Source of the DNA: Candidatus Woesebacteria bacterium
GTDB lineage: Bacteria; Patescibacteriota; Microgenomatia; UBA8517
Assembly: GCA_013426185.1 (NCBI GenBank)
Contig: CP058602.1
Span: 463,123-527,122 of the forward strand
Length of the DNA: 64,000 nucleotides
Direction: 5' to 3'
The first letter of the stretch is position 1, and each line of letters starts with the position of its first letter. This document shows, in pieces, positions 1 to 64,000 of this stretch. Made by a program: the position numbers and the translations under genes. The notes under the pieces were generated by a model. The model was not told where the DNA came from and did no database searches. It saw only the letters and a program-made list of their open reading frames with translations.

Positions 1-105
1 CAGCGTCAAGCACGGAATCTCCCAAAAACGAATCTACCAAATACGAGACAAGATGCTTGCTCGCATGCAAAGGCTAGGCATCGAACCAGGAAAGGAGGGT
101 CGACC

Positions 106-366
106 ATGATGGATTACGCAGCAACCACCTACCAACCGCAGCGCAATCACGACATAGGGCTACTGGCAAAAGTAATCCTCATCAGCAGCGGAGCTTTAAT
201 CCTCGGCTGGGCTTTTATCAAGGGCATAGACACCACCTTTGAAAACCAGGATCGTATGAACTGCAGGAGCGCAAAGGTAAGCGGGAACGAGGAATGGCTC
301 GAAAAATGCCAATGCTATTACGATGGACAGCCAATAAGTTGCATCCAAACCTATGACGAAAAATAA
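106..366 (+). CDS. small hydrophobic protein (TM segment, Cys-rich C-terminus)
   Basis: ORF with SD AAGGAGGG upstream; hydrophobic stretch LLAKVILISSGALILGWAFI. Confidence 0.3.
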   Translation: MMDYAATTYQPQRNHDIGLLAKVILISSGALILGWAFIKGIDTTFENQDRMNCRSAKVSGNEEWLEKCQCYYDGQPISCIQTYDEK

Positions 367-1039
367 CGAGCTGACCACAATCCAAAAGACAGAGCTGACG
401 CAAACAGTGAACCGATTGTTTGCCACCAAGACACCTGCGAAGTTTATCAAAACCAGACCAGGAGCAGGCGGAAAACCAGTCAGGTATGTAGAGGTCGGCT
501 ACATCATCAACGAGCTGAATCGAGCCTTCGGCGCATTCTGGGAATTTAAAGTGGTCGACAAGCAGGTGGGTAAAAAACAGATATGGGTGCAGGGACAACT
601 GACGGTCAAAGACTATAAAACCAACTTCACTATAACCAAAGAAACCTTCGGGGGTGCAGACATTAAATTCCGCAGAGATACAGGAGAAGTGGTCGACATT
701 GCCAACGATCTCAAAGCAGCTGTAAGCGACTGCATCAAGAAATGCGCCTCAATGTTTGGAATAGCAGCCGATGTCTTCTTCAAAGAACAACAACTCTACG
801 ATGAAATGCCAACAGTAGTAGATGTAGAAAACGGCACTAGGGAATCACTTCTGCGTATAGTCCAACAGAAATACTTCGCCGTCGCAAAAAAGCTGGGCTT
901 CGAAGGCGAAGACGCCAAACAAAAAGCCAAAAAGCGCTACCAGGTTGAGTCATTCAACGACATCAGCATCGAAGACCTAACCAGATTTATCGAGGAGATG
1001 GAAGCATTCTCAGGAGACGAAGGAGGGCAAACACCATGA
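353..1039 (+). CDS. Rad52/Sak-like single-strand annealing protein (phage recombinase)
   Basis: Motif PVRYVEVGYIINELNRAFGAFWEFKVV resembles the Rad52 N-terminal fold (V.Y.EG..VI..AN..FGF.GWS); early-module position. Confidence 0.5.
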   Translation: MTKNNELTTIQKTELTQTVNRLFATKTPAKFIKTRPGAGGKPVRYVEVGYIINELNRAFGAFWEFKVVDKQVGKKQIWVQGQLTVKDYKTNFTITKETFGGADIKFRRDTGEVVDIANDLKAAVSDCIKKCASMFGIAADVFFKEQQLYDEMPTVVDVENGTRESLLRIVQQKYFAVAKKLGFEGEDAKQKAKKRYQVESFNDISIEDLTRFIEEMEAFSGDEGGQTP

Positions 1040-1842
1040 CAGATAAGATTATCGATCAAAGAAAACTTACTCCAGATAATTCGACAGCCGTCCCAAACGA
1101 CTTGGTCGATAAATACCTGCCAATGTTCAAAGGCGAGCAGCTGGCAGCAGTCCTCGATTTAATCCAGCAGACTTATAAAGCGGGGCTGGAGATCGGGCGA
1201 AGCGAGTCGAGCTTTTTTGTAGTAATTCCGATTGAAATCCTCCAGAGTCAAGACCTATCACAACTGGCAAAAATCCTCTATGGCGGAGTCATCGCACTAA
1301 GTAGGCAATCAGGCTTCTGCTACGCCACAAACAGATACCTAGCTCGCACCATCGGAGTAGCTGAGAAATCAGTAAACAGACCGCTCAGGGAGCTGGCTGA
1401 AAAGGGCAAGATCAGGATCGAAGTCAAGAGAGACAAATCAGGAACGCACCGCTTTATCTACCCAGTTTTTACATGGGGGGGGTTGTCAAAGAACAGGGAG
1501 GGGGGTTGCCAAAGAGCAAGGGGGGGATTAGCTAAAGAGCAAGGACAAAAGATAAATAGACAAAGAATAAATAAACAAAAAACCGTTACAAACGGTAATA
1601 AAAGTATCTTCAAAAAACTACCCACACTCCCCATGCCCCAGGAGCAAAAGGACTACATCAAAGACGAAATCCTCAAGGTCTTAAAAGACAAACACTCAGA
1701 GCGCTTCTACTACTTGGTCGCTTCTAAAGTCCCAGAGAGTGTAATCCGCCAAGCCTTATCAGAAATAAAAGCCGACGATGCAAACGATCCTGCGAAGGTC
1801 TTTACCTTCCGCATGAACAAATACGCCGAAGAAAAAATTTAG
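1036..1842 (+). CDS. winged-helix replication or replisome-organizer-like protein
   Basis: wHTH-like segment ILYGGVIALSRQSGFCYATNRYLARTIGVAEKSVNRPLRELAEKGKIRIE; contains an internal G-tract tandem repeat. Confidence 0.35.
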   Translation: MTDKIIDQRKLTPDNSTAVPNDLVDKYLPMFKGEQLAAVLDLIQQTYKAGLEIGRSESSFFVVIPIEILQSQDLSQLAKILYGGVIALSRQSGFCYATNRYLARTIGVAEKSVNRPLRELAEKGKIRIEVKRDKSGTHRFIYPVFTWGGLSKNREGGCQRARGGLAKEQGQKINRQRINKQKTVTNGNKSIFKKLPTLPMPQEQKDYIKDEILKVLKDKHSERFYYLVASKVPESVIRQALSEIKADDANDPAKVFTFRMNKYAEEKI

Positions 1843-1853
1843 CATGACCACCT

Positions 1854-2579
1854 ATGAAAAAAGCAATCTTGATTTTACTAACCATCCTGACAATAGCGGG
1901 CATAACAGCCAAAGTAACCTATGACAAAAACCGCACACCAGCAATACAGAAAAGCAATGAGACGACTCAGCCGACTGCTGAACCGACCCCTACCCCTCTA
2001 CCCGATCCACGCATTGAGATCGTGGCTGGGCGGTTGGCTGAAGAAGGCAGTCCGCTCACTGGCAAAGCTAATGTCTTTGTTAATTGCGGGAGCGACAACG
2101 GCATTGATCCGTATTTACTCGTGGGTATCACAGCAATCGAAAGCAGCTTTGGAAAGAATGCGTGTGGAGGCAACGCCTGGGGCTGGGCAAGCTGCAAAGT
2201 TCGACATTCCTCGCTTGAAGCTGGATGCCAATCAGTCGCCGAAGGAATCGCAACAGCACCTGCTTACAGTCGATACCGCCAAACAGGTCGAATCGAGGAT
2301 CTGGCAAACAGTTATTGCCCCTCAAATTCAGGTTGCCAGACGCAAAAGTGGGTGGCAGTCGTTCAAGGAGTCATCACCGATCTTCAGGATCGGGAGTTCA
2401 TCAGAGCTATGGAAGACCTAACCAAATACCTACCAGGAGACAAGGGTAAAGAAGAAATCCAGAACAACCTAGAGGAACTAAAAAAGCGCCTGGAAACAGC
2501 ATCGGGAACAAACAAAGAGGTTATTGAGATTTTAATCAGAGCCAACGAAAGAGCGCTGGAGAAAGGAGGGCGACAATGA
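1854..2579 (+). CDS. membrane-anchored or secreted protein with lytic-transglycosylase-like motif (weak)
   Basis: N-terminal hydrophobic anchor; motif AIESSFG...GGNAWGW loosely SLT-like. Confidence 0.3.
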   Translation: MKKAILILLTILTIAGITAKVTYDKNRTPAIQKSNETTQPTAEPTPTPLPDPRIEIVAGRLAEEGSPLTGKANVFVNCGSDNGIDPYLLVGITAIESSFGKNACGGNAWGWASCKVRHSSLEAGCQSVAEGIATAPAYSRYRQTGRIEDLANSYCPSNSGCQTQKWVAVVQGVITDLQDREFIRAMEDLTKYLPGDKGKEEIQNNLEELKKRLETASGTNKEVIEILIRANERALEKGGRQ

Positions 2580-3529
2580 AAGGCAAAATCATAAATGACC
2601 AATGTAAAAAATGTGGAATAGCGATTAAAACGACTCATTATCGAAAAAACCAAACATACTGCCAACGATGCAGAAAGAAAGCCCACAACGCCTCGGTTAG
2701 AAAATGGCGACGTAAAGTGCTTGAGAAGAAAATAAAGGAATCCCAGGGGCAAAAGAGGGATATTGGATTTCCAACCAACATCAACTATTACAAGCCATTT
2801 TATAAAGTTGAGAACGGATATGGATACGAAGGAGTCTTGCTTTGTGATAACAAGACAGGAGAGGTGCAATGCCATATTTGCGGAGGTTGGTTTCATTGGC
2901 TGCAAAACCATATTAGGGGAACTCATAAGCTATCAGCAGATGAGTATAGAAAACAATTCAAATTAAATTGGACTACGGCACTTTGTTCAGAAAAAGTCCG
3001 AGAACAGTTAGTGCGGAGGGCGATGACCTACCCCTGGGAGCGATTGAAAAAAAACGGGGAAAAACTTGTCAGAATGTCAAAAAATGGGAAAAACCGCAAC
3101 TCAAAATGGAGAGAGAGAAATCACCAAACATTAGAAGGTAAAAATAAATTGGGGTTATGTTCACTTCAGATTATCGAGAGGTTGATAAGAATCAGTAAAA
3201 AGCTAGGTAGACAACCTTACACCCACGAAATGATTGGTGACCGAGGCACAAACATCCGAGGGGCTATTATAAGAAATTTTGGATCAGTGGCAGAGGTCAG
3301 AAGAATTTTAGCGATGCAGGGATATGTCTACCAAAGCAGATATGGCAGAAAAACATTCACCGACCAGCAGCTTCTCGGAAGCCTAAAAAAATTTGCTGAA
3401 GTATACAAACGACGCCCCTCCTACTCAGACATTGCCAGGGGGATTCTATACAGCAAGTCAACTTACGAAAAAAGGTTTGGGAGCTGGAGAAAAGCAAAAG
3501 AATTAGCCTTTGCCAGTAATAACATATGA
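2576..3529 (+). CDS. Ros/MucR-family zinc-finger DNA-binding protein (long form) with N-terminal Cys4 zinc ribbon
   Basis: C-X2-C-X9-H-X4-H (CHICGGWFHWLQNHIRGTH) with the spacing seen in Ros/MucR; downstream LSADEYRKQFKLN parallels MucR LTPEEYREKWGLP; N-terminal CKKCG...CQRC. Confidence 0.6.
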   Translation: MKGKIINDQCKKCGIAIKTTHYRKNQTYCQRCRKKAHNASVRKWRRKVLEKKIKESQGQKRDIGFPTNINYYKPFYKVENGYGYEGVLLCDNKTGEVQCHICGGWFHWLQNHIRGTHKLSADEYRKQFKLNWTTALCSEKVREQLVRRAMTYPWERLKKNGEKLVRMSKNGKNRNSKWRERNHQTLEGKNKLGLCSLQIIERLIRISKKLGRQPYTHEMIGDRGTNIRGAIIRNFGSVAEVRRILAMQGYVYQSRYGRKTFTDQQLLGSLKKFAEVYKRRPSYSDIARGILYSKSTYEKRFGSWRKAKELAFASNNI

Positions 3530-3870
3530 GCAAAACCTACACCTACAAATCAATTCAAGACCTGCTTCGTGCGGTGTTGGATGAACACCCAGAGGCAAAG
3601 AATAACTATAACGAAATGGTGCTGAGGGTATGGCAGGCATGCGGGGCAAAAATCCCAGAAGCTCTGATTGCCTACACGAAGTGGCACTGCCCCTCGCCAG
3701 AGACAATCTCCAGGGCGCATCGAGACTTGAAGAATGTGAGCAAGATCATATCGACACCAGAGGGTAGCAAACTTACCTACCCCTACCGACCCGATCCAGA
3801 TGTCCTGGCAGCCAGGAAATCACGGCAAATTCAAATGACAGAGATGTTTAGAAATCAAAAAAGCCTATGA
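3526..3870 (+). CDS. hypothetical phage protein
   Basis: ORF in co-directional early module. Confidence 0.3.
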   Translation: MSKTYTYKSIQDLLRAVLDEHPEAKNNYNEMVLRVWQACGAKIPEALIAYTKWHCPSPETISRAHRDLKNVSKIISTPEGSKLTYPYRPDPDVLAARKSRQIQMTEMFRNQKSL

Positions 3871-4199
3871 ACAAAACAGAAAAAAGAGCGTTCGACAGAC
3901 TAAGGGTTGCAGGCTACCAAGTCGAGCAGCCGATCAACAAAACCCTGCGAACAAAGAAGGGCTTTATAACGATCCGCCACGACCTCTGGGGCATTTGGGA
4001 CTTTTGTGCGGTTAACGCCAAAGAGATTAGGTTTATACAGGTCGCTGAGAAATACTTCAGCCAGAAACCGAAAGCCGACCAGATAGATATGCTGCAGTTC
4101 CCCAACCCGCCCCATACCAGAAAAGAATACTGGCATTGGGATAAAAAGAAAGGCGATTTTATTATCGAGGAAATAAAAGGAGGTGACAACCATGCCTAA
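3867..4199 (+). CDS. putative VRR-NUC / PD-(D/E)xK-like nuclease
   Basis: HDLWGIWDFCAV...IRFIQVAEK...KADQIDML resembles the VRR-NUC core (PDl...fiEvK...Q). Confidence 0.3.
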   Translation: MNKTEKRAFDRLRVAGYQVEQPINKTLRTKKGFITIRHDLWGIWDFCAVNAKEIRFIQVAEKYFSQKPKADQIDMLQFPNPPHTRKEYWHWDKKKGDFIIEEIKGGDNHA

Positions 4200-4662
4200 A
4201 ACACAACCAAAAGCAATACCAACCAAAGAAGCATTCGGCACGCTGACAAAAAAGGATATTGACCTGCTCTTTGTCTTCGCTGAGCGCCTCTGGGATGGCG
4301 ACCATCAGCATCTCTTAAAACAGCGAAAGGTGCTGGCAACGGCTCTCATGAAGGCGCTGGACAAACTCGGAAGCCAGAGAGAGGTCAGCAAGAAGAGATA
4401 TACCATCTCAACCCAGGAATTCAAGAGCCTGGAGGCAGCAGAGGCGAAAATCCGAGAGTGGTATGAGGATGACGAGCTGCGGGAAGGCACAAAGGTCTTC
4501 GAAATAACAGGAGTTACTTACAAACCAGAATTAAAACTCGTAAAGGAGGTGAGTGAACATGGCAAACAAAAAACCAAAATACCATTTCGAGGGCAAACGC
4601 AAGGATGCCAACGGCAAAGATGTTTATGTCTTAGTCGACCTGAAAACCAAAAAACAGATTGA
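4183..4662 (+). CDS. hypothetical phage protein
   Basis: ORF with SD AAAGGAGGTGA; the C-terminal tail may be frame read-through (see small ORF 4559..4717). Confidence 0.3.
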   Translation: MTTMPKTQPKAIPTKEAFGTLTKKDIDLLFVFAERLWDGDHQHLLKQRKVLATALMKALDKLGSQREVSKKRYTISTQEFKSLEAAEAKIREWYEDDELREGTKVFEITGVTYKPELKLVKEVSEHGKQKTKIPFRGQTQGCQRQRCLCLSRPENQKTD

Positions 4663-4723
4663 GGTAGACCAGGAAACTTTTGTTAACAAAGAGGCTGCAG
4701 GAGAAATTGAAAGATAAAAACCT

Positions 4724-4957
4724 ATGACCAAAAAACAGCGCTTAGAAAAATTCCTAGACAAACTTGAACAGGAGCTGGTAATCCGTGAGGTCAACCACGC
4801 CTTTATAAGCGAGCTAGACCCAAGCCAGCCTTGGGGCATTATGCAGAAAACTAAGCAGGATGCACTGGTGCAGGAGGAAATCAACCTGAAAAAAATAGCA
4901 AAGATGATTGAGATTACTAAAAAGTTAATCGCCAAAGAAGGAGGTGATAGCAAATGA
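4724..4957 (+). CDS. hypothetical phage protein
   Basis: ORF with TAAAAACCTATG start context. Confidence 0.3.
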   Translation: MTKKQRLEKFLDKLEQELVIREVNHAFISELDPSQPWGIMQKTKQDALVQEEINLKKIAKMIEITKKLIAKEGGDSK

Positions 4958-5018
4958 CCGATGCAGAAAAAAAGCGCCTTGAAGAACTTCGTAAAAAAGA
5001 AGACATGACTGAGAAGGA

Positions 5019-5306
5019 TTGGGAGGAGCTGAGAAAGCTAGAAAAGAAAGAGGAGGCAGAGGCGAAGCCAAAAAAAGAGTAATCCTCTCACCCCTGGGGG
5101 TGGGACAGGTCTCGCCCTCAGTATTGAAAGGATTACTAAGAAACATGGCAAATATAGACACAAAACTAAGAAAGCTAATATATGAGTTCCTTCGAGCAAT
5201 CGAAGGTAAGTCGGCGTTTGAAAAGCTGCCCATCATCGAGGACTTAATCCAACAGACCAAAGATTTATTCAAAGAAGAAATCGAGAAAGGAGGTGAGAAT
5301 CCGTGA
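5019..5306 (+). CDS. hypothetical phage protein
   Basis: ORF; the true start may be the downstream Met MANIDTK. Confidence 0.25.
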   Translation: MGGAEKARKERGGRGEAKKRVILSPLGVGQVSPSVLKGLLRNMANIDTKLRKLIYEFLRAIEGKSAFEKLPIIEDLIQQTKDLFKEEIEKGGENP

Positions 5307-5509
5307 AGCAAGTAGTCAGATGCGTGGGGTGCAGCAAAATCGTAGGGCTTTATAAGTCCTACAGTGTGACTGTTACCGAGACTCCTATCGAAAACGGCAA
5401 ACGACTGGCGGAAGTAACTTACAAAGCGAGAATTTGTAGGGACTGCGCCGAAGGTGCTGGTTACAAAGTTAGCAGGAGAAAAAAACGCCATGAATCAAAA
5501 AAAGATTAA
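5303..5509 (+). CDS. small zinc-ribbon protein
   Basis: CVGCS...CRDC four-Cys motif; SD GAAAGGAGGTGA upstream. Confidence 0.35.
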   Translation: MKQVVRCVGCSKIVGLYKSYSVTVTETPIENGKRLAEVTYKARICRDCAEGAGYKVSRRKKRHESKKD

Positions 5510-5672
5510 GTTAATGCGAAGGCTGGCACGAAGTGCTGGACTGCCTATTAAGGTGGTCAAACGAAATTATAAAGCGCTCAACTCCCCACAGCGTGATGAA
5601 CTTGCAAGGGAGCTAAAGCGGATTCAACAGGCAACCTATGATAAACATCAAGCCAATCAAACCGTTACTTAA
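5490..5672 (+). CDS. hypothetical small basic protein
   Basis: Likely start MNQKKIKL preceded by AGGAG; ORF track gives 5454. Confidence 0.25.
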   Translation: MNQKKIKLMRRLARSAGLPIKVVKRNYKALNSPQRDELARELKRIQQATYDKHQANQTVT

Positions 5673-5809
5673 AGAGGATTATATCTCCCCTCACCTGCAG
5701 GATGAGCAGAAAAAGCGGGAGATCGAGCCAATAACCAAAGAAGGGTTAGGCTGGCGGGAGCGCCTCTGGCTTTGGTTGGTGCGAGTAATTACTAAATTCC
5801 TAAGAAAAT

Positions 5810-7108
5810 ATGGCTAACGAAATAAAATACCCAACCATTCCGATAAGCACGCTACGATTTGCCGAATACAATCCCAGGCAAATCACCAGGAGCGTGATCG
5901 AATCGCTGAAAAAGTCAATTAAACGATTCGGTAGTGTTGTGCCGATAGTGGTTAACACTTATAAAGGCAGAGAAAATGTTGTAGTTGGTGGAGAAAAACG
6001 AGTGCGGGCAGCGACAGAGCTGGGTATGAGCGACATTCCATACATCGCAGTCAACCTCCCACTGGCTGAGGAGAAAGCGCTAAACCTGGCACTAAACAAA
6101 ATCGAGGACAGGTGGGACGATGCAAAGCTGGCAGCTGTGATGACTGACCTGGCAAAAGTGGACTTTGATTTATCGGTGACTGGCTTTAATGAAGTGGAGA
6201 TAAGTAATCTCCTCGATACAACTATGCTCCTTGACTTGCCAGAGGAAGAACCCTGGGATACGGAAAAAGAGTTGGCAAAGATAACTGAGCCAATCTCAAA
6301 ATATGGAGAGGTTTATCAGTTGGGCAAGCACCGCCTCATGTGCGGAGATGCTACCAAGCCAGAGGATGTGGCAAAACTGATGGACGGCAAGAAAGCCGAT
6401 ATGGTTTTCACCGATCCTCCCTATAATGTCGCTCACACTAGCAGAGAAAAGAAAGGTAAATTCCACACAGAGAAAGGCACAATTCTAGGAGATGACCAAA
6501 GTCAGGAGGAATTCCGAGCCTTCACTAGTGCATTTTTCAAGAACTACAGCGACATCTTAAAACCTGGCGGGGTGATTTATGTCTGCACGGGCTACAGCTC
6601 ATACCCCCTATTTTACTATCAAATGCTGAACGCAGGCTTTGAATTCAGTTCAACAATAGTCTGGGTCAAACCGAGCTTTGCCATCGGCTGGGGAGATTAT
6701 AAAAAACAATATGAGCAAGTGATGAAGGGGCTGCGAAGGGCAGGTAAAAGCAAAGCCGAACCAATTCTATACGGTTGGAAACAGGGAGAGCGCCATCACT
6801 TTGAAGGCGATGCTAACGAAAGCGATGTCTGGGAGTTCCCCCGCAAAGCAATCACTGAGATGGTTCACCCAACAGAGAAACCAGAGTGGCTGATTATGAA
6901 AGCACTAAGGGGTGGGAGTCGTGTCGGACAGTTGGTGGTGGATTTATTCGGCGGAAGCGGGTCAACACTGATAGCAGCACACAAACTGGGGCGTATTTGT
7001 TACTTAATGGAACTCGACCCGAAGTTCTGCGATTTGATCAGAAAACGAGCAGAAAGGCTAAAAAATAATGAAAACCAGCAGTTTCCTAGCCTTGTCGACG
7101 CTGTGTAA
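5810..7108 (+). CDS. ParB-like nuclease domain fused to DNA methyltransferase (beta-class N6A/N4C, DPPY motif)
   Basis: N-terminal ParB/Srx fold (RFAEYNPRQITRSVIESLKKSIKRFGSVVPIVVN, GGEKRVRA); MTase motif IV DPPYN followed by motif I FGGSGST. Confidence 0.8.
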   Translation: MANEIKYPTIPISTLRFAEYNPRQITRSVIESLKKSIKRFGSVVPIVVNTYKGRENVVVGGEKRVRAATELGMSDIPYIAVNLPLAEEKALNLALNKIEDRWDDAKLAAVMTDLAKVDFDLSVTGFNEVEISNLLDTTMLLDLPEEEPWDTEKELAKITEPISKYGEVYQLGKHRLMCGDATKPEDVAKLMDGKKADMVFTDPPYNVAHTSREKKGKFHTEKGTILGDDQSQEEFRAFTSAFFKNYSDILKPGGVIYVCTGYSSYPLFYYQMLNAGFEFSSTIVWVKPSFAIGWGDYKKQYEQVMKGLRRAGKSKAEPILYGWKQGERHHFEGDANESDVWEFPRKAITEMVHPTEKPEWLIMKALRGGSRVGQLVVDLFGGSGSTLIAAHKLGRICYLMELDPKFCDLIRKRAERLKNNENQQFPSLVDAV

Positions 7109-7163
7109 TGCCCCAGGAGGGGCGATTCAAGGTCAAGTGGAATACAACAACCTATAAAAACAT

Positions 7164-7757
7164 ATGAGTAGACAACAAGTAAAAATACAACCAAACTTAA
7201 GCACTTCAAAGATGCCTGGCGAAAGGCAAAGGGAGTATACGGCATGGCTTCTTTACTGCGAAGCGGGCAGCTACGAAAAGACGCTACGGATGTGGATTGC
7301 GATATACCACCGAACTACCACTGAAATACCACCAATTTTTACAGAAAATCTTGGTAAGCCAGTCAACATAAGAACACTGAAAGATTGGGGCAAAAAGTAT
7401 CAATGGGTAAAAAGAACCGACCTGCGATTAGCTGAGGAATTGGAGGAGTTAAAAATCAAAGCCGATAGAATCAGGCAAAAAAAGAGATTCGAGATAACCG
7501 ATGTCTTTTGGACAAGGCTACAAATGCTTAAAAAGCAAATGCAAAAAGGTGAGATTGTCACAGTTGCTGAGATCAAAGCCCTCTGGGAGATGATGCGTAC
7601 CGAATGGGGTGAGTCTATCGGCAAAACGCAAATCGAACATGGTATAAACCCAGAGGAGCAAAATCCTATCATCGATAGCCTGACTGAAAAGTTATTAAAG
7701 ATTTATAGACAAGAGCGTGATGAACAACGACGCAGAAACCATCATAAAAAATCTTGA
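7164..7757 (+). CDS. terminase small subunit candidate
   Basis: Immediately upstream of and overlapping TerL; size 197 aa; basic C-terminus. Confidence 0.4.
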   Translation: MSRQQVKIQPNLSTSKMPGERQREYTAWLLYCEAGSYEKTLRMWIAIYHRTTTEIPPIFTENLGKPVNIRTLKDWGKKYQWVKRTDLRLAEELEELKIKADRIRQKKRFEITDVFWTRLQMLKKQMQKGEIVTVAEIKALWEMMRTEWGESIGKTQIEHGINPEEQNPIIDSLTEKLLKIYRQERDEQRRRNHHKKS

Positions 7758-9291
7758 AAAGGCTGGTGTTGATTACTGGATCGAGCGCAACCAGATCAAG
7801 AACGAGAACGGTCTACCGATTGAGTTCGAAGACCACAGCTTTATGCTGGACATCTATCGGGACAATACCCAAGTGCAGGTAATTCAGAAAGCCTCGCAGG
7901 TGGGTGCAAGCACAATGGAAATTCTCAAAGTGCTGCACACGGCTAGATACCTGGGAGTCAACCAGATTTACACCCTGCCAACAACAGATGATGTCTACAA
8001 GTTTGTGCCGAGCAAAGTCAACCAGATTATAAAAATGAACCCCTGTATTAAGCGGGGAATTAGTCCGAAAGACATCGACTCGGTAGAACAAAAGCAGCTG
8101 GGCAAATCGTTTATCTTCTTCAAAGGTACTTTTACCGAGCGAGAAGCCATTATGCTAACCAGCGATTGTAACATTCACGACGAGCTAGACAAGTCAAAAG
8201 AGGAAGTGGTGCGGGACTACACTTCCCGTATGGGCTACTCGAAAATAAGACGGCAGCACTTCTTCTCCACTCCCACCATCCCTGACTTTGGTATCAACAA
8301 GCTATTTGAACAATCAGACCAGAAACACTGGCGTTTCAACTGCCCCCACTGCTCATTCCGCCAGCATATGGACTGGGAAAAGAATGTTGATGAGAAGCGG
8401 GGTATTTATGTCTGCCAGAAGTGTAAAAAGGAGATTACCCCGCAAGAGATAAACAGATACGGCAGTTGGGAGGCACGCTACCCTGGCAGACCAATCTCAG
8501 GCTACTGGATCAGCCAGATGAACTGCCCATGGAGAACAGCAGCAGACCTAATCAAAGAGAAAGAAGACGCTGAAGATGACACCTACTTCTACAACTATAT
8601 CCTGGGATTGCCTTACTTATCAGCCGAGCAGCGCATTCCAGCCAGCCTGTTCCTGCGCAACTTGACCGACAAAGAAGCCGAAGCAGCTGAAGACTACAAT
8701 GTGATGGGCATCGACACAGGATCAGGCACTGGTAAGGGCAATCATGTGATTATTGGCAATAAAACAGGCATCTTCTGGATGGGCGTATTGACTGACAAAG
8801 AAGGCTCAGACCGCTGGCAACAGACAGCCGAGCTTATAAAATTTTACGACATCAGGGTAACAGTAATTGACGGACAGCCCTACACAGTCGAAGCACTAAA
8901 CCTCGCAAGGCAATTCCCTTACAGGGTCTACCTCTGCTGGTTTAAAGACGATCCAAAAATGCTCGAAATTGTGCGCTTTTTTGATGAGCAAGAAGGCAAG
9001 GAAAAAGACTTGGAGGACGAAATAAAAGTGCTGGCATCCCGAACCAAAATTATCGACGAGACAATAACGGCGCTGCACAAGCACGAAATAAAGTTTGCCA
9101 TGCGTCCAGACAGCCCAACCTTCAAGTTGTTAATCGACCACGCTCAGACAATGTATGCCAGGTCAGTTACCGACAAGCTGGGACAGATAAAGAGAGAGTG
9201 GGCAAACACAGGGGCTAACGACTTTTTTCTAGCATTTATTTACTGGCATATAGCCATGAAGAAACGCAACAAGTATGAGCCAAACAAATAA
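7717..9291 (+). CDS. terminase large subunit, GpA (lambda/P2-like) family
   Basis: Walker A-like KASQVGAST (cf. lambda gpA KSARVGYS); CPHC...C..C motif; GIDTGSGTG nuclease-domain motif; size 524 aa. Confidence 0.7.
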   Translation: MMNNDAETIIKNLEKAGVDYWIERNQIKNENGLPIEFEDHSFMLDIYRDNTQVQVIQKASQVGASTMEILKVLHTARYLGVNQIYTLPTTDDVYKFVPSKVNQIIKMNPCIKRGISPKDIDSVEQKQLGKSFIFFKGTFTEREAIMLTSDCNIHDELDKSKEEVVRDYTSRMGYSKIRRQHFFSTPTIPDFGINKLFEQSDQKHWRFNCPHCSFRQHMDWEKNVDEKRGIYVCQKCKKEITPQEINRYGSWEARYPGRPISGYWISQMNCPWRTAADLIKEKEDAEDDTYFYNYILGLPYLSAEQRIPASLFLRNLTDKEAEAAEDYNVMGIDTGSGTGKGNHVIIGNKTGIFWMGVLTDKEGSDRWQQTAELIKFYDIRVTVIDGQPYTVEALNLARQFPYRVYLCWFKDDPKMLEIVRFFDEQEGKEKDLEDEIKVLASRTKIIDETITALHKHEIKFAMRPDSPTFKLLIDHAQTMYARSVTDKLGQIKREWANTGANDFFLAFIYWHIAMKKRNKYEPNK

Positions 9292-9487
9292 AATTACAAT
9301 CGATTTAACCCAGGCGGAGTTGGAGATCATACAAGACCTTCGCAAGATGTGCTATGGCAGGCTGACCATCTTCGTGCAGGATGGCAAGGCATTCCGAAAA
9401 GAAGTCACCGAATACAGGAAGCTCAACAAAGAGGGTAAGTTCAGTCCAGAGCGTGAGCAGCCAAAACCAAAGAGCGTAGAAATATAA
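9275..9487 (+). CDS. hypothetical small protein
   Basis: ORF following TerL. Confidence 0.3.
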   Translation: MSQTNKITIDLTQAELEIIQDLRKMCYGRLTIFVQDGKAFRKEVTEYRKLNKEGKFSPEREQPKPKSVEI

Positions 9488-9675
9488 TGCAATTAAGAAC
9501 CTACCCTACTCTCAAAAGCTGTAAAGAGGCTTGCTTCAGAAGCCCAGTCTACAGGACGCCAGTCAAACTCAAGAACGGACGGTGGGCAGCTATAACCTGG
9601 ATCGAACAAGCGGAATACGAGCGCAGATTCAAAAAGCGCTTGACTTACAAGAAGTTCTGAGTATTCTTTGGACTG

Positions 9676-9882
9676 ATGAAAAAAGCATTGCAATTTATTG
9701 GTGAAATAGCAGGCTACTGGCTCTGGCTGGCAATCTTCTGGGGTTTTCTAGCCATTGTGGCGCTGGGAATAAACACTGACGCAGGGCTGGCAATCCTCGC
9801 TTTGGCAACCTCAGTGATTATAGTAAAAACAGGATGGGCGATATTGAGCGGACTGGTTATAAACAGCACGAACCAGGTATAA
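9676..9882 (+). CDS. small two-TM membrane protein
   Basis: Two hydrophobic helices (YWLWLAIFWGFLAIVALGI / ILALATSVIIVKTGWAILSGLVI). Confidence 0.35.
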   Translation: MKKALQFIGEIAGYWLWLAIFWGFLAIVALGINTDAGLAILALATSVIIVKTGWAILSGLVINSTNQV

Positions 9883-9915
9883 GAAAAAGGGCGTCAAATC
9901 GGAAAATTACTGCGC

Positions 9916-9944
9916 TTGACATTTAAGAAAAAAGGGTTAATACT
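9916..9944 (+). promoter_or_regulatory. sigma70-like promoter (TTGACA-17-AATACT) followed by GGAAAAGTAGGAAAA direct repeat
   Basis: Consensus -35 TTGACA at 9916; tandem GTAGGAAAA x2 at 9957..9977. Confidence 0.35.
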
Positions 9945-10108
9945 TAATGTCAGAATGGTAGGAAAAGTAGGAAAACTCCCACTATCATCGCCTCCTAAAA
10001 TAGCATTATCCCCTTGTTCAAACTCTCCCCTAATTCGAAGCCCAATACCCATCATATTGGGTGATTATTTATTTAAAACTAGAAAGGAGGTGAAAAAATA
10101 AAAAAGCT

Positions 10109-10894
10109 ATGAGGTATACGAAAAGATTGTTCGTAATCCTTCCCCTACTTGCCGTTGCCGTGCTTGTCGGGTATGGTCTCTCAAGGACACAGCCCGTCGG
10201 AGCGCAGCAAGACCCAAAGCAAGCTAGGATTGAGGCTTTAGAGCAGAAACTCAAGGATGTAACCGCTGAGGCGATGAAAAACGGCGAATTTACCATCAAC
10301 AAGTATGGTGAGAGAGTATTCGCTGGGAAGACCGCTGAGGAAGTCCGCCGAGTCGAGAAGGAAGTATACAACGAAATACTGGAGCTTACCGCACGACCCG
10401 CTGAAGACAGAGCAAAAACTGTCGAAGCCATCACCGCATGGAACGACAGATTCCTCTACACTGTAGAAGGACAGCCTGTCCAGCACCCCGTGTATGGAGG
10501 CAGACCAGGAGCAGTTCAAGGATTCAAAAAGCTCGCAGCCGAAACCTACTACTCTGAGGATTACCTATTCACAGTTGATGTCCAAACCAACAAAGTGCTT
10601 GAGGTCTACATGAGACCGAAAGAAGTTGGTGAACCTGCAGCCTTTGAGGACATGACTCCACGCTATAACCAGGCTCAATTGGAAGCGATGGCAAGGAAAC
10701 TTGTCGACGCTCAAAACTTGGGAGTGGATCTGGACTCCCTGCAGCTCGAAAGAGGTCAGAAGGTAGGGACATACTTCTTCCGCTGGACGGGAGAAAAAAC
10801 CTCAGAGGGTCAAAGACCATTTATTCAAGTGGGCTTGACCCAGGGCGGACAACTGATCGGCTATACCAATGCAGGCTTTTTTGAGGGTCTATGA
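10109..10894 (+). CDS. secreted protein (signal peptide), moron
   Basis: N-terminal MRYTKRLFVILPLLAVAVLVGYGLS; own promoter; SD AGGAGGTGA. Confidence 0.5.
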   Translation: MRYTKRLFVILPLLAVAVLVGYGLSRTQPVGAQQDPKQARIEALEQKLKDVTAEAMKNGEFTINKYGERVFAGKTAEEVRRVEKEVYNEILELTARPAEDRAKTVEAITAWNDRFLYTVEGQPVQHPVYGGRPGAVQGFKKLAAETYYSEDYLFTVDVQTNKVLEVYMRPKEVGEPAAFEDMTPRYNQAQLEAMARKLVDAQNLGVDLDSLQLERGQKVGTYFFRWTGEKTSEGQRPFIQVGLTQGGQLIGYTNAGFFEGL

Positions 10895-11508
10895 TAAAAA
10901 CTTTATCAAAAATTCTCTTCGCTTTAGCATTGGTAGCCATCGTTGGGCTGGCAGGTACAAGGGGTGCTTTGGCGTACAACGAAAGAACTATCATCTGTAC
11001 TGGTGGTAATTACTTCGATAGATATGGTCCGAGCGAATACTGGTGGGAACACGGCAGTATGGGTTGGTGTAATGCGCCAGCTGACTACGATTGGTGTGAG
11101 AATAGGCAATGCGCTCACAACTCACCTTATAACCAGGTGACCCGCAGTATGTGGAAGACTTACTCAGGTTGCTCTCTGAGTAACTACGCCAGATGGAACA
11201 TGGGCAACATCGCCCAGTGGAGTTACTGGTATGCTTTCATACCCAGCAACTACGCCACAACAACCAGAGCGCCTTATACGGTTACCTACAATGGAGGAAG
11301 TAGCTACTCGTTCGAGATCAACCAGAATAACTTTTACAACTATTGGGTTTCATTCCCAACAGGAGAGAATCGTTATCAGATCATGAACACCTGGCTTGAC
11401 GACGATACTTGTGAATCCCCCTCAACCCAGATCGGTTTTGATGAGACCGAAATCTGTCACGAGGCAAGCCAGTGGAGCGCTTACTGTCCTGGTAACCACG
11501 CACCCTAA
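10891..11508 (+). CDS. secreted Cys/Trp/Tyr-rich protein, moron
   Basis: Signal peptide; 9 Cys and many W/Y/N; followed by intrinsic terminator. Confidence 0.5.
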   Translation: MIKTLSKILFALALVAIVGLAGTRGALAYNERTIICTGGNYFDRYGPSEYWWEHGSMGWCNAPADYDWCENRQCAHNSPYNQVTRSMWKTYSGCSLSNYARWNMGNIAQWSYWYAFIPSNYATTTRAPYTVTYNGGSSYSFEINQNNFYNYWVSFPTGENRYQIMNTWLDDDTCESPSTQIGFDETEICHEASQWSAYCPGNHAP

Positions 11509-11530
11509 AGCGGAGCGGAAGGTCAGAGTC

Positions 11531-11560
11531 AGTCCCCCGCAAGGGGGGCTGGCTTGTTTT
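11531..11560 (+). terminator. rho-independent terminator
   Basis: CCCCC-GCAA-GGGGGG stem-loop followed by TTGTTTT. Confidence 0.6.
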
Positions 11561-11572
11561 AGGGGAAAAGTT

Positions 11573-11619
11573 GGAAAAGTAGGAAAAAACTTGACTTCCT
11601 ACTAGATTTGATGATAATT
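11573..11619 (+). promoter_or_regulatory. GTTGGAAAAGTAGGAAAAAA direct repeat plus promoter TTGACT-17-ATAATT
   Basis: -35 at 11591..11596, -10 at 11614..11619; repeat family shared with 9957 and 16078. Confidence 0.45.
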
Positions 11620-11644
11620 AGGGTACAATTAAGCTATAAGACTT

Positions 11645-12211
11645 ATGCAAAGCACGAAAGCCAAGCCGAACCGATTAGCAGAAATAATCATAGCAGCCAT
11701 CCTCCTCCTTGCTGTTAGCGCAGGTTCATATGCCTACTTCAGCTACAGGCAAAGCAGATTTGCACCCCCAGATGTAACTGCAGGTAAAGAGATAGAAGAC
11801 TACTTCATCGAAAAAATGGGCATGACAGCAGAAGAAGCTAGGAAAAACGCAGAAAATGGAGTCTCCTTTTATGTCACCGAGAATACCACTCTTGACGGAA
11901 TTATAGGCAATCTTTACTACTATGGCTTTGTTAAAGATGAGGCAGCCTTGAGAGAAGCACTAGCGAAAACCAAAGACATTACTCCAGGCAAAGAAGGGGC
12001 AATCGCTATCCCAACAAGCGATCCAGACAAGGAAGGCATCAACACAATTGACATTAACGCCTATTACGGGCTGAAAAAAGGCATGACCGCTTGGGAGATC
12101 GCTGACATTCTCCTTAACCAACCCACCTACCTGCAAGGCAGAACTTATAATTACCTGTTTATGCCAGGCATCCCAAAGAGAGAGCAACCGACAGAGAGAG
12201 GAGGTGAATAA
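11645..12211 (+). CDS. secreted or membrane-anchored protein, moron (weak MltG/YceG-like resemblance)
   Basis: N-terminal anchor LAEIIIAAILLLAVSAGSYAYF; motif GMTAWEIADILLNQ. Confidence 0.4.
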   Translation: MQSTKAKPNRLAEIIIAAILLLAVSAGSYAYFSYRQSRFAPPDVTAGKEIEDYFIEKMGMTAEEARKNAENGVSFYVTENTTLDGIIGNLYYYGFVKDEAALREALAKTKDITPGKEGAIAIPTSDPDKEGINTIDINAYYGLKKGMTAWEIADILLNQPTYLQGRTYNYLFMPGIPKREQPTERGGE

Positions 12212-12213
12212 GA

Positions 12214-12960
12214 ATGAAAGGAAAGCAGATATTGATGGCAGCGACTGTAGCTCTTGCCCTCGGAGCGTTTGCTTATAACTACCAAGCGAGCAAAGCAAAA
12301 GAGAGCGCCGTTGCAGTTGCAGCTGAGGATACGCAAGCCCAGCTTATAGCCCAAACAGAGGCGAACCTAGCAAGTATCGAAGACAAAGACTCTCAGGAGT
12401 ATAAAGACGCAAAGGAGCAATACTGCCTCTTAAAATCCAGACCAGCAACTGAAAGAGAGCAGGCGGTAGCCAATGTGAAAGAGTTCCTGGGCATGCCAGA
12501 GGTTGAGGTAAAATTCACCTGCGGAAGGGGTAACTATGAGTATTACGAGGCAGATAGATGGGCTTTTACCATCGACCCAGAAACTAACTACATCATTGAG
12601 AAAACCGAAGCGGAACGCAGATGGGGAGAAAACGCAGACGGCACACACTGGTTTGAAGAAGCGCCAGAGTATGACTATACTCCCCGCTACAGTGCAGAAG
12701 AAGCGGGCGAAGTCGCCGAGAAATTCATTGCTGACCATAAAAACATCTTCGGCGTCGATATCACCAGTATGACCAAAGAGTATCAGGGCATGAAGGACGG
12801 CGGAGACGGAATCACTCCAGGTAAGCTGGTGAATTACTTTTACGCCTGGAGAACGAAAGATAAAAACGGCAAAACTACGGCACTGATCAATGTAACCATC
12901 ACCAGTGGCGGGCAGATAGTTGTTTACGACAATGACACCTACGACCTGGCAAAAAACTAA
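12214..12960 (+). CDS. secreted protein, moron
   Basis: Signal peptide MKGKQILMAATVALALGAFA; SD GAGGAGGTGA. Confidence 0.45.
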   Translation: MKGKQILMAATVALALGAFAYNYQASKAKESAVAVAAEDTQAQLIAQTEANLASIEDKDSQEYKDAKEQYCLLKSRPATEREQAVANVKEFLGMPEVEVKFTCGRGNYEYYEADRWAFTIDPETNYIIEKTEAERRWGENADGTHWFEEAPEYDYTPRYSAEEAGEVAEKFIADHKNIFGVDITSMTKEYQGMKDGGDGITPGKLVNYFYAWRTKDKNGKTTALINVTITSGGQIVVYDNDTYDLAKN

Positions 12961-13060
12961 GACCAGATCGAACATAAAGGTCTAGCCCTAAGCAAAGGGC
13001 TAGATCAGTTGCAAATTAATTTAAAGAAGCCTATAATTCAGGTATTAATCAGGAAAATGA

Positions 13061-14062
13061 ATGAAAGGATTACTCGAAGGTAAGCGAAAACTGATTATAA
13101 TTCCTCTGATAGGGATTTTATCCCTAGCATTTCTTCCGATTGCCATAGGACTGGGAGCTGGCTGGTTCGTTTATAAAAAGGTCGGCAGCTCGAAATTAAA
13201 GTATTCCTTCTTGGCGATAATTGCTCTATTTACTTTAACCTTTGGTGGAGTGTGGATTTCAGCCATGACCTCCCCCAGCAAGCCAGAGCGAAACCAAGAG
13301 CAAACGACACAAGCCACCCCTACCCCAGAAGCGCAAACAACAGCCGTTGAGACAACCAAAGAGCCATCTCCTACCCAGGAATTGACCACTCCCACAAACA
13401 TGCAGACCGCTAAAATGACCAGGGTCATTGACGGCGACACAATCGATGTTTCGTTTGACGGCAAAACAGAGAGAATCAGGATTATAGGAATTAACACACC
13501 AGAGACAGTCGACCCCAGAAAACCAGTAGAATGCTTCGGACAAGAAGCCTCAGCTAAGGCAAAAGAGTATCTTGCGGATAAAACAGTGCAGCTGGAAGCC
13601 GATCCAACTCAGGGTGAGAGAGACAAATACAATCGCCTTTTGAGGTATGTGTGGATAGACAACGGCACTGTCGATTTTGGCAAACTGATGATCGCCACAG
13701 GTTATGCCTACGAATACACCTATAATCTCCCCTATAAATATCAAGCAGAATATAAGCAGGCGCAGAAGGACGCAGAGCAAGGCAAAAAAGGACTATGGGC
13801 AGATGACGCCTGTCCCGTTGCTACCACAAAACCCACTGCAAAACCTGTTACGCAACCAACAAGCGCACCGACACAAACGACCACATCGGGAGGCGGAGCG
13901 TGCAAATACTCCTGCACCAGCCCAGACCGAGATTGCTCGGATTTCTCCTCCCACGCCGAAGCGCAAGCATTCTTTGATTGCTGCGGATTTACAGCCACCA
14001 ACGATCCAATGAAACTGGACTCAGTAGGAGTTGGAGACGGCGTAGCGTGTGAATCAATTTAA
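13061..14062 (+). CDS. membrane-anchored thermonuclease (staphylococcal nuclease family) with Thr/Pro linkers and C-terminal Cys-rich Excalibur-like Ca-binding motif
   Basis: Alignable to micrococcal nuclease: VIDGDTIDV...RIRIIGINTPET...GQEASAKAKEYL...RDKYNRLLRYVWIDNG...GYAYEY; C-terminus DSVGVGDGVACE (DxDGxxCE-like); two TM helices at the N-terminus. Confidence 0.75.
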   Translation: MKGLLEGKRKLIIIPLIGILSLAFLPIAIGLGAGWFVYKKVGSSKLKYSFLAIIALFTLTFGGVWISAMTSPSKPERNQEQTTQATPTPEAQTTAVETTKEPSPTQELTTPTNMQTAKMTRVIDGDTIDVSFDGKTERIRIIGINTPETVDPRKPVECFGQEASAKAKEYLADKTVQLEADPTQGERDKYNRLLRYVWIDNGTVDFGKLMIATGYAYEYTYNLPYKYQAEYKQAQKDAEQGKKGLWADDACPVATTKPTAKPVTQPTSAPTQTTTSGGGACKYSCTSPDRDCSDFSSHAEAQAFFDCCGFTATNDPMKLDSVGVGDGVACESI

Positions 14063-14068
14063 AACCAC

Positions 14069-14186
14069 TTGCATTTTTCTTTGAGACTTTGTTAGAATGA
14101 AGGCAGCAAAGTAATCCGCCTGACGAATTTATCGGGGCTTAGGTTTTTTTACTCACCAGAGTAGGAAAACCCAAGCCCCGTTTTTT
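14069..14186 (+). promoter_or_regulatory. late leader module: promoter (TTGCAT-18-TAGAAT), conserved 22-mer GCCTGACGAATTTATCGGGGCT, intrinsic terminator (14134..14186)
   Basis: Promoter 14069..14098; 22-mer 14118..14139 identical to 17119..17140; GGGGCTTAGG...CCCAAGCCCC stem plus T6. Confidence 0.5.
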
Positions 14187-14201
14187 ATTGGAGAAAAACC
14201 T

Positions 14202-16073
14202 ATGCCAGAAGTCAAAGAAGAAAAAGTCACACAACCAGGGCGCTACGAACCGCCAGAAGCAGACGCAAAACTTATCGAGAAGTGGCAAAAAAGGTTCAAG
14301 CGAGCTAAAGAATTCCGAGAGCCATACCAGGCAAAATGGCTGAGGCTGTATCAGTTATACCGAGCCTACCAGCACAAGGTTAACTACGCCTACAATACCC
14401 GCCTGATGCCCCCGATTGCCTTCGAAATCGTCAAAACAGTCGTGTCCAGGCTGGCAAGCGCCAAGCGCAAGACAAGAATCCTGCCAAGAGAGAAAACCGA
14501 CCTTAACTCCCCAGCGCTGGATTCCTGGGATAACCTAGTCAACTACGACTTTGACATCATCGACCTGGCAAAGAAACTCCCCAGCTGGATCGAAGCCTCA
14601 ACCTTATACGGCAACGGCATCGTGAAGCTGGCATGGAAAGTGCTGACCACAACTGATAACGATGGAAAGGTAACTACAATTTTTGATGACCCCAGCATGA
14701 GCCTGTGTGATCTGTGGGATATCCTCCCCGCTCCTGAAACCACCGACCTGCAGGAGGACTGTCCCTGGTTAATCCACCGCATCGTCAAACCCAAAGCCCG
14801 AATCGAAAAAGAAGAAAAAGCCAGAGGCGAAAATAGGATTTATAAAAACCTGGAGTATGTCGAAGACAAGATCGTCGAAGACTGGAAGAAAGAGCGCTAC
14901 GAGATAAACGCCAAAAAGATGGCTCAGATGGGCGGGGGCGAAAAGGAAAACGCATCAGGCGAGAGCAAAATCCTCCCCGAAAAGTCCGAAGGCGAAAAGC
15001 AGGTCGAAATCTGGGAATGCTGGGACTGGGAAGACGACAAGCTCGTCGTGATTATGAACCAGGAAGTCCTCACCAGGGATGACGAGAACCCATACCTTGC
15101 GATCAACGGTGGGCGGATCTTCGTCGACCTGCCAGACATGCCTCTGCTTTGGGAATTCTGGGCGACAGGTCACATTGAACCAGTCGAAACCACTATTCTG
15201 GAGATCGCAGACCTTCGTAACCAGCGTATGGATGACATCGTTCTTATGCTTGACCCAGTAGTCAAAATCAGGAAGGAATCAGGCATAACCAAAAACGATA
15301 TAGTCTTTGCGCCAGGCGCAGTCTGGGAGCTGAGGAAAATGGACGACGCCGTAATAGAAAGACCGCCTGAAATAAGCCTCATGGGAGTAAACGAAGACAA
15401 ACTGATGCGAGACGAGATAAGCCGAACCCTGGCACTTGGCGAGTATATGCAGGGCATACCACAAAGCGCACAAGAGCCACTCGGCAAGGTGGCAATGCTT
15501 CTGGGGCAAAGCAACCTGCGCCTGAGCATGAATGCCCAGAACATCGGGATCGCACTCACCCAGGTAGCCAACATCCTCATCGAAATGAACCGAGAGTTTA
15601 TCGATAAAGACAAGCTCTATCGAGTCGTGGGCGAGGAAGTCGACTTCAAAGAATTCAAGGCAAAGGATAAAGAGGTAAAGGTAGATGCCATCGTCACAGT
15701 TGACCCAGTCATTCCACCCGACCAAACAGCCAGAATAAACCAAATCCTAATGCTCTACGACAAGCTAATCGCCCAAGACAAACCCAACTCCAACGACGAA
15801 AATGAGGTAAAAGTCTGGCTCAAGAGAAAGAGAGAGCTGCAGAAGATGTTGCTGGAGGAGCTGGATCTCGACTCTTATATTGAGGTATTGCTGGGTGCAG
15901 AGCCAGCCGAGGCAGGCACGGAATCAACAGAGACGCCGACAGAACCCAGCGCCGTTGCCCCTGTGTCGCCCGCTGAAGGGTCTTTACCAGCAGAGACGGC
16001 TGGTAATGCCCTCCTAAACGGCATAAAGAGCCGTTTGCAGCAAATTCCCCTCCTAAATAGACTCGTAAGCTAG
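14202..16073 (+). CDS. portal protein (putative)
   Basis: 623 aa, position between packaging and head genes, acidic C-terminus; preceded by the regulated leader. Confidence 0.5.
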   Translation: MPEVKEEKVTQPGRYEPPEADAKLIEKWQKRFKRAKEFREPYQAKWLRLYQLYRAYQHKVNYAYNTRLMPPIAFEIVKTVVSRLASAKRKTRILPREKTDLNSPALDSWDNLVNYDFDIIDLAKKLPSWIEASTLYGNGIVKLAWKVLTTTDNDGKVTTIFDDPSMSLCDLWDILPAPETTDLQEDCPWLIHRIVKPKARIEKEEKARGENRIYKNLEYVEDKIVEDWKKERYEINAKKMAQMGGGEKENASGESKILPEKSEGEKQVEIWECWDWEDDKLVVIMNQEVLTRDDENPYLAINGGRIFVDLPDMPLLWEFWATGHIEPVETTILEIADLRNQRMDDIVLMLDPVVKIRKESGITKNDIVFAPGAVWELRKMDDAVIERPPEISLMGVNEDKLMRDEISRTLALGEYMQGIPQSAQEPLGKVAMLLGQSNLRLSMNAQNIGIALTQVANILIEMNREFIDKDKLYRVVGEEVDFKEFKAKDKEVKVDAIVTVDPVIPPDQTARINQILMLYDKLIAQDKPNSNDENEVKVWLKRKRELQKMLLEELDLDSYIEVLLGAEPAEAGTESTETPTEPSAVAPVSPAEGSLPAETAGNALLNGIKSRLQQIPLLNRLVS

Positions 16074-16077
16074 TAGT

Positions 16078-16124
16078 CAGAAAGGTAGGAAATGTTTGAC
16101 TTCCTCAGATAAAGTAGGTATGCT
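16078..16124 (+). promoter_or_regulatory. CAGAAAGGTAGGAAA motif plus promoter TTGACT-17-TATGCT
   Basis: -35 at 16096..16101, -10 at 16119..16124; same motif family as 9957 and 11573. Confidence 0.45.
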
Positions 16125-16164
16125 TACACTTGCCAGCTCTTTAACAACTTAAGGAGAGTGTCAG

Positions 16165-16554
16165 ATGAAGAAACGACTGATGGCAGCACTGCTCCTCGTA
16201 GCAGTGGCTCTAACGACTGTAGTGGGCGTCGCCTACGCAGTCACCCAACCTGTCGAGTGGGCGGACAACCCCAATAGCTGGCGATACTCGCTAGACTACA
16301 TGGGGATGGGGTATGCAGAATGCGACTGGAACGATTACGGGTTCGAACTCGTCAAGACTTTCAGCGCAGACCCCGAACGCTACCGCATCTACTCCTTCAA
16401 CAGCCAGGTTGCCAACGCCTTCCGCAACAAATCCGTGATGGGCTATCAACTCGAAACACCCTACGATGCCTACATCTGCACAGGCTTCACGGATACCTGG
16501 AACGCAGGCGGTCCTGGTAATGTCGAGTCTTACCTATTCGTTTGGGTTCAGTAA
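16165..16554 (+). CDS. small secreted protein, moron
   Basis: Signal peptide MKKRLMAALLLVAVALTTVVGVAYA. Confidence 0.45.
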   Translation: MKKRLMAALLLVAVALTTVVGVAYAVTQPVEWADNPNSWRYSLDYMGMGYAECDWNDYGFELVKTFSADPERYRIYSFNSQVANAFRNKSVMGYQLETPYDAYICTGFTDTWNAGGPGNVESYLFVWVQ

Positions 16555-16691
16555 TAAGCTACTGATTACCCAGACAATCGTGTAACATCCATCTGAGAGC
16601 TGGCAAACGAGGAGGTAGACTATTTGTCTACATCATGCCTACATTGGCACACCAAACAGACACACTGTCTACCTCCTCAACTCTCTTAAAG

Positions 16692-16719
16692 TTGACAAAA
16701 AGAGTTAAATTGATATACT
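16692..16719 (+). promoter_or_regulatory. sigma70-like promoter TTGACA-16-TATACT
   Basis: Consensus hexamers upstream of 16734 ORF. Confidence 0.4.
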
Positions 16720-16733
16720 TAGAAAAGGAGAAT

Positions 16734-17060
16734 ATGAGAGACGAAAGAAAAAGCAAAAAAACAGCATTAAAACTTCTCCTCACCATCGCCATTGTCGCAA
16801 TCTTTTTTTACTATCTCTGGCAACAGGATATCGTAGGAAGCCAGGGAAAGCTCTACCCCACGAAAGAAAAAATGTGTGCCGAGTTTGCGCAGAGCTACCT
16901 GAGAACAATCCAAAAAGTCGAACCCAACTTCAACGATGAAAAATGGCAAAGAGCCGTCGACATTGAAACAGAGCTGCACAAACTTTGCACCCTTGATCTC
17001 TCCCAAGAAGCCATCAAAGGTTATAAACCCACTGCTTTGGACAAATATCGAAACCAATGA
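16734..17060 (+). CDS. membrane-anchored small protein, moron
   Basis: Probable start MRDERK with SD AAAAGGAG (ORF track gives 16635); TM LKLLLTIAIVAIFFYYLW. Confidence 0.4.
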   Translation: MRDERKSKKTALKLLLTIAIVAIFFYYLWQQDIVGSQGKLYPTKEKMCAEFAQSYLRTIQKVEPNFNDEKWQRAVDIETELHKLCTLDLSQEAIKGYKPTALDKYRNQ

Positions 17061-17064
17061 TCAC

Positions 17065-17195
17065 TTGACATTTGTTGCCAGGGTTTATTACAATGAAAAT
17101 AGTTAAATAGAAGACCAAGCCTGACGAATTTATCGGGGCTAAGACTTCTAGACATACGCATTAAGCGTGTGCTTAGGAGTTTTAGCCCCTTTTTT
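17065..17195 (+). promoter_or_regulatory. late leader module 2: promoter (TTGACA-18-TACAAT), conserved 22-mer, intrinsic terminator (17135..17195)
   Basis: Promoter 17065..17094; 22-mer 17119..17140; GGGGCTAA...TTAGCCCC stem plus T-run. Confidence 0.5.
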
Positions 17196-17217
17196 GTTGG
17201 CAAGGAGGTGAAAAAAT

Positions 17218-17619
17218 ATGCTCGAACAGCTAAACCAATCGGTAAAAAAAGTAAATCTAGTCCCCATCCAAACTACAACCACGACCATCACAGGAAGCGG
17301 AGTCGATACTTACCTCAGTGCTAAACCAGCCTTTGATTCAGCCTTAATTCTTGCCGAGATCGGTAACCTCGGAGATCAGTCGTCCACGAAAGTGAAGATT
17401 GAAGAATCAGACGCTTCAGACTTTAGCTCTGGTGTAAGCGTCGCCAAAGGCGGAGACGAAGTGACTGTCGCAGCTGACAACAGTTATCAATTTCAAGTTG
17501 AGAGGAGCAAGCGATATTTAAGAGCGGTGGTGACGATCACAGGAGGCATATCGCCGTCAGCAGAGGTGTTTGTTGGAGGACTTTTGTGGAACGCCCAAAG
17601 ACCGTTCCCAATGCTATAA
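17218..17619 (+). CDS. hypothetical head-module protein
   Basis: SD CAAGGAGGTGA; Thr-rich N-terminus. Confidence 0.35.
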   Translation: MLEQLNQSVKKVNLVPIQTTTTTITGSGVDTYLSAKPAFDSALILAEIGNLGDQSSTKVKIEESDASDFSSGVSVAKGGDEVTVAADNSYQFQVERSKRYLRAVVTITGGISPSAEVFVGGLLWNAQRPFPML

Positions 17620-17623
17620 ACCT

Positions 17624-17917
17624 ATGCCGAATGAAGCAAGCGCACAACCAGAAAATCAAGCGCCACAGGCGAGCTTGAAAAAAGCTCCTACTGAAGATAA
17701 GCAGGCAACCTGGGCGAAGATAGAAGCCGTGTATAACGCAGCAAAGACGGCTTATTTGACGAAGGGTGCAACTCTCGCCAATGTACTGGACAGCTTAAGC
17801 GCAACGCTGACGGACATTAAAAACGCCGAGACACAAGGAATGGGAGGCTTAGGAGCGGGACAGCCCGAAATGGAGCTGCCAGCACCGCCAGCACCAGAGG
17901 AAATGCCGACAGCTTAA
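17624..17917 (+). CDS. hypothetical head-module protein
   Basis: Start MPNEASAQ in TATAAACCTATG context (ORF track gives 17570). Confidence 0.3.
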   Translation: MPNEASAQPENQAPQASLKKAPTEDKQATWAKIEAVYNAAKTAYLTKGATLANVLDSLSATLTDIKNAETQGMGGLGAGQPEMELPAPPAPEEMPTA

Positions 17918-17924
17918 AAAAGCT

Positions 17925-18179
17925 ATGACCGACAAAAACGAGGAAAAACTAGAGAAAGGACAAGCAGTCTGGGAAATGACCCAGACAGAAGGATGGCAGA
18001 TCATTAAAAGCCAGATCGAAGCAGAGATTGCGATAGAGACAAACGAACTCCTCGACTGTCCAGTCGAAGAAGTCGAAAAGCTTAGGACAGCAATCCTGGC
18101 TTATAAGCGAGTTCTAAGCATGGTAGAGACTGCTGAGAAAGAAAAAGTCGAAGCAGCCGAAGCCGTCAGAAACCAATAA
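17925..18179 (+). CDS. hypothetical head-module protein
   Basis: ORF, acidic. Confidence 0.3.
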   Translation: MTDKNEEKLEKGQAVWEMTQTEGWQIIKSQIEAEIAIETNELLDCPVEEVEKLRTAILAYKRVLSMVETAEKEKVEAAEAVRNQ

Positions 18180-18183
18180 AACT

Positions 18184-18501
18184 ATGGCAGACGAAAAAGA
18201 AAATAAAAAACCTGAAGAAAAAGAGACCACAGACAATGTGGTCTTGGCTAAGTTTAAAAAAGATCAAGCCAAAGAAGACAGGCGCAAAAAGTGGCGGGTC
18301 GTAGAAGAAGCGGTCTCAGCAGCCAGGCAAGCCTACTGCGGAAGCTGGGATAACAACAAAGACGAGAAATTAGTTAGCTTTGATACCGCCCTCAAAGACT
18401 TAATTGAAGTCCTAAATAAAGTCGCTGAGGGCGAGATTAAATTAGGAGGTCTCGGAGAGAACGAGGGAGGCATTGAACTCCCCCAGTCCGCCGAAGCATA
18501 A
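18184..18501 (+). CDS. hypothetical head-module protein
   Basis: ORF with TAAAACTATG context. Confidence 0.3.
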   Translation: MADEKENKKPEEKETTDNVVLAKFKKDQAKEDRRKKWRVVEEAVSAARQAYCGSWDNNKDEKLVSFDTALKDLIEVLNKVAEGEIKLGGLGENEGGIELPQSAEA

Positions 18502-18506
18502 AAACT

Positions 18507-18719
18507 ATGCCATACGGAATCAAAGGAAAAACAAAAAAATGGGAGGAAGGGACAAAGACAGGACAAAAGCTCGACGCCCGAATTGAAAAGTGTGTCGCAG
18601 CAAAAATGGCTGACCCTGACTTTAAGTCCCAGGAAGGCAGAACCAAAAAGGAATCAGCCATCGCAGTCTGCAAGACAGCAATTACCAGATCAAAGGAATT
18701 TAGTAAGCAACTAAAGTGA
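18507..18719 (+). CDS. hypothetical small basic protein
   Basis: ORF with TAAAAACTATG context. Confidence 0.3.
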   Translation: MPYGIKGKTKKWEEGTKTGQKLDARIEKCVAAKMADPDFKSQEGRTKKESAIAVCKTAITRSKEFSKQLK

Positions 18720-18730
18720 GGTGATGACTT

Positions 18731-19561
18731 ATGCCAGAAGACCCAAAAAATAAAACAGACGAACAAACAGAACTCGAAAAACTCCTAAACTCGGACGAAA
18801 CCGATGAGGAGGAGGAAGGCGCTGGCGAGGAGGAAAACAAGGGTCAGGAAGGTCAGGAAAGCGAAGAAGAAGAAAACAAGGGCGGTGAGGGCGAAGGTCA
18901 GGAAGAAACTGAAGGTGGCGAAGACGAAGAAGACGAGTTCAAGGGCAAAAGCCGAGAAGAAGTCATCAAGATGCTCAAAGAGCAGCGCCAAAAAGTCGCC
19001 GAGCTTGAAAAAAGCAAGGGCGAAGGCGAAGAAGAAGACAAAGGCAAAAAAGGAGAGGAAGGTAAAGAGGAAGAAGAACCGACTGTCCCCTCAGCCGAAG
19101 AACTGCAGAAGATGACGCCCTCGGATTTTGCAAAGTGGGTTCTGGCACGCATTGACGAAGGGGTCAAAAGAACTATCGAAAGCCAGGACAAAGTAAGAAG
19201 CGCCGTCAAAAAAGAGATCGCCGACGCCAAGAAAGAGCATAACTTAGGCGATCCCGACTACAGAAAAATGGTCTTAGCAATTATCGAGGCAGCCAGTGCC
19301 AAAGGCACTGTCATACCTCTCAAAGAGGCTTGCCAGCAGGTAGACGCCTTCCTGGGCAAGCATAAAGGAAAAGGCGAAGGCGAAGAAGAATCTGAAGAAT
19401 TATCAGATGAGGAAAAGAGCCGCCTCAAAAAAGCAAAGGCTCAAGTGGAGAGCGGAGCGGGCGCTCCGACTAAACCCGAAGGCTCGGATGCCGAAATGAA
19501 ACGCATCCAGAAAGCCCTCGAAGGTAGCGGTCAAAGCCCTCTAGGAGGGTTAGGAATATAA
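18731..19561 (+). CDS. scaffolding protein candidate (highly acidic E/K-rich)
   Basis: Poly-E/G/K low-complexity, coiled-coil; immediately upstream of the major capsid gene. Confidence 0.5.
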   Translation: MPEDPKNKTDEQTELEKLLNSDETDEEEEGAGEEENKGQEGQESEEEENKGGEGEGQEETEGGEDEEDEFKGKSREEVIKMLKEQRQKVAELEKSKGEGEEEDKGKKGEEGKEEEEPTVPSAEELQKMTPSDFAKWVLARIDEGVKRTIESQDKVRSAVKKEIADAKKEHNLGDPDYRKMVLAIIEAASAKGTVIPLKEACQQVDAFLGKHKGKGEGEEESEELSDEEKSRLKKAKAQVESGAGAPTKPEGSDAEMKRIQKALEGSGQSPLGGLGI

Positions 19562-19605
19562 ACACCCCTCCTAAATTACAAAAGAAAGGGGGTGAATAAA
19601 AAAAT

Positions 19606-20772
19606 ATGCCATCAGCAACAGGAATCAGAGGAACAACTGAATTAGGAGTAACCAGGCGATATGATGTCGCCGATGTAGTGTCGTTATTGGATGTCAACAG
19701 GTATCCCCTGTTAGCGATTTTGACCAATGCAGGAAAAGACCCAGTGACTAAGCAAGGCAAAGCCATGAAGAAAGTGGAAACAACCGATCCACAGTTTAAG
19801 TGGTTTGAGGATGAATTCGGAAAGAGACAATTAACAGGGTCAGGCACAGTTGATCCAGACGGAGGCAACCTAACAGTGACAGCGCAATCTGTATACCTAC
19901 AGGTTGGAGATGTAATCCTAGTAGCAGCACAGAAGTGGGTATTCCAGGTAACTGCCATTGTCGATGCTAACACAGTTACGGTGGGAGCAGAGCTGGGAGG
20001 GGCAACAGGAGCAGCAGCCTCAGCAGTAGGAGATGTCTGGCTTATCGGAAACGCCAACGAGGAAGGTGCGGGATTGAGAGACATCAAGTCCACCACGATA
20101 GCCGAACTTTACAACTACTGCCAGATCTTCAGAACACCAGTGGGCATCACGGAAACCGCCAAGAACACCAAGAGTTGGACAAAAGAAAATGATTTCGACT
20201 ATCAGAGACGCAAGAAAGCCATCGAACATATGGTCGATATAGAGCGAGCTTTTATCTTCGGCAAGAGAGGAATCATCACAACAGGAACGCATCCCAAGAG
20301 GTTTACCGCTGGAATTCTAAGCAGAATTAGCACTTACGCCACAGCTAATGTGGACACGGAAGCGGAATTCGAAACATGGCTCGAAAGTCTATTCGCACAC
20401 GGAAATGTGGAGAAATACCTCTTTGCAGCAGCCAGTGTAGTCTCGATGATCAATAACTGGGCAAAAGGGAAACTCCAGGTCATGCCGAAAGACAAGACCT
20501 ACGGATTGAACATTGTGACCTACGAATCGCCACACGGAACGCTGCACATAATCAAGCATCCATTATTGACAGGGACGACCTATGGAAACTACGCCATTGG
20601 ACTGGACATGGAGTGCTTAACATACCGCTACCTTAGCAATCGTGACACCAAACTCTTGACTAATCGTCAAGCGCCAGGCGAAGACAGCCAGGTAGATGAG
20701 TATTTAAGCGAAGTCGGACTGCAAATGGAACAAGAAAGTCGCCACGCCATCATGAGCATGGGCGCTCTCTAA
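19606..20772 (+). CDS. major capsid protein (putative)
   Basis: 388 aa after the scaffold gene; strong SD; followed by two hairpins (20829..20888). Confidence 0.55.
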   Translation: MPSATGIRGTTELGVTRRYDVADVVSLLDVNRYPLLAILTNAGKDPVTKQGKAMKKVETTDPQFKWFEDEFGKRQLTGSGTVDPDGGNLTVTAQSVYLQVGDVILVAAQKWVFQVTAIVDANTVTVGAELGGATGAAASAVGDVWLIGNANEEGAGLRDIKSTTIAELYNYCQIFRTPVGITETAKNTKSWTKENDFDYQRRKKAIEHMVDIERAFIFGKRGIITTGTHPKRFTAGILSRISTYATANVDTEAEFETWLESLFAHGNVEKYLFAAASVVSMINNWAKGKLQVMPKDKTYGLNIVTYESPHGTLHIIKHPLLTGTTYGNYAIGLDMECLTYRYLSNRDTKLLTNRQAPGEDSQVDEYLSEVGLQMEQESRHAIMSMGAL

Positions 20773-20828
20773 AGTTAATAACCTGAAAGGATCGATATGA
20801 CTAAAGCGAAAGCAACAACTAGGAAGTC

Positions 20829-20888
20829 ACTGCACACTTTCTTACTCAGTGCAGTCGCCTGAGAAGGGGTGAGCGTAATCGCCCCTTC
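20829..20888 (+). terminator. two stem-loops after capsid gene (attenuator or partial terminator; no T-run)
   Basis: CACTGCAC/GTGCAGTG and GAAGGGG/CCCCTTC stems. Confidence 0.3.
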
Positions 20889-20938
20889 AACTGGCGCAGA
20901 AAGTTATTAAATAATGCCAAAAAGAAACGAGGTGACAA

Positions 20939-21541
20939 ATGATGACTGATCAAGAAAGTAAAGCACTAAAAGACATGAGCATGTCGAAACTCTGGGCAGA
21001 AGCCAAGAGGCTCGACGTATCCAATAAAGGAAAAAAAGATGAGCTTATCGCCCGTTTGAGAGAAGCCCAAGAGGAAGGGGGTGAAAACAGTATGCCTAAT
21101 AAAGATAAACTAAAAGCAACCAAGAAAACCGAACAGCCCAAAGAGGAAACATTCATCTCGAAGTATCACGAGCTAAGATTGGTAAACAAATCCGCCTACA
21201 ACAAAGAGGTGAGTGGCAGAGTAATTACTGTTCCAGGGACTTCAATCCAGTTCCATGAAGGAGTCTACAGGACTAGCGATCCTGACGAGATAGCCTTCCT
21301 TGAAAGTCACCCTAACTTCGGAAACACCTTTGTCAAGATTGAAAAAAAAGACCAAAAGAAAGCGGTTGATGAAGTAATTGCCGAGCGTTACAAGGACTTA
21401 GAGGCTCGTGAGAAAGAACTCGCAGCTAGAGAGGCAGCTCTGAAAAAGAAAGAAATGGCAGCCAAAGGGCAAGAAGAAGGCGCAGAGATGCAAAAAGTGA
21501 AAACTGGCGTTAGAAGCACGGCTGACCAGCCGAAGTTTTAA
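20939..21541 (+). CDS. protein with N-terminal SAP/Rho-N (HeH) DNA-binding motif
   Basis: MSKLWAEAKRLDVSNKGKKDELIARL resembles Rho_N/SAP helix-extension-helix. Confidence 0.4.
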   Translation: MMTDQESKALKDMSMSKLWAEAKRLDVSNKGKKDELIARLREAQEEGGENSMPNKDKLKATKKTEQPKEETFISKYHELRLVNKSAYNKEVSGRVITVPGTSIQFHEGVYRTSDPDEIAFLESHPNFGNTFVKIEKKDQKKAVDEVIAERYKDLEAREKELAAREAALKKKEMAAKGQEEGAEMQKVKTGVRSTADQPKF

Positions 21542-21558
21542 TAAAAGGCTAAAAAACT

Positions 21559-21882
21559 ATGTCAACAGCAAGTCGACCAGATTTCATGAACAACGAAAAA
21601 GTCTGCACGCTGGATGTTAACAACGGCGGGGCTTGGAGCAACTACTATCCCCTCGTTGATGCCAACACTTATAAAGCGGGTGAAGGATGTTCAGTGGTCG
21701 TGCGAGCCAGACAAACCAATACAGGCTTAATTTACATCGCCAAGAATCTTTATGCCTCAAAGGTAGCGCCGTTCAGACTCAGCCCAGGGGAAGCAATCGA
21801 ATTAAGGATTAAAGACCTAAGCCAAATCCTAGTCGGCGCAGAGGTCTCAGGAGACGCAGTCAACTGGATAGTTGAACTATAA
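21559..21882 (+). CDS. hypothetical structural protein
   Basis: TAAAAAACTATG context. Confidence 0.3.
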   Translation: MSTASRPDFMNNEKVCTLDVNNGGAWSNYYPLVDANTYKAGEGCSVVVRARQTNTGLIYIAKNLYASKVAPFRLSPGEAIELRIKDLSQILVGAEVSGDAVNWIVEL

Positions 21883-21886
21883 AACT

Positions 21887-22483
21887 ATGGCTAAACTAAG
21901 AACCGATAACAAACTAGAAAAAAACATTCTTACCAAGCTACAGATTTTAATCGGTAGCGATGACGGTGAAGAAGATTACGATACAACTTGGTATCCTAAT
22001 GGATTTGCCAGCAATCAGATCAGTATCGGTCATGACGGCACAGGCAGCTGTGACGGCGGGTTTAGATTTCTCCGCCCCGTAATTCCCAATAACGCCAAAA
22101 TCGTCAAAGCGGTAATTAGGGTGAAGTCGGCAGTCAACTCAACCAAGCGACCAGTCTTTGTAATCAAAGGACTTAAAGAGCCAAGCTCGAACACCTTTGC
22201 AGCAGGAGGTGCTGATCGCCCATCAACCAGAGTCAAAACAACGGCGACAGTAGCATGGACACCAGGAGCGGACTGGGCGATCAATACTTGGTATGACAGC
22301 CCAGACATTAAAGCAATCATTGACGAGCTTATAACCCAGCCAGAATACACAGGCAAAGCTCTGGGGCTGGTAATCGAAGACAATAGCAGTCCAAGCAACC
22401 AATATGAAAACATCTATGACTTTAATAGCGGGGCAGCAAATGCAGCCAGGTTAATTTTGACAATAGCGCCAAATATAAATTAG
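21887..22483 (+). CDS. single-copy paralogue of the ~180-aa repeat domain found 3x in 23788..26388
   Basis: GSDDGEEDYDTTWYPNG...IGHDGTGSCDGG...RPSTR...WAINTWYDSPDI...LVIEDNSSPSNQYENIYD is almost collinear with the N-terminus of the amidase protein. Confidence 0.5.
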   Translation: MAKLRTDNKLEKNILTKLQILIGSDDGEEDYDTTWYPNGFASNQISIGHDGTGSCDGGFRFLRPVIPNNAKIVKAVIRVKSAVNSTKRPVFVIKGLKEPSSNTFAAGGADRPSTRVKTTATVAWTPGADWAINTWYDSPDIKAIIDELITQPEYTGKALGLVIEDNSSPSNQYENIYDFNSGAANAARLILTIAPNIN

Positions 22484-22513
22484 AAAACTAACGCCTAAAG
22501 GAGGTGAAACGGA

Positions 22514-22795
22514 ATGCAAGAAAGCGACGCAGCATTATTAGAACAAATCATAAAATCCTTTGTCGATGAGCCAGATAAGGTGAAAGTTGAACGCACAGTC
22601 GACGAGATGGGAGTGCTTCTTTTAGTCAAACTTGACGAAAAAGACGCAGGTTTGGTGATCGGAAAGGAAGGCAGCACAATAGCAGCGCTTCGCAAGATTA
22701 TGGGAGTAATTGGAATGAAGACCAATGCTAGATACAACATTAAGCTGGATGTCCCGCCTGACAAAAAAAGAGGGAGCAATAACTCCCAAAGTTAA
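22514..22795 (+). CDS. KhpA/YlqC-like KH-domain RNA-binding protein
   Basis: FVDEPDKVKVERTVDEMGVLLLVKLDEKDAGLVIGKEGSTIAALRKI matches UPF0109/KhpA (VDhPeeVkV...GkVIGKqGr.I.AiR); SD AAAGGAGGTGA. Confidence 0.6.
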   Translation: MQESDAALLEQIIKSFVDEPDKVKVERTVDEMGVLLLVKLDEKDAGLVIGKEGSTIAALRKIMGVIGMKTNARYNIKLDVPPDKKRGSNNSQS

Positions 22796-22808
22796 ATAAC
22801 TAAAAACT

Positions 22809-23312
22809 ATGGCAGCAACAGTTCAAATAGACGAATACAACGGAGCTGGCGAAACCAAAACCGCCAATATCACTGATACAGATATGGGGTCGGTGGATCA
22901 AGCCAACCTTGATCCCGTAGCCCACCCAATCGTGCCTGGGCAGAACTCCTACGAGAAGTGGCAGAAGTTCGAAGTGACGAACATGGGTGGCTCGTCCAAA
23001 ATCCACAACCTGAAAGTTTGGAGAACAGGGGCGCTAGGAGGCGCAGCCGTCCACAAAACAAATGCCAGAGAAACAGCCTACGGAGGGGCAGCAACTTACG
23101 CTACACCAACAGCTAGCACCTCAATCGTTGCTACACAAACAATGCCTACCAGCGAACCAGCAGGTGCAAACTTAGGCATCGGCGGATCACTCACAGGAGA
23201 GCTTACTGCACCTGGCTACTCAGACTACTTAGTGCATCAGATTCAAACTGATCCAGGCGATGTGGCAGGCTCGACTAGTACGCTCAATTACCAATACGAC
23301 GAAGTTGCTTAA
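22809..23312 (+). CDS. hypothetical tail protein (major tail candidate)
   Basis: 167 aa, Gly/Ala/Thr-rich, position upstream of a possible frameshifted chaperone-like gene. Confidence 0.3.
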   Translation: MAATVQIDEYNGAGETKTANITDTDMGSVDQANLDPVAHPIVPGQNSYEKWQKFEVTNMGGSSKIHNLKVWRTGALGGAAVHKTNARETAYGGAATYATPTASTSIVATQTMPTSEPAGANLGIGGSLTGELTAPGYSDYLVHQIQTDPGDVAGSTSTLNYQYDEVA

Positions 23313-23371
23313 AAACATGACTGAGCAGTTAAAAGGAATTAGCGCAATCCAATGCGCCTTCGAGCAATACA

Positions 23372-23791
23372 ATGCGAAAAACAGAGTTCACATTTATCAG
23401 ACCAAAGACAGGCAAAGCCGAGAAAGTTATTCGAGAGCGCTGGCGGTGGGTAGCGCATTATAAAGACGGCACTTCCCTCCACCAATTCGACGAGGCAACA
23501 GGTATCTTCCATCAGTTCAGAGAGATAGATCAGGCAAATATCGAATCCTTCCAGATGGTCTCAGACAAAAACCCAGAAGGAATAAACCTCCTTATTCCTC
23601 CGCAGGGCGCAGACCTAATCCACTTTTACCGCAATGTGAGACTTGCAGGGCAAAAAAACTGGATTAGACTTTACTTCTTCGGCTGGAAGGTAAAAGACAA
23701 CCGAGGCAGAAGTCTGCAAAAGCTGATTTGTATTTACCCCAACGACAAGATCGCTTTAGTTGACGAAGCGGAAGGAGGTGGAATGAGGTGA
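23372..23791 (+). CDS. hypothetical tail-module protein; probably begins at 23317 in another frame (frameshift)
   Basis: Frame-1 ORF from ATG 23317 (TTAAAAACATG context) overlaps this frame-2 ORF; A5 run at 23377..23381. Confidence 0.35.
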   Translation: MRKTEFTFIRPKTGKAEKVIRERWRWVAHYKDGTSLHQFDEATGIFHQFREIDQANIESFQMVSDKNPEGINLLIPPQGADLIHFYRNVRLAGQKNWIRLYFFGWKVKDNRGRSLQKLICIYPNDKIALVDEAEGGGMR

Positions 23792-26388
23792 TTCTGGAGA
23801 TCTTAATTAACACCGACGATGGTGAAGAAGATTACGATACGACCTGGTATCCCAACGGCTACGCCAGCAACCAATCGACAATAGGTCATGACGGCACAGG
23901 CAGCTGTGATGTAGGTTTGAGATTTGACAATTCAGGCATTGCCGAGGATGCCAGCATCTTAAATGCTAAGATAAGAGTAAAATGCGCTGTCAACTCAACC
24001 AAAAGACCGACACTGAAAATTAGAGGAATCCTCCAGGCAGCTCCTGCCACCTGGGATCAGGCAACCAGACCATCCACCCGACCCAAAACCATAGCAGCCG
24101 TAGACTGGGACATAGGAACAGATTGGGCAATTAACACCTGGTATGAAAGCCCCGACATTACTAGCATTATTCAGGAAATCGTCAACCAGACAGGCTTTAA
24201 TGGAGATATCGCCCTAGTGATTGAAGATGATGCCAGCCCAAGCAACCAATACGAAAACATTTGGGACTACAATCAAGGGGCAACCGAATCACCAGAGTTA
24301 GTGGTAACTCTCGGCTCAACGACCAAAATCCAAAAATCCCTCACCTACTACCTCGAACCGCAGATACAAGGGGTCAATCTTCCCAAGCAACTGAAGTATG
24401 CGGTTGACGCCACCCCTTCCCCGATCCAAAAGAGCCTGACCTACCGCATCGACCTGCCAGGAGTGAGTCTCATCCAGAAGGCACTTAAATACGGCGTCCT
24501 GACTACTCCCACTCCGATCACAAAACAGCTGAAATACTGCATCGATAAAGCGCCAATCAAAATAACCAAGAGCCTGCGCTATGAGATCGTGCCACCGCCT
24601 GCGATTGAAAAACAACTCAAATACACAATTCTTACCCAGCATTTAATCGAAAAAGAGTTGCGCTACTTCATTCAGGAAGCAATTCCACCCACCGAAAAAA
24701 GCAAAAACCAAGTCTTAAAAACTTACAATGTCATTGAGCAAAACTCAGATGACGGCAGAGAAGACAGTGACGGCAACTGGAATAAGGACGGCAATGCCAG
24801 TCACATCATAACGATGGGCAACTATGGAGGTAAAACCCATACAGGAGCGTTCCGCTTCCGCCATGTCAATATTCCTAGAAACGCCACTATCTTCTTTGCT
24901 AGACTGAGACTGCGCTGTGCTTATACTGATTCCACCGCATTTACCACCAAGCTAAGAATCAAAGGTATCAAAGAAGCCGACGTACAGCCATTCAGCGCCA
25001 CGAACAAACCAAGTACGAAACCAAAAACAGTCGACACAGTAGCTTGGGAAATTTATAAACAGTGGAATGTCAACGAATGGGTGCAAACTCCCAACCTGCT
25101 CCTGATAGTGCAAGAACTGGTGAGACAAAGCGACTGGAAGGCAGGCAATGCGATGGCATTCATAATCGAGGATGACGGCAGTGCTGCGGAAAACTGCAAG
25201 AGCGTCTGGGATAGTTCAAGCGGTGCTGAAGACAAAGCCGAACTGGAGATTTACTGGTTTGACAAAGAGGTTAATGTTTCCTTCTTGCAATTAAATGACC
25301 GAGACGGCGAAGAAGACTACCGAGACAAAACTCCACCCACTAACGCCTGGTATCCTGACGGCTGGGGCAATAACCGAATCACCTGTGGAGATGATGGCAC
25401 TTACTCGCCAGACGCCTCACCCAATGACGCAGGCTTTATCTTCAGTCCGATTTTAATTCCCAAAAAAGCACAAATCGTCTCCGCTCGCCTGCTGGTGACC
25501 AGCGACAACCAGAATAACGCTATGACCAACTGGATTATAAGGGGCTTCGCAGAAGACAATGCTGCGCCCTTTGCCAGTGATGGATCAAACAGACCATCAA
25601 CCAGAATGAAAACCCAAGCCTGGGTGCAATGGACACTGGGTGTAGCAGAAGGAGGAATACTGACAGGTATTCACTGGACTGCTCAGAGCGTCTACGAGTC
25701 GCCAGAGCTGAAAGAAATCGTCCAGGAGATAGTGGATCGAGCAGGCTGGATTGGAGACGCAAGCCAGAAGCTGGGACTAGTAATCGAAAGCGAACACAGC
25801 GCTATCGGCAATGCGAAGTATATCGTCGACTACAGCAAGGGCGGAGCGGGACAATGGGCAGCACAACTTATTATCGCCTGGCAACAAAAGAGAAGAACGA
25901 CAACAATCACGAAGGATTTAGCAGCCTATGATAAAGCCAACTATCCCGAATTTATCATTGTCCATCACAGCGCCACACCCAGAGATTCAACTAAGTTCAT
26001 AACCATCAAAAACGCACATATAAGCTATGGCTGGGGCGACATCGGCTACCATAAATGGGTTAGCGGTTTACTCGATGGAGATGGTATACTAATACAAGGA
26101 AGACCAGAGAACTGGATCGGAGCGCACACCAACAGCAACAAGCAAAACTACCGATCTATTGGGGTATGTGTATGCGGAGACTTCCACTCGACAGCAGGAA
26201 ATGAAATCCCGACAGCAGCCCAGTTAGCCACACTACAGCAACTCCTCGACACGATCAGAAAGCAGCGAAATACTCCCAAAGAACGAGTATTGGGTCACAC
26301 CGAAGTGCCTGGGGCAGCCACCAACTGCCCTGGCGATAACCTGTTGCCTTATATCCAGAATTATAGGCTTACAGGAAGTTTAACCTGA
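23788..26388 (+). CDS. virion-associated peptidoglycan amidase: 3x ~180-aa repeat domain, ~9 short beta-strand repeats, C-terminal Amidase_2/PGRP domain
   Basis: C-terminus IIVHHSAT...GWGDIGYH...GAH...GHTEVPGAATNCPG (T7-lysozyme/PGRP zinc ligands H,H,C); repeats IQKSLTY/IQKALKY/ITKQLKY; three paralogous N-terminal domains. Confidence 0.7.
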   Translation: MILEILINTDDGEEDYDTTWYPNGYASNQSTIGHDGTGSCDVGLRFDNSGIAEDASILNAKIRVKCAVNSTKRPTLKIRGILQAAPATWDQATRPSTRPKTIAAVDWDIGTDWAINTWYESPDITSIIQEIVNQTGFNGDIALVIEDDASPSNQYENIWDYNQGATESPELVVTLGSTTKIQKSLTYYLEPQIQGVNLPKQLKYAVDATPSPIQKSLTYRIDLPGVSLIQKALKYGVLTTPTPITKQLKYCIDKAPIKITKSLRYEIVPPPAIEKQLKYTILTQHLIEKELRYFIQEAIPPTEKSKNQVLKTYNVIEQNSDDGREDSDGNWNKDGNASHIITMGNYGGKTHTGAFRFRHVNIPRNATIFFARLRLRCAYTDSTAFTTKLRIKGIKEADVQPFSATNKPSTKPKTVDTVAWEIYKQWNVNEWVQTPNLLLIVQELVRQSDWKAGNAMAFIIEDDGSAAENCKSVWDSSSGAEDKAELEIYWFDKEVNVSFLQLNDRDGEEDYRDKTPPTNAWYPDGWGNNRITCGDDGTYSPDASPNDAGFIFSPILIPKKAQIVSARLLVTSDNQNNAMTNWIIRGFAEDNAAPFASDGSNRPSTRMKTQAWVQWTLGVAEGGILTGIHWTAQSVYESPELKEIVQEIVDRAGWIGDASQKLGLVIESEHSAIGNAKYIVDYSKGGAGQWAAQLIIAWQQKRRTTTITKDLAAYDKANYPEFIIVHHSATPRDSTKFITIKNAHISYGWGDIGYHKWVSGLLDGDGILIQGRPENWIGAHTNSNKQNYRSIGVCVCGDFHSTAGNEIPTAAQLATLQQLLDTIRKQRNTPKERVLGHTEVPGAATNCPGDNLLPYIQNYRLTGSLT

Positions 26389-26402
26389 GAGGAGGTGAAA
26401 AT

Positions 26403-27086
26403 ATGCAATTTCAAGAATTCGAACAAGACCTGGACGCCAGAATAGCAGCCAGCAAAGTGACTGGCTTCTGGAAGCCAGAAGACAAACAGCGCTGGATCAA
26501 CAAATCGGTGGTAAGAGCCTGCAACTTTGCTCCCTGGAAGTTCCTAAGCAAGCACGCCACCCAGCTTATAGAACTGGACGCTGGCGAAATAAAAGAAAAC
26601 TACTTCCTCCCCTTTGACTATAAGCCAGGTGGAATGATTCTGATTAAAGTCTACGACCCCGTGAGCGGGAAAAGCCTGAAGCATTACAAAACCGACATCG
26701 ACAGCTATCACGCCAAAGCCTACAAATACACCAGAGTCTACACTATCGTGGGAGATGAGTACTTCCTAAACCTGCGAGAGCTAGCGTCTAACTCGTCACT
26801 AGCAGCCTCCGATTATGAGGGTAAGATTATCGATCTTTTTTACAGGAGACGCCCAGTGAAGATGGTCGAGCCGACTGACGAGCCAATCACGCCAGAGGAA
26901 ATGGACGAGCCAATCTTAAAGTTTGCACTAGCGATTTGCCTTTCAAAGACACCAGGTAGAACAACCGACTCGGTCAAGGAAATTCAAGAAGCCAACAGCC
27001 TACTCCAGCAGCTCAAAGACAGAGAGGAGGAAGAACCGCAGAGCGTGTTTAAAGGACAGGCAACGAGCATGCGCTGGCAAAGGTAA
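26403..27086 (+). CDS. hypothetical tail/baseplate protein
   Basis: SD GAGGAGGTGA. Confidence 0.3.
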   Translation: MQFQEFEQDLDARIAASKVTGFWKPEDKQRWINKSVVRACNFAPWKFLSKHATQLIELDAGEIKENYFLPFDYKPGGMILIKVYDPVSGKSLKHYKTDIDSYHAKAYKYTRVYTIVGDEYFLNLRELASNSSLAASDYEGKIIDLFYRRRPVKMVEPTDEPITPEEMDEPILKFALAICLSKTPGRTTDSVKEIQEANSLLQQLKDREEEEPQSVFKGQATSMRWQR

Positions 27087-27140
27087 CCCCGCCAGATCGA
27101 TTGTGCGGGGCTTTGGAAGGCAAGGTGGGCTGGTAACAGC

Positions 27141-28619
27141 TTGAAATTGCATAAAAATATGGCACTAAACGCATACAGAATACAGGGTTTCAGAGGAGGG
27201 ATCGCCGATGATCCCTATGCAGGAGTGCGCCAAGCATTCCGCTTCGGCTATGGGCTAAACATAAGAGGAGAAGAAAACACCCTAAAATGCAACCAGGCGC
27301 TCAAAGTCGACGCAGGCAATGCCGTCATAGTCGACTTGATTTTATTCTTCGTCCCCGCCTCGAATGGGCAGCTTTACGGTTTTGGTGACACAGGAAAGAT
27401 TTATAGGAAAGCCACTCCTACATCAGCGTGGGAATTAGTCTATACAGACGCCAACGGCAAGATTATGGGAGCTGCCGAATACACCAATAACAACGGCTCA
27501 GGCAGCTATGTCCCCTACCTTTACTGGATGACCGAAACCAAAGTATCAAGAATCCTACTGAGCAAAGCAGACCTAAATAACTGGGCAGCTGATGTTGAAC
27601 ACAACTGGCAAACCCTAAACGGCGACCCCAGCTGGCACACGGCGGTAGAAGCGCTAGGGGTTTTACTCATCTGTGATGCCCAGAACCTGGCAATGGTCGA
27701 CTACGAGGGAGCATTTAACCTGGAAGCCCTGGATGTTCCTAAGGGTCACCGCCACAAAGCGCTGTTGAGCCAAGACCAGTTGGTGCTTATCGGCAGCCAC
27801 AAAGGAGATAAAGTTGAACAAGGATGGCTCTGGACTTGGGATAAAATCCAGCCCTCCTGGATTCAAAGAAGGATGGTGGCAGAGAAAGGCGTTAACGCCA
27901 TGCTCCAGGGCGAGTTCCTCACTATCCAAGCTGGAATCAAAGGCTCGCTTTACTTCTGGGACACAGCAACGCTGATGCGGATTAAAAAATTCCCAGGAAC
28001 ATACGGCTGGGTTAACCCAGGAGCAGTAGTCAACTACGGCGGACTTCCCCTCTACGGCTTAAACGGATCAGAAAAATGCGGAGTTTACTCTTACGGCAGG
28101 CTAAACAAAAATGACCCCTACGCCCTGAACTTGGAGTATGTTCCATCACACGGCAAGTTTAGCAATGTTGAGATCGGCGCATTGACAGTCTACGGCGACC
28201 TGCTCCACCTCTCCTGGAAGGACGGAGCATCCTTCGGTGTCGACATTATCGATGAAAGCAACAAAGCCGAAGCAAGATACGAAGGATTGGTGTGGGACGG
28301 CGGAGAGAGCTTCACCCAAAAAGGATTCCGCTACATCAAGCTGGTCACCAAACCCCTGCCAGCCAACTGCAGCATCGAAGTCTTTTACAAGGTCAATCAA
28401 GAAGCGACTTGGCAAAAAGCCACGATGCATGATGGTGCAGAGCTGTTCGATAAAGTAGGACAAACAAAGGCAATATTTACCATCGAGACAGGTGGAAATG
28501 AAAACAATCCCAATGAAGGTGAAGAATACGAACTGGCAATGAACCTCCATCCGTCGGGCAACAACACACCAGAAGTAGTCTCGGTAACAACTTATTTTGA
28601 GCCATTAGGCATCTTATAA
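27141..28619 (+). CDS. hypothetical tail/baseplate protein
   Basis: 492 aa, W/Y/G-rich beta-type composition. Confidence 0.3.
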   Translation: MKLHKNMALNAYRIQGFRGGIADDPYAGVRQAFRFGYGLNIRGEENTLKCNQALKVDAGNAVIVDLILFFVPASNGQLYGFGDTGKIYRKATPTSAWELVYTDANGKIMGAAEYTNNNGSGSYVPYLYWMTETKVSRILLSKADLNNWAADVEHNWQTLNGDPSWHTAVEALGVLLICDAQNLAMVDYEGAFNLEALDVPKGHRHKALLSQDQLVLIGSHKGDKVEQGWLWTWDKIQPSWIQRRMVAEKGVNAMLQGEFLTIQAGIKGSLYFWDTATLMRIKKFPGTYGWVNPGAVVNYGGLPLYGLNGSEKCGVYSYGRLNKNDPYALNLEYVPSHGKFSNVEIGALTVYGDLLHLSWKDGASFGVDIIDESNKAEARYEGLVWDGGESFTQKGFRYIKLVTKPLPANCSIEVFYKVNQEATWQKATMHDGAELFDKVGQTKAIFTIETGGNENNPNEGEEYELAMNLHPSGNNTPEVVSVTTYFEPLGIL

Positions 28620-28623
28620 AACT

Positions 28624-29955
28624 ATGACAAAATTAAGCGACGAAATCAAAAAAGTCTACGAAAACGAGGAAGTGCAAGATCAGCCATTCCCCGAAGTGCC
28701 AGCACACACCCATAACGGCGTGGACTCCCAGCCGTTAGCACCGCAGTCTGTGGGAAGCACACAACTTAAAGAAAACGCTGTAAGCGCTGGCAATCTTATG
28801 GATTTGTCGGTAACCGAGGAAAAACTGGCAGCAGCAGCAGTAGCCACCAGCAAGATTAAAGACGACGCCGTCACAGCAGCCAAAGTCTATAAAGCAGGAT
28901 CGGTTATCACCCTCTCAGCCCAGATTGCCGAAGCGGTCATTATCACCGCCCATATCCAAGACCTGGCAGTGAAATGGGCAAAAATCGGTAATCTGGAAGT
29001 CGGCAACAGCAAAATCATGGATGCAGCCATAAGTAGAGGGAAAATCCAAGACCTAGCAGTGGATAACGCCAAGATCGAGAACGAAACCATCACCAACAGC
29101 AAAATCGGGCTTTTACAGGTCGGCAATTCCAGGATTATGGATGCAGCCATAAGTACAGCTAAAATCCAGGATTTAGCAGTGGGATGGGCAGAGCTAGCAA
29201 ATATGTCAGTGGGTAATTCAAAAATCATGAATGCAGCTATCTCGACAGCTAAAATCCAAGACGCAGCCATCACCGACGCAGAAATCGGCTGGCTAAATGC
29301 AGGCAAAATAACTGCAGGCACGATGTCCGCTGACAGGGTTTGGGGAGGAGCGCTTTATAGCGATTATGTGCATATCCGCATGTGCGGTCAGGAAGCCTTA
29401 AATGTAGCAGGCAATATCAACAAAACAGGCTGGAGCAACTTTGTCATTCCCCATCCGTTGCAAAAAGGAAAACTGCTTGTTTACACAGCGCCAGAAGCAG
29501 CCGAAGTCCTACTCATCCACCGAGGATCAGATAAATTAATCAACGGCGAAAGAGTCGTTACCTTCCCCGCCCATTTCCAAGCAGTAAGCGATCCCAGGAA
29601 GGTAACCGCCTATGTGACTGCCAGAGATGACTGCAACGGCTTATTTGTTAAAGAACTAGACAAAGCGCATATGTTAGTCAAAGAGTGCGCTGGAGGTAGC
29701 TCAAACGCAGCCTTTGACTTTTTTGTCTTTACGATTCGAGAGGGGGCTTTTGACAAGGAGTTCGAGCCAGACGGAGAACTTCTCCTGCAAAGAGATGGTG
29801 AAAGTAACGAATCTTTCAGGGAAAGATTTCGAGAATACAGGATAAAACAAATTAAAAAGCAGGGTGGAGATATCGAAAAGAAGATCGCCGAGTTTAATAA
29901 AGCATGGCAAACTACGCCTGCAGTTATAAATGAGCAGTATGTTCAACCGAAATAA
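28624..29955 (+). CDS. tail fibre protein with tandem ~40-aa repeats
   Basis: N-terminal HTHNGVDSQ motif; repeats AKIQDLAV(G/D)(W/N)AK..N..VGNSKIMDAAIS x4. Confidence 0.55.
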   Translation: MTKLSDEIKKVYENEEVQDQPFPEVPAHTHNGVDSQPLAPQSVGSTQLKENAVSAGNLMDLSVTEEKLAAAAVATSKIKDDAVTAAKVYKAGSVITLSAQIAEAVIITAHIQDLAVKWAKIGNLEVGNSKIMDAAISRGKIQDLAVDNAKIENETITNSKIGLLQVGNSRIMDAAISTAKIQDLAVGWAELANMSVGNSKIMNAAISTAKIQDAAITDAEIGWLNAGKITAGTMSADRVWGGALYSDYVHIRMCGQEALNVAGNINKTGWSNFVIPHPLQKGKLLVYTAPEAAEVLLIHRGSDKLINGERVVTFPAHFQAVSDPRKVTAYVTARDDCNGLFVKELDKAHMLVKECAGGSSNAAFDFFVFTIREGAFDKEFEPDGELLLQRDGESNESFRERFREYRIKQIKKQGGDIEKKIAEFNKAWQTTPAVINEQYVQPK

Positions 29956-30169
29956 AAAATTAGACAAAGCAGACCTTGATGAACTCAGGGAAAAAGCAAA
30001 GCTGATCAAACAGCACATTGCTATAGCCCAGGCACTCGATATGCAAAAAAATACCTGGCTGGTAAGCCTATTTAGCAAATACGGCTTAGACGGCAATAAG
30101 GAGTGGAGCTTTGACTTAAAAACAGGGGAAATAACTGAAGTTAATCAAAAGAAAGGAGGTGAAAAATAA
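29930..30169 (+). CDS. hypothetical small protein
   Basis: ORF. Confidence 0.3.
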   Translation: MSSMFNRNKKLDKADLDELREKAKLIKQHIAIAQALDMQKNTWLVSLFSKYGLDGNKEWSFDLKTGEITEVNQKKGGEK

Positions 30170-31241
30170 CATGGCAGACAAGCAATACGGCGGATGGTAT
30201 TGGCAGCCAGAGTTAAACAAAGCCCTCAGAGGGTGGGGAACTGACCCATCGGGTAAAGATATTTACACTGAAGGTGAAGAGCCAGCCAAGCAGCAATCGA
30301 TAACAGCGTTAACAACTGGACTGGGAAGTTTAAGCAACATAACGAATTTATTCGGTTATGACCTGCCAACACTGCAAACAAACTTCCAGGACACCTACAG
30401 CAAACTGCAGAGTGCAGAATCGGAGCTACAAGGCTACCAGACTAGGCGCTACGAGGAGGAATACAGCAAAGCAGGACTTGAAGGAGTCAAAAGCGAAATT
30501 GATGCCTTAGATGCCAAGATCGCAGCCGAGAAGCAAGCCAGAGACGAATCTATAAGCAAGGTAAGAAAAAACCCAGGATACAGCGCAGCCACAATAACAG
30601 GAGAAACAGCCGAAATCCAGAGACTGGCAAATGCCACTATCAATAATTTAATCGATGAGAGAAATACAAAAGCAAGCACATACAATGCCAAGCTGGGAGA
30701 AATAACCAACAAGGTGGCTATGGAGACAAAGGACAAAGAGGCAGCAGTCAATAGCATGCGATACAACCTGCAATTCCTAGGAGGGTTGCTGCAGACCTAC
30801 CAACAGGCAAGGTCGCAAGAGTTAGCAGCTCAGACAGAATCAGAGCGCTGGGAGAAAGAGTTCGAACTGAAACTATACGAAGCGCAGACAGGCAGAATGA
30901 GAGCCTCTTCATCAGGCGGAGGAGCAAATATGCAGCAGGTCAAGGATGCCTGGGGCAATGTGATCGGATATTTTGACCCAACAACAGGAAAAACAGTCTA
31001 CTACGAGCAAGCAGGAGGTGGAGCAGCAGCACCGCAAATAGTCCCCTCAGCAGGATTAAACATGAAGATAAGAAACGCATGGAAGCAAGGATACACGCCA
31101 GATCAACTTAAAAGCGCTTATCAAGGAGCAATAACGGATAAAGGAGAGAGTGTGGCAGACATCATTGACGAAGAATGGCGGATTAAAACAGCACCAGGAA
31201 TCGGTGGCTTCTTAGGCAGGTTGTTCAGGTTGGGGGTTTAA
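30159..31241 (+). CDS. coiled-coil tail-module protein
   Basis: SD GAAAGGAGGTGA; long heptad-like region; Gly-rich C-terminus. Confidence 0.35.
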   Translation: MKNNMADKQYGGWYWQPELNKALRGWGTDPSGKDIYTEGEEPAKQQSITALTTGLGSLSNITNLFGYDLPTLQTNFQDTYSKLQSAESELQGYQTRRYEEEYSKAGLEGVKSEIDALDAKIAAEKQARDESISKVRKNPGYSAATITGETAEIQRLANATINNLIDERNTKASTYNAKLGEITNKVAMETKDKEAAVNSMRYNLQFLGGLLQTYQQARSQELAAQTESERWEKEFELKLYEAQTGRMRASSSGGGANMQQVKDAWGNVIGYFDPTTGKTVYYEQAGGGAAAPQIVPSAGLNMKIRNAWKQGYTPDQLKSAYQGAITDKGESVADIIDEEWRIKTAPGIGGFLGRLFRLGV

Positions 31242-31296
31242 TTAACCAAGCCGATCTTAATGCCATGAAGCCCATCGCAAGAAGGGACTAAATACT

Positions 31297-34200
31297 ATGC
31301 CGACATTTTGGGAAACGCTAAAAACAAACATATTAAACCCTCTTGAAAAGGGTGTCTCTTCCGTTGGGCAAACTCTGGGCGATATTTTCAAACCAGTCGG
31401 GCAAACAGCCATTGATCTTTTCAAGCCAATAGCAGCTCTCAAACCAGAGCAATCGGAATTTGGCATTAAAACAGAGCAGGGCGAATATAAACCATACACG
31501 AATATCTATCTTGAAGCAGCAGCTCAGACTATTGGACTAGGCGCAAGAAAGACTGACTTTTGGGAGCGCCTCCCCCACGCCTACTACGGCACAGTCTTGG
31601 GCTTTGGAGCGGGGCTGGCAAAAGCCTTCACCTTCGGCTGGTGGAATCCAGAGCTTAAATTCGAACATGACGCAGCCCAAATGGGAGCAAATCTCGGCAA
31701 AGTTGAAGGCGACATTATAGGGACTATAGGAACATTCCTCGTGGGCGGAGAAATCGTTCAAGGAGCAGCCAGGAGCATTCCTGTAGTTGCTAGATTTGCC
31801 AAAATTGCACCCAAAACTTACTCACTACTGACAAACGGACTAACATTCGCAGGACTAGGTCAACTCCAAAAAGACGAATTCTATAAGGACGCTACCCAGC
31901 GTGCCACAGACTTTGGAGCTGATTTTGCCCTGGGAGGGGTATTCTCAATAGCGGGCATGAAGCCCAGTTATTTCAAATCGACAGGAATTATCGCTCCAGC
32001 AGCTTATGTCACCTCGCTTATAAAGGGAGACACTCCAGAGGACGCCTTAAAAAACACAGTCGCTGTCATCGGATTACACTCGGTTAACTATGCCGTCGCC
32101 AAAGTCTTCCCTAGCCAAGCCGAGCGAATCAGGCGCAATATGGAAAAAGCAGCCGAGAACGAACTGCGCACCACCCAAAAAGAAGCCAGGGCATTTCTGG
32201 GAGTGACGGAAAAATCGACGCCAGAACAAATAAAATCCGCCTGGAAACAAAAGGTTATTGAAATAACCAAGAAGTTTCCAGCTCAGGCATACCAGACGCC
32301 ACAACAGGCTGCCCGATTTAACCAAGAGTGGAACACTGCTAACAGAGCCTATGAGTTCCTGGCAAAAGTTCAGAACCCTACAGGCTACACAGGCAAAACT
32401 TTCAGCCAGGAATTCGAGGACTTATTTAGAGAGCTGTGGATCAATGTCCCAGACAAGAGAGCGCTAGTGGTAAGCGCCGTCAGAAACATGCCAGCAGGAC
32501 TCTCAATCCGCCCCACCCTAACTAACGAGCAGAGAGCCGAAATTATAAAAGGGCTTGGCGGAGAAAATGTAAGAACCAAGTTCGGACTGCCAGCAGGCAA
32601 GCTCTCAAACTCTGATCTTATAACCCTAGCAAAAGAGCAAAACATAAAGGTGACGCCATCCAAAGGCACTCCAGAACAGGCAATCGCTGAAGCAGCCAAA
32701 ACTCCCCCACCATCCAAACCAAAAGTTGAAAGAACCGAAATCTGGAATGTGCCAGGGGATCTCATGCCAGCAAGAGGCAAGCCAACCTGGAAGCACAGCA
32801 AGATGCTCTGGAACACCATGCGCAATCAATACGGCATGACCAATGTCTGGGGAAAAGATATCACCACTAACAAGGGGGCGGTTTCCTGGATTATAGACAC
32901 CCTCGAAAATGGACTGGCAAGCAAAAAAGACTTGCTGACTGAAGCCAGAAAAACCAAAGGGGTGCGCATGGACAGCCATCAATACAAGAAGCTCTACGCC
33001 ATGTTTAAGTCTAGAAACTACGACATCGAAGGCTACAAAAAAGTGATGGCAACTTTAAAAGGAATTAAACCTGCAGTGGTTGAAAAAACGATAGAGCCAA
33101 CACCTAAGGGAATGTTGGAGGAACTGGGCAACTATACCAAAGAGGCAGAAGTTATTGTCAGAGAGCCAAAAATTGAACCCAAAACTAAAATAAAACCGAT
33201 AGAAGAAGTGGTCACTCTTTATCATGGCACAACACCTGAAAATGCAGCCATAATTCGAAAAACAGGCTTCGAACTGAAACCGCCAGTGCATGGACGGCAA
33301 GTTATCGGAGAAGGGGTCTACCTTACTCCAACCAAGGAGGAAGCAGCCACCTTCGGTAAAGAAATAATCGAGGCGACACTTAAACCAGGAGTTAAAATCC
33401 TGCACCTAAATAACCCAGGTGAATACTATCAGCTCTGGCAAAAAGTGGCAAAAGAAGCAGGAGCATTCGGGGCAAAAGAAGTAAACATGGACAAAGCCAT
33501 AAGCGACTGGCTGAAAGTGAGAGGCTACGGCGGGATCGAGGTCAAAGGCTTCGGAACAAAAGGTGAAACCTATATCTCGATATTCGATCCAAAAAACATC
33601 GAGGTTAAAACAACTAAAGCACCAGTTGCAGCATCCGCCAAAAAAACGAAGGCTGAACCAAAAGTATTAGGTAAAGTGACTCCCCAGATCGAGCAGCTGC
33701 AGAAGAAGAAAGACGCTCTTGAAAAATTGCACTACGCCAACCCAGGCGATCAAAAGATCGTCAACGCAATAAAGAAAATCGATAACCAGATAGCCCAGCA
33801 ATTCAGCACCCAGGAGCAGAAGGCAGCCAAAGCCGAGCAAATCAGGCTTAAATACCGACCCGAAGAAAAGGAACTCCTGGATGCAGAGCGAGTCCCAAGT
33901 GTCGGTGAAATCCTAAAAAGCAAAAAATTCAAAGACAGAATCGCTGGCAAGGTAAAGGCATCAAAAGAAATGCGTGCTGACGAACTAACAACCACCCCAT
34001 CAAGAAACCCGCCACGACCACCGAAAGAAGAACCTCTCAGTCAAGCGCCTCCTCCGCCAGAAGGAAGCGGGTTGGAGGCAATCGACAAGATGGTCGGTAA
34101 GATCGGCGCACCACAAAAGATGACAGAGTGGTTCAAAGGTCTCAAACCGAAATTCAGTCGCAACTTTACAGACAGATTTGCAGCAATGAAGACTTTCGAG

Positions 34201-36684
34201 GAAAACCTGAGTAAAGCAGCAGGTAAACCGATAGACATCAACTCCAGCCCCTATGTAGGAATGCGGTTGTATGCGGGCAGATTTGGCACAATAGAGGCAG
34301 CTTTCCGAAATCTGCAAAAGATAGTGACGCCAGTGAGGAAATTCCGACCAGACTTCACCCGCTATGTGCTGGCGCAGCGTGCCATTGAAAGAGCCGATAG
34401 AGGCTTTGACAACCCAGCAGGCGTGACTAAAGATCAGGCAGAGCAAGCACTGGTAGAGTTAAAACCCAAAGTTGGAGATAAAGTATTCAAGCAGTTCGAA
34501 CAGGTAGGACAAGCGATCCAAAACTGGTCGATCAGAGAAATCCTAGAGCCGATGCGAGATACAGGACTTATAAGCAAAAAAGCCTTCAATGCCATAGTCG
34601 AAAAAAACAAGAACTGGATGCCATTCCATGTCCTCGACTACCTACCCGATGTGCATCAGGCAGACAAAATGCAGTCAGGCAGCGAAACCTTCTCAGTCAG
34701 TAAACAAGGAGTAATTAAAGGATTAAAAGGCACAGAAAAACAAATCCGTGACCCCTTCGAGTCGATAGTAGATAATTTAAGTAAAGCGGTGAGTTTGATC
34801 AAAAGAAACGAGGTAGCCCGTAAATTCATCGACCTGCGAAACAAATATCCAGAAGCCAAAGAAACCATCAAATACCTACATGGAGATGCCAAAGCACCAA
34901 GAGACTACGACACCATCAGTGTATTTATAAACGGCAAGTCGACCCGCTGGGCAGTACCAAAAGACTTAAGCGAGGCAATGCACGGCATGAATCCAGTCGA
35001 GGCAGGCGTCCTGGGCAAGTTGGCATTAGCATCAACCAAAGCATTCAAATCAGGCGTAACCACTTTATATATCCCATTCACCCTGACCAACGCTATCAGG
35101 GACTACCAAACAGCAACGATAGTCAATAAGTGGGGCTTTAATCCAGCCAACTGGCTGTCAGGATTCAAAGACGGCATAAAAGGAGCGTTTAAATGGGAGT
35201 CGAAAGCCTACACCGACTTTATGAAGAACCAGGGAGGTTACGGAGGCTACATCAGTAACGCCAGGCAGCTATCGATAGCATCAAAGGAATTGTTCACACC
35301 AACTTGGTGGATAAAAACCAAAGCAGTTATCAATCCGTTTAATTTAATCAGTAACTTTGCCGAGGCAGTAGAACTCGCACCCCGTCTGGGTATTTATAAA
35401 AAGGGTGTTAAAAAACCAGGAGTAACCGAGCTGGAAGCTGCCTTTGAAGCTAGAAACGCTACAGTCGATTTCGCAAAAGCAGGTAAAGAGATGCGGATTA
35501 TAAACCAGTGGATTCCCTTTGTGAACGCCAGATGGCAAGGATTACTCCGAGTCAAAGACGCCTTTAAAGAGCATCCGTTCAAGTCAGCAATAAAAGCGAT
35601 GGCGCTTATCGTTGCCCCAGGAGTAGCAACCTATTTTTACAATATCCTCAACCACGAAGAGCTGTGGGATGATATTCCGCAATGGGCAAAAGACCAATAC
35701 TTTATCATCATTCTCGGATCGGAAATTAACGAAGAAGGCAAAACAGTTCCAAAGGTGCTGCAAATTCCTAAAGGCGACATGGGGCAGATTTTTTACAACC
35801 CCATCGAATACGCCTTCGAGTATGTGAGAAAGCAAGAACCAGCCAACCTTCTGAAACTGGCAGTCGAGTGGACAAGCCAGCTTTCACCGATTCCTTTCAG
35901 TAGGGATGGCGAACTATCAGGCAGTGCATTCCTAGCAGGAGCGTTGCCCCCAGCTCTAAAAACTCTTGTTGAAGAAGTCACTAACATGAATATGTTCACA
36001 GGCTTCCCGATAATTCCCAGGAAACTGGAGAAAGTAGCACCAACAGAGCAATACAACGAAAAAACACCAGAGCTGATGGTGATGCTGGGTCGATCCCTCG
36101 GCTGGAGTCCAATGCGAATAGCGCATGTGTTAAGCGGTCTGTTTGGCTCAAGTAGCCGTTATGTCTACAACCCGACCGACCTGTTTGGAGCATCGGTTGA
36201 AAGATTTATAAGAACCCAGGGAGGAGCAAAGGAACGGGAAGCATGGAAGGTAAAAGACGATGCCGAGATTGGCTATAACACCACCCGACTGTTTGTTCAG
36301 CAAGCCCTGCAAGCAGGCGATCTGCAGAAAGCACAAAGCCTGGCTACCGAGTGGAACGCCAAAGCCCAGCAATTCATTCCCCTGATCGTGCCGTATTTAT
36401 ATGCCGATGATCCCAAAGAAGCGGTGAGCTTCCAAAAAAGCATCATGTTTGACCAATCAGACCTGCAACGGCTATTAAAACTTAATGCCCCGCAAACCAA
36501 ACCAGGAACAGCCGTAAAGCCACCTGTGGGGGCTGTGAGCGCACCAAAGACGCAAAACGACCCATTAGGGCTATTCGGAGGCGCAAGCGCAGCAACACCC
36601 ACACCACAGCCAACAATGGGGCAAATATTCCCGACAGGGGGCGGGGCAACAAACCAAAATGATCCGTTGGGATTGTTTAAATAA
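31297..36684 (+). CDS. giant (1795 aa) multidomain virion protein (tape-measure or ejection-protein candidate) with J-domain-like segment and putative H-Y-E ADP-ribosyltransferase-like domain
   Basis: Gly-rich hydrophobic N-terminal region; AFLGVTEKSTPEQIKSAWKQKV...ANRAYEFL J-like segment without HPD; LYHGTTPEN...GEGVYLTPT...IEV resembles the diphtheria-toxin/PARP H-Y-E core (SYHGTKPGY...GFYST...); C-terminal NDPLGLF x2. Confidence 0.5.
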   Translation: MPTFWETLKTNILNPLEKGVSSVGQTLGDIFKPVGQTAIDLFKPIAALKPEQSEFGIKTEQGEYKPYTNIYLEAAAQTIGLGARKTDFWERLPHAYYGTVLGFGAGLAKAFTFGWWNPELKFEHDAAQMGANLGKVEGDIIGTIGTFLVGGEIVQGAARSIPVVARFAKIAPKTYSLLTNGLTFAGLGQLQKDEFYKDATQRATDFGADFALGGVFSIAGMKPSYFKSTGIIAPAAYVTSLIKGDTPEDALKNTVAVIGLHSVNYAVAKVFPSQAERIRRNMEKAAENELRTTQKEARAFLGVTEKSTPEQIKSAWKQKVIEITKKFPAQAYQTPQQAARFNQEWNTANRAYEFLAKVQNPTGYTGKTFSQEFEDLFRELWINVPDKRALVVSAVRNMPAGLSIRPTLTNEQRAEIIKGLGGENVRTKFGLPAGKLSNSDLITLAKEQNIKVTPSKGTPEQAIAEAAKTPPPSKPKVERTEIWNVPGDLMPARGKPTWKHSKMLWNTMRNQYGMTNVWGKDITTNKGAVSWIIDTLENGLASKKDLLTEARKTKGVRMDSHQYKKLYAMFKSRNYDIEGYKKVMATLKGIKPAVVEKTIEPTPKGMLEELGNYTKEAEVIVREPKIEPKTKIKPIEEVVTLYHGTTPENAAIIRKTGFELKPPVHGRQVIGEGVYLTPTKEEAATFGKEIIEATLKPGVKILHLNNPGEYYQLWQKVAKEAGAFGAKEVNMDKAISDWLKVRGYGGIEVKGFGTKGETYISIFDPKNIEVKTTKAPVAASAKKTKAEPKVLGKVTPQIEQLQKKKDALEKLHYANPGDQKIVNAIKKIDNQIAQQFSTQEQKAAKAEQIRLKYRPEEKELLDAERVPSVGEILKSKKFKDRIAGKVKASKEMRADELTTTPSRNPPRPPKEEPLSQAPPPPEGSGLEAIDKMVGKIGAPQKMTEWFKGLKPKFSRNFTDRFAAMKTFEENLSKAAGKPIDINSSPYVGMRLYAGRFGTIEAAFRNLQKIVTPVRKFRPDFTRYVLAQRAIERADRGFDNPAGVTKDQAEQALVELKPKVGDKVFKQFEQVGQAIQNWSIREILEPMRDTGLISKKAFNAIVEKNKNWMPFHVLDYLPDVHQADKMQSGSETFSVSKQGVIKGLKGTEKQIRDPFESIVDNLSKAVSLIKRNEVARKFIDLRNKYPEAKETIKYLHGDAKAPRDYDTISVFINGKSTRWAVPKDLSEAMHGMNPVEAGVLGKLALASTKAFKSGVTTLYIPFTLTNAIRDYQTATIVNKWGFNPANWLSGFKDGIKGAFKWESKAYTDFMKNQGGYGGYISNARQLSIASKELFTPTWWIKTKAVINPFNLISNFAEAVELAPRLGIYKKGVKKPGVTELEAAFEARNATVDFAKAGKEMRIINQWIPFVNARWQGLLRVKDAFKEHPFKSAIKAMALIVAPGVATYFYNILNHEELWDDIPQWAKDQYFIIILGSEINEEGKTVPKVLQIPKGDMGQIFYNPIEYAFEYVRKQEPANLLKLAVEWTSQLSPIPFSRDGELSGSAFLAGALPPALKTLVEEVTNMNMFTGFPIIPRKLEKVAPTEQYNEKTPELMVMLGRSLGWSPMRIAHVLSGLFGSSSRYVYNPTDLFGASVERFIRTQGGAKEREAWKVKDDAEIGYNTTRLFVQQALQAGDLQKAQSLATEWNAKAQQFIPLIVPYLYADDPKEAVSFQKSIMFDQSDLQRLLKLNAPQTKPGTAVKPPVGAVSAPKTQNDPLGLFGGASAATPTPQPTMGQIFPTGGGATNQNDPLGLFK

Positions 36685-36690
36685 AAATCT

Positions 36691-37803
36691 ATGAAAAAAC
36701 TAACCTTACCGACAACATTCAATCAGAACGACCCCAGGTGGAAAAACAGCCCACTGGGAACAAAAGGGACAATCGGGCAATACGGCTGCCTAATGTGTGA
36801 CGGAACGATGGTAGTTAACTACTACGGCTTTCGAGAAACACCGCTGACCATGAACGAAAAGCTGACTCAAAACGGAGGATATGATAAAGGCAACCTGCTG
36901 ATATGGAGCGCAATCCCCAGGCTGTTTGCGGGACTAAAATACTCAGGAAAGTGGTCGAATGACAATCCGCTCACCCAGGCGCAGATGGATCAAATTCGAA
37001 GTGCAATTGATAAAGGATATCCAGTATTTCTACAGATCGATACCATCCCCTCAACCAGTGGCTTAGATGAGCATTGGATACTGGCAATCGGCTATGACGG
37101 TGACGACTTTATAGTACAAGACCCTTGGGACGGAGCAGAAAAAAGGATAACAAGCTGGGGTATAACCCCACAAAAATTGATCTATTCTTGGTGCTGGTAT
37201 GAGGGAAAACCATCAGAAACAGATGTAGCGGAAGGCTGCCTCGTGCCAAATACTCCAGAATGGCGGGAAAAATACGAGCAAATAGTTGGATCAGCCACGA
37301 AATGGGCGGAGGCACTAAAAGTTCTAGAGATCGCCGACGACCCCAACACTACCCCTGTCGACAAAATTAAGAGTGTTATTGCAGGGTATAAATCAAGGGA
37401 AACTGACCTGGGAAACAAGCTCAGAGACAAGCAAAAAGAGCTGGATGTGGCAAACCAGGAGATAAAGAACCGCTCCGAACAAGTTAGCAGACTCGAAAAG
37501 TTAGTGACAGACAAGGAAAAGTATTATAAAGACCTGCTTAATGCGCTTAAATCGGACATTAAAAATCTGCCAAAAATCGTGGAGGAAGCCCAGGGTCGTA
37601 TAGGGGTGCTGGAGGGGCAGCTAGATGAGGCTAATAAAGCCAAAGGCAGAGCGCTAAATGAGGCAGCAGAGTACAAAAGCGAACTTGAAGCCTGCCAGAA
37701 AGGTCAACTCCCAGAGCCAGCCAAGAATTTAATAACCAAAGCAGCGAACTTTTTACTCAACCTAGTAATAGGCATTTTCAAAAAAGGAGGTGAGAAAACA
37801 TGA
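36691..37803 (+). CDS. endolysin candidate: papain-like (C39/CHAP-like) cysteine peptidase N-domain plus coiled-coil C-terminus
   Basis: QNDPRW...YGCLMCDG...DEHWILAIGYDGDDFIVQDPW suggests a Cys/His papain-like fold; sits before the holin-like genes. Confidence 0.4.
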   Translation: MKKLTLPTTFNQNDPRWKNSPLGTKGTIGQYGCLMCDGTMVVNYYGFRETPLTMNEKLTQNGGYDKGNLLIWSAIPRLFAGLKYSGKWSNDNPLTQAQMDQIRSAIDKGYPVFLQIDTIPSTSGLDEHWILAIGYDGDDFIVQDPWDGAEKRITSWGITPQKLIYSWCWYEGKPSETDVAEGCLVPNTPEWREKYEQIVGSATKWAEALKVLEIADDPNTTPVDKIKSVIAGYKSRETDLGNKLRDKQKELDVANQEIKNRSEQVSRLEKLVTDKEKYYKDLLNALKSDIKNLPKIVEEAQGRIGVLEGQLDEANKAKGRALNEAAEYKSELEACQKGQLPEPAKNLITKAANFLLNLVIGIFKKGGEKT

Positions 37804-38021
37804 TAGCAGTTAGCCAAAAATACCAGTTAACCTGGAACGACATGGAAAAAGTAGGTAAAGGACTTCTAATCGCATTAGCGGGCGCAGCCTTAACATACCT
37901 GACGGAGCAAATCCCCAACATTGATCTAGGAGAATGGACACCGATAGTGGTAGCAATCTGGTCGGTAATTGTAAACGCAGCTAGAAAATGGCTGTCGGAG
38001 ACAAGATACATTGAACAGTGA
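37800..38021 (+). CDS. holin candidate (two TM helices)
   Basis: LLIALAGAALTYL / WTPIVVAIWSVIV; adjacent to the lysin; SD AAAGGAGGTGA. Confidence 0.45.
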   Translation: MIAVSQKYQLTWNDMEKVGKGLLIALAGAALTYLTEQIPNIDLGEWTPIVVAIWSVIVNAARKWLSETRYIEQ

Positions 38022-38280
38022 AAACACTATGGCAAAATCAAAAGCAACAACTAGCATGGATATAATCGAAAGAGTTGCCAAACTTGAGGAGCGGGTGGAT
38101 AGTGGCTTTGGTTACATCAAAGAGGAACTAAAAGAAATTAAGAATAATCACCTACACACCCTCCAAGCCGATGTGAGCGACCTTAAAATTAAGGTTAATA
38201 CGCTGATGGTCAAAATGGGAATAATTGTGGCGGTGGTGACAATTGTGATCGACATCGCCATTCGATTAATCTTCAGATAA
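38011..38280 (+). CDS. coiled-coil protein with C-terminal TM (holin or spanin-like)
   Basis: C-terminal MGIIVAVVTIVIDIAIRLIF. Confidence 0.35.
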   Translation: MNSENTMAKSKATTSMDIIERVAKLEERVDSGFGYIKEELKEIKNNHLHTLQADVSDLKIKVNTLMVKMGIIVAVVTIVIDIAIRLIFR

Positions 38281-38287
38281 AAGAAGA

Positions 38288-38551
38288 CTACTTCTCCTTC
38301 TCACCAAACCTCTCGCTGTTTTTTAGTAATCGATTCAGGGCTTTATTTAAATCCTGGACGGTCTCAACCTTCAAGATATGAAACGAGGAAGAATGAACAT
38401 TCCCCACAAACACTAAAGTATCCCCCTCATTAAGCTCAAGGTCTTTTCTCATTTTGGCGGGGATCACAACCTGACCCTTCGCACCTAGAGTGGATGTGCC
38501 GTAAATGGCAGCGTTTTTTTTGATAGCCATAAAATCTGGGATTTTTTTCAT
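38288..38551 (-). CDS. AbrB/SpoVT-domain regulator (candidate lysogeny regulator or antitoxin)
   Basis: GAKGQVVIPAKMRKDLELNEGDTL matches the swapped-hairpin AbrB/MazE motif. Confidence 0.6.
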   Translation of the reverse strand: MKKIPDFMAIKKNAAIYGTSTLGAKGQVVIPAKMRKDLELNEGDTLVFVGNVHSSSFHILKVETVQDLNKALNRLLKNSERFGEKEK

Positions 38552-38650
38552 CCTGCCTAACTGCGGGCAGGAAACAGTCTCCTTGATAGAGAATTATACA
38601 CTAGCGCACAAAAGAAAGCGAACATCTCATCTACTCCCCACCAGAGATTA

Positions 38651-38929
38651 TTAAGTGCTGTCGAGGTGTTGTTTGATAAAATCCAGAAGAAGCTCGAAGC
38701 CTTCAGCGTGATTTGTCTGAACCTTTTTCAAAATCTCTTTGCACTTCGCAACATACTCCACTGAGGTTTTATAGGTCTCGGAGTCCTCGCCGAACTGCTT
38801 ACGCCTGCGCTCCTTAACCTCATCGAGCCAGTTATACAGCTCTTCCACAGTCGACTCAAACTCGTCCGAGAGAACATAGGCACGAGCAATAATTTCCTTT
38901 GCTTTAACCATATTACGAGGGATCGCCAT
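38651..38929 (-). CDS. hypothetical protein, partner of the AbrB-like gene
   Basis: Co-directional ORF between the AbrB-like gene and int. Confidence 0.35.
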   Translation of the reverse strand: MAIPRNMVKAKEIIARAYVLSDEFESTVEELYNWLDEVKERRRKQFGEDSETYKTSVEYVAKCKEILKKVQTNHAEGFELLLDFIKQHLDST

Positions 38930-38952
38930 ATTTCCAATTATACAATCAAACT

Positions 38953-40023
38953 TTACTTCTTAAGAGAAATATTGAAGGAAAAGCCGTCGTTCCGCTCGGT
39001 TAGAGTGTAATCAAAACGCTCGTCACCATGCAATCTGAAAGACTTAATCTCCTCTTTGACACTCTCGATAATAGCATGCGGGTCTTGGGACTTGCGAATA
39101 AGCGGGTGCTTAAGCATCGCCTGGCGGAGATCGTCGGTGACCATGTGAGTATAGATCATGGTAGTATCAACCTTGCGGTGACCAACAATCCGCTGGACTT
39201 TTGAGATAGCCACATCCTGACGCAAGAGTTCGGTTATAAAACTATGGCGAAAACTATGGGCGTGAAAGCGCCGATCGACATGAAGCCCAGCTCGTTTGGC
39301 ACGCTCTCGAATAGTCTTATTAACCATAGACTCGCCGATGCGTGAATTAGGGCGGGTGCGGGCAAAATGCATAGTTATAAACATCGGCGAAGAAGGTGGA
39401 ATCTCACCCCTGTTTTTAATCCACTCCCGCAATTTCTCAATCATATCAGGAGGAATAGGCACGATGCGCTGCTCATCAGTTTTAGTCTCACGGATAATAA
39501 ACTCATTCGTGCCAAAGTTAAAATCGCCCACATTTAGGGCGATTACTTCTCCAACACGGCAACCAGTCTTGGCAAGGAACTCCAGGAGCAAACCCCACAT
39601 GTAGTCGCATTTAATATACTTGGGATGCAAATCCCGCTCGTAGTTATTTTTATGAGGGGGCGGATTGATGATTTTCTCAATCTCTTCCAACGAAAGGGTC
39701 TGGTATAAAACGATTTTCTTCTTGGGACGAAGCTGGTTCAGGTTAGAAGTGCAATCCTCTAAAGGCAAATGCTTCTCGGCAATAAGGAAGCGGATGAATG
39801 AGTTGAGGGAAGTGATTAGGACATGGATATAGTTAGGAGACAAATCGCTTCTTTTATACTCCCGCAGGAGCAGTCGTATATTTTCAAACGAGAACTCCCG
39901 ACCACCCAGGTCACGAAAGAAGCGCTCTAGCCACTGCCTCCGCACTTTGCATGTATGATCGGTGAGGTCTCGGTCATAGCGAATAAAATCAATGTATTCC
40001 GAGAGGTATTTTTGATAGCTCAT
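38953..40023 (-). CDS. int: tyrosine recombinase / phage integrase
   Basis: Catalytic R (TGCRVGE), HxxR (HAHSFRHS), Y (TMIYTHM); N-terminal SAM-like core-binding domain. Confidence 0.9.
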   Translation of the reverse strand: MSYQKYLSEYIDFIRYDRDLTDHTCKVRRQWLERFFRDLGGREFSFENIRLLLREYKRSDLSPNYIHVLITSLNSFIRFLIAEKHLPLEDCTSNLNQLRPKKKIVLYQTLSLEEIEKIINPPPHKNNYERDLHPKYIKCDYMWGLLLEFLAKTGCRVGEVIALNVGDFNFGTNEFIIRETKTDEQRIVPIPPDMIEKLREWIKNRGEIPPSSPMFITMHFARTRPNSRIGESMVNKTIRERAKRAGLHVDRRFHAHSFRHSFITELLRQDVAISKVQRIVGHRKVDTTMIYTHMVTDDLRQAMLKHPLIRKSQDPHAIIESVKEEIKSFRLHGDERFDYTLTERNDGFSFNISLKK

Positions 40024-40044
40024 GGTTCAATTATAAGGGGCAGG

Positions 40045-40071
40045 TTTCCAACTTCTCCAACATTTCCAACT
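40045..40071. repeat. three tandem 9-mers (TTTCCAACT TCTCCAACA TTTCCAACT) just upstream of int
   Basis: Read directly from the sequence; possible integrase arm or regulator sites. Confidence 0.4.
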
Positions 40072-40185
40072 AAAATTATAACGACTTTAGGCAGGGGGCA
40101 AAAAAGGGCTTGACTTTTACTTAGAAATGTGTTTCACTGGTATTTAGCACTGGGAAAAGTCCAGGGACTTTAAGAAGAAAAGAAG

Positions 40186-41133
40186 CTAACTTACCTCCGA
40201 GAACTCCGATAACTCATCCAAAAAAAGAACCCCTCGATGCGCTAAAGATACCTCACCAGGCGTTAGGTTAGATCCTCCACCAATCAAGCCAATTCTACTT
40301 GTAGTGTGATGCGGACTACGAAAAGGCCTTGTTGTGATTATTGAATCTCCAGTTGATAAATTACCAGTTACAGAATAAATTTTAGTTACCTCAAGAGCTT
40401 CTTCCTCAGTTAAAGTAGGCAAAATCCCGGGCAAGGCTCGAGCTAGCATAGTCTTTCCCGAGCCAGGAGTTCCTCGCATAAAAATATTGTGCGCACCAGC
40501 TGCCGCTATTTCCATAGCTCTTTTTGCCTGTTCCTGGCCAATAATTTCAGCAAAATCAAATTCAGCTTGGGCAACCTTAAGTAAAGAAGAAAGATCAACT
40601 TTTGGCGCAGGTTCTATTTCCAAAGATCCCCTAAAAAACCTCACCAAAGAAAGTAAGGATTCAACAGGATAGACTTTGATATCAGAGACAATTGAAGCTT
40701 CCTCCTGATTAATCTTGGGAACAAAAACTCTTTTAATCTTTTTTTCTCGAGCAAGATAACTAACAGGTAAAATCCCATTGGTATGGCGCAAACTGCCATC
40801 AAGAGATAGTTCACCAAAAAATAAAGAATCAGAGGTATCAGCTGAAATTTGTCCTGAAGCAATCAAAATTCCAAGAGCAATAGGCAGATCGTAAGCAGGG
40901 CCAACTTTGGGAAGATCAGCTGGCGCCAAATTAACCGTAATTCTTCCTTCTGGAAATTTAGCTCCCGAATTCTTTAAAGCTGACCTAACTCTTTCTTTTG
41001 ACTCCTCAACCGCCTTATCAGGAAGGCCCACAATATTAAACGCCGGTAAACCTTCCTCAGGCACATCTACCTCCACCTCAACCAAACGACCTTCAAGCCC
41101 TAAAGTGGCGCCTGAAATAATCTTGGCAAGCAT
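40186..41133 (-). pseudogene. comM: comM / YifB-family Mg-chelatase-like AAA+ gene, 3'-truncated (stops 8 codons after Walker B)
   Basis: Lon-like N-domain, GTPGSGKT, VLFLDELSEF then SEVS-stop; about 190 C-terminal residues are missing relative to ~500-aa ComM. Confidence 0.7.
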
Positions 41134-41135
41134 AT

Positions 41136-41831
41136 CTATTTCTTATTCAATTTGTCGTACCACTCATTTAAGATCCTTGACACCAAGTCTTTTGCCCCCA
41201 AACCAAAAGACAAACCCACAGCCAAGACAAAAGTATAAGTTAAACCTTGTAAAAAGGTGCTAATTAAAGTTTGGGCGATTTTCAACTGGTCAAGCGCCGC
41301 AAAAAAGGCTATCAGTAAAATCAACCATCTGGCAAGAACAGAAAGCGGCTTGGCAATATTTTTGTCAATGGAAAGAACTGCCCCCTTCACTAACTTCTCT
41401 ACTAGATTGGCTACTAAATAGCCAAGAACCAAAACAAAAATAGCAGCCGCAATACTTGGCAGATAACCTAAGATAGAAAACAAAACCTGCGAGACGCTAC
41501 TTAAACCCAAAATATCAAGCGCGGAAAGAAAAAATATTAAAACAACCAACCATCTTAAGACTATAGCCACCAAATCTACCAAGCTAAGATTAATCTCGGC
41601 TTTTTTAAGGACTTTCTCCGCCCCAATAGTTTTTGAAAGGTTTTCTACTCTCGCCAATCTGAGAAGCTTGACTATCAAAACCTGAATCCAAGAACCAAGA
41701 GCCAAGCCGATAGCAAAAACAACAATTGCCCAAAAGAGCTTTAAGGATGCGTCAAAGACCAAAGGCCAAACTCCTATTGTAGAACCAGCAAAGACATTGC
41801 TTAAATATCCTAAACCTTGCATTATTTTCAC
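41136..41831 (-). CDS. membrane protein with repeated conserved-TM-helix (MscS-associated type) segments
   Basis: Hydrophobic repeats; K-rich linker. Confidence 0.35.
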   Translation of the reverse strand: MKIMQGLGYLSNVFAGSTIGVWPLVFDASLKLFWAIVVFAIGLALGSWIQVLIVKLLRLARVENLSKTIGAEKVLKKAEINLSLVDLVAIVLRWLVVLIFFLSALDILGLSSVSQVLFSILGYLPSIAAAIFVLVLGYLVANLVEKLVKGAVLSIDKNIAKPLSVLARWLILLIAFFAALDQLKIAQTLISTFLQGLTYTFVLAVGLSFGLGAKDLVSRILNEWYDKLNKK

Positions 41832-41901
41832 CCCCTTTCTCTACTTTTATCTTGAAGCTTATTTATGAGGAAGTCAAGAATAAAAAAAGTATTTTACCAA
41901 A

Positions 41902-42220
41902 GGCTTGCCTTGGAGAGTGGTAAGCCGGATTCTGTTTCTAAGCAATCATCAGTCTTATGCCCTGCCTTAGGACTCGGGAAAGGCACCTCAAGCGTCCAAC
42001 TCGCAGGTTGCAGCGGAGGGGATTGCCCGTTTCACCCTTTCTCCTTCTTTAGGAAAGAGAAAGACTCGTCTCTGTTGCTCTCGCAGAGTGTCAATTCACT
42101 CCACGTCTTCTTACGAAGAACCAGCCCTTTCGGGTCACCGCTTGCGCGGCGCATCTTGCCTTTCAGCTGTCCGGACTTTCCTCCCCCCAATGGAGGGCGA
42201 TTGCTCCCTCTCCAAGGCAA
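41902..42220 (-). ncRNA. rnpB: RNase P RNA, bacterial type A
   Basis: Minus strand reads GCCTTGGAGAG...GGAAAGTCCGGAC...CGCGCAAGCGG...GCAACAGAGAC...AAGGGTGAAACGGG...ACAGAATCCGGCTTACC...CTCTCCAAGGC (P1 pairing, P4 halves, J11/12); GC-rich island in AT-rich DNA. Confidence 0.85.
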
Positions 42221-42254
42221 ATGTATTTTATCAAAAAACGAGGTTTTTATCAAA

Positions 42255-43226
42255 CTAACGGCGCAAATAGAGTCTGACTAACACACTCAAAGTTAAATAA
42301 ACAGGAATGGCCATTAAGGCTCCAACAACTCCTGCTATTTTTGCTCCAATTGCCAAGCAAAGAAGGACTACTACGGGATTAATTCCCGTTGATTTTTCCA
42401 TGACCTTAGGAACTAGAAGATGATTTTCCAGCTGTTGAACCACTAGATATAAAACTGCAACCGCTAAACCCATTAGAGGTGAGATACCCAAACCCACAAT
42501 CACAGCGGGCACGGCCGAGACTAAAGGCCCTATTATTGGCACTATCTCGAATACGCCTGCGAATATAGCAAGAGGTAAAGAAAAAGGAACTCCCAAAGCA
42601 AAAAGCCCTAAAAACGTAAGGAACCCTACAGAAAACATCAGAATTAGCTGCCCCCTCAGCCATGAACCCAGACTTTTTTCCCAAAGAACCAAAAAATTCT
42701 TCACCTTTTTACAAATTGAAATATCAAAAAAATTATCCAACATATTATCCAGCTTGTCTCTTGAAAGAAGAAGATAAAAAGCTATTACCAGCACAGAAAC
42801 AACACCTAACACGTTGGAAAAAACAGAAAAGGTAATTTTTATAAGAGAACTAGAGAAAGAACCTAACTGACTAGCCAATTCGTTTATTAAAGGTTGCCCA
42901 ATCATCGGCAAAACCAAGATATTATCAATCAAATTAGGCAAAACAGACAAAAGATGAGATGTCTGTTCAACTAAAGGAGGAATAAGAGACGCTACTGAGA
43001 ATGATAATAATCCTAGCACCAAAACATAAACCAGAAGTACGCTTAGGCCCCTCGGTATTTTCAACTTAGATAAGCGACTAACCAGAGGATTTAAAACCGC
43101 CATTATCAAAAGAGCAATAAAAAAGACCAAAATTATGTCGCGAATAAAATACAAAAACCACAAAAACGACAAAAACAAAACAGTAAAAATAATAGTCCTG
43201 TGAGAAATCTCAATCTTTTGTGGCAT
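42255..43226 (-). CDS. AI-2E family transporter (PerM/UPF0118)
   Basis: 8-TM topology and typical AI-2E composition. Confidence 0.65.
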   Translation of the reverse strand: MPQKIEISHRTIIFTVLFLSFLWFLYFIRDIILVFFIALLIMAVLNPLVSRLSKLKIPRGLSVLLVYVLVLGLLSFSVASLIPPLVEQTSHLLSVLPNLIDNILVLPMIGQPLINELASQLGSFSSSLIKITFSVFSNVLGVVSVLVIAFYLLLSRDKLDNMLDNFFDISICKKVKNFLVLWEKSLGSWLRGQLILMFSVGFLTFLGLFALGVPFSLPLAIFAGVFEIVPIIGPLVSAVPAVIVGLGISPLMGLAVAVLYLVVQQLENHLLVPKVMEKSTGINPVVVLLCLAIGAKIAGVVGALMAIPVYLTLSVLVRLYLRR

Positions 43227-43231
43227 AACTA

Positions 43232-44233
43232 TTAACTATAATACCAATTTTTCACCGCTTTTTCTACTTCTTTCAACCAGTCGCCATTGCTAATATCAAA
43301 CCATATAATTCTCTTGTCTTTTTTAAACCAGGTCATCTGACGCCTAGCATAAGCAAACTCATCACTCACCCAGTTCTCAATCATCTCCTTTTTATTCATT
43401 TTTCCTAAGAGATAATTTTTTATATTTTTATAACCCAAAGTGTCCATTGAATGAAAAGACCAATCAATACCATCTCTAAGTAACTCTAAAACTTCTTTTT
43501 TAAAACCAACTCTTAATCTTTCAATTACTCTTTTTTTAATTCTATTTTTTAATATCGGAAGTGGAGCCATTAGACCAATAAACAAAAAGTCAGAGTCTTT
43601 GTCCCAAGGTAAAACCAAAGATACTTTTTTACCCAAATTTCGAGCTCTCCATTGAGCTACTTCTATTGCTCTAACTAACCGCCTTGGATTTTTGCGATCT
43701 GACAAATTAAGAGATGCTGCTTTTTTAGGATCAAGCTGAGCCAGTTTTTCAAAAAGTTCGCCGACCGAAAGATCTGATAACCACCTCCTCAAATCATCAT
43801 CACGAGGAACCAAAACATTGGGGATGCCGTCAACTAAACTTTTGAGATAAAAACCACTACCTCCCACTAGAACTGGCATTTTATCCCTTAAGAGAATATT
43901 TTTAACTATTGGAACAGTCTTTTTAAGATAAGTAGCAACACTAAAATCCTCTTTTGGCGAAACCAAGTCATAACCCCAGATTTTGACACCCGAGATTTGA
44001 TAACAACCTATCTTCTTCTTTTTTAGACTATCTTCAGAGTAAGTTAACTTTGCGCCAAGAGGCAAATCCTTACCAGTCCCTATATCCATCTTTTGATAAA
44101 CTTGTCTTGAGTCAACAGAAACTATTTCTCCCAACAAATCTTTTTTATCCAAAGACAGTGCTTTAATCAAATAAATTGCCAATTTTGTTTTCCCTGTCGC
44201 TGTCGGGCCACAAATAACTAAGACTTTTTTCAT
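43232..44233 (-). CDS. miaA: tRNA dimethylallyltransferase
   Basis: VLVICGPTATGKTKLAI...SVDSRQVYQKMDIGTGK. Confidence 0.85.
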   Translation of the reverse strand: MKKVLVICGPTATGKTKLAIYLIKALSLDKKDLLGEIVSVDSRQVYQKMDIGTGKDLPLGAKLTYSEDSLKKKKIGCYQISGVKIWGYDLVSPKEDFSVATYLKKTVPIVKNILLRDKMPVLVGGSGFYLKSLVDGIPNVLVPRDDDLRRWLSDLSVGELFEKLAQLDPKKAASLNLSDRKNPRRLVRAIEVAQWRARNLGKKVSLVLPWDKDSDFLFIGLMAPLPILKNRIKKRVIERLRVGFKKEVLELLRDGIDWSFHSMDTLGYKNIKNYLLGKMNKKEMIENWVSDEFAYARRQMTWFKKDKRIIWFDISNGDWLKEVEKAVKNWYYS

Positions 44234-44234
44234 A

Positions 44235-45023
44235 TTAACTTGAGGCGCTGGTGTATTTTGTCAAAGCAAAATTCCAAAATTTAATCGAAATAAAGAAGAA
44301 AACAAAACCAAAAAGAACAGAAACCACTATGAATCTAGGAGAAAGAAGATTCATCAAAGCTTTGGCAGGAAAAGCAATCATTATGCCAAGAGGAATAAAG
44401 AAGGTCAAAAAGGAAGCCACTTTTTTGCCGTAAACTTCAAGAGGGAACCTCGCCATTGTCTCAAGATCGCGATAAATCATCACCATGTGATCTATCTCCA
44501 AAGTAATAATACTCAAAGAAGCAATAATCGTATGAAGAGAAAAAGAAATAAAAAGACCGTTTAATAAAAGTAAAACAAAAAGAATAACTTGATAAAAATC
44601 AGGTGATAAAGGGCGCGCAGCATAAAATAAAGCCAAAATTAAAGGCGGAATTGTAACAAGGTCGATAAAATCAAAACCGCCAAAGATCACTCTAAAAAGA
44701 GGGCTAATGGGCTTACTTAAAATTAAATCAAAATTTCCAGAGACAACTGATTGACGGAAAGTGTAAACATTACGGAAAAACATCTGCGAAAGACTACTTA
44801 TGAGATTAAAAACAACAAAAAAAAGAATTGCTTGGTCTTTTGAATAAGAACCTATGCCATTTGTTTTTTTAAGAATAAAAAACAAAAAAAGGATAAAGAA
44901 AATAAAACGCAAGATTTTCCCCGTCAAAAAGACAAAAAAGCCTAACTTACGAGTTAAGTGAACAAAAAAACTTTTTTTAGATAAGATAGACCAGATATAA
45001 AGATATCTTCTAACGATTTTCAT
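44235..45023 (-). CDS. ABC-2 type transporter permease
   Basis: Six-TM permease, operon with ATPase. Confidence 0.55.
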   Translation of the reverse strand: MKIVRRYLYIWSILSKKSFFVHLTRKLGFFVFLTGKILRFIFFILFLFFILKKTNGIGSYSKDQAILFFVVFNLISSLSQMFFRNVYTFRQSVVSGNFDLILSKPISPLFRVIFGGFDFIDLVTIPPLILALFYAARPLSPDFYQVILFVLLLLNGLFISFSLHTIIASLSIITLEIDHMVMIYRDLETMARFPLEVYGKKVASFLTFFIPLGIMIAFPAKALMNLLSPRFIVVSVLFGFVFFFISIKFWNFALTKYTSASS

Positions 45024-45025
45024 TT

Positions 45026-45829
45026 TTATCTTCCTTCAGCGTTGTAAGCCTTAAGCCCCAAGCGCCAAACTTTCAAAAGGGCAAAACTTAAAACCACAAA
45101 CCAGAAAAAGGCAATGATAATTCCTTTAAAAATCAAAAATTGACTCACTTTGCCTAGGTAAACCTGAAGCGGAAAGAAAAGAAGATAATAAAAGGGCAAA
45201 TAAGAAAAAATCTTAAAAAGAAACCCAGGAAGAATATCAAGCGGGAAAATTCCTCCCGAGAAAAACTCAAGAATAATCACAATAAAAAGAAATTGAGCCG
45301 CCCAAGCATTCTCGGGCATAAAAAAAGAAATCATATTCACCAAAAACAAAATTACAAAGAAAAGAAGAACCGCCAACACTAAAGAAACAAGAAATGAAAT
45401 TAAAACTAAAGGGTCGCCTTGAAAATAAAGCGGCGGTTTAAGCCAAAGGTAAAGAAGAAATATTTCAACAGCCGAGAAACCTATATTTAAAGCCTTGCTT
45501 GAAATATCACGACAAAACCAATACTTAAAATAATTAACTGGTTTAAGCAAAAGGTTGGTCAAATTGCCGCTTGATATCTCCCCTGCCACATCAACAGCGC
45601 GAGAGGAAAGAACAATTGCTCTTAAGATCAAGATACCAAAAACATAAGTTAAAATCTTGGCTCGGTCATAGCCAAAAAAGGCTTGAGAAGAATTAGAAAA
45701 GATAGTGTTCCAAAAAGAAAAAATAACTAAAATCTGAATTACATTTCTCACCCTCCACATCAAAAAATTAAACCTGTAAGCAAATTCTTGGTTAAAAGAA
45801 ACCTTAAAAATCTGCCAGTACTTTCTCAT
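45026..45829 (-). CDS. ABC-2 type transporter permease
   Basis: Six-TM permease, operon with ATPase. Confidence 0.55.
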   Translation of the reverse strand: MRKYWQIFKVSFNQEFAYRFNFLMWRVRNVIQILVIFSFWNTIFSNSSQAFFGYDRAKILTYVFGILILRAIVLSSRAVDVAGEISSGNLTNLLLKPVNYFKYWFCRDISSKALNIGFSAVEIFLLYLWLKPPLYFQGDPLVLISFLVSLVLAVLLFFVILFLVNMISFFMPENAWAAQFLFIVIILEFFSGGIFPLDILPGFLFKIFSYLPFYYLLFFPLQVYLGKVSQFLIFKGIIIAFFWFVVLSFALLKVWRLGLKAYNAEGR

Positions 45830-46824
45830 TTTGATTTTCTCAAAACACCTTCCTTAAAGACTCTCTTAATTACATCTTCTATTGGCTCCTCTTCTATAGT
45901 AATGTCCGCAACAGGGAAATTCTGTAAGATCTCGGCTGTTGCAATGGCAGCGGTTTCTCTTGGTATTAAAAGGACTACTTCTGGAAAATCAATTTTTTTA
46001 ACCTTGCCTATCTCTTCAAATTTCTTGAAATCAGTGCTATCTGAAAGATAAACTTTGACTAATTTTTTCTTGGCGAAAGTTTCAATCAAAAAGCTAAGCT
46101 TGCCATCAAAAGCTATTTTGCCTTTGTTAATAACAATAACTCGCTTGGCAACTCCCAAGATATCATCCATATTGTGCGAAGTTAAAATCATAGTAGCCCC
46201 ACGCCTGCGATTATAATCAAGCAAAAATTCCCTAATTTTTGTCTGCGCCAAAATATCAAGCCCAATAGTTGGCTCGTCAAGAAAAAGAACACTTGGGTTA
46301 TGAATAAGCGCCGCGACAAGCTCAAGACGCATCCTCTGCCCCAAAGAAAGCCGCCTCACAGGAATATTAAGCAGATTCTCAACATCAAGTAATTCCACAA
46401 GTTCTCTTAAACTTTTCTCATAATCTCTCTTAGATAATTCATAGATAGCTCTGTTTAAATCCAAAGTGTCAATTGCAGGCAGATCCCACCACAATTGGTT
46501 CTTCTGCCCCATAACAAGGCTGATCTTCTTTAGATAATCAGCTTTTCTTTGCCAAGGATCAAACCCTAGAACCTGAACTAGACCGGAAGAGGGGTAAAGA
46601 AGCCCAGAAAGAATTTTCAAGGTTGTTGTCTTGCCCGCACCATTTGGCCCAATGAAACCAACCAACTCACCTTCATCAATAGAAAAAGAAATCTCATCCA
46701 AAGCTCTTACTATTTTTCTTGTTGGATTAAATAAAGAAGAGAGACCACCAAGAAAGCCTTCCTTTTTAACATTAACCACAAATTCTTTTGAGAGCTTATC
46801 CACTAAAACTACTTTCTCCATCAA
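45826..46824 (-). CDS. ABC transporter ATP-binding protein
   Basis: Walker A GPNGAGKTTT, signature LSLGQRMRL, Walker B LFLDEPT. Confidence 0.85.
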   Translation of the reverse strand: MMEKVVLVDKLSKEFVVNVKKEGFLGGLSSLFNPTRKIVRALDEISFSIDEGELVGFIGPNGAGKTTTLKILSGLLYPSSGLVQVLGFDPWQRKADYLKKISLVMGQKNQLWWDLPAIDTLDLNRAIYELSKRDYEKSLRELVELLDVENLLNIPVRRLSLGQRMRLELVAALIHNPSVLFLDEPTIGLDILAQTKIREFLLDYNRRRGATMILTSHNMDDILGVAKRVIVINKGKIAFDGKLSFLIETFAKKKLVKVYLSDSTDFKKFEEIGKVKKIDFPEVVLLIPRETAAIATAEILQNFPVADITIEEEPIEDVIKRVFKEGVLRKSK

Positions 46825-46860
46825 GCCTAGTATACTACAAAAATCAAAAACAACGCGCTA

Positions 46861-46948
46861 TTGACAAGGTCCGTCCTTGTCAAAGCTAAAACATAGAAAA
46901 AGAAGATAAAAATAGCTTCGAATATTCTGACAAGGTACGTCCTTGTCA
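46861..46948. promoter_or_regulatory. paired palindromic operators TTGACAAGG-N5-CCTTGTCAA (46861..46883) and TGACAAGG-N5-CCTTGTCA (46928..46948) in the ABC-operon promoter region
   Basis: Perfect 9-bp and 8-bp inverted repeats with identical half-sites, 67 bp apart, between hup and the ABC ATPase start. Confidence 0.5.
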
Positions 46949-46953
46949 ACAGG

Positions 46954-47229
46954 TTAACGAGAGACTTGCTCTTTTAGTCTTTTGCCGGGAGTGAATTTGG
47001 GAGAACGATGAGGTTTGATATGAACCAGTTTATCTGTCTTCGGGATTTTGACTGTCTTACCTTTCCTTGAAGAAACCCTAAAAGTGCCAAAACCAGAGAG
47101 AACTACTTTTTCACCTTTTGAAAGGATTCTACCAATCTCGCTTAAAAAAACATCAACAGCTTCCTCTGCTGCCTTCTTTGTAAGATGCGCCTTTCTTGCT
47201 ACAAGATCAACTAATTGTTTTCGTGTCAT
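46954..47229 (-). CDS. hup: DNA-binding protein HU
   Basis: HU/IHF fold sequence GFGTFRV...arm KPHRSPKFTPGK. Confidence 0.85.
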   Translation of the reverse strand: MTRKQLVDLVARKAHLTKKAAEEAVDVFLSEIGRILSKGEKVVLSGFGTFRVSSRKGKTVKIPKTDKLVHIKPHRSPKFTPGKRLKEQVSR

Positions 47230-47283
47230 ATTGTTTTAAGAATATTACAAACTATCAAAAATGTCAAGTTAATGACATATTCT

Positions 47284-48270
47284 TTAAAAACCGTAAGAAG
47301 AAAGAGGTGCATTACCAATTCTTATTCTAGGTAAATCTAACCTTTGACCTTTACAAAGAATATTACCATACTTTGTGGTAAACGCCGCTTTATAACCAAG
47401 ACTATTCAAATATTTTTCGGCTTGAAGAGAATCAATACCATAAGGATAAGCAAAGATTTTTGGTGAATTAAAAAAATGATCTTTCAATTGAGAATCAGCA
47501 GTTGAGATCTCATATTCTACCTGCGAAATATTAGACTTAACATTTTTATGAGACCAAGTGTGGTTAGCAAATAAGACCAAATCTTTCATAGAATCCATCT
47601 CGTCCCAAGCCAAATAACCAGCGTTTGAGACAAGACCTGTGGGAACAAAAACAGTCGCTTTAAAATTAAATTTCTGCAAAATAGGATAAGCATTAAGATA
47701 AAAATCTTCATAAGCATCATCAAAAGTCAAAAGAACACTATTTTTGGGAATCTCGACCCCGCTATCAAAAAAATTTACGAGATCAGACATTGATATTACC
47801 TTATAACCTTTGTCAAAGAGGTATTTCATTTGTCCCTCAAAATAATCTGTATAAACAGTTAAAGAGGTCTGATGATCTTCACGAGCAGATTCTTTAGATT
47901 GAATATGGTGATACATCAAAACTGGGAGACGAACACATGGCCCGAAGAGCTTATTCATCTCGTCAAAAGACAAAGGTCTTTGAGTTGGAGAGGGGGTAGG
48001 TGCTAAGTTAGAAAAAACTGGAGAATTATCCAAAACAAACTTAGGTTTAGGAGTTTCAGAAACACTATTGGTGACAGAAGAAGGAAAATTATTTTCTCTA
48101 CCTCTTATCACACGAAAGGCAAAAAAAGAAAATAAAAAAGCGGATAAAAAGAGAAACAAAAAAAGGCTATTTTGCCACCGTGGTTTCCGTTGCTCTGACT
48201 TCTCTGATAACTGTAACTTTGATTTGTCCTGCATATTCAGCTTCTTTTTCAAGTTTTCTTGCAATATCAT
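47284..48270 (-). CDS. polysaccharide deacetylase (NodB homology) with N-terminal TM
   Basis: LLTFDDAYEDFY...ATVFV; HTWSH. Confidence 0.7.
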   Translation of the reverse strand: MILQENLKKKLNMQDKSKLQLSEKSEQRKPRWQNSLFLFLFLSAFLFSFFAFRVIRGRENNFPSSVTNSVSETPKPKFVLDNSPVFSNLAPTPSPTQRPLSFDEMNKLFGPCVRLPVLMYHHIQSKESAREDHQTSLTVYTDYFEGQMKYLFDKGYKVISMSDLVNFFDSGVEIPKNSVLLTFDDAYEDFYLNAYPILQKFNFKATVFVPTGLVSNAGYLAWDEMDSMKDLVLFANHTWSHKNVKSNISQVEYEISTADSQLKDHFFNSPKIFAYPYGIDSLQAEKYLNSLGYKAAFTTKYGNILCKGQRLDLPRIRIGNAPLSSYGF

Positions 48271-49420
48271 ATGCCAAGACTGTTAACTTGTCATCGTCAA
48301 CTTCATCAGGTTTAACAATCACCCTGACATCACGGCCCGCCTGAAAAGCATAAGCAGCTTCAACTCCTGGGAAACTTTTGGCAATATCCTCAACCTTAGA
48401 CATTCTTTTGACATACTCCTCATGCGGTTCATAACGAGCTCCAGGACGAGAACCAGAAATAGCATCAGCAATCCAAACTATAGTGCTCTCAATTGAAGAG
48501 AAAGGCCTGTCTTCATGATGCTCAGCTATACAATTAACCACCTCTTTAGGAAAACCGTATTTTTTAGCAACAGACACTCCGACATCAACATGATTACCTT
48601 CTTCTTCAGTCACTACTTTACCTATATCATGAAGAAGGCATCCCAGACGAACAATTTCAGTTTTTGCTCCAATTTCATTGGCAATTGCCACCCCTATTTT
48701 AGTTTCTTCAATGGTGTGAAGTCCAAGATTCTGGCCATAAGATGTCCTAAATTTATAACGGCCAAGAAGTTTAATGATCTCAACAGGAAGATTGTAAACC
48801 CCACAATTCTCAGCGATAATTTTACCTTCCTCAAGTAAAATATCCTCCATTTTGGCTTTAGTCTGACGCACAACCTCTTCAATTCTCGATGGTTGAATTC
48901 TCGCGTCCTTAATCAAAATTTCTAGAGCCCGACGAGCAATTTCTCTTCTTACCGAATCAAAAGAAGAAATCCTAATAATATTTGTCTCATCCATTTCAAG
49001 CTCACAACCAGTTTCTTTCTCAAAAACTCTAATATTTCTTCCTCCTGCACCAATTATTCTACCTTTGGCATCTTCATTGGGAACAACTACCGTTGAAATC
49101 GTATATTCAGCAGTATAAGAAGTAGCGCCATGTCTCATGGCATCAATTAAAATCTCGCGCGCCTTTTCAGCTGATTCAAGTTTGATTTTTTCTTCAGCCT
49201 GCCTGATTCTTTTTGCCACCTCAGCTGTCAATTCTCTTGAAACCTCATTAAGAAGAGTCTTTTTTGCCTCATCCACTGTCATCTTAGAGGCTCTCTCAAG
49301 AAGATCTTTTAATTCTTCCTCTCTTTTTCTTAAAGCTTCTTCTTTTTTTTCTAATTCTTTGCGCTCAAGTTTCAAATCCTCAAGCAACAAAGCTATTTCA
49401 TCTTTAGTTTTAGCTGCCAT
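48167..49420 (-). CDS. rny: ribonuclease Y (KH + HD domains)
   Basis: KH GAGGRNIR; HD LLHDIGK; coiled-coil N-terminus; overlaps the downstream deacetylase start. Confidence 0.8.
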   Translation of the reverse strand: MAAKTKDEIALLLEDLKLERKELEKKEEALRKREEELKDLLERASKMTVDEAKKTLLNEVSRELTAEVAKRIRQAEEKIKLESAEKAREILIDAMRHGATSYTAEYTISTVVVPNEDAKGRIIGAGGRNIRVFEKETGCELEMDETNIIRISSFDSVRREIARRALEILIKDARIQPSRIEEVVRQTKAKMEDILLEEGKIIAENCGVYNLPVEIIKLLGRYKFRTSYGQNLGLHTIEETKIGVAIANEIGAKTEIVRLGCLLHDIGKVVTEEEGNHVDVGVSVAKKYGFPKEVVNCIAEHHEDRPFSSIESTIVWIADAISGSRPGARYEPHEEYVKRMSKVEDIAKSFPGVEAAYAFQAGRDVRVIVKPDEVDDDKLTVLAYDIARKLEKEAEYAGQIKVTVIREVRATETTVAK

Positions 49421-49519
49421 ACCAATTTAAGGAGAAAAAAGGCCTAGCCCCTTTTTAAAAAGGAGAAAAAGAAACAATCTTGTTTCTTAAGTAGGACCAT
49501 ATTTTCCTCCACTCTTATT

Positions 49520-50152
49520 TTAACCTGATAAATCATTTTCGTCAAACAAAGACAAAGCCTCCTTGACAATTTCCCAATTATAACCTTTTCTTAAAAGAAA
49601 ACCGCTAGCTTTCTTTTTGAACTGATCTGGTGTTAATCTACTCCACCTTGACTGGTTTTTCTCAAGAAGATTTTTCGCTTGCTTCAATTCATCTATCTTA
49701 AAATCTGACAAGACCTCATCAATAGTTTCTTGTTTTACCCCTTTCTGTCTTAACTCCTGCTTTAAAATTGACACAGGTTTTGGCTTAAAAGAAAGTCTTT
49801 GCTCAATCCAAAACTTTGCAAACTTGAAATCATCGACAAAATCTAAATACTTAAGTTTATCTAAATATTTTTTCCTTAAACTTTCAGGAAAATTTTTCTT
49901 TTTATACCAATCTTCAATTTCTTTTTCACTCCTTGGCCTTAAAGCAGAAAAACGAAGCAATTTATCCCAAATCTTTTGGCTTTCTGCAGCTCCAATTATT
50001 TTTTCAATTTCAGACTCTTCTATAAAATTCCCTTCTTTTATTTTAAATTTAACCAAATTCTCAAGATCAATCCCAAAAGCAAATTTACCATCAAGATAAA
50101 TATTAACCCTCTTTTTATTCTTTTGAGGCTTTATGGCCGTAACATAAGGCAT
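49520..50152 (-). CDS. recX: regulatory protein RecX
   Basis: Downstream of recA; RecX-like helical repeats. Confidence 0.7.
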   Translation of the reverse strand: MPYVTAIKPQKNKKRVNIYLDGKFAFGIDLENLVKFKIKEGNFIEESEIEKIIGAAESQKIWDKLLRFSALRPRSEKEIEDWYKKKNFPESLRKKYLDKLKYLDFVDDFKFAKFWIEQRLSFKPKPVSILKQELRQKGVKQETIDEVLSDFKIDELKQAKNLLEKNQSRWSRLTPDQFKKKASGFLLRKGYNWEIVKEALSLFDENDLSG

Positions 50153-50157
50153 AAAAA

Positions 50158-51240
50158 TTAGTCGGATCCAACCGCTTCACCAATTTCCTTGGGGACTTTT
50201 ATTCCCGAATTAACTCGTTCCCTGATTTTCTTCTCCAATTCCTCAGCAAATTTGGCATCCTCGGCAATATAAGCTTTAGCCGCTTCTCTACCTTGAGCTA
50301 TTGGTTTCCCCTCATAGTTGAAGAATGACCCCTTTTTCTCAATTAAACCAAGATCAACTGCCACATCCAAAAGCCCACCTGATTTTGAAATTCCTTCTTT
50401 ATTCATAATGTCAAACTCAGCCACTCGAAGAGGAGGAGCAACCTTGTTTTTAACAATTCTTGCTCTATGACGTGAACCTATAACTTCCTCTCCATCTTTG
50501 AGAACTTCTATTTTGCGAAGGTCAATCCTCACCGAAGCGTAAAATTTAAGAGCCAACCCCCCAGGTGTCGTTTCAGGATTGCCAAACATTACCCCTATTT
50601 TTTGCCTAAGTTGATTGGTAAAAATAAGAACTGTTTTTGATTTTGAAATCGCACCTGTTAACTTTCTCAAAGCTTGGCTCATCAATCTTGCCTGAAGGCC
50701 AATAACAGCATCCCCCATTTCTCCTTCAAGCTCAGCCCTTGGAACAAGAGCAGCAACTGAATCAACCACAATTACATCTAAAGCCCCGGAGCGAACCAAA
50801 GTTTCAGTAATTTCAAGTGCCTGCTCGCCTGTGTCAGGCTGTGATAAAAGTAGGTCATCAAGATTCACCCCAACTGTTTCAGCGCGTTCAGGATCAAGAG
50901 CATGCTCAGCATCAACAAAAGCACATTGGCCACCTCTTTTTTGCGCCTCAGCAATAACAGAAAGTGCTAGAGTAGTTTTTCCTGAAGCCTCCGGTCCGTA
51001 AACTTCAATGATCCTTCCTCTTGGAAACCCGCCGACACCAAGCGCCAAATCAAGAGCAATTGAACCTGTAGGAATAGCCTCTACTTTTCTTTGTTCCTCA
51101 GTTTGCTCTCCCAAACGCATAATCGACCCTTTTCCATACTGCTTTTCAATCTGCTCCATTGCCATTCTTATCGCCTGAAGTTTGGCTGATGAGGTTTCTT
51201 TAAATTCTGTCTCTTTAAGTTCTTTCTTTTTCTTGGCCAT
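50158..51240 (-). CDS. recA: recombinase RecA
   Basis: [22 protein letters not shown]; likely start MAKKKK (ORF track extends to 51276). Confidence 0.95.
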
Positions 51241-51329
51241 TGCTACCCTTTTAGCATAGTCTTTGATAAAATACAAGAGGAAAGAGAGAATTTAGAATTT
51301 AGATATTAGAAATTAGGATTTGCTACGCT

Positions 51330-51403
51330 CGGGGATTAGTTTAACGGTAGAATAGGCGCATGGGGTGCGTCTGGCCTGGGTTCAATTCCCAGATCCCCGA
51401 CCA
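51330..51403 (+). tRNA. tRNA-Pro (anticodon GGG)
   Basis: Acceptor CGGGGAT/ATCCCCG plus ACCA; anticodon arm GGCGC-AUGGGGU-GCGUC; T arm CTGGG-TTCAATT-CCCAG. Confidence 0.8.
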
Positions 51404-51512
51404 AAATCATTAATTTATTGATTATTGCCAAGTTTGTGAATTAGCGGATCAGATTCTAAACTCGCAATAAACAATAATCAACTCGCAATAATTAATAAAT
51501 CAATAATAAATC

Positions 51513-51908
51513 CTATTTTTTCTTTCCCTCTCCAAAAACAAAAATAAGATTGTTACCCTTAAGAGATATTTTTACCTCCCTTACTTTCAAAAACAGAATA
51601 ATTGTCTTTATAACTTGAAAAAGAAAATAAAGTAAAAATGCGGCAACAAGAGCTAAATAATAAAAAAGAAGAAAAATTCCAAAAGCCAGAAAAAGGCTTT
51701 CTTGCACCTTAAATGCGAAGATGATCACGATAACAACAAAAGTTGGAAAAATGAGCAAAAAAATTATTGTTCTAAAAAGACAGGAGGTGCCCTTTTTTAT
51801 CTTTAGGATTAAATTACCAATAAAATGGATAAACAAAAATAACGATTTAAACAATAATACTCTAAAAAAGAATATTACTTTCCTCATTACCCTACTGCAC
51901 TTTTTCAT
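51513..51908 (-). CDS. hypothetical membrane protein (very AT-rich ORF)
   Basis: Hydrophobic helices; could be non-coding. Confidence 0.25.
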   Translation of the reverse strand: MKKCSRVMRKVIFFFRVLLFKSLFLFIHFIGNLILKIKKGTSCLFRTIIFLLIFPTFVVIVIIFAFKVQESLFLAFGIFLLFYYLALVAAFLLYFLFQVIKTIILFLKVREVKISLKGNNLIFVFGEGKKK

Positions 51909-51965
51909 ACTTTATCCAAGTATATCCCTTGTTGAAATAAAAAATAACTTTGCTAACATTAAGAA

Positions 51966-52295
51966 ATGGACTTTAAAACTTATCAGAAAGAATCAAGAAA
52001 AACTGCCGCCTATCCTGACGCAGGAAAAAATTTTATCTATCCAACTTTAGGCTTGATTGGTGAATCAGGAGAAGTAGCAGATAAAATCAAAAAAGTAATA
52101 AGAGACAAAGGAGGAAAACTTGATAAGGAAACAATATTTGAAATTGAAAAAGAATTGGGTGATGTCTTATGGTATCTTTCTCAACTTGCAACAGAACTTA
52201 AACTTGATCTTGAGAAGGTGACAAAAACAAATCTAAAAAAACTCTTTTCAAGACAAAAAAGAGGCAAAATTCAAGGAAGTGGCGACAATAGATAA
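51966..52295 (+). CDS. MazG-like nucleotide pyrophosphohydrolase
   Basis: ESGEVADKIKK...ELGDVLWYLSQLA motif. Confidence 0.65.
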   Translation: MDFKTYQKESRKTAAYPDAGKNFIYPTLGLIGESGEVADKIKKVIRDKGGKLDKETIFEIEKELGDVLWYLSQLATELKLDLEKVTKTNLKKLFSRQKRGKIQGSGDNR

Positions 52296-52320
52296 AAATC
52301 TCTTCAAAGTTACCACTTTA

Positions 52321-52445
52321 CTACATCTAATCATAAAGCCACGCGCTTTAGCGCGTGGATGTAGAATAGTTTAGATGGAGCCAAGAAAGCCACGGCCTTT
52401 AGGCCGTGGATTTTTTACTACAAATACATCGATGTATTTGTAGTA
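52321..52445. repeat. hairpin cluster between convergent genes: two paralogous hairpins with compensatory stem changes plus a 30-bp perfect palindrome
   Basis: CCACGCGC-TTTA-GCGCGTGG (52339..52358); CCACGGCC-TTTA-GGCCGTGG (52390..52409) followed by T6; TACTACAAATACATC/GATGTATTTGTAGTA (52416..52445). Confidence 0.6.
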
Positions 52446-52622
52446 AAAGACACATCCTTTAGACCGTTTCTAAACTCAAAATTCAAAAAGCCAAATATGA
52501 CTCATTTTGTGATTTTACACACAACATAAATTCACCTAGCAATACTCACGATATTCAAATTCTGAGACCAACTAGACACGAGCTGGTTGAAAAATAACTA
52601 GATCCAGAAAAGAAGATTAAAA

Positions 52623-53027
52623 TTACCTCTTTGGAGATTGCTTCTTGCGCCTGGCTTTTCCTCCAGTCCCAATTTTTCTTCTTTCTCTTATTCTTGCATC
52701 ACGAGTCAAAAACCCTTCTTTTTTAAGCTTTAGCTTGATATCTTCGCTTACTTGAGAAAAAGCACGAGCCAAACCCAAAAGGCAAGCTTCAAACTGGGAA
52801 GATTTTCCACCCCCATCAACTTTAAAGGTAAAATAATACTTTGAAGCATCAGGGCCAATCAATTTCAAAAACCTCTCAAGTCTCGTTTCAAATATTTTAC
52901 CCGGAAAGTAACTAGAAAACGAAATTTCGTTAACTAAATTTTCGCCCTTACCTTTAAAAAGTCTTGTTCTTGCAGAAGCAGACTTTCTTCTGCCTACTGC
53001 GTAAATATAATTTTGTTTTTTAGTCAT
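52623..53027 (-). CDS. rpsI: 30S ribosomal protein S9
   Basis: Conserved S9 C-terminus GGGKSSQ...RRKKQSPKR. Confidence 0.9.
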   Translation of the reverse strand: MTKKQNYIYAVGRRKSASARTRLFKGKGENLVNEISFSSYFPGKIFETRLERFLKLIGPDASKYYFTFKVDGGGKSSQFEACLLGLARAFSQVSEDIKLKLKKEGFLTRDARIRERRKIGTGGKARRKKQSPKR

Positions 53028-53029
53028 AT

Positions 53030-53464
53030 TTATTTTTTAGTTAGAGATTTAATCTTGTTAATAAAAGGGTCGCTATCACCCTTTATAACTTTCAGCCTTT
53101 TCATCCTTTTGTCTTTAAGCCTATTATCAGGCAACATGCCAGAAACTGCTTTCTCAATAATCCGCTCAGGATGCTCTTTCAACATCTTTTCAAAAGAGAC
53201 TTCTTTAAATCCACCAGGGTAATCCGAATGACCACGATAAACTTTATCTTTTACCTTATTACCAGTCAAAACAACTTTTTCGCAATTAAAGACCAAAACA
53301 TTATCTCCTGCATCAACATGCGGCGAATAATCAACCTTATTTTTACCCATCAAAAGCCTTGCGATATAAGTTGCAAGCCTTCCTAAAACTTTACCCTCAG
53401 CATCAATAATATGCCAAGAACGGCTAACTTCCTCTTTTCTTCTGTGATAAGTTTTTGTCATCAT
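53030..53464 (-). CDS. rplM: 50S ribosomal protein L13
   Basis: WHIIDAEGKVLGRLAT. Confidence 0.9.
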   Translation of the reverse strand: MMTKTYHRRKEEVSRSWHIIDAEGKVLGRLATYIARLLMGKNKVDYSPHVDAGDNVLVFNCEKVVLTGNKVKDKVYRGHSDYPGGFKEVSFEKMLKEHPERIIEKAVSGMLPDNRLKDKRMKRLKVIKGDSDPFINKIKSLTKK

Positions 53465-53469
53465 ACCTC

Positions 53470-53913
53470 TTAGGCTTCTTTCTTAAGATTCTTCTTTTCC
53501 ACTTTTTTTACATCCTTTTTTTCCTCTTTTTCAGATTTTGCTTTCTTATCCTCAGCTTTAAACCAACCAATAATCTCAACTTGGGCCATTGGTGAATTAT
53601 CACCTTTTCTTGGAGGAATAGCCAAGAATCTTACAAATCCCGATTTTTTATCGATCTTTGAAGCAAGTTCAAAGATTCTATCAACGACCTTACGCTTGTT
53701 GGCAAGTTTTGACAAAATCCGCCTTCTTGCACTTAAATCTCCCTTTTTGGCAGTTGCAAAAAGTTTGTCTGCCACACGAACCACTTCTTTAGCTTTTGCT
53801 AAAGTTGTTGTAATCTTCCCCTCGTTAACCAAAGAGACCACCAAAGCTCTCAAAAGAGCCCTCCTTGATTTTGACGAGCGGGAGAATTTTCTGCCAGTAA
53901 TTCTCTTTCTCAT
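53470..53913 (-). CDS. rplQ: 50S ribosomal protein L17
   Basis: RKFSRSSKSRRALLRALV; K/E-rich C-terminal extension. Confidence 0.85.
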   Translation of the reverse strand: MRKRITGRKFSRSSKSRRALLRALVVSLVNEGKITTTLAKAKEVVRVADKLFATAKKGDLSARRRILSKLANKRKVVDRIFELASKIDKKSGFVRFLAIPPRKGDNSPMAQVEIIGWFKAEDKKAKSEKEEKKDVKKVEKKNLKKEA

Positions 53914-53915
53914 TA

Positions 53916-54839
53916 CTATTCCTCCAAGAACTTAACACCTTTTTCAGCCAAAGCAAGTTTTACGATCTTGACTGACTTCTCACCAAGATTTCTTACTTTT
54001 GCTAAATCTTCCTTCTTTGCCTTTGCCAAACTCTCCACTGTCTCGTAACCTGCCTTAATTAAAGCATTTGCTACACGAGTTGGTAAACCTATCTCCTCAA
54101 CCGAAAGTTTGCCAATCGCTCCTAACGAATCAGATTTTTTCTCTTCAACCACTGCCTTTTCAGGTATGCGGGGAGAAATTATCTGATCATAGTGAGATCT
54201 TAGTATCTTGGCTGCTTCAATTAAAGCTTGTTTGGGTTCAATAGAACCATCAGTCCAGATTTCCAAAACTAATTTATCGTAGTTGGTTAATTTTCCAACA
54301 CGTGTTTCTTCAACTCTATAACTAACTCTTGTAACCGGTGAGAAAATAGCATCAAGCAAGATAAGACCAATCTTGCCACTACCTGAATCAACTAGTCTAT
54401 AACCATAGCCATATTCAACCGTCATCTCAGCTTCAAGCTTTGCGCCTTTATTAAGATAAGCTAGAACATGATCGGGATTGGTGACCTTCAAAATTCCGGA
54501 AACCTGGATATCACCAGCTTTAACTTCTCCTGGACCTTTAGCAAATAATTTTACTTTCTCAGTCTTCTTAAGGTCTCCACTAAGACTAAATCTAACTTTC
54601 TTCAAATTAAGCAAAAACTCAACCACATCTTCTTTCATACCTTGAAGAGTAGAAAACTGGTGCTTTACTCCTTTAATTTCAACTGAGGTAATTGCTACTC
54701 CTCCCAAACTCTCAAGCAAAACTCTCCTCAAAGAATTTCCTAAAGTGTAACCATAACCCTTCTCCAAAGGAGAAATGACAAAACGACCATAATTTTCTTT
54801 TTTTTCTTCTTCTTTTGTTTCAAATAATAGATTGTTCAT
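53916..54839 (-). CDS. rpoA: DNA-directed RNA polymerase subunit alpha
   Basis: GYGYTLGNSLRRVLL; start probably MNNLLF (ORF track extends to 54875). Confidence 0.9.
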   Translation of the reverse strand: MNNLLFETKEEEKKENYGRFVISPLEKGYGYTLGNSLRRVLLESLGGVAITSVEIKGVKHQFSTLQGMKEDVVEFLLNLKKVRFSLSGDLKKTEKVKLFAKGPGEVKAGDIQVSGILKVTNPDHVLAYLNKGAKLEAEMTVEYGYGYRLVDSGSGKIGLILLDAIFSPVTRVSYRVEETRVGKLTNYDKLVLEIWTDGSIEPKQALIEAAKILRSHYDQIISPRIPEKAVVEEKKSDSLGAIGKLSVEEIGLPTRVANALIKAGYETVESLAKAKKEDLAKVRNLGEKSVKIVKLALAEKGVKFLEE

Positions 54840-54855
54840 AAAATCACCTCCTTTA

Positions 54856-55455
54856 CTACTTAGAATAAAACTCAATTACATCTTGAGCCGAAACCGGCTC
54901 GTTGACATCTTCAAAAGACGGCTGACTGATTATTTTACCAGCTACCGCTTTTCTTTCAAGCCACTTGGGGATTTTAACATTTTTTTCGTCAATTGTCTTC
55001 TTGATATAAGGAATTGCTAAAGCTTTACTATCAAGAGTAATAACATCACCTTTTTTGACCTGATAAGAAGGGATATTGACCTTCTTACCATTAACCAAAA
55101 CATGACGATGAGAAACAAGTTGTCTTGCAGCCGCTCTTGTATTGGCAAAATTCAGGCGATAAATAACATTATCAAGCCTTGATTCAAGTAAAGAAAAAAG
55201 AGCATCAGCAGTATTACCCTTTGATTTCAAGGCCTTTTCAACATATCTTTTGAATTGACCTTCTCTAACACCATAGATTCTCTTAACTTTTTGCTTCTCC
55301 CTTAACTGGCGACCATAATAAGAAGGAGCGCGACTGACTTTTGAGCCATGAACTCCAGGCGGAACATTAAGACGAGTAAGTTTTGATCCTTTGCCAAAGA
55401 GATCAACTCCTTCGCGTCTTGACAATCTGTCTTTTGGTCCTGTATATCTTCCCAT
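54856..55455 (-). CDS. rpsD: 30S ribosomal protein S4
   Basis: MGRYTGPK... Confidence 0.9.
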   Translation of the reverse strand: MGRYTGPKDRLSRREGVDLFGKGSKLTRLNVPPGVHGSKVSRAPSYYGRQLREKQKVKRIYGVREGQFKRYVEKALKSKGNTADALFSLLESRLDNVIYRLNFANTRAAARQLVSHRHVLVNGKKVNIPSYQVKKGDVITLDSKALAIPYIKKTIDEKNVKIPKWLERKAVAGKIISQPSFEDVNEPVSAQDVIEFYSK

Positions 55456-55458
55456 ACT

Positions 55459-55827
55459 TTAAACTCTCCTTTTCTTTTTAGGCCTTGGGCCGTTGTGAGG
55501 CAGTGGCGTAATATCAGCTATCAAGGATATCCTTAAGCCAGAACTTCTAATAGCTCTTAAGGCAGCATCCCTGCCAACTCCTGGACCCTTAACATAAACC
55601 TCTAGTTCTTTTAAGTTATAATCTTCTTTGGCCTTATTTAAAACTCTCTCAACTGCGGTTGTTGCAGCATAAGGAGTAGCTTTTCTTGTACCCTTAAAAC
55701 CTGAAGAACCAGAAGAACCCCAAACCAAAGTCCTACCTTCCAAATCGGTAACTGTTACCAAAGTGTTATTAAAACTGGCTGAAATGTAAATTTTACCTTT
55801 ATCAATTTCTTTTCTTTTTGCCTGCAT
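55459..55827 (-). CDS. rpsK: 30S ribosomal protein S11
   Basis: ASFNNTLVTVTD...GFKGTRKATPYAA; start MQAKRK. Confidence 0.9.
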   Translation of the reverse strand: MQAKRKEIDKGKIYISASFNNTLVTVTDLEGRTLVWGSSGSSGFKGTRKATPYAATTAVERVLNKAKEDYNLKELEVYVKGPGVGRDAALRAIRSSGLRISLIADITPLPHNGPRPKKKRRV

Positions 55828-55828
55828 T

Positions 55829-56233
55829 TTACTTTTCCTCCTTTGCTTTTTGCATCTTAGCCAAAGCCTCTTTCTTGAAGGCCCCAATTGTCTTTCTCTT
55901 GCCTCGCTTGGTGCGAGCATTCCTTCTTGTTCTCTGACCTCGCACGGGTAAAGACCTTGAATGCCTCATACCACGATAAGAACCTATTTGCTTAAGTCTT
56001 GAAATATCCGCTCTTACTTTTCTTACCAGATCACCCTCAACAGGATACTTTTCTACTTCAGCCACTATATTTTTTAATTCTTCCGGTTTAAGGTCTTTCA
56101 AGGCTATATTTTCCTTAATACCTAATTTGGAAAGAATCAATTTTGATGTCGGCCAGCCTATCCCGTTAATACGAGTTAAAGCAAAACCTATCTTCCAGTT
56201 GTCGTTTAATTCTACTCCTACTATTCTTGCCAT
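55829..56233 (-). CDS. rpsM: 30S ribosomal protein S13
   Basis: MARIVGVEL... Confidence 0.9.
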   Translation of the reverse strand: MARIVGVELNDNWKIGFALTRINGIGWPTSKLILSKLGIKENIALKDLKPEELKNIVAEVEKYPVEGDLVRKVRADISRLKQIGSYRGMRHSRSLPVRGQRTRRNARTKRGKRKTIGAFKKEALAKMQKAKEEK

Positions 56234-56240
56234 AATTCAT

Positions 56241-56354
56241 TTAACCCTGCCTTTGCTTGTGCCTCGGGTTTTTACAAATAACATAAAGAACTCCCTTTCT
56301 TTTGACTATCTTGCAATCTTTGCATCTTTTTTTGATTGACGATTGAACTTTCAT
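56241..56354 (-). CDS. rpmJ: 50S ribosomal protein L36 (zinc-binding C+ form); not in the ORF track
   Basis: [37 protein letters not shown]. Confidence 0.85.
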
Positions 56355-56355
56355 A

Positions 56356-56565
56356 TCAATATTTATAAACTATCCTGCCTCGCTCCCTGTCATAAGGGCT
56401 AAACTCAACCTTAACCCTGTCGCCAGGAAAAATTTTTACATAACCTTTCCGCATCTTTCCCTTTAAAGTAGCAAGAACCAATCTGCCATCGGTTAATTCT
56501 ACACGAAACATAGTATTGGGCAAGGCTTCTTTGACTACTCCTTCAAATGTCTCAAGCTTTTCCAT
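56356..56565 (-). CDS. infA: translation initiation factor IF-1
   Basis: S1-like; start likely MEKLETFEG. Confidence 0.85.
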
Positions 56566-56590
56566 ACTAAAAATAAAACCGCGCAAGTTC

Positions 56591-57352
56591 CTAAGTTATA
56601 ACCAAAGGACCCTGCGGGGTAACTGCCACAGACTCTTCAAAAAGCGCTGATATTTTACCATCTGCAGTGGAAATTGTCCACCCGTCTTTTTCAAGCACCA
56701 ATTGCTCGCGACCCATAACATATATAACCTCTATCGCAAGAACCATTCCTACTTTAATCTCAGGTGTGTCTTCACGACGGGCGTAAACAAAACCAGGGAT
56801 CTGAGGCTCTTCATGGAGCTTCCGTCCAACACCATGACCAAAAAGAGAGCGGACAGGACGATAGCCAGCCTTGTTAAGAGTTTCCTCTATTGCTTTGGAA
56901 ATATCAAATATCCTTCTTCCTGCTCTTGCGTTATCAATTGCCAAACTAAGAGCTTTTCGCCCAGCCTCCAAGAACTTCTCTTTTAGAGGGTCTTTGCCTA
57001 TCACTAAACTAAAAGAAGTATCGGTATGAAATCCCTTATAGATCAATCCTAAATCAACACTAACTAAATCATTCTTCTTGAAAATGACATCTTTCTTGGG
57101 GATACCGTGCACTATTCCCTCATTAACGTTAATACAAGTAGCCCAAGAATAACCAGGCACAGTTTTAAAGGAAGGTGTACCACCTCTTTTTAATATCTGC
57201 TTTTCCGCTTCTTCTTCAATTTCCCAAGCGGAAACTCCTTCTCTGACACGAGAAGCTAAAATATGTTTAACTTCTGACAATCTCTTACCACCCTCTTGCA
57301 TTATCTCTATCTCTCGTTTTGATTTAATGGGAATACCTTCAAAGTTTTTCAT
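56591..57352 (-). CDS. map: methionine aminopeptidase type I
   Basis: Pita-bread fold motifs; conserved operon position. Confidence 0.85.
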
Positions 57353-58002
57353 TTTGGAAAAATTCCTATTTTCTCTAATATCTCAGCTGTCACACCCTCA
57401 ATTTTAGCCTCACCGTTAACTTTAATAAAAAAATCTTCATTCCTGATAAAATCAACAAGGGGCAAGACATTTTTCTTGTACTCCTCAAACCTTCTTCTTA
57501 TAACCTCTTCTTTGTCATCCGCTCTTTGGAAAAGAGGCACCTGACAAACATCACAAATGGTATCTTTCTTAGGAGGATTAGTAATAAGATTATAGACCGA
57601 GCCGCACTTAGGGCAGACACGCCGCGAAGACAGTCTTTTAATCGATTCTTCCTCATCAACCTCAAGAAAAATTACCCAATCAATCTTTTTACCCCGACTT
57701 GCCATCCAATTCTTAAGAGCTTCAAACTGACCCACAAATCGAGGGTAACCGTCAAAAAGAATATCTTTTTCCAAAGGAACATTCTTTTCAAGATAATCAA
57801 AAACCAATTTTGTCATTTCTTCTTCAGGAATAAGCCTGCCCGAGTTAACTATTTCCTTAATTGAAGGGTTAGTCTTAGCTAGTTGACGGGAAAAGCCTCC
57901 AGCCTCAAAATAAAAAAGGTCGAGCCTTTCAGAAAGTATCTTTGACTGTGTGCCCTTTCCAGAACCAGGCAAACCTAAAATAATAATATTCATAATAGTC
58001 AA
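57349..58002 (-). CDS. adk: adenylate kinase (zinc-lid type)
   Basis: GLPGSGKGTQ; lid CPKCG...CDVC. Confidence 0.9.
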   Translation of the reverse strand: MTIMNIIILGLPGSGKGTQSKILSERLDLFYFEAGGFSRQLAKTNPSIKEIVNSGRLIPEEEMTKLVFDYLEKNVPLEKDILFDGYPRFVGQFEALKNWMASRGKKIDWVIFLEVDEEESIKRLSSRRVCPKCGSVYNLITNPPKKDTICDVCQVPLFQRADDKEEVIRRRFEEYKKNVLPLVDFIRNEDFFIKVNGEAKIEGVTAEILEKIGIFPK

Positions 58003-59285
58003 CTTCCTTCAAAAAAGCGGTCATATTTCTTCATCACAAGCTGTGATTCAAGCGACCTCATTACTTCAAGTACTACTGAGACTACGATCAGAACTCCCGT
58101 TCCACCTACTGCTAAATTGGAAACACCAAAAACACCTTGAACCAAAGAAGGCATAATAGCAACCAAACCCAAGAATATCGCACCCGCCAAGGTAATTTTG
58201 CCTAAAATATCGTTCAAGTAAGATACAGTTTGTGAGCCTGGTCTAATTCCTGGTATAAAACCTCCACTTTTTTGTAAATTTTCAGCAATCTTTTCAGGAT
58301 TAAAAATAACTGCAGTGTAAAAGAAGGTAAAACCAACAACCAAAGCAAAATAAACAAAATTGTACCAAAAGGAGCGAGGAGAAAAATCACTAATAAAGAA
58401 ATTGCCTAAAGCTTTTAGCCTAGGATCAGCTGCATTAACCAAAAACTGGCTTAACAAAGACGGCATCATCACCACCGAGACAGCAAAGATAATAGGAATA
58501 ACATTGGCTTGATTTAATCTTAAAGGCAAATAGGAAAAAGTTGTGCCTATCGCTCTTGATCTGCGCGAATAATTGATAGGAATCTTCCTTATAGCCTCAT
58601 TCATAAAGACAATCAGACCTATCACAAGAAGCAGGACAACAACAAAAGTAACTGTCTTTAGAAAATCCTGGACCTCAATGGTTGTCAGAGATTGACTCAC
58701 CACGACAGGAAGCCTGGCAATAATACCAGCAAAAATCAAGAAAGATACTCCGTTTGAAACACCGTACTCGGTAATTAAATCTCCAAGCCAAACTGCAAAG
58801 ACGCTGCCTGCTACCATAGTAATAATTAAAGCAGTAAGGTTTAGAGGATTAAGGCCTGTGATTACTCCCTGATTTTTAAGCAAAAGATACATTGCAAAAG
58901 CCTGAAATGATGCAAGAGGAAGTGTTAAATATCTCGTATAGCGATCAATTTGCTCTCGCCCATATTCACCTTCTTTACTTAATTCTTCCAATTTGGGAAT
59001 AACAACTTGCAAAAGCTGAACAATAATTGAGGCGCTGATATAAGGCCCAAGCCCCAAAGCCATAACAGAAAAGTTAACCAAGGTGCCTCCTGAGAAAACA
59101 TCCAAGAGAGAAAGAATAGGACTTGAAACAAATAAGTTCTTAAGAAGGGTAGTGTCTATTCCTGCAGCCGGAATATGAGCCGAAAGTCTAAAAAAGAAAA
59201 GAACTAAAGCTGTAATCAAGAGCTTTTTCCTGATATCAGGTTGCTTAAATGCGCTTGCAAAAAATTGGAATAAAGAGGAAAACAT
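57999..59285 (-). CDS. secY: preprotein translocase subunit SecY
   Basis: 10-TM SecY sequence; operon position. Confidence 0.9.
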   Translation of the reverse strand: MFSSLFQFFASAFKQPDIRKKLLITALVLFFFRLSAHIPAAGIDTTLLKNLFVSSPILSLLDVFSGGTLVNFSVMALGLGPYISASIIVQLLQVVIPKLEELSKEGEYGREQIDRYTRYLTLPLASFQAFAMYLLLKNQGVITGLNPLNLTALIITMVAGSVFAVWLGDLITEYGVSNGVSFLIFAGIIARLPVVVSQSLTTIEVQDFLKTVTFVVVLLLVIGLIVFMNEAIRKIPINYSRRSRAIGTTFSYLPLRLNQANVIPIIFAVSVVMMPSLLSQFLVNAADPRLKALGNFFISDFSPRSFWYNFVYFALVVGFTFFYTAVIFNPEKIAENLQKSGGFIPGIRPGSQTVSYLNDILGKITLAGAIFLGLVAIMPSLVQGVFGVSNLAVGGTGVLIVVSVVLEVMRSLESQLVMKKYDRFFEGS

Positions 59286-59312
59286 CTTTACTTAATTATT
59301 AAAATTTTACAA

Positions 59313-59744
59313 CTATTTCTTTGCCAATGCCTCAATCTGTTTTAAGACAGAGGCAGTAGTAGGCAGTTTAACAACTAGTTTCTTCTCTAACTTGCCTCCT
59401 CCAACAATCTTTATACCTCTTTTTTTAGCATCAGATTTCTTAACAATACCTTTTTCGATAAGTAATTTTTCATCTACAACTGAATTTTCAGGAAAAACAT
59501 TAAGGGAAGATACTTTGATAGCAATAGGCTTGATCAATGGTTTTAATTTTCCCTTACCTCTCAAAACTGGCAATCTCTTGATAAAAGACTTCTTTACTTT
59601 TACACCCTCAAAAATAATGCCTATTTTTCCACGAGTTTTCTGCCCCTTCTGACCACGGCTTGAGGTGTGACCACCTTTTCCGCTACCGTAGCCTCGACCC
59701 AATCTCTTTTTTCTTTTTTCAACTATTTTAACTTTTTTTAACAT
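59313..59744 (-). CDS. rplO: 50S ribosomal protein L15
   Basis: KRLGRGYGSGKGGHTSSRGQKGQ; start likely MLKKVKI. Confidence 0.85.
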   Translation of the reverse strand: MLKKVKIVEKRKKRLGRGYGSGKGGHTSSRGQKGQKTRGKIGIIFEGVKVKKSFIKRLPVLRGKGKLKPLIKPIAIKVSSLNVFPENSVVDEKLLIEKGIVKKSDAKKRGIKIVGGGKLEKKLVVKLPTTASVLKQIEALAKK

Positions 59745-59745
59745 A

Positions 59746-60237
59746 TTATTTACGTTTCTTAGCTTCAAGACTAGCCAGGGATTTCAAAGCTTCGATTGTT
59801 GCATAGACATTAGAGATTTTATTTTTTGTTCCCAAAATTTTACCCACAGCATCACGCACACCAACTGCATCTAAGACCACACGAATAGCACCACCTGCAA
59901 TGATACCAGATCCGGGAGGTGCAGGCTTCAAAAGAATTTTAGCTGCCGAAAACTTCTGCGAAATACTAAAAGGAATTGTCGTTCCTGAAAGAGGAACTTT
60001 GACCATCTTTCTTTTTGCTGACTCAAAAGCTTTCCTAATCGCGCTTCTTACATCAGCCGCTTTTGCCAAACCTACCCCCACTTTTCCTTTTTTGTCGCCC
60101 ACCACAACCAAAGCAGAAAACCTAATCTGATTGCCTCCTTTGGTTTTTTTGGAAATTCTTCTAATTTCAATCACCGTCTCGGACAAATCTTGAACTCCCT
60201 CAACTATCAATTCTTTCTTTAAGTCAGGGTCCACCAT
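59746..60237 (-). CDS. rpsE: 30S ribosomal protein S5
   Basis: S5 dsRBD and C-terminal motifs; no L30 gene between S5 and L15. Confidence 0.9.
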   Translation of the reverse strand: MVDPDLKKELIVEGVQDLSETVIEIRRISKKTKGGNQIRFSALVVVGDKKGKVGVGLAKAADVRSAIRKAFESAKRKMVKVPLSGTTIPFSISQKFSAAKILLKPAPPGSGIIAGGAIRVVLDAVGVRDAVGKILGTKNKISNVYATIEALKSLASLEAKKRK

Positions 60238-60554
60238 TAGAACTCTAAACCTCCTTTCCTTGCGCCTTCTGCTAAAGCCTTAATTCTGCCAAGATAGCGA
60301 TAATTATTTCTATCAAAAGAAACCTTCTTAATCTTTTTCTTAAGTGCCATGCAAGCTATTTCCTCACCCAAAGCGAAAGCAGCTTGGGTTTTAGTTCCTT
60401 TTGTCTTCAAAGATAAAGTAGAAATACCAACTAAAGTCTTACCAGACAAATCATCAATAATCTGAGCAAAGATATTCTTATTGGAACGACTAACCACCAA
60501 TCTTGGCCTTTCTTTGGTTCCTATAATTTTGTTTTTTCTGGTTTTTCTTCTCAT
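60237..60554 (-). CDS. rplR: 50S ribosomal protein L18
   Basis: [19 protein letters not shown]. Confidence 0.9.
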
Positions 60555-60558
60555 ATTA

Positions 60559-61101
60559 TTAAGCTTGAGCTTTGGCAGCCTTACCAGCTTTCCTTCTTAC
60601 AACCTCATCAACATACTTAATCCCTTTGCCCTTATAAGGTTCTGGTGGTCTAAAAGACCTAATTTTGGCTGCAATTTGCCCCACCTTTTCCTTATCTATT
60701 CCTTCAATTGTAATGATATTTTTCTCTACTTTAAACGAAATACCCTCAGGCGCTTCTACTTCAATTGGATGAGAATAACCAACATTAATAATTAATTTGC
60801 CACCTGATGCCTCAGCTCTATAACCTGTTCCCACAAGTTCCAATTGTTTTGACCATCCTTCAGAAACTCCCTTGACCATATTAAAAACAAGGGACCTAAA
60901 AGTACCATGCAACACTCGTGTCCTTTCATTTATAACCTCAGGCTCAACCAAAGCCTGCTTTCCGTCAACTCTTACCATTATTTTGTCAGGTAAAACAAGC
61001 TCTAAACTGCCTCTAGGACCCACAACTTTAATTTTCTTTCGTCCCATCTCAAACTGAACATTGTCAGGTAAATTTATTGGTTGTTTTCCTATCTTGCTCA
61101 T
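60559..61101 (-). CDS. rplF: 50S ribosomal protein L6
   Basis: MSKIGKQPI... Confidence 0.9.
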
Positions 61102-61105
61102 AATT

Positions 61106-61489
61106 TTATAAGACCTCAGCTATTACTTCCCCTCCCAAACCTTCTTTCAAAGCTTCTTTGGAAGATAAGATCCCCTTGGAAGTTGAAAGAAGTAATACGG
61201 CCGGAGAACGATATTCCTTAAGCTTCTTTAAATCCCAATAAACTCTAAGGCTTGGTTTTGAAACTAACTTTATATCACTTAAAATAGGAGCCTTTTTCTT
61301 GTAAGCTAAAGAAACAAAAAGCAAGCCATCTTTAGGCTCAACAGATGACAAAAACCCAAGCTTAAGCAAAGCTTCAGCTACCGCTTTGGTCATTTTACTT
61401 TCTTTTACCTCAACAGTTTTCTTGTTTGCCAAAGCAGCATTTTTAATTGTTATCAAAAAATCTCCAACTGTATAATTTGTTTGTCTCAT
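61106..61489 (-). CDS. rpsH: 30S ribosomal protein S8
   Basis: DFLITIKNA... Confidence 0.9.
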   Translation of the reverse strand: MRQTNYTVGDFLITIKNAALANKKTVEVKESKMTKAVAEALLKLGFLSSVEPKDGLLFVSLAYKKKAPILSDIKLVSKPSLRVYWDLKKLKEYRSPAVLLLSTSKGILSSKEALKEGLGGEVIAEVL

Positions 61490-61490
61490 A

Positions 61491-61676
61491 TTACCAACTT
61501 GCTTTCTTAACTCCAGGCAAATTGCCTTTCATAGCTTCTTCTCTAAAACAAAGGCGGCAGAGACCATATTTTCTCATATAACCTTGTTGTCTTCCACACA
61601 AACTACAACGGTTGCGATAACGCACCTTATACTTTAATTTTTTCTTTTCTCTAACCTCTTTTGCTTTCGTTGCCAT
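61491..61676 (-). CDS. rpsN: 30S ribosomal protein S14 type Z (zinc)
   Basis: 61 aa, CSLCGR...CRLCFR. Confidence 0.9.
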   Translation of the reverse strand: MATKAKEVREKKKLKYKVRYRNRCSLCGRQQGYMRKYGLCRLCFREEAMKGNLPGVKKASW

Positions 61677-61679
61677 ATC

Positions 61680-62225
61680 TTAACCTTTCTTCTCAAAAGG
61701 CATACCCAAAAGCTCCAAAAACCTTTTGGAAATTTCTTTATCTTTGGTTGTTGTCACAATAGTTATTTCAAAACCAAAAGGCTTATTGACTTTTGTCACA
61801 TCAATCTCAGGAAAAATAGTAAAATCAGGCAATCCTAACGTATAATTGCCTTCTTTGTCAAAGGCATCAAGTGGAATACCTCTAAAATCGTTCAAGCGAG
61901 GCAAGACAATAGCAAATAGCCTCTCTAAGAAACTCCAAGCTCTTTCACCTCGAAGAGTGCATTTTAAGCCAACAGGAGCTCCCTTTCTTACCCCAAAAGC
62001 AGAAACAGAAATTCTAGCCTTCCTGATTGACGGCTTTTGACCTGTAATTATAGCCAAATCTTTTGCCCAAGATTCAATTAGGTCTTTGCTCTTAAGAGCT
62101 TCACCGGCACCAACATTTACAACCACTTTCTCAATAGTAGGCACAGCCAGAGGATTCTTAATCTTAAATTCCTCCATTAATTTGCCAACCACTTCCTTTT
62201 TATATTTATCTTCTAAAATTCCCAT
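61680..62225 (-). CDS. rplE: 50S ribosomal protein L5
   Basis: Conserved L5 sequence. Confidence 0.9.
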   Translation of the reverse strand: MGILEDKYKKEVVGKLMEEFKIKNPLAVPTIEKVVVNVGAGEALKSKDLIESWAKDLAIITGQKPSIRKARISVSAFGVRKGAPVGLKCTLRGERAWSFLERLFAIVLPRLNDFRGIPLDAFDKEGNYTLGLPDFTIFPEIDVTKVNKPFGFEITIVTTTKDKEISKRFLELLGMPFEKKG

Positions 62226-62226
62226 A

Positions 62227-62538
62227 TTAATCTATTTGAATTTTACATTCTTTACAAAATCTATATTTTTTACCATCAACAATCTTAAAACCCACCCTTG
62301 TTTCCTTGTGACATTTTGGACAAATAAGCATCAATTTTGATAAATCAATAGGCCTTGGCACCTCATAGATACCAGCCTTTTGTTCTCCTCCGCCTTTGAC
62401 ATGACGCTTATAGACATTAATACCTGAAACAATAGCTTTTTTCTCTTTAGGCAAAATTTTCTCAATATCCCCCTCCCGGCCTTTATCTTTGCCAGCTATA
62501 ACTTTAACCTTGTCTTTCAATTTAAATTTAAGTGCCAT
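62227..62538 (-). CDS. rplX: 50S ribosomal protein L24 with C-terminal Cys4 zinc-ribbon variant
   Basis: KOW VKVIAGKDKGREG; C-terminus CPKCHKETRVGFKIVDGKKYRFCKECK. Confidence 0.85.
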   Translation of the reverse strand: MALKFKLKDKVKVIAGKDKGREGDIEKILPKEKKAIVSGINVYKRHVKGGGEQKAGIYEVPRPIDLSKLMLICPKCHKETRVGFKIVDGKKYRFCKECKIQID

Positions 62539-62540
62539 AA

Positions 62541-62906
62541 TTAAACAACCTCACGGGCAAGCGAGGCAATTTTGGTATATCCCAAATCTTTTATCTCCTT
62601 TGCTATCGGGCCCAAAATCCTTGACCCTCTTGGCAATCCTTGTTTATCAATCACAACCCCAGCATTATCATCAAAGCGAACGCAGGTCCCATCTTTTCTC
62701 CTAATTTCTTTTTTTGTTCTAACAATCAAAACACGCACTTTCTCCTTGTCAGCTACAATACCATTAGGATCAGCACCTTTGACAACACAATTAACCACAT
62801 CCCCAACTGTAGCTTTATCGCCAATCTTAGATGACATTCCAATGACCATCAACTTTTTGGCGCCAGAATTATCGGCAGGATTAAGAACTGTTCTTAACTG
62901 TATCAT
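62541..62906 (-). CDS. rplN: 50S ribosomal protein L14
   Basis: [18 protein letters not shown]. Confidence 0.9.
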
Positions 62907-63193
62907 TTTTTAGCCTCCTTCTTAACCTTTTTCTCCTTAAGATTATTCTTTTTTATTCCACTATCCTTACCCAAAATTTTAACTATCTTCCATTTTTTTA
63001 GATGGCTATAAGGGCGAGAAGGAACAAACCAGACAGTATCACCCACCTGTGTTTCCATCTCATCGTGAACATGATATTTTTTAATCCTCTTGAATTTTTT
63101 GCCATAGACAGGATGCGTTACTACACGCTCTACCGCTACTGTCGCTGTCTTTAACATCTTTTTGGCTATAACTTTTCCAGTAAAAGTTTTCAT
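62903..63193 (-). CDS. rpsQ: 30S ribosomal protein S17
   Basis: Conserved S17 OB-fold sequence. Confidence 0.85.
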
Positions 63194-63195
63194 AT

Positions 63196-63420
63196 CTATT
63201 TCTTATTTTCAGACAATTTTTCAAATATCTCTTTTTCTCTAATTAAAGTCAAGAGCTGGGCTATATCTTTCTTTAAATTTTTCAAAAGACTCGTATTTTT
63301 GATTTTACCAGCCTTGAGTTTAGCATAAGAAAGAGTTAACTCTTCTTTTTTGCTCTTAACTAAACTGACTAGCTCAGGCAAGGTCTTTTTGCGAATAAGC
63401 TTTAAATCATTCTTTTTCAT
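63196..63420 (-). CDS. rpmC: 50S ribosomal protein L29
   Basis: Position and size; helical L29. Confidence 0.8.
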   Translation of the reverse strand: MKKNDLKLIRKKTLPELVSLVKSKKEELTLSYAKLKAGKIKNTSLLKNLKKDIAQLLTLIREKEIFEKLSENKK

Positions 63421-63422
63421 AA

Positions 63423-63833
63423 TTACTCCTCCTTTTTGATCATTTTTGTCTTAAACGGCATTTTTGCCGATACTTTTTCAAAAGCATTTCTTACTACTTC
63501 CTCAGGCATTCCTGCGACCTCATAAAGTATTCTTCCCGGCTTGACCACAGCCACATAATGACTTATATCACCTTTTCCTCCTCCCATTCTCTGACCCGCA
63601 GCTCTTGAGGTTACAGGCTTATCTGGAAAAACCCTAATCCAGACCTTACCACCTCTTTTGATGCTATGAGTAATTACTCTTCTGCCTGCCTTAATTTGGT
63701 TACTCGTCAACCAAGCTCTCCCCAATGCCTTAAGCGCATATTCGCCAAAAGCAATTTCAGAAGCTTGGGTTGAAACCCCCTTCCTTCTGCCTCTAAAGTC
63801 TTTTCTGTATTTTCTTCTTTTTGGTTGTAACAT
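63423..63833 (-). CDS. rplP: 50S ribosomal protein L16
   Basis: MLQPKRRKYRK... Confidence 0.9.
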   Translation of the reverse strand: MLQPKRRKYRKDFRGRRKGVSTQASEIAFGEYALKALGRAWLTSNQIKAGRRVITHSIKRGGKVWIRVFPDKPVTSRAAGQRMGGGKGDISHYVAVVKPGRILYEVAGMPEEVVRNAFEKVSAKMPFKTKMIKKEE

Positions 63834-64000
63834 TTTATCTCTCCTTCTTCTTGTGAATATAAACTTTTACTCCCACATAACCCTTTTTGGGCAAAGCAGG
63901 AACTTGTGCATAATCTATATTTTCCCTTAAAGTTTGTGTTGGGACCGAGCCTAAATGATACTTTTCCACTCTTGAAATATCAGCTCCTTCAATTCTTCCT
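63830..64000 (-). CDS. rpsC: 30S ribosomal protein S3 (C-terminal part; gene continues beyond the window)
   Basis: Operon position after L16; open frame to the window edge. Confidence 0.6.

Follow-up and report, generated by a model that had tools for sequence, protein, structure and literature searches.

Paired leader modules as candidate transcription attenuators of late structural operons in a Woesebacteria prophage

We describe two leader modules in a stretch of 64,000 nucleotides from Candidatus Woesebacteria (hereafter the window), which stand in front of the portal gene and of the head gene cluster of a prophage. In the reading we favour, at slightly better than even confidence, each module would act as a transcription attenuator, i.e. 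an intrinsic terminator whose action is conditional and which controls entry into a late structural operon. This reading draws on how the modules are built and conserved, on covariation in each of the two alternative helices and on the energetics of folding. More broadly, there is comparatively good support for the proposal that the motif acts in cis as a regulatory RNA that sets the timing of late genes in a widespread prophage family.

To our knowledge, hardly anything is known of how genes are regulated in Patescibacteria (Candidate Phyla Radiation) or in their phages, since both hosts and phages are uncultivated. The motif can flag late operon starts for annotation, its 21-nt element can serve as bait in a regulator search, and the module offers a very compact switchable terminator usable for heterologous testing. 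It also presents a terminator stem of 20–25 bp together with a base-sequestering hairpin leader, a pairing conserved over deep phage divergence.

Layout and conservation of the leader modules

The earlier note had claimed that a promoter, a 22-mer, a hairpin with a T-run, a Shine-Dalgarno (SD) sequence and a structural gene recur in this order, and the layout was found at both sites, with all features on the plus strand. In module 1, a promoter-like element (14069–14098; -35 TTGCAT at 14069–14074, 18-nt spacer, -10 TAGAAT at 14093–14098) is followed by an A-rich leader (14099–14117) of variable sequence among relatives, and transcription probably starts near 14105. The 22-mer occupies 14118–14139, and a predicted intrinsic terminator, here called type A, extends from 14133 to 14186 (hairpin 14133–14180, T6 14181–14186). 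The SD GGAG (14190–14193) then precedes the portal gene (14202–16073, ATG at 14202; SU10_portal, phrog_332/156), whose SU10-type product is 100% identical to a Candidatus Woesebacteria protein. Module 2 consists of a predicted promoter (17065–17094; TTGACA at 17065–17070, 18-nt spacer, TACAAT at 17089–17094), the 22-mer (17119–17140) and a predicted type B terminator (17135–17195; 25-bp hairpin 17135–17189, T6 17190–17195), and the SD AAGGAGGTG (17202–17210) leads into the first gene of the head cluster (17218–17619; phrog_5707, unknown function). This cluster also contains an SU10-type capsid gene at 19606. The 22-mer, GCCTGACGAATTTATCGGGGCT, is identical in both modules and has no further copy in the window even at 3 mismatches, with 0 copies expected in shuffles.

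The comparison extended to the modules of over 100 patescibacterial phages and prophages related to this one. The leader consensus is GCCU-R-ACGAA-N4-UCGGGGCU, with 18 of the 22 bases invariant, and the 22-mer forms an invariant island: neither the leader on either side nor the inside of the hairpin nor the coding sequence of the portal is as well conserved. All relatives whose portal is at least 58% identical have a module ahead of the portal gene. The second copy precedes the first head-cluster gene, and homologues of the gene at 17218 follow a type B module in the relatives. In more than 100 instances the box is always directly 5' of the portal or first head gene, with 10–25 nt between T-run and ATG, and every relative has a terminator between promoter and gene. 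Clades in which the portal and head genes are adjacent have a single module, which indicates that the module tracks operon starts. The 22-mer was not found scattered over non-leader positions: all true instances among the relatives lie in the two leader contexts, solely before phage structural genes and never before metabolic or transporter genes. The view of the two modules as paralogous leaders of late structural operons is supported, and so is the role proposed earlier for the 22-mer as a conserved recognition or regulatory element. The prophage family with the motif spans Woesebacteria, Daviesbacteria, Levybacteria, Parcubacteria and Saccharibacteria. A search of viral contigs gave no match to the exact 22-mer, because the relatives have A at position 5.

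The near-consensus promoters described earlier were recovered in part. Promoter 2 agrees with the consensus at 11 of 12 positions in a scan by E. coli and B. subtilis rules, the host being an uncultivated member of Patescibacteria. Promoter 1 agrees at 8 of 12, under the threshold of the scan, which does not list it. Nevertheless, promoter-like elements stand at the homologous position in all relatives, and across 24 type A sequences the G of the -35 hexamer does not vary, nor do T, A and the last T in the -10 hexamer. Distant relatives carry TTGACA-17/18-TAAAAT, and promoter spacers are unconserved between clades. The modules thus have -35 and -10 hexamers separated by 16–18 nt, as expected of sigma-70-type promoters, and both elements are probably active. 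The box itself was also considered as a promoter element in DNA (-35-like or -10-like), but a partner hexamer at promoter-like distance is missing. Its similarity to rrn boxA was also dismissed, being only a gapped resemblance that falls partly within the variable N4. Leader peptide attenuation was rejected as well: the mini-ORF of 5 codons in module 1 (ATG at 14097 to TAA at 14114), which overlaps the A-rich leader, belongs to a type of ORF present in the window clade only, overlapping the -10 hexamer, upstream of the likely start and absent from most relatives.

Alternative helices and a proposed conditional terminator

Both terminator hairpins have a GGGGCU:AGCCCC base with T6 directly after it, as expected of intrinsic terminators, and the stems are 20–25 bp long. 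The hairpin at 14133–14180 has a folding energy of -32 kcal/mol (z-score -7.3 against shuffles) and that at 17135–17189 one of -38 kcal/mol (z-score -8.7). Compensatory changes occur in the terminator pairs (23 type A relatives and 10 type B relatives). Termination at the T-runs is predicted by rules from E. coli and B. subtilis, which are applied here to an uncultivated patescibacterial host.

The earlier note had raised an alternative antiterminator pairing of the 22-mer, and such a pairing exists and covaries. The minimum-energy structure of the 22-mer (RNAfold, -6.1 kcal/mol) is a bulged hairpin of 7 bp and 21 nt, which consists of a GCCU:GGGC stem, an RA bulge, a CGA:UCG stem and a 5-nt loop. 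In module 1, stem 1 pairs 14118–14121 with 14135–14138 and stem 2 pairs 14124–14126 with 14132–14134, leaving a GA bulge (14122–14123) and the loop (14127–14131) unpaired; in module 2, the corresponding pairs are 17119–17122 with 17136–17139 and 17125–17127 with 17133–17135, with the bulge at 17123–17124 and the loop at 17128–17132. From this fold and its covariation, we regard the 22-mer of each module as a putative antiterminator hairpin. The entire 3' strand of the small hairpin (UCGGGGC) doubles as the base of the terminator 5' arm, so that in module 1 positions 14133–14139 are common to both structures, and the two structures are therefore mutually exclusive.

Stem 1 is paired in 100% of 16 distinct sequences from three clades, from which the structure itself was derived, whereas slid-register controls are 54–60% paired and none of 500 shuffles matched the observed values. 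Compensatory changes convert G1-C21 to A-U in three relatives (L010, L011 and L255) and C2-G20 to U-A in one (L035), and a C-to-U change opposite G gives a wobble pair in three others (L073, L074 and L079). Only two independent double-compensatory events lie behind stem 1. Lineage by lineage (ACCU, GUCU, GCCU), the box matches the base of the terminator 3' arm. In a sister clade with an expanded element, the variable 4 nt are replaced by a covarying hairpin with double changes in 4 of its 6 pairs. Four distant relatives (L080, L081, L082 and L256) have unrelated stems, yet a small YACG-loop hairpin still overlaps the terminator base. An upstream helix that shares a terminator strand, with both helices covarying, is what defines an attenuator in sequence terms, and the modules have this arrangement. 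It is also observed that most positions of the 22-mer are invariant and hence uninformative on pairing. Two other pairings were discarded. The shifted register CCUGA:UCGGG, which came from the terminator scan, is 80% paired, shows no compensatory change and has an A.C mismatch in most sequences. The within-box hairpin GCC[UGAC]GGC can form in the expanded clade only and is 81% paired, also with no compensatory change.

The balance lies with the terminator state, which is favoured by about 10 kcal/mol over a fold in which the small hairpin is forced, and the difference argues that the default outcome would be termination. We propose the following mechanism. A sigma-70-type promoter would start an RNA of which the first 11–18 nt are A-rich and unstructured, and the following 21 nt would fold as the small bulged antiterminator hairpin. 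The UCGGGGC strand would then also found the very long terminator hairpin, whose U-tract lies 10–25 nt before the start codon. The small hairpin alone, at about -6 kcal/mol, would be outcompeted by the terminator, so that a short terminated RNA of about 80–90 nt would be made by default and the late genes would be off. For read-through to occur, some factor should have to stabilise the small hairpin. Such a trans-acting factor, most likely a protein recognising the invariant RACGAA / UCG face, would clamp the hairpin and block the terminator base. When the small hairpin is forced in folding, 8–9 unpaired nt are left ahead of the U-tract; with the remaining upper helix at this distance, RNA polymerase would read into the portal and head genes.

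Known antitermination systems and rival explanations

The regulated read-through suggested earlier came with two candidate mechanisms, of which RNA-level attenuation is favoured here and Q/qut-like processive antitermination is not; on sequence grounds, attenuation of the RAT or ANTAR kind appears to be the better fit. In the RAT systems (BglG-SacY-LicT), a ribonucleic antiterminator hairpin is bound by a CAT-domain protein. The modules resemble them in that the 3' strand of a weak leader hairpin is the 5' arm of a terminator, with termination as the proposed default and factor binding as the proposed block to the terminator. However, the sequence is unlike the RAT consensus of about 29 nt, the hairpin has only 7 bp and a 2-nt bulge, phage late genes take the place of sugar operons, and no CAT/PRD domain was found by Pfam in the scanned prophage ORFs. 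With the ANTAR systems (AmiR, NasR, EutV), the modules would share small hairpins that are stabilised by a protein and cannot coexist with a terminator (PMC8934654), the protein being proposed in our case, and four relatives (L081, L082, L106 and L256) have two tandem small hairpins with a conserved YACG loop motif. In contrast to the dual hexaloops with A1 and G4 of ANTAR targets (PMC8934654), the loops here have 4–5 nt, the window type is a single hairpin with a 5-nt loop, and Pfam detected no ANTAR domain in the prophage ORFs scanned.

A rival that we judge unlikely is processive antitermination (N/nut, put, Q or LoaP). In this case the hairpin, as RNA or as DNA, would serve as a loading site at which RNA polymerase is modified by a phage factor or by the RNA itself. 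The modified polymerase would ignore this and all later terminators across the late region of about 20 kb. The element is promoter-proximal, and the order of parts, in which a promoter and a short RNA are followed by a terminator and then by a long late operon, mirrors lambda PR'-tR'. There, transcription from a promoter adjoining the late genes ends early and yields a short RNA, as long as no regulator lets the polymerase continue into the long structural operon. The presence of two copies, each behind its own promoter, also recalls putL and putR, and lambda nut (boxA + boxB) and HK022 put are likewise promoter-proximal RNA elements, two per phage, that control terminator read-through (PMC9378689). 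In addition, a second hairpin of terminator-like form lies farther downstream in the expanded clade, before the portal gene and beyond the reach of a local switch. A purely local mechanism would not bypass that hairpin, which counts against an attenuator.

Several features speak against a loading site. The scanned prophage ORFs gave no Q, N or NusG-like gene. Lambda Q recognises promoter DNA and relies on a sigma-dependent pause, whereas the conserved element here is a transcribed RNA helix with G.U pairs and compensatory changes, which overlaps the terminator, and there are two gates per genome. By inspection, a conserved TAnnnT of the -10-like pause kind was not seen in the box (its TAACGA lacks the final T). 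No boxA-like CGCUCUUA is present, and the loop is A plus 4 variable nt, not a GNRA-like boxB loop. The put sites have about 65 nt and two stem-loops and act without a protein (PMC9378689), whereas the modules have a single bulged hairpin of 21 nt. The nut and put sites lie clear of the terminators on which they act. The small hairpin does not, and the overlap of its 3' strand with the terminator base, kept via covariation and even in unrelated sequences, is predicted by local competition and needless for a loading site. The conAn system likewise has a leader element opening a long mobile-element operon, and unusually long terminator stems of >14 bp (PMC8191782, PMC10325885). Stems >14 bp resisted this one processive system tested (PMC10325885), and the 20–25 bp stems here are of that kind, which favours a mechanism acting at the stem base. 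In pLS20, the long-stem terminator ends the operon and resists antitermination (PMC8191782, PMC10325885), whereas the long-stem terminators here stand at its opening, each together with a hairpin that would sequester the terminator base.

If the hairpins were instead constitutive leaky terminators or insulators, with fixed low read-through, they would stop upstream transcription and perhaps serve as RNase III sites or 5' stabilisers of the late mRNAs, and the 22-mer would owe its conservation to processing or to the binding of a protein, not to termination control. The stems of 20–25 bp are within the size range of RNase III substrates, the hairpin lies directly 5' of the ribosome-binding site, the sequence of the hairpin interiors is conserved past the needs of pairing, and one relative (L075) has lost the box and retained the terminator, a loss that also weighs against the attenuator. 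We nevertheless consider this distinctly unlikely, since it leaves unexplained both the conserved promoter just before the terminator in every lineage and the covariation of the box with the terminator 5' arm as an alternative helix, and a fixed strong terminator would prevent the high late expression that capsid genes need. The modules also have the architecture typical of bacterial sRNA genes (promoter, RNA of about 85 nt, terminator), and a short terminated RNA should be the main default product under any model. Two paralogous stand-alone sRNA genes with a trans-acting seed or a protein decoy function, for which the gene neighbourhood would be incidental, are nonetheless very improbable: the fixed position directly 5' of the portal or first head gene and the match of copy number to the count of late operon starts stand against them, the most variable 4 nt fall mid-seed, and no complementary target was found on either strand of the window with 3 mismatches allowed. 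Least credible of all is a small-molecule riboswitch, in which the bulged hairpin, with the apical hairpin in the expanded clade, would be a ligand-stabilised aptamer competing with the terminator. Antiterminator and terminator helices that exclude each other fit such a switch, as do the unpaired nucleotides that never vary, but a 21-nt hairpin with a variable 5-nt loop is below the size of any validated aptamer, and the motif is confined to phage structural genes. The ACGR-type motifs resemble the loops of guanidine-II riboswitches; this identity was rejected, as no covariance-model match was obtained and the ACG lies outside a closed tetraloop in the window type.

Candidate factors and related RNA families

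For the attenuator that we favour, the scanned prophage ORFs yielded no ANTAR, CAT/BglG, Q, N or NusG-like domain in Pfam and PHROG. In particular, the Q/qut-like logic put forward earlier found no counterpart, as no Q-family gene was matched in the prophage ORFs by Pfam or PHROG, the left end of the prophage being outside the window. The KhpA-like gene suggested earlier (22514–22795, plus strand) encodes a genuine KH protein (PF13083, E = 3e-17) with an intact GXXG loop (GKEG), but its co-occurrence with the box is inconsistent: it is conserved in the minimal clade, absent from the whole expanded clade, which has the box (loci ±10 kb and two whole-collection scans), and present in one phage without the box. 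It was therefore abandoned as a universal factor and is retained as a weak candidate. De novo clustering of ORFs for a gene that co-occurs with the module returned clade-specific structural genes only and was confounded by phylogeny, and the first gene after module 2 does not qualify as an N-like basic protein, since its product is acidic (pI 4.85). A more speculative and rather doubtful idea is that the 21-nt bulged hairpin, with its invariant RACGAA/UCG face, could be the site recognised in phages of Patescibacteria by an antiterminator of a hitherto undescribed kind. The reader could be the KH (KhpA-like) protein where present, or the host RNA polymerase or a Nus factor through direct binding. 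If true, this would be a minimal antitermination system without a relative among N, Q, put, RAT, ANTAR and LoaP.

The RNA element has no match in Rfam. With gathering and permissive thresholds, the sole gathering-level match in the window is a tRNA and no family reaches E < 1 over the modules, and eight related leaders gave nothing relevant, mini-ykkC included. With regard to anti-CRISPR RNAs or Cas12a repeat mimics, the type A inner stem bears a superficial similarity to them.

Predicted promoter and terminator modules of the prophage

The prophage extends from before position 1, with its left end beyond the window, to about 40 kb, and its genes are carried on the + strand. Its early genes (a Rad52-like gene, a replication initiator and a ParB-methylase) are accompanied by packaging and structural genes, including TerL (7717-9291, +), an SU10-type portal (14202-16073, +), an SU10-type major capsid protein (19606-20772, +) and an amidase-domain tail protein. 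A Candidatus Woesebacteria MAG encodes a protein with 100% identity to the portal. A MazE/AbrB-like small protein (38288-38551, - strand) and a tyrosine integrase (38953-40023, - strand) mark the right end, beyond which lie host genes, a ribosomal protein cluster among them. The window has a single tRNA, tRNA-Pro (51330-51403), which lies 11 kb from this end and is unlikely to be the attachment site. Possibly an injected polyvalent protein, the 1795-aa product of 31297-36684 has an LPD38 domain and, under the Pfam cut-off (E = 3e-4), a weak PARP/ADP-ribosyltransferase-like match. The next protein downstream of the capsid protein (20939-21541) has a weak N-terminal SAP/Rho_N-like motif (E = 1e-4 and 1.5e-3, under the cut-offs), and it is kept in all relatives, including those without modules.

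The 22-mer GCCTGACGAATTTATCGGGGCT, hereafter the box, has exactly two copies in the window, at 14118-14139 and 17119-17140 (+ strand), and no further copy with up to three mismatches was found there, none being expected by chance. As the earlier note claimed, both copies stand in the same architecture, before the portal gene (module 1) and before the first head-cluster gene at 17218 (module 2). The -10 hexamer precedes the box by 19-24 nt, and the 3' end of the box opens a long hairpin (14133-14180, -32 kcal/mol; 17135-17189, -38 kcal/mol; z-scores -7 to -9), which is followed by T6, a Shine-Dalgarno sequence and the start codon. The promoters had been called near-consensus, which holds for module 2 (TTGACA-18-TACAAT, 11/12 consensus positions) but not for module 1 (TTGCAT-18-TAGAAT, 8/12). 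Promoter activity, transcription start sites, termination efficiency and regulation are all predicted here from sequence. The promoter-before-terminator order stands out because the only other convincing + strand terminator of the phage (11527-11560) has the ordinary order, terminator then promoter.

Two minor features were also seen. A second paralogous promoter-like pair (11574-11620 and 16080-16125), with GAAA-GTAGGAAA-(2-3 nt)-TTGACTTCCT in common, lies upstream of the genes at 11645 and 16165, the first element following the terminator at 11527-11560. In addition, five-codon mini-ORFs, whose ATG overlaps the -10 hexamer, are present at 14097-14114 (MKAAK*) and 17093-17110 (MKIVK*). The related loci L001, L026 and L032 have similar ones, which the majority clade lacks. 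Translation is unlikely, since the ATG is upstream of the likely transcription start.

A small hairpin overlapping the terminator

Folding of the box, suggested in the earlier note as a check for alternative antiterminator pairing, gave a small bulged hairpin that overlaps the terminator base and shows compensatory changes; this predicted fold is a new result of the analysis. The minimum-energy structure (-6.1 kcal/mol, alike in window and majority variants) consists of stem 1 (G1C2C3U4 : G18G19G20C21), a 2-nt bulge (R5A6), stem 2 (C7G8A9 : U15C16G17) and a 5-nt loop of A10 and four variable bases. Because its entire 3' strand is the base of the terminator 5' arm, the small hairpin and the terminator are mutually exclusive.

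Pairing under this model was tallied over 16 distinct sequences (alignment A6). Stem 1 was paired in 100% of cells, with G1-C21 changed to A-U in L010 and L011, C2-G20 to U-A in L035, and C to U opposite G in L073, L074 and L079; the apical hairpin showed double changes at 4/6 pairs. None of 500 shuffles reached the observed values and slid controls dropped to 54-60% paired; the covariation represents few independent events, and the model was tested on the same sequences that suggested the hairpin. An RNA helix, and not a DNA palindrome, is favored by the G.U pairs and the one-sided C/U changes. Moreover, the box copies the base of the terminator 3' arm lineage by lineage (GCCU vs GCCC or GCCU; ACCU vs ACCU; GUCU vs GUCU), a predicted arrangement that is the classic one for antiterminators. 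The terminator hairpins themselves have compensatory changes at four pairs in portal leaders (type A) and two pairs in head-cluster leaders (type B). Two rival pairings of the box lacked compensatory change and were no better than their own controls.

The best structure with the small hairpin enforced fell short of the terminator fold by about 10 kcal/mol in stability (-21.8 vs -32.7, -28.8 vs -39.1 and -16.8 vs -26.0 kcal/mol) and had 8-9 unpaired nt between the remaining helix and the U-tract. Given this difference in stability, the default would be termination, and read-through would require something that holds the small hairpin closed.

Distribution among related phages

Relatives were collected by portal-based searches among viral contigs and prophages in many Patescibacteria MAGs. 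Where upstream sequence is available, every relative with a portal identity of at least about 69% has GCCT[A/G]ACGAA-NNNN-TCGGGGCT, which precedes the portal ATG by about 80-95 nt. When viral and metagenome contigs were scanned for the pattern, 126 distinct matches were obtained. Of these, 43 have a portal gene downstream, more than 33 are upstream of a homologue of gene 17218 or an alternative first head-cluster gene, and about 35 are G+C-rich and without a hairpin; given the very large size of the database, we attribute these last to chance. This search of other Patescibacteria phages, proposed in the earlier note, places the box before portal or head-cluster genes, and none of the 126 matches is in a host-gene leader. 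Genomes in which the portal gene lies next to the head genes (L010, L011, L035 and those of the expanded clade, a sister clade in which a hairpin replaces the variable loop) have a single module, and those with other genes in between have two. The module therefore follows late-operon starts, a pattern that a cis-acting leader accounts for better than an independent sRNA gene does.

The box is an island of invariance in the 24 sequences of type A and 11 of type B that were compared: its variation is confined to position 5 (A or G) and the four bases at its center, and variation is greater in the leader, in the hairpin interiors and even in the portal coding sequence. In the window clade, both copies have the same loop bases, TTTA (TTGA in L001 and L032), and similar promoters, while most other phages have TCTA in the portal copy and ACAA in the head copy, which suggests that the two copies were recently homogenised in the window clade.

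More divergent relatives put the hairpin model to the test: the intermediate (L011, L079, L035) and expanded (L010, L068, L071-L074, L076, L078, L249-L258) groups keep YCURACGR and CGRGRYU with different sequence between them, and in the expanded group the hairpin that replaces the loop has covarying sequence. In the expanded clade, a second conserved structured region, about 100 nt long, follows the first terminator and precedes the portal ATG (L068 2850-3000; also L071, L072, L076, L078, L249, L253, L254 and L258); in it are a hairpin with the sequence GAGGCYUCGGCCUC and the second terminator-like hairpin of this clade, GAGCCGAGC...GGCUCGGCUUUUAUUU. Entirely different leader sequences are found in L080, L081, L082 and L106 (about 50% portal identity) and in the differently built leader of L256 (63%). 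The design is the same in them: a strong promoter, 1-2 small YACG-loop hairpins, a long terminator and the portal ATG, with the 3' strand of one small hairpin forming the base of the terminator. At about 40% portal identity, most phages have no terminator before the portal. In L075/L276 (IMGVR_UViG_3300035698_027858), the promoter and long terminator before the portal are kept and an A-rich stretch replaces the CCUGACG box; this natural box-loss variant could serve as a control.

Known antitermination systems and candidate readers

RAT/CAT and ANTAR systems achieve read-through by holding an antiterminator hairpin closed (PMC8934654). The module would work in the same way, but their defining sequence or protein features are all absent, and we regard it as like these systems and not as a member of either. 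The earlier note had offered both RNA-level attenuation and a Q/qut-like logic; the overlapping, covarying hairpin and the energetics favor the former. A Q-like, N-like or put-like mechanism is possible and gains some support from the second terminator-like hairpin of the expanded clade, although the defining features of these mechanisms were not found here. The unusually long stems fit attenuation at the stem base, because terminator stems longer than 14 bp resist conAn, the processive antitermination system tested (PMC10325885), yet sequestering the base would still disable them.

The invariant unpaired and bulged nucleotides (RACGAA, UCG) suggest a sequence-specific reader of the small hairpin, most likely a protein. 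No known antiterminator domain was found among about 60 prophage ORFs scanned, the left end of the prophage being beyond the window. If the reader were a host factor, or RNA polymerase itself, this would account for 18 nucleotides staying invariant among phages that differ greatly in their other genes. The earlier note had suggested the KhpA-like gene at 22514-22795, which encodes a real KhpA-type KH domain with an intact GXXG loop (GKEG) and belongs to no PHROG family. Its position is syntenic in all loci of the minimal clade (window-type relatives) that extend far enough to include it. Of the distant relatives, L098, L104 and L106, all with promoter-terminator-portal leaders, have the gene, and 17 module-less loci lack it. 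However, it is missing from the expanded clade, where both flanking genes are present in 10/10 loci, and present in the box-less L075, so that the KH protein would at best be a clade-specific player. The position of a KhpA-like KH gene inside a structural gene block is itself unusual for phages.

Follow-up and report, generated by a model that had tools for sequence, protein, structure and literature searches.

A temperate tailed phage probably integrated within the Walker B codons of comM in a Woesebacteria chromosome

The 64,000-nucleotide stretch of DNA analysed here (the window) very probably contains the greater part of a temperate tailed phage that has integrated inside comM of a Woesebacteria (Patescibacteria) chromosome. 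Between the two copies of the recombination core the element is 40,566 bp long, and it begins 345 bp to the left of window position 1. The 5' part of comM abuts the integrase end of the phage within the window, the 3' part is found at the opposite end of the phage on a contig from another assembly, and close relatives carry the same gene uninterrupted between the same neighbours.

At the right junction is a 315-residue ORF of the ComM/YifB family. The initial annotation of the sequence had described this ORF as having a Lon-like N-domain, Walker A and Walker B motifs and a stop eight codons further on, and both the Pfam matches and the translation agree with that description. PF13541, the ChlI/Lon-like N-domain, is matched over its full profile by residues 20–142 (8.7e-47). 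PF01078, the Mg_chelatase AAA+ domain, is matched only over profile positions 1–120 of 207, and the ORF is therefore cut in the middle of the domain. Walker A (GTPGSGKT) and Walker B (VLFLDE) are both present and are followed by LSEFSEVS and the stop, while the remainder of the AAA+ module is missing from the ORF and sits on the separated 3' fragment; nor was the C-terminal domain PF13335 found in the window ORF with Pfam. In coordinates, codons 1–307 of the host gene occupy 40213..41133, eight phage-derived codons (LSEFSEVS) occupy 40189..40212 and the stop is at 40186..40188. The ORF is 98% identical to residues 1–311 of an intact ComM of 508 residues (P0001), and the identity is unbroken through LFLDE, after which LSEFSEVS-stop in the window takes the place of FPEFPRNVLESL in the intact gene. 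The truncation was thus correctly recognised at the outset, though the figures given then, a full length of about 500 residues with roughly 190 missing, become 508 and 201. The break was also said to coincide with the end of the phage block, 162 bp from the integrase, and it does: 162 bp (40024..40185) separate the integrase gene from the comM stop and 190 bp separate it from the core, and the GC content shifts at the junction from 46.7% (1..40210) to 37.2% (40218..64000).

The closest homologues of the truncated protein, from a search of 5.8 billion proteins, are 98, 94, 92 and 90% identical to it and all are 508 residues long with PF13335, so that the nearest relatives do not encode an equally short ComM, the circumstance that would have spoken against an interruption. 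The contigs that carry the intact gene match the host side of the window, with IPPT, an AI-2E transporter and an MS channel before comM, and the full order of the intact locus is IPPT, AI-2E transporter, MS channel, comM, a 124-aa gene, D-Tyr deacylase and HhH-GPD glycosylase. One of these contigs, L010, aligns to window positions 44489..40202 with 97.7% nucleotide identity, and the homology ends at 40202–40211, that is, at the junction. An intact 508-residue comM is also present in L001, L002, L011 and L012. These contigs are empty sites.

No 3' part of comM was found inside the window by tblastn with the intact P0001, since the phage continues past its left edge. The left junction was instead read from a contig of another assembly, L008 (Logan SRR6825874), which was found by a look-up of the left-most complete protein of the window (353..1036). 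The overlap between the two is 1,481 bp only; over this length L008 is 100% identical to window positions 1..1481, and it reaches 7.4 kb further to the left. On its minus strand is an Mg_chelatase fragment followed by the 124-aa gene, D-Tyr deacylase and HhH-GPD glycosylase, which are the genes that come after the intact comM in L010, and L010 4255..7772 aligns to L008 7085..3575. The missing 3' fragment, which had been predicted to lie on the minus strand at the other phage end, is therefore there, beyond the window. It comprises 204 codons and lies 352 bp to the left of the window start. One base has been lost from an A5 run near L008 6772, which puts a −1 frameshift in the remnant; when repaired, the remnant is identical to the C-terminus of P0001 at 203 of 204 positions. 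With that one base restored, the first 304 codons of the window and the L008 remnant together give a protein of 508 residues, 504 of which are identical to P0001.

The att sites were defined by a base-level three-way alignment of attB (GGGGTTCTTTTTTTGGATGAATTTCCTGAGTTTCC), attR from the window (GGGGTTCTTTTTTTGGATGAGTTATCGGAGTTCTCGG) and attL from L008 (GAGGATTCCGATTTCTGGATGAATTTCCTGAGTTTCC). All three share a single stretch, TGGATGA, after which comes A or G and then TT. This 7-bp core, which both junctions share, is a short direct repeat of the kind that the initial annotation had expected, and its second copy lies at L008 7062..7068, equivalent to window coordinates −352..−346. In comM the core begins at the second base of codon 305, ends at that of codon 307 and so spans Leu305-Asp306-Glu307, which includes the acidic pair of Walker B. 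The reconstructed attP reads ...CGATTTC TGGATGA GTTATCGG..., and outside the core its arms resemble those of attB loosely, at 17/35 and 15/35 bases. Such loose likeness is usual for the sites of tyrosine integrases. We also considered whether the phage supplies a start codon for the 3' fragment of comM. On L008 there is an in-frame AAGAGGTT-ATG that would give MKPFLFVLRGFRF-LDEFPEF; a related phage in Daviesbacteria has TAG in place of this ATG, and we therefore do not regard it as a designed feature.

The positions of the phage genes and of the junction features are given in Table 1. The initial annotation had spoken of a phage block of some 40 kb with an integrase at the junction, and the block does encode a large terminase subunit, portal, SU10-type capsid, tail fibre, amidase and integrase. 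The integrase matches PF00589 over profile positions 26–168 of 172, and the motifs TGCRVGE, HAHSFRHSF and GHRKVDTTMIYTH are invariant between it and the integrase of a related prophage (L003). We take these motifs to contain the catalytic R...HxxR...H/W...Y residues of tyrosine recombinases. The two small genes adjoining the integrase are candidate regulators, and no excisionase was recognised among the small ORFs of the phage from their Pfam and PHROG matches. Nearest the right end of the element is the integrase gene, while the left end begins with genes for an HTH protein, an 86-aa product and the Rad52-like protein. Among the subset of ORFs scanned none of the end-proximal genes was a Tns/Tni transposition gene, and the body of the element is phage.

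Table 1. Features of the prophage and of the interrupted comM, in window coordinates.
Feature	Position	Strand	Evidence and remarks
Rad52-like recombinase	353..1039	+	PF04098 on the identical L008 gene; left, early end
Replication initiator-like protein	1036..1842	+	PHROG replication initiation families; left, early end
ParB-N6/N4 DNA methyltransferase fusion	5810..7108	+	PHROG 498 5.7e-124; PF01555, PF02195
Terminase large subunit, gpA type	7717..9291	+	PHROG 675 2.2e-95; PF05876 8e-20
Portal-like protein, 623 aa	14202..16073	+	PHROG 332 and 156; PF23899 SU10_portal match weak
Major capsid protein, SU10 type	19606..20772	+	PF17236 7.6e-47; PHROG 1328 1.8e-39
866-aa protein with C-terminal amidase/endolysin-like domain	23788..26388	+	PHROG 822 1.7e-25
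Tail fibre-like protein, 443 aa	28624..29955	+	PHROG tail fibre families, best E-value 2.6e-23
Giant protein with LPD38 domain, 1795 aa	31297..36684	+	1787–1809 aa in related prophages
Peptidase_C39-like protein, 370 aa	36691..37803	+	PF13529 3e-11; probable cell-wall hydrolase
Two small membrane-type ORFs	37800..38280		After the C39-like gene
Two small genes: 92-aa ORF without family match and 87-aa MazE/AbrB-like DNA-binding protein	38288..38929	-	Adjoin the integrase
Tyrosine integrase, 356 aa	38953..40023	-	PF00589 2.9e-31; PHROG 1 integrase 2.8e-46
Phage arm of attR and region upstream of the integrase	40024..40213	-	GAGTTCTCG ... GCTTCT ... TCTTCTTAAA just after the core
Prophage body	1..40213	.	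Right-hand 40.2 kb of the element; gene content, GC and homology stop at 40202–40211
attR core TGGATGA	40214..40220	- (comM strand)	7 bp; three-way alignment
Truncated comM ORF	40186..41133	-	315 aa; ComM/YifB

The phage has no close relatives among 50,697 deposited phage genomes, the best matches being 33% identical for the integrase and 29% for the large terminase subunit. The latter is 100% identical to a protein (P0121) recorded on a 901,682-bp contig of Candidatus Woesebacteria bacterium, in keeping with the AT-rich lineage of small genomes that the initial annotation had named. The Rad52-like protein at the left end had no relatives in IMG/VR or in JGI contigs. The early region of the phage is mosaic.

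The same codons of comM are occupied in two other Microgenomates lineages. In a groundwater lineage resembling Woesebacteria, a ComM of 312 residues (P0087; 76% identical) ends in ...LFLDEVSEFS. It occurs in five assemblies (L003–L007) and is followed by an integrase 83% identical to that of the window and by the same order of late genes, which encode proteins of 357 aa, 1787–1809 aa (the LPD38 protein), 353 aa and 443 aa. In Daviesbacteria a single contig of 1.1 Mb (JAQTZF010000001.1; L017) holds both junctions, about 37.4 kb apart. Here a 316-residue 5' fragment of comM, in which Walker B reads LFLNE in place of LFLDE, adjoins an 84%-identical integrase, and a 3' fragment of 203 residues with PF13335 lies at the far end of the prophage. 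The phage-side arms are conserved among all three phages, and for attR this can be read directly from the junctions of the window, of L003–L007 and of L017. This recurrence at the same codons shows that the site preference extends across the lineage and that the integrase module is specific for a conserved stretch of comM coding sequence. The integrase family is small, with eight clusters at at least 56% identity in the whole catalogue. The idea that all phages with a related terminase target comM is ruled out by L021 and L026, which carry serine recombinases and lie away from comM, and by L027 and L028, which have no comM nearby; the targeting thus belongs to the tyrosine-integrase module. 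As a separate observation, there are other ComM-like proteins, of 328–332 residues, which break at another fixed codon, at about 326, beside foreign genes.

Could the arrangement in the window have arisen in some other way? A concern raised from the start was that phage and host contigs might have been misjoined during assembly at a short shared sequence. It is true that the shared core is just 7 bp, that the 315-residue product has no exact record in the large gene catalogue and that an independent contig across the junction (L016) goes only four bases past the core. Those four bases, however, are the host-type TTTT and not the attP-type TTTC, the reciprocal junction is present and exactly complementary, and five other assemblies show the same architecture, as does the one 1.1-Mb contig of another lineage. 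With the same split in independent assemblies and lineages, and once with both junctions on one contig, a chimera is very improbable. A gene that is naturally short, a ComM-like paralogue that merely happens to lie beside the phage and is not interrupted by it, has even less to recommend it, even though several ComM-like homologues of 312–358 residues exist. The 312-residue form itself precedes a related integrase and phage, the forms of 328–332 residues have their own fixed breakpoint next to foreign genes, the nearest homologues are 508 residues long with homology that stops sharply at codon 307, and the missing part has been located at the other end of the phage; we regard this explanation as refuted, with a negligible chance of being right.

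The two remaining alternatives concern what the integrated phage does. Precise excision could restore comM, so that the element would act as a reversible switch (active lysogeny) that toggles the recombination of incoming DNA. There are parallels in the Listeria phage phi10403S, which sits in comK, and in the skin and SPbeta elements of Bacillus. The insertion is indeed intragenic and exact, with halves that add up to a 508-residue gene and no bases lost at the junctions, the integrase ORF is intact and conserved, and copies of the phage are 99.9–100% identical in four sequencing runs, which suggests a recent or active element. In one run, SRR6186653, the phage contigs end at the att core on both sides, as a de Bruijn graph would behave if different junction forms coexisted. 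These ends can also be explained otherwise, for instance by strain polymorphism in the T-run, and the contig at the right end has host-type bases; as proof of excised forms we therefore discount them and consider them suggestive only. Against a switch, the frameshift in the L008 remnant means that comM would stay broken in that population even after excision, the Daviesbacteria 5' fragment has LFLNE and not LFLDE, no excisionase was recognised, and an attP form was not found: exact attP and attR patterns and those of the conserved arms had no matches in IMG/VR, JGI metagenome contigs or GTDB genomes. On balance a switch seems quite unlikely. The same frameshift, the change from D to N in Daviesbacteria and the lack of a detected free form in those three collections would fit a decaying, fixed prophage, in which the element is immobile and comM an eroding pseudogene. 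On the other hand, the large ORFs of the phage are all open and in the normal phage order from early genes to integrase, and the sole lesion in comM is one base. In addition, the flank of the empty-site relatives is still 97.7% identical, so the insertion is recent, and two Logan contigs of 40,987 bp (integrase P0241) and 41,408 bp (P0244) that carry close relatives of the integrase are the size of a phage genome and could be free genomes. Decay is accordingly doubtful, though it merits some weight.

We therefore favour a recently integrated temperate phage that interrupts comM. Integration would occur by conservative site-specific recombination, with strand exchange within the 7-bp core, and would leave the host with a 5' fragment predicted to lack sensor 1, the arginine finger, sensor 2 and the C-terminal domain. 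In natural transformation ComM acts as a hexameric AAA+ helicase that drives branch migration, and it promotes both the integration and the deletion of large segments of heterologous DNA. Judged by its domain content, a fragment without these AAA+ parts and the C-terminal domain would be inactive as such a helicase, and the lysogen would presumably be a comM knock-out. By analogy with Gammaproteobacteria, the loss of comM may shield the prophage from being deleted through transformation with DNA from phage-free relatives, while uptake itself would be spared. The suggestion made at the outset, that lysogeny is linked to the loss of a competence function, may hold on the same analogy. It is tempting to go further and to see in the tyrosine-integrase module a small lineage of Microgenomates phages whose att site lies in the Walker B codons of comM owing to the near-invariance of these codons across host classes. 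Hosts of this kind are believed to obtain their nucleotides by taking up DNA, and comM may be the only competence gene that a phage can destroy to prevent its own removal without starving its host. We offer this wider proposal as speculation that is rather improbable as it stands.

The mechanism is not new, as elements that target comM are already known; here they are found in a further group of hosts. The closest precedent is the set of integrase-bearing elements inserted in comM at an orthologous position in five gammaproteobacterial species, namely Aggregatibacter actinomycetemcomitans HK1651 (integrase CF65_00446), Acinetobacter baumannii, Mannheimia haemolytica, Francisella philomiragia and Pseudomonas syringae, for which it was argued that insertion into competence genes saves such elements from being cured (Croucher et al, 2016; PMC4774983). 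There, as here, the coding sequence of comM is interrupted by a large element that a site-specific integrase has inserted; the insertion point is orthologous among distant hosts, if imperfectly conserved, and the proposed gain is escape from removal by transformation. They differ in that the hosts here are Patescibacteria (Woesebacteria and Daviesbacteria) and the element is a complete tailed phage without close deposited relatives. The comparison with the CF65_00446 elements covers the target gene and the presence of an integrase.

The initial annotation had instead cited the AbaR islands of Acinetobacter. As an example of comM serving as an insertion target this holds, but as a mechanism it does not, and AbaR is an analogy only. 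AbaR insertion gives a target-site duplication, whereas here there is a tyrosine integrase with a 7-bp recombination core and the end-proximal genes are not transposases. The AbaR islands in comM of A. baumannii are Tn7-like transposons (PMC11441513). What they share with the present phage is the target, the one competence gene whose loss blocks the deletion of large inserts but spares uptake and some allelic exchange. In Acinetobacter, loss of comM lowers the acquisition and deletion of large inserts by about 100-fold or more, and allelic exchange by only about eightfold (Tuffet et al, 2024; PMC11441513).

Prophages are also known in other competence genes: phi10403S in comK of Listeria, streptococcal prophages in comYC, and those of Bacillus or Streptococcus in comFA (PMC4774983). 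These, too, are temperate phages with an integrase and an attB inside a competence-related coding sequence, though comM differs from these targets in acting after DNA uptake. As to a switch like that in comK, the frameshift in the remnant here speaks against a functional one in one population at least. Within the Patescibacteria, prophages averaging 43.7 kb have been described from groundwater Paceibacteria, in a report that also cites Absconditabacteria, Gracilibacteria and Saccharibacteria (PMC12455944). The present element is similar in that it is a prophage of about 40 kb in an ultra-small genome. To our knowledge, neither the Paceibacteria prophages nor the others cited come with att sites or comM targeting. 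The hosts here are Woesebacteria and Daviesbacteria. In the literature that we searched, of which coverage was incomplete, comM was nowhere reported as an insertion target in Patescibacteria.

Elements that disrupt comM underpin the argument that transformation purges genomes of parasites and that these retaliate (PMC4774983, PMC11441513). To find the comM tactic in Patescibacteria, in a phage unlike those deposited, widens this argument far beyond the Gammaproteobacteria, and in both Woesebacteria and Daviesbacteria the tactic is seen at the same Walker B codons. Base-resolved att sites, together with matched empty and occupied loci, are now given for a prophage of the Candidate Phyla Radiation. 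The biology of phages in this radiation has so far mostly been inferred, and the att sites make lysogeny testable with read data.

In the 3' remnant of the split comM carried by L008, the Logan SRR6825874 contig that overlaps the left end of the window, one base has been lost from a run of five adenines near position 6772, at about comM codon 404 (CCAAAAAC to CCAAAAC), and this shifts the reading frame of the remnant. With the missing base put back, 203 of 204 residues are identical to the intact relative. Either decay has begun with this deletion, or the sequence is in error here. In the Daviesbacteria locus L017, where comM is split by a related prophage, the Walker B motif of the 5' fragment (~5810..5820) reads LFLNE, not LFLDE, the underlying bases being TTGAATGAA at attR as opposed to CTGGATGAA at attL. 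This may be either a mutation that followed insertion or the trace of a recombination heteroduplex.

At attL of L008 the phage arm contributes an in-frame AAGAGGTT-ATG (7085..7115), and it is for this reason that gene callers predict a 167-residue fusion in which MKPFLFVLRGFRF is joined to comM from LDEFPEF. In the Daviesbacteria phage this ATG is not conserved, TAG standing in its place. In an independent run, Logan SRR6186653, both contigs carrying the phage ends terminate at the att core, position 1 being the exact outer edge of the core in L009 and lying four bases beyond it in L016. Contigs built from a de Bruijn graph break off in this way where several forms of the junction, or several strains, are present together.

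The comM genes of other Woesebacteria have a second recurrent break, at about codon 326 (proteins P0035, P0065, P0086, P0116, P0025 and P0107, and 5981..7215 of L024, a contig from JGI 3300022690). Here the intact protein reads ...QPLEDGKVSI, and the broken ones ...QPMEDGYA or ...EDGYSYSIV. Directly after the break L024 carries a 56-residue HTH_17/MerR-like gene and small ORFs, which points to a different mobile element with a second site in comM.

The prophage (window 1..40210) has a G+C content of 46.7% against 37.2% for the host sequence (40218..64000). Such a gap, 9.5 points in favour of the prophage, is unusually large, and the difference expected between phage and host is in the opposite direction, with the phage not richer than its host. 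Among the other phage genes, the 1795-residue LPD38-domain protein keeps a length of 1787-1809 residues across related prophages and has a weak, sub-threshold PARP-like match at residues 635-688. The tail-fibre gene (window 28624..29955) contains imperfect repeats of ~82 bp with 77% identity at 28930..29182, seen as secondary blastn matches. On the host side, a predicted 138-residue ORF (window 41865..42281) is not a protein-coding gene but the RNase P RNA gene, which is overlooked at the default threshold because its score falls just below the gathering score of 100 bits.

Coordinates of phage and host features in the window and in two related phages
Feature	Location	Strand	Evidence
LPD38-domain protein, 1795 aa	window 31297..36684	+	domain match
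RNase P RNA, bacterial class A	window 41905..42216	-	99.3 bits, E 3.7e-31, full model
Serine recombinase region	L021 5..1669		
Serine recombinase region	L026 11591..13231		

L021 also carries apparent cargo genes, encoding a P-type ATPase, a cysteine desulfurase-like aminotransferase and DsbA. The large terminases of phages L021 and L026 are 87% and 72% identical to that of the prophage, and in both of them serine recombinases replace the tyrosine integrase. Since phages with related large terminases carry such different recombinases, integration modules are swapped within this phage group.
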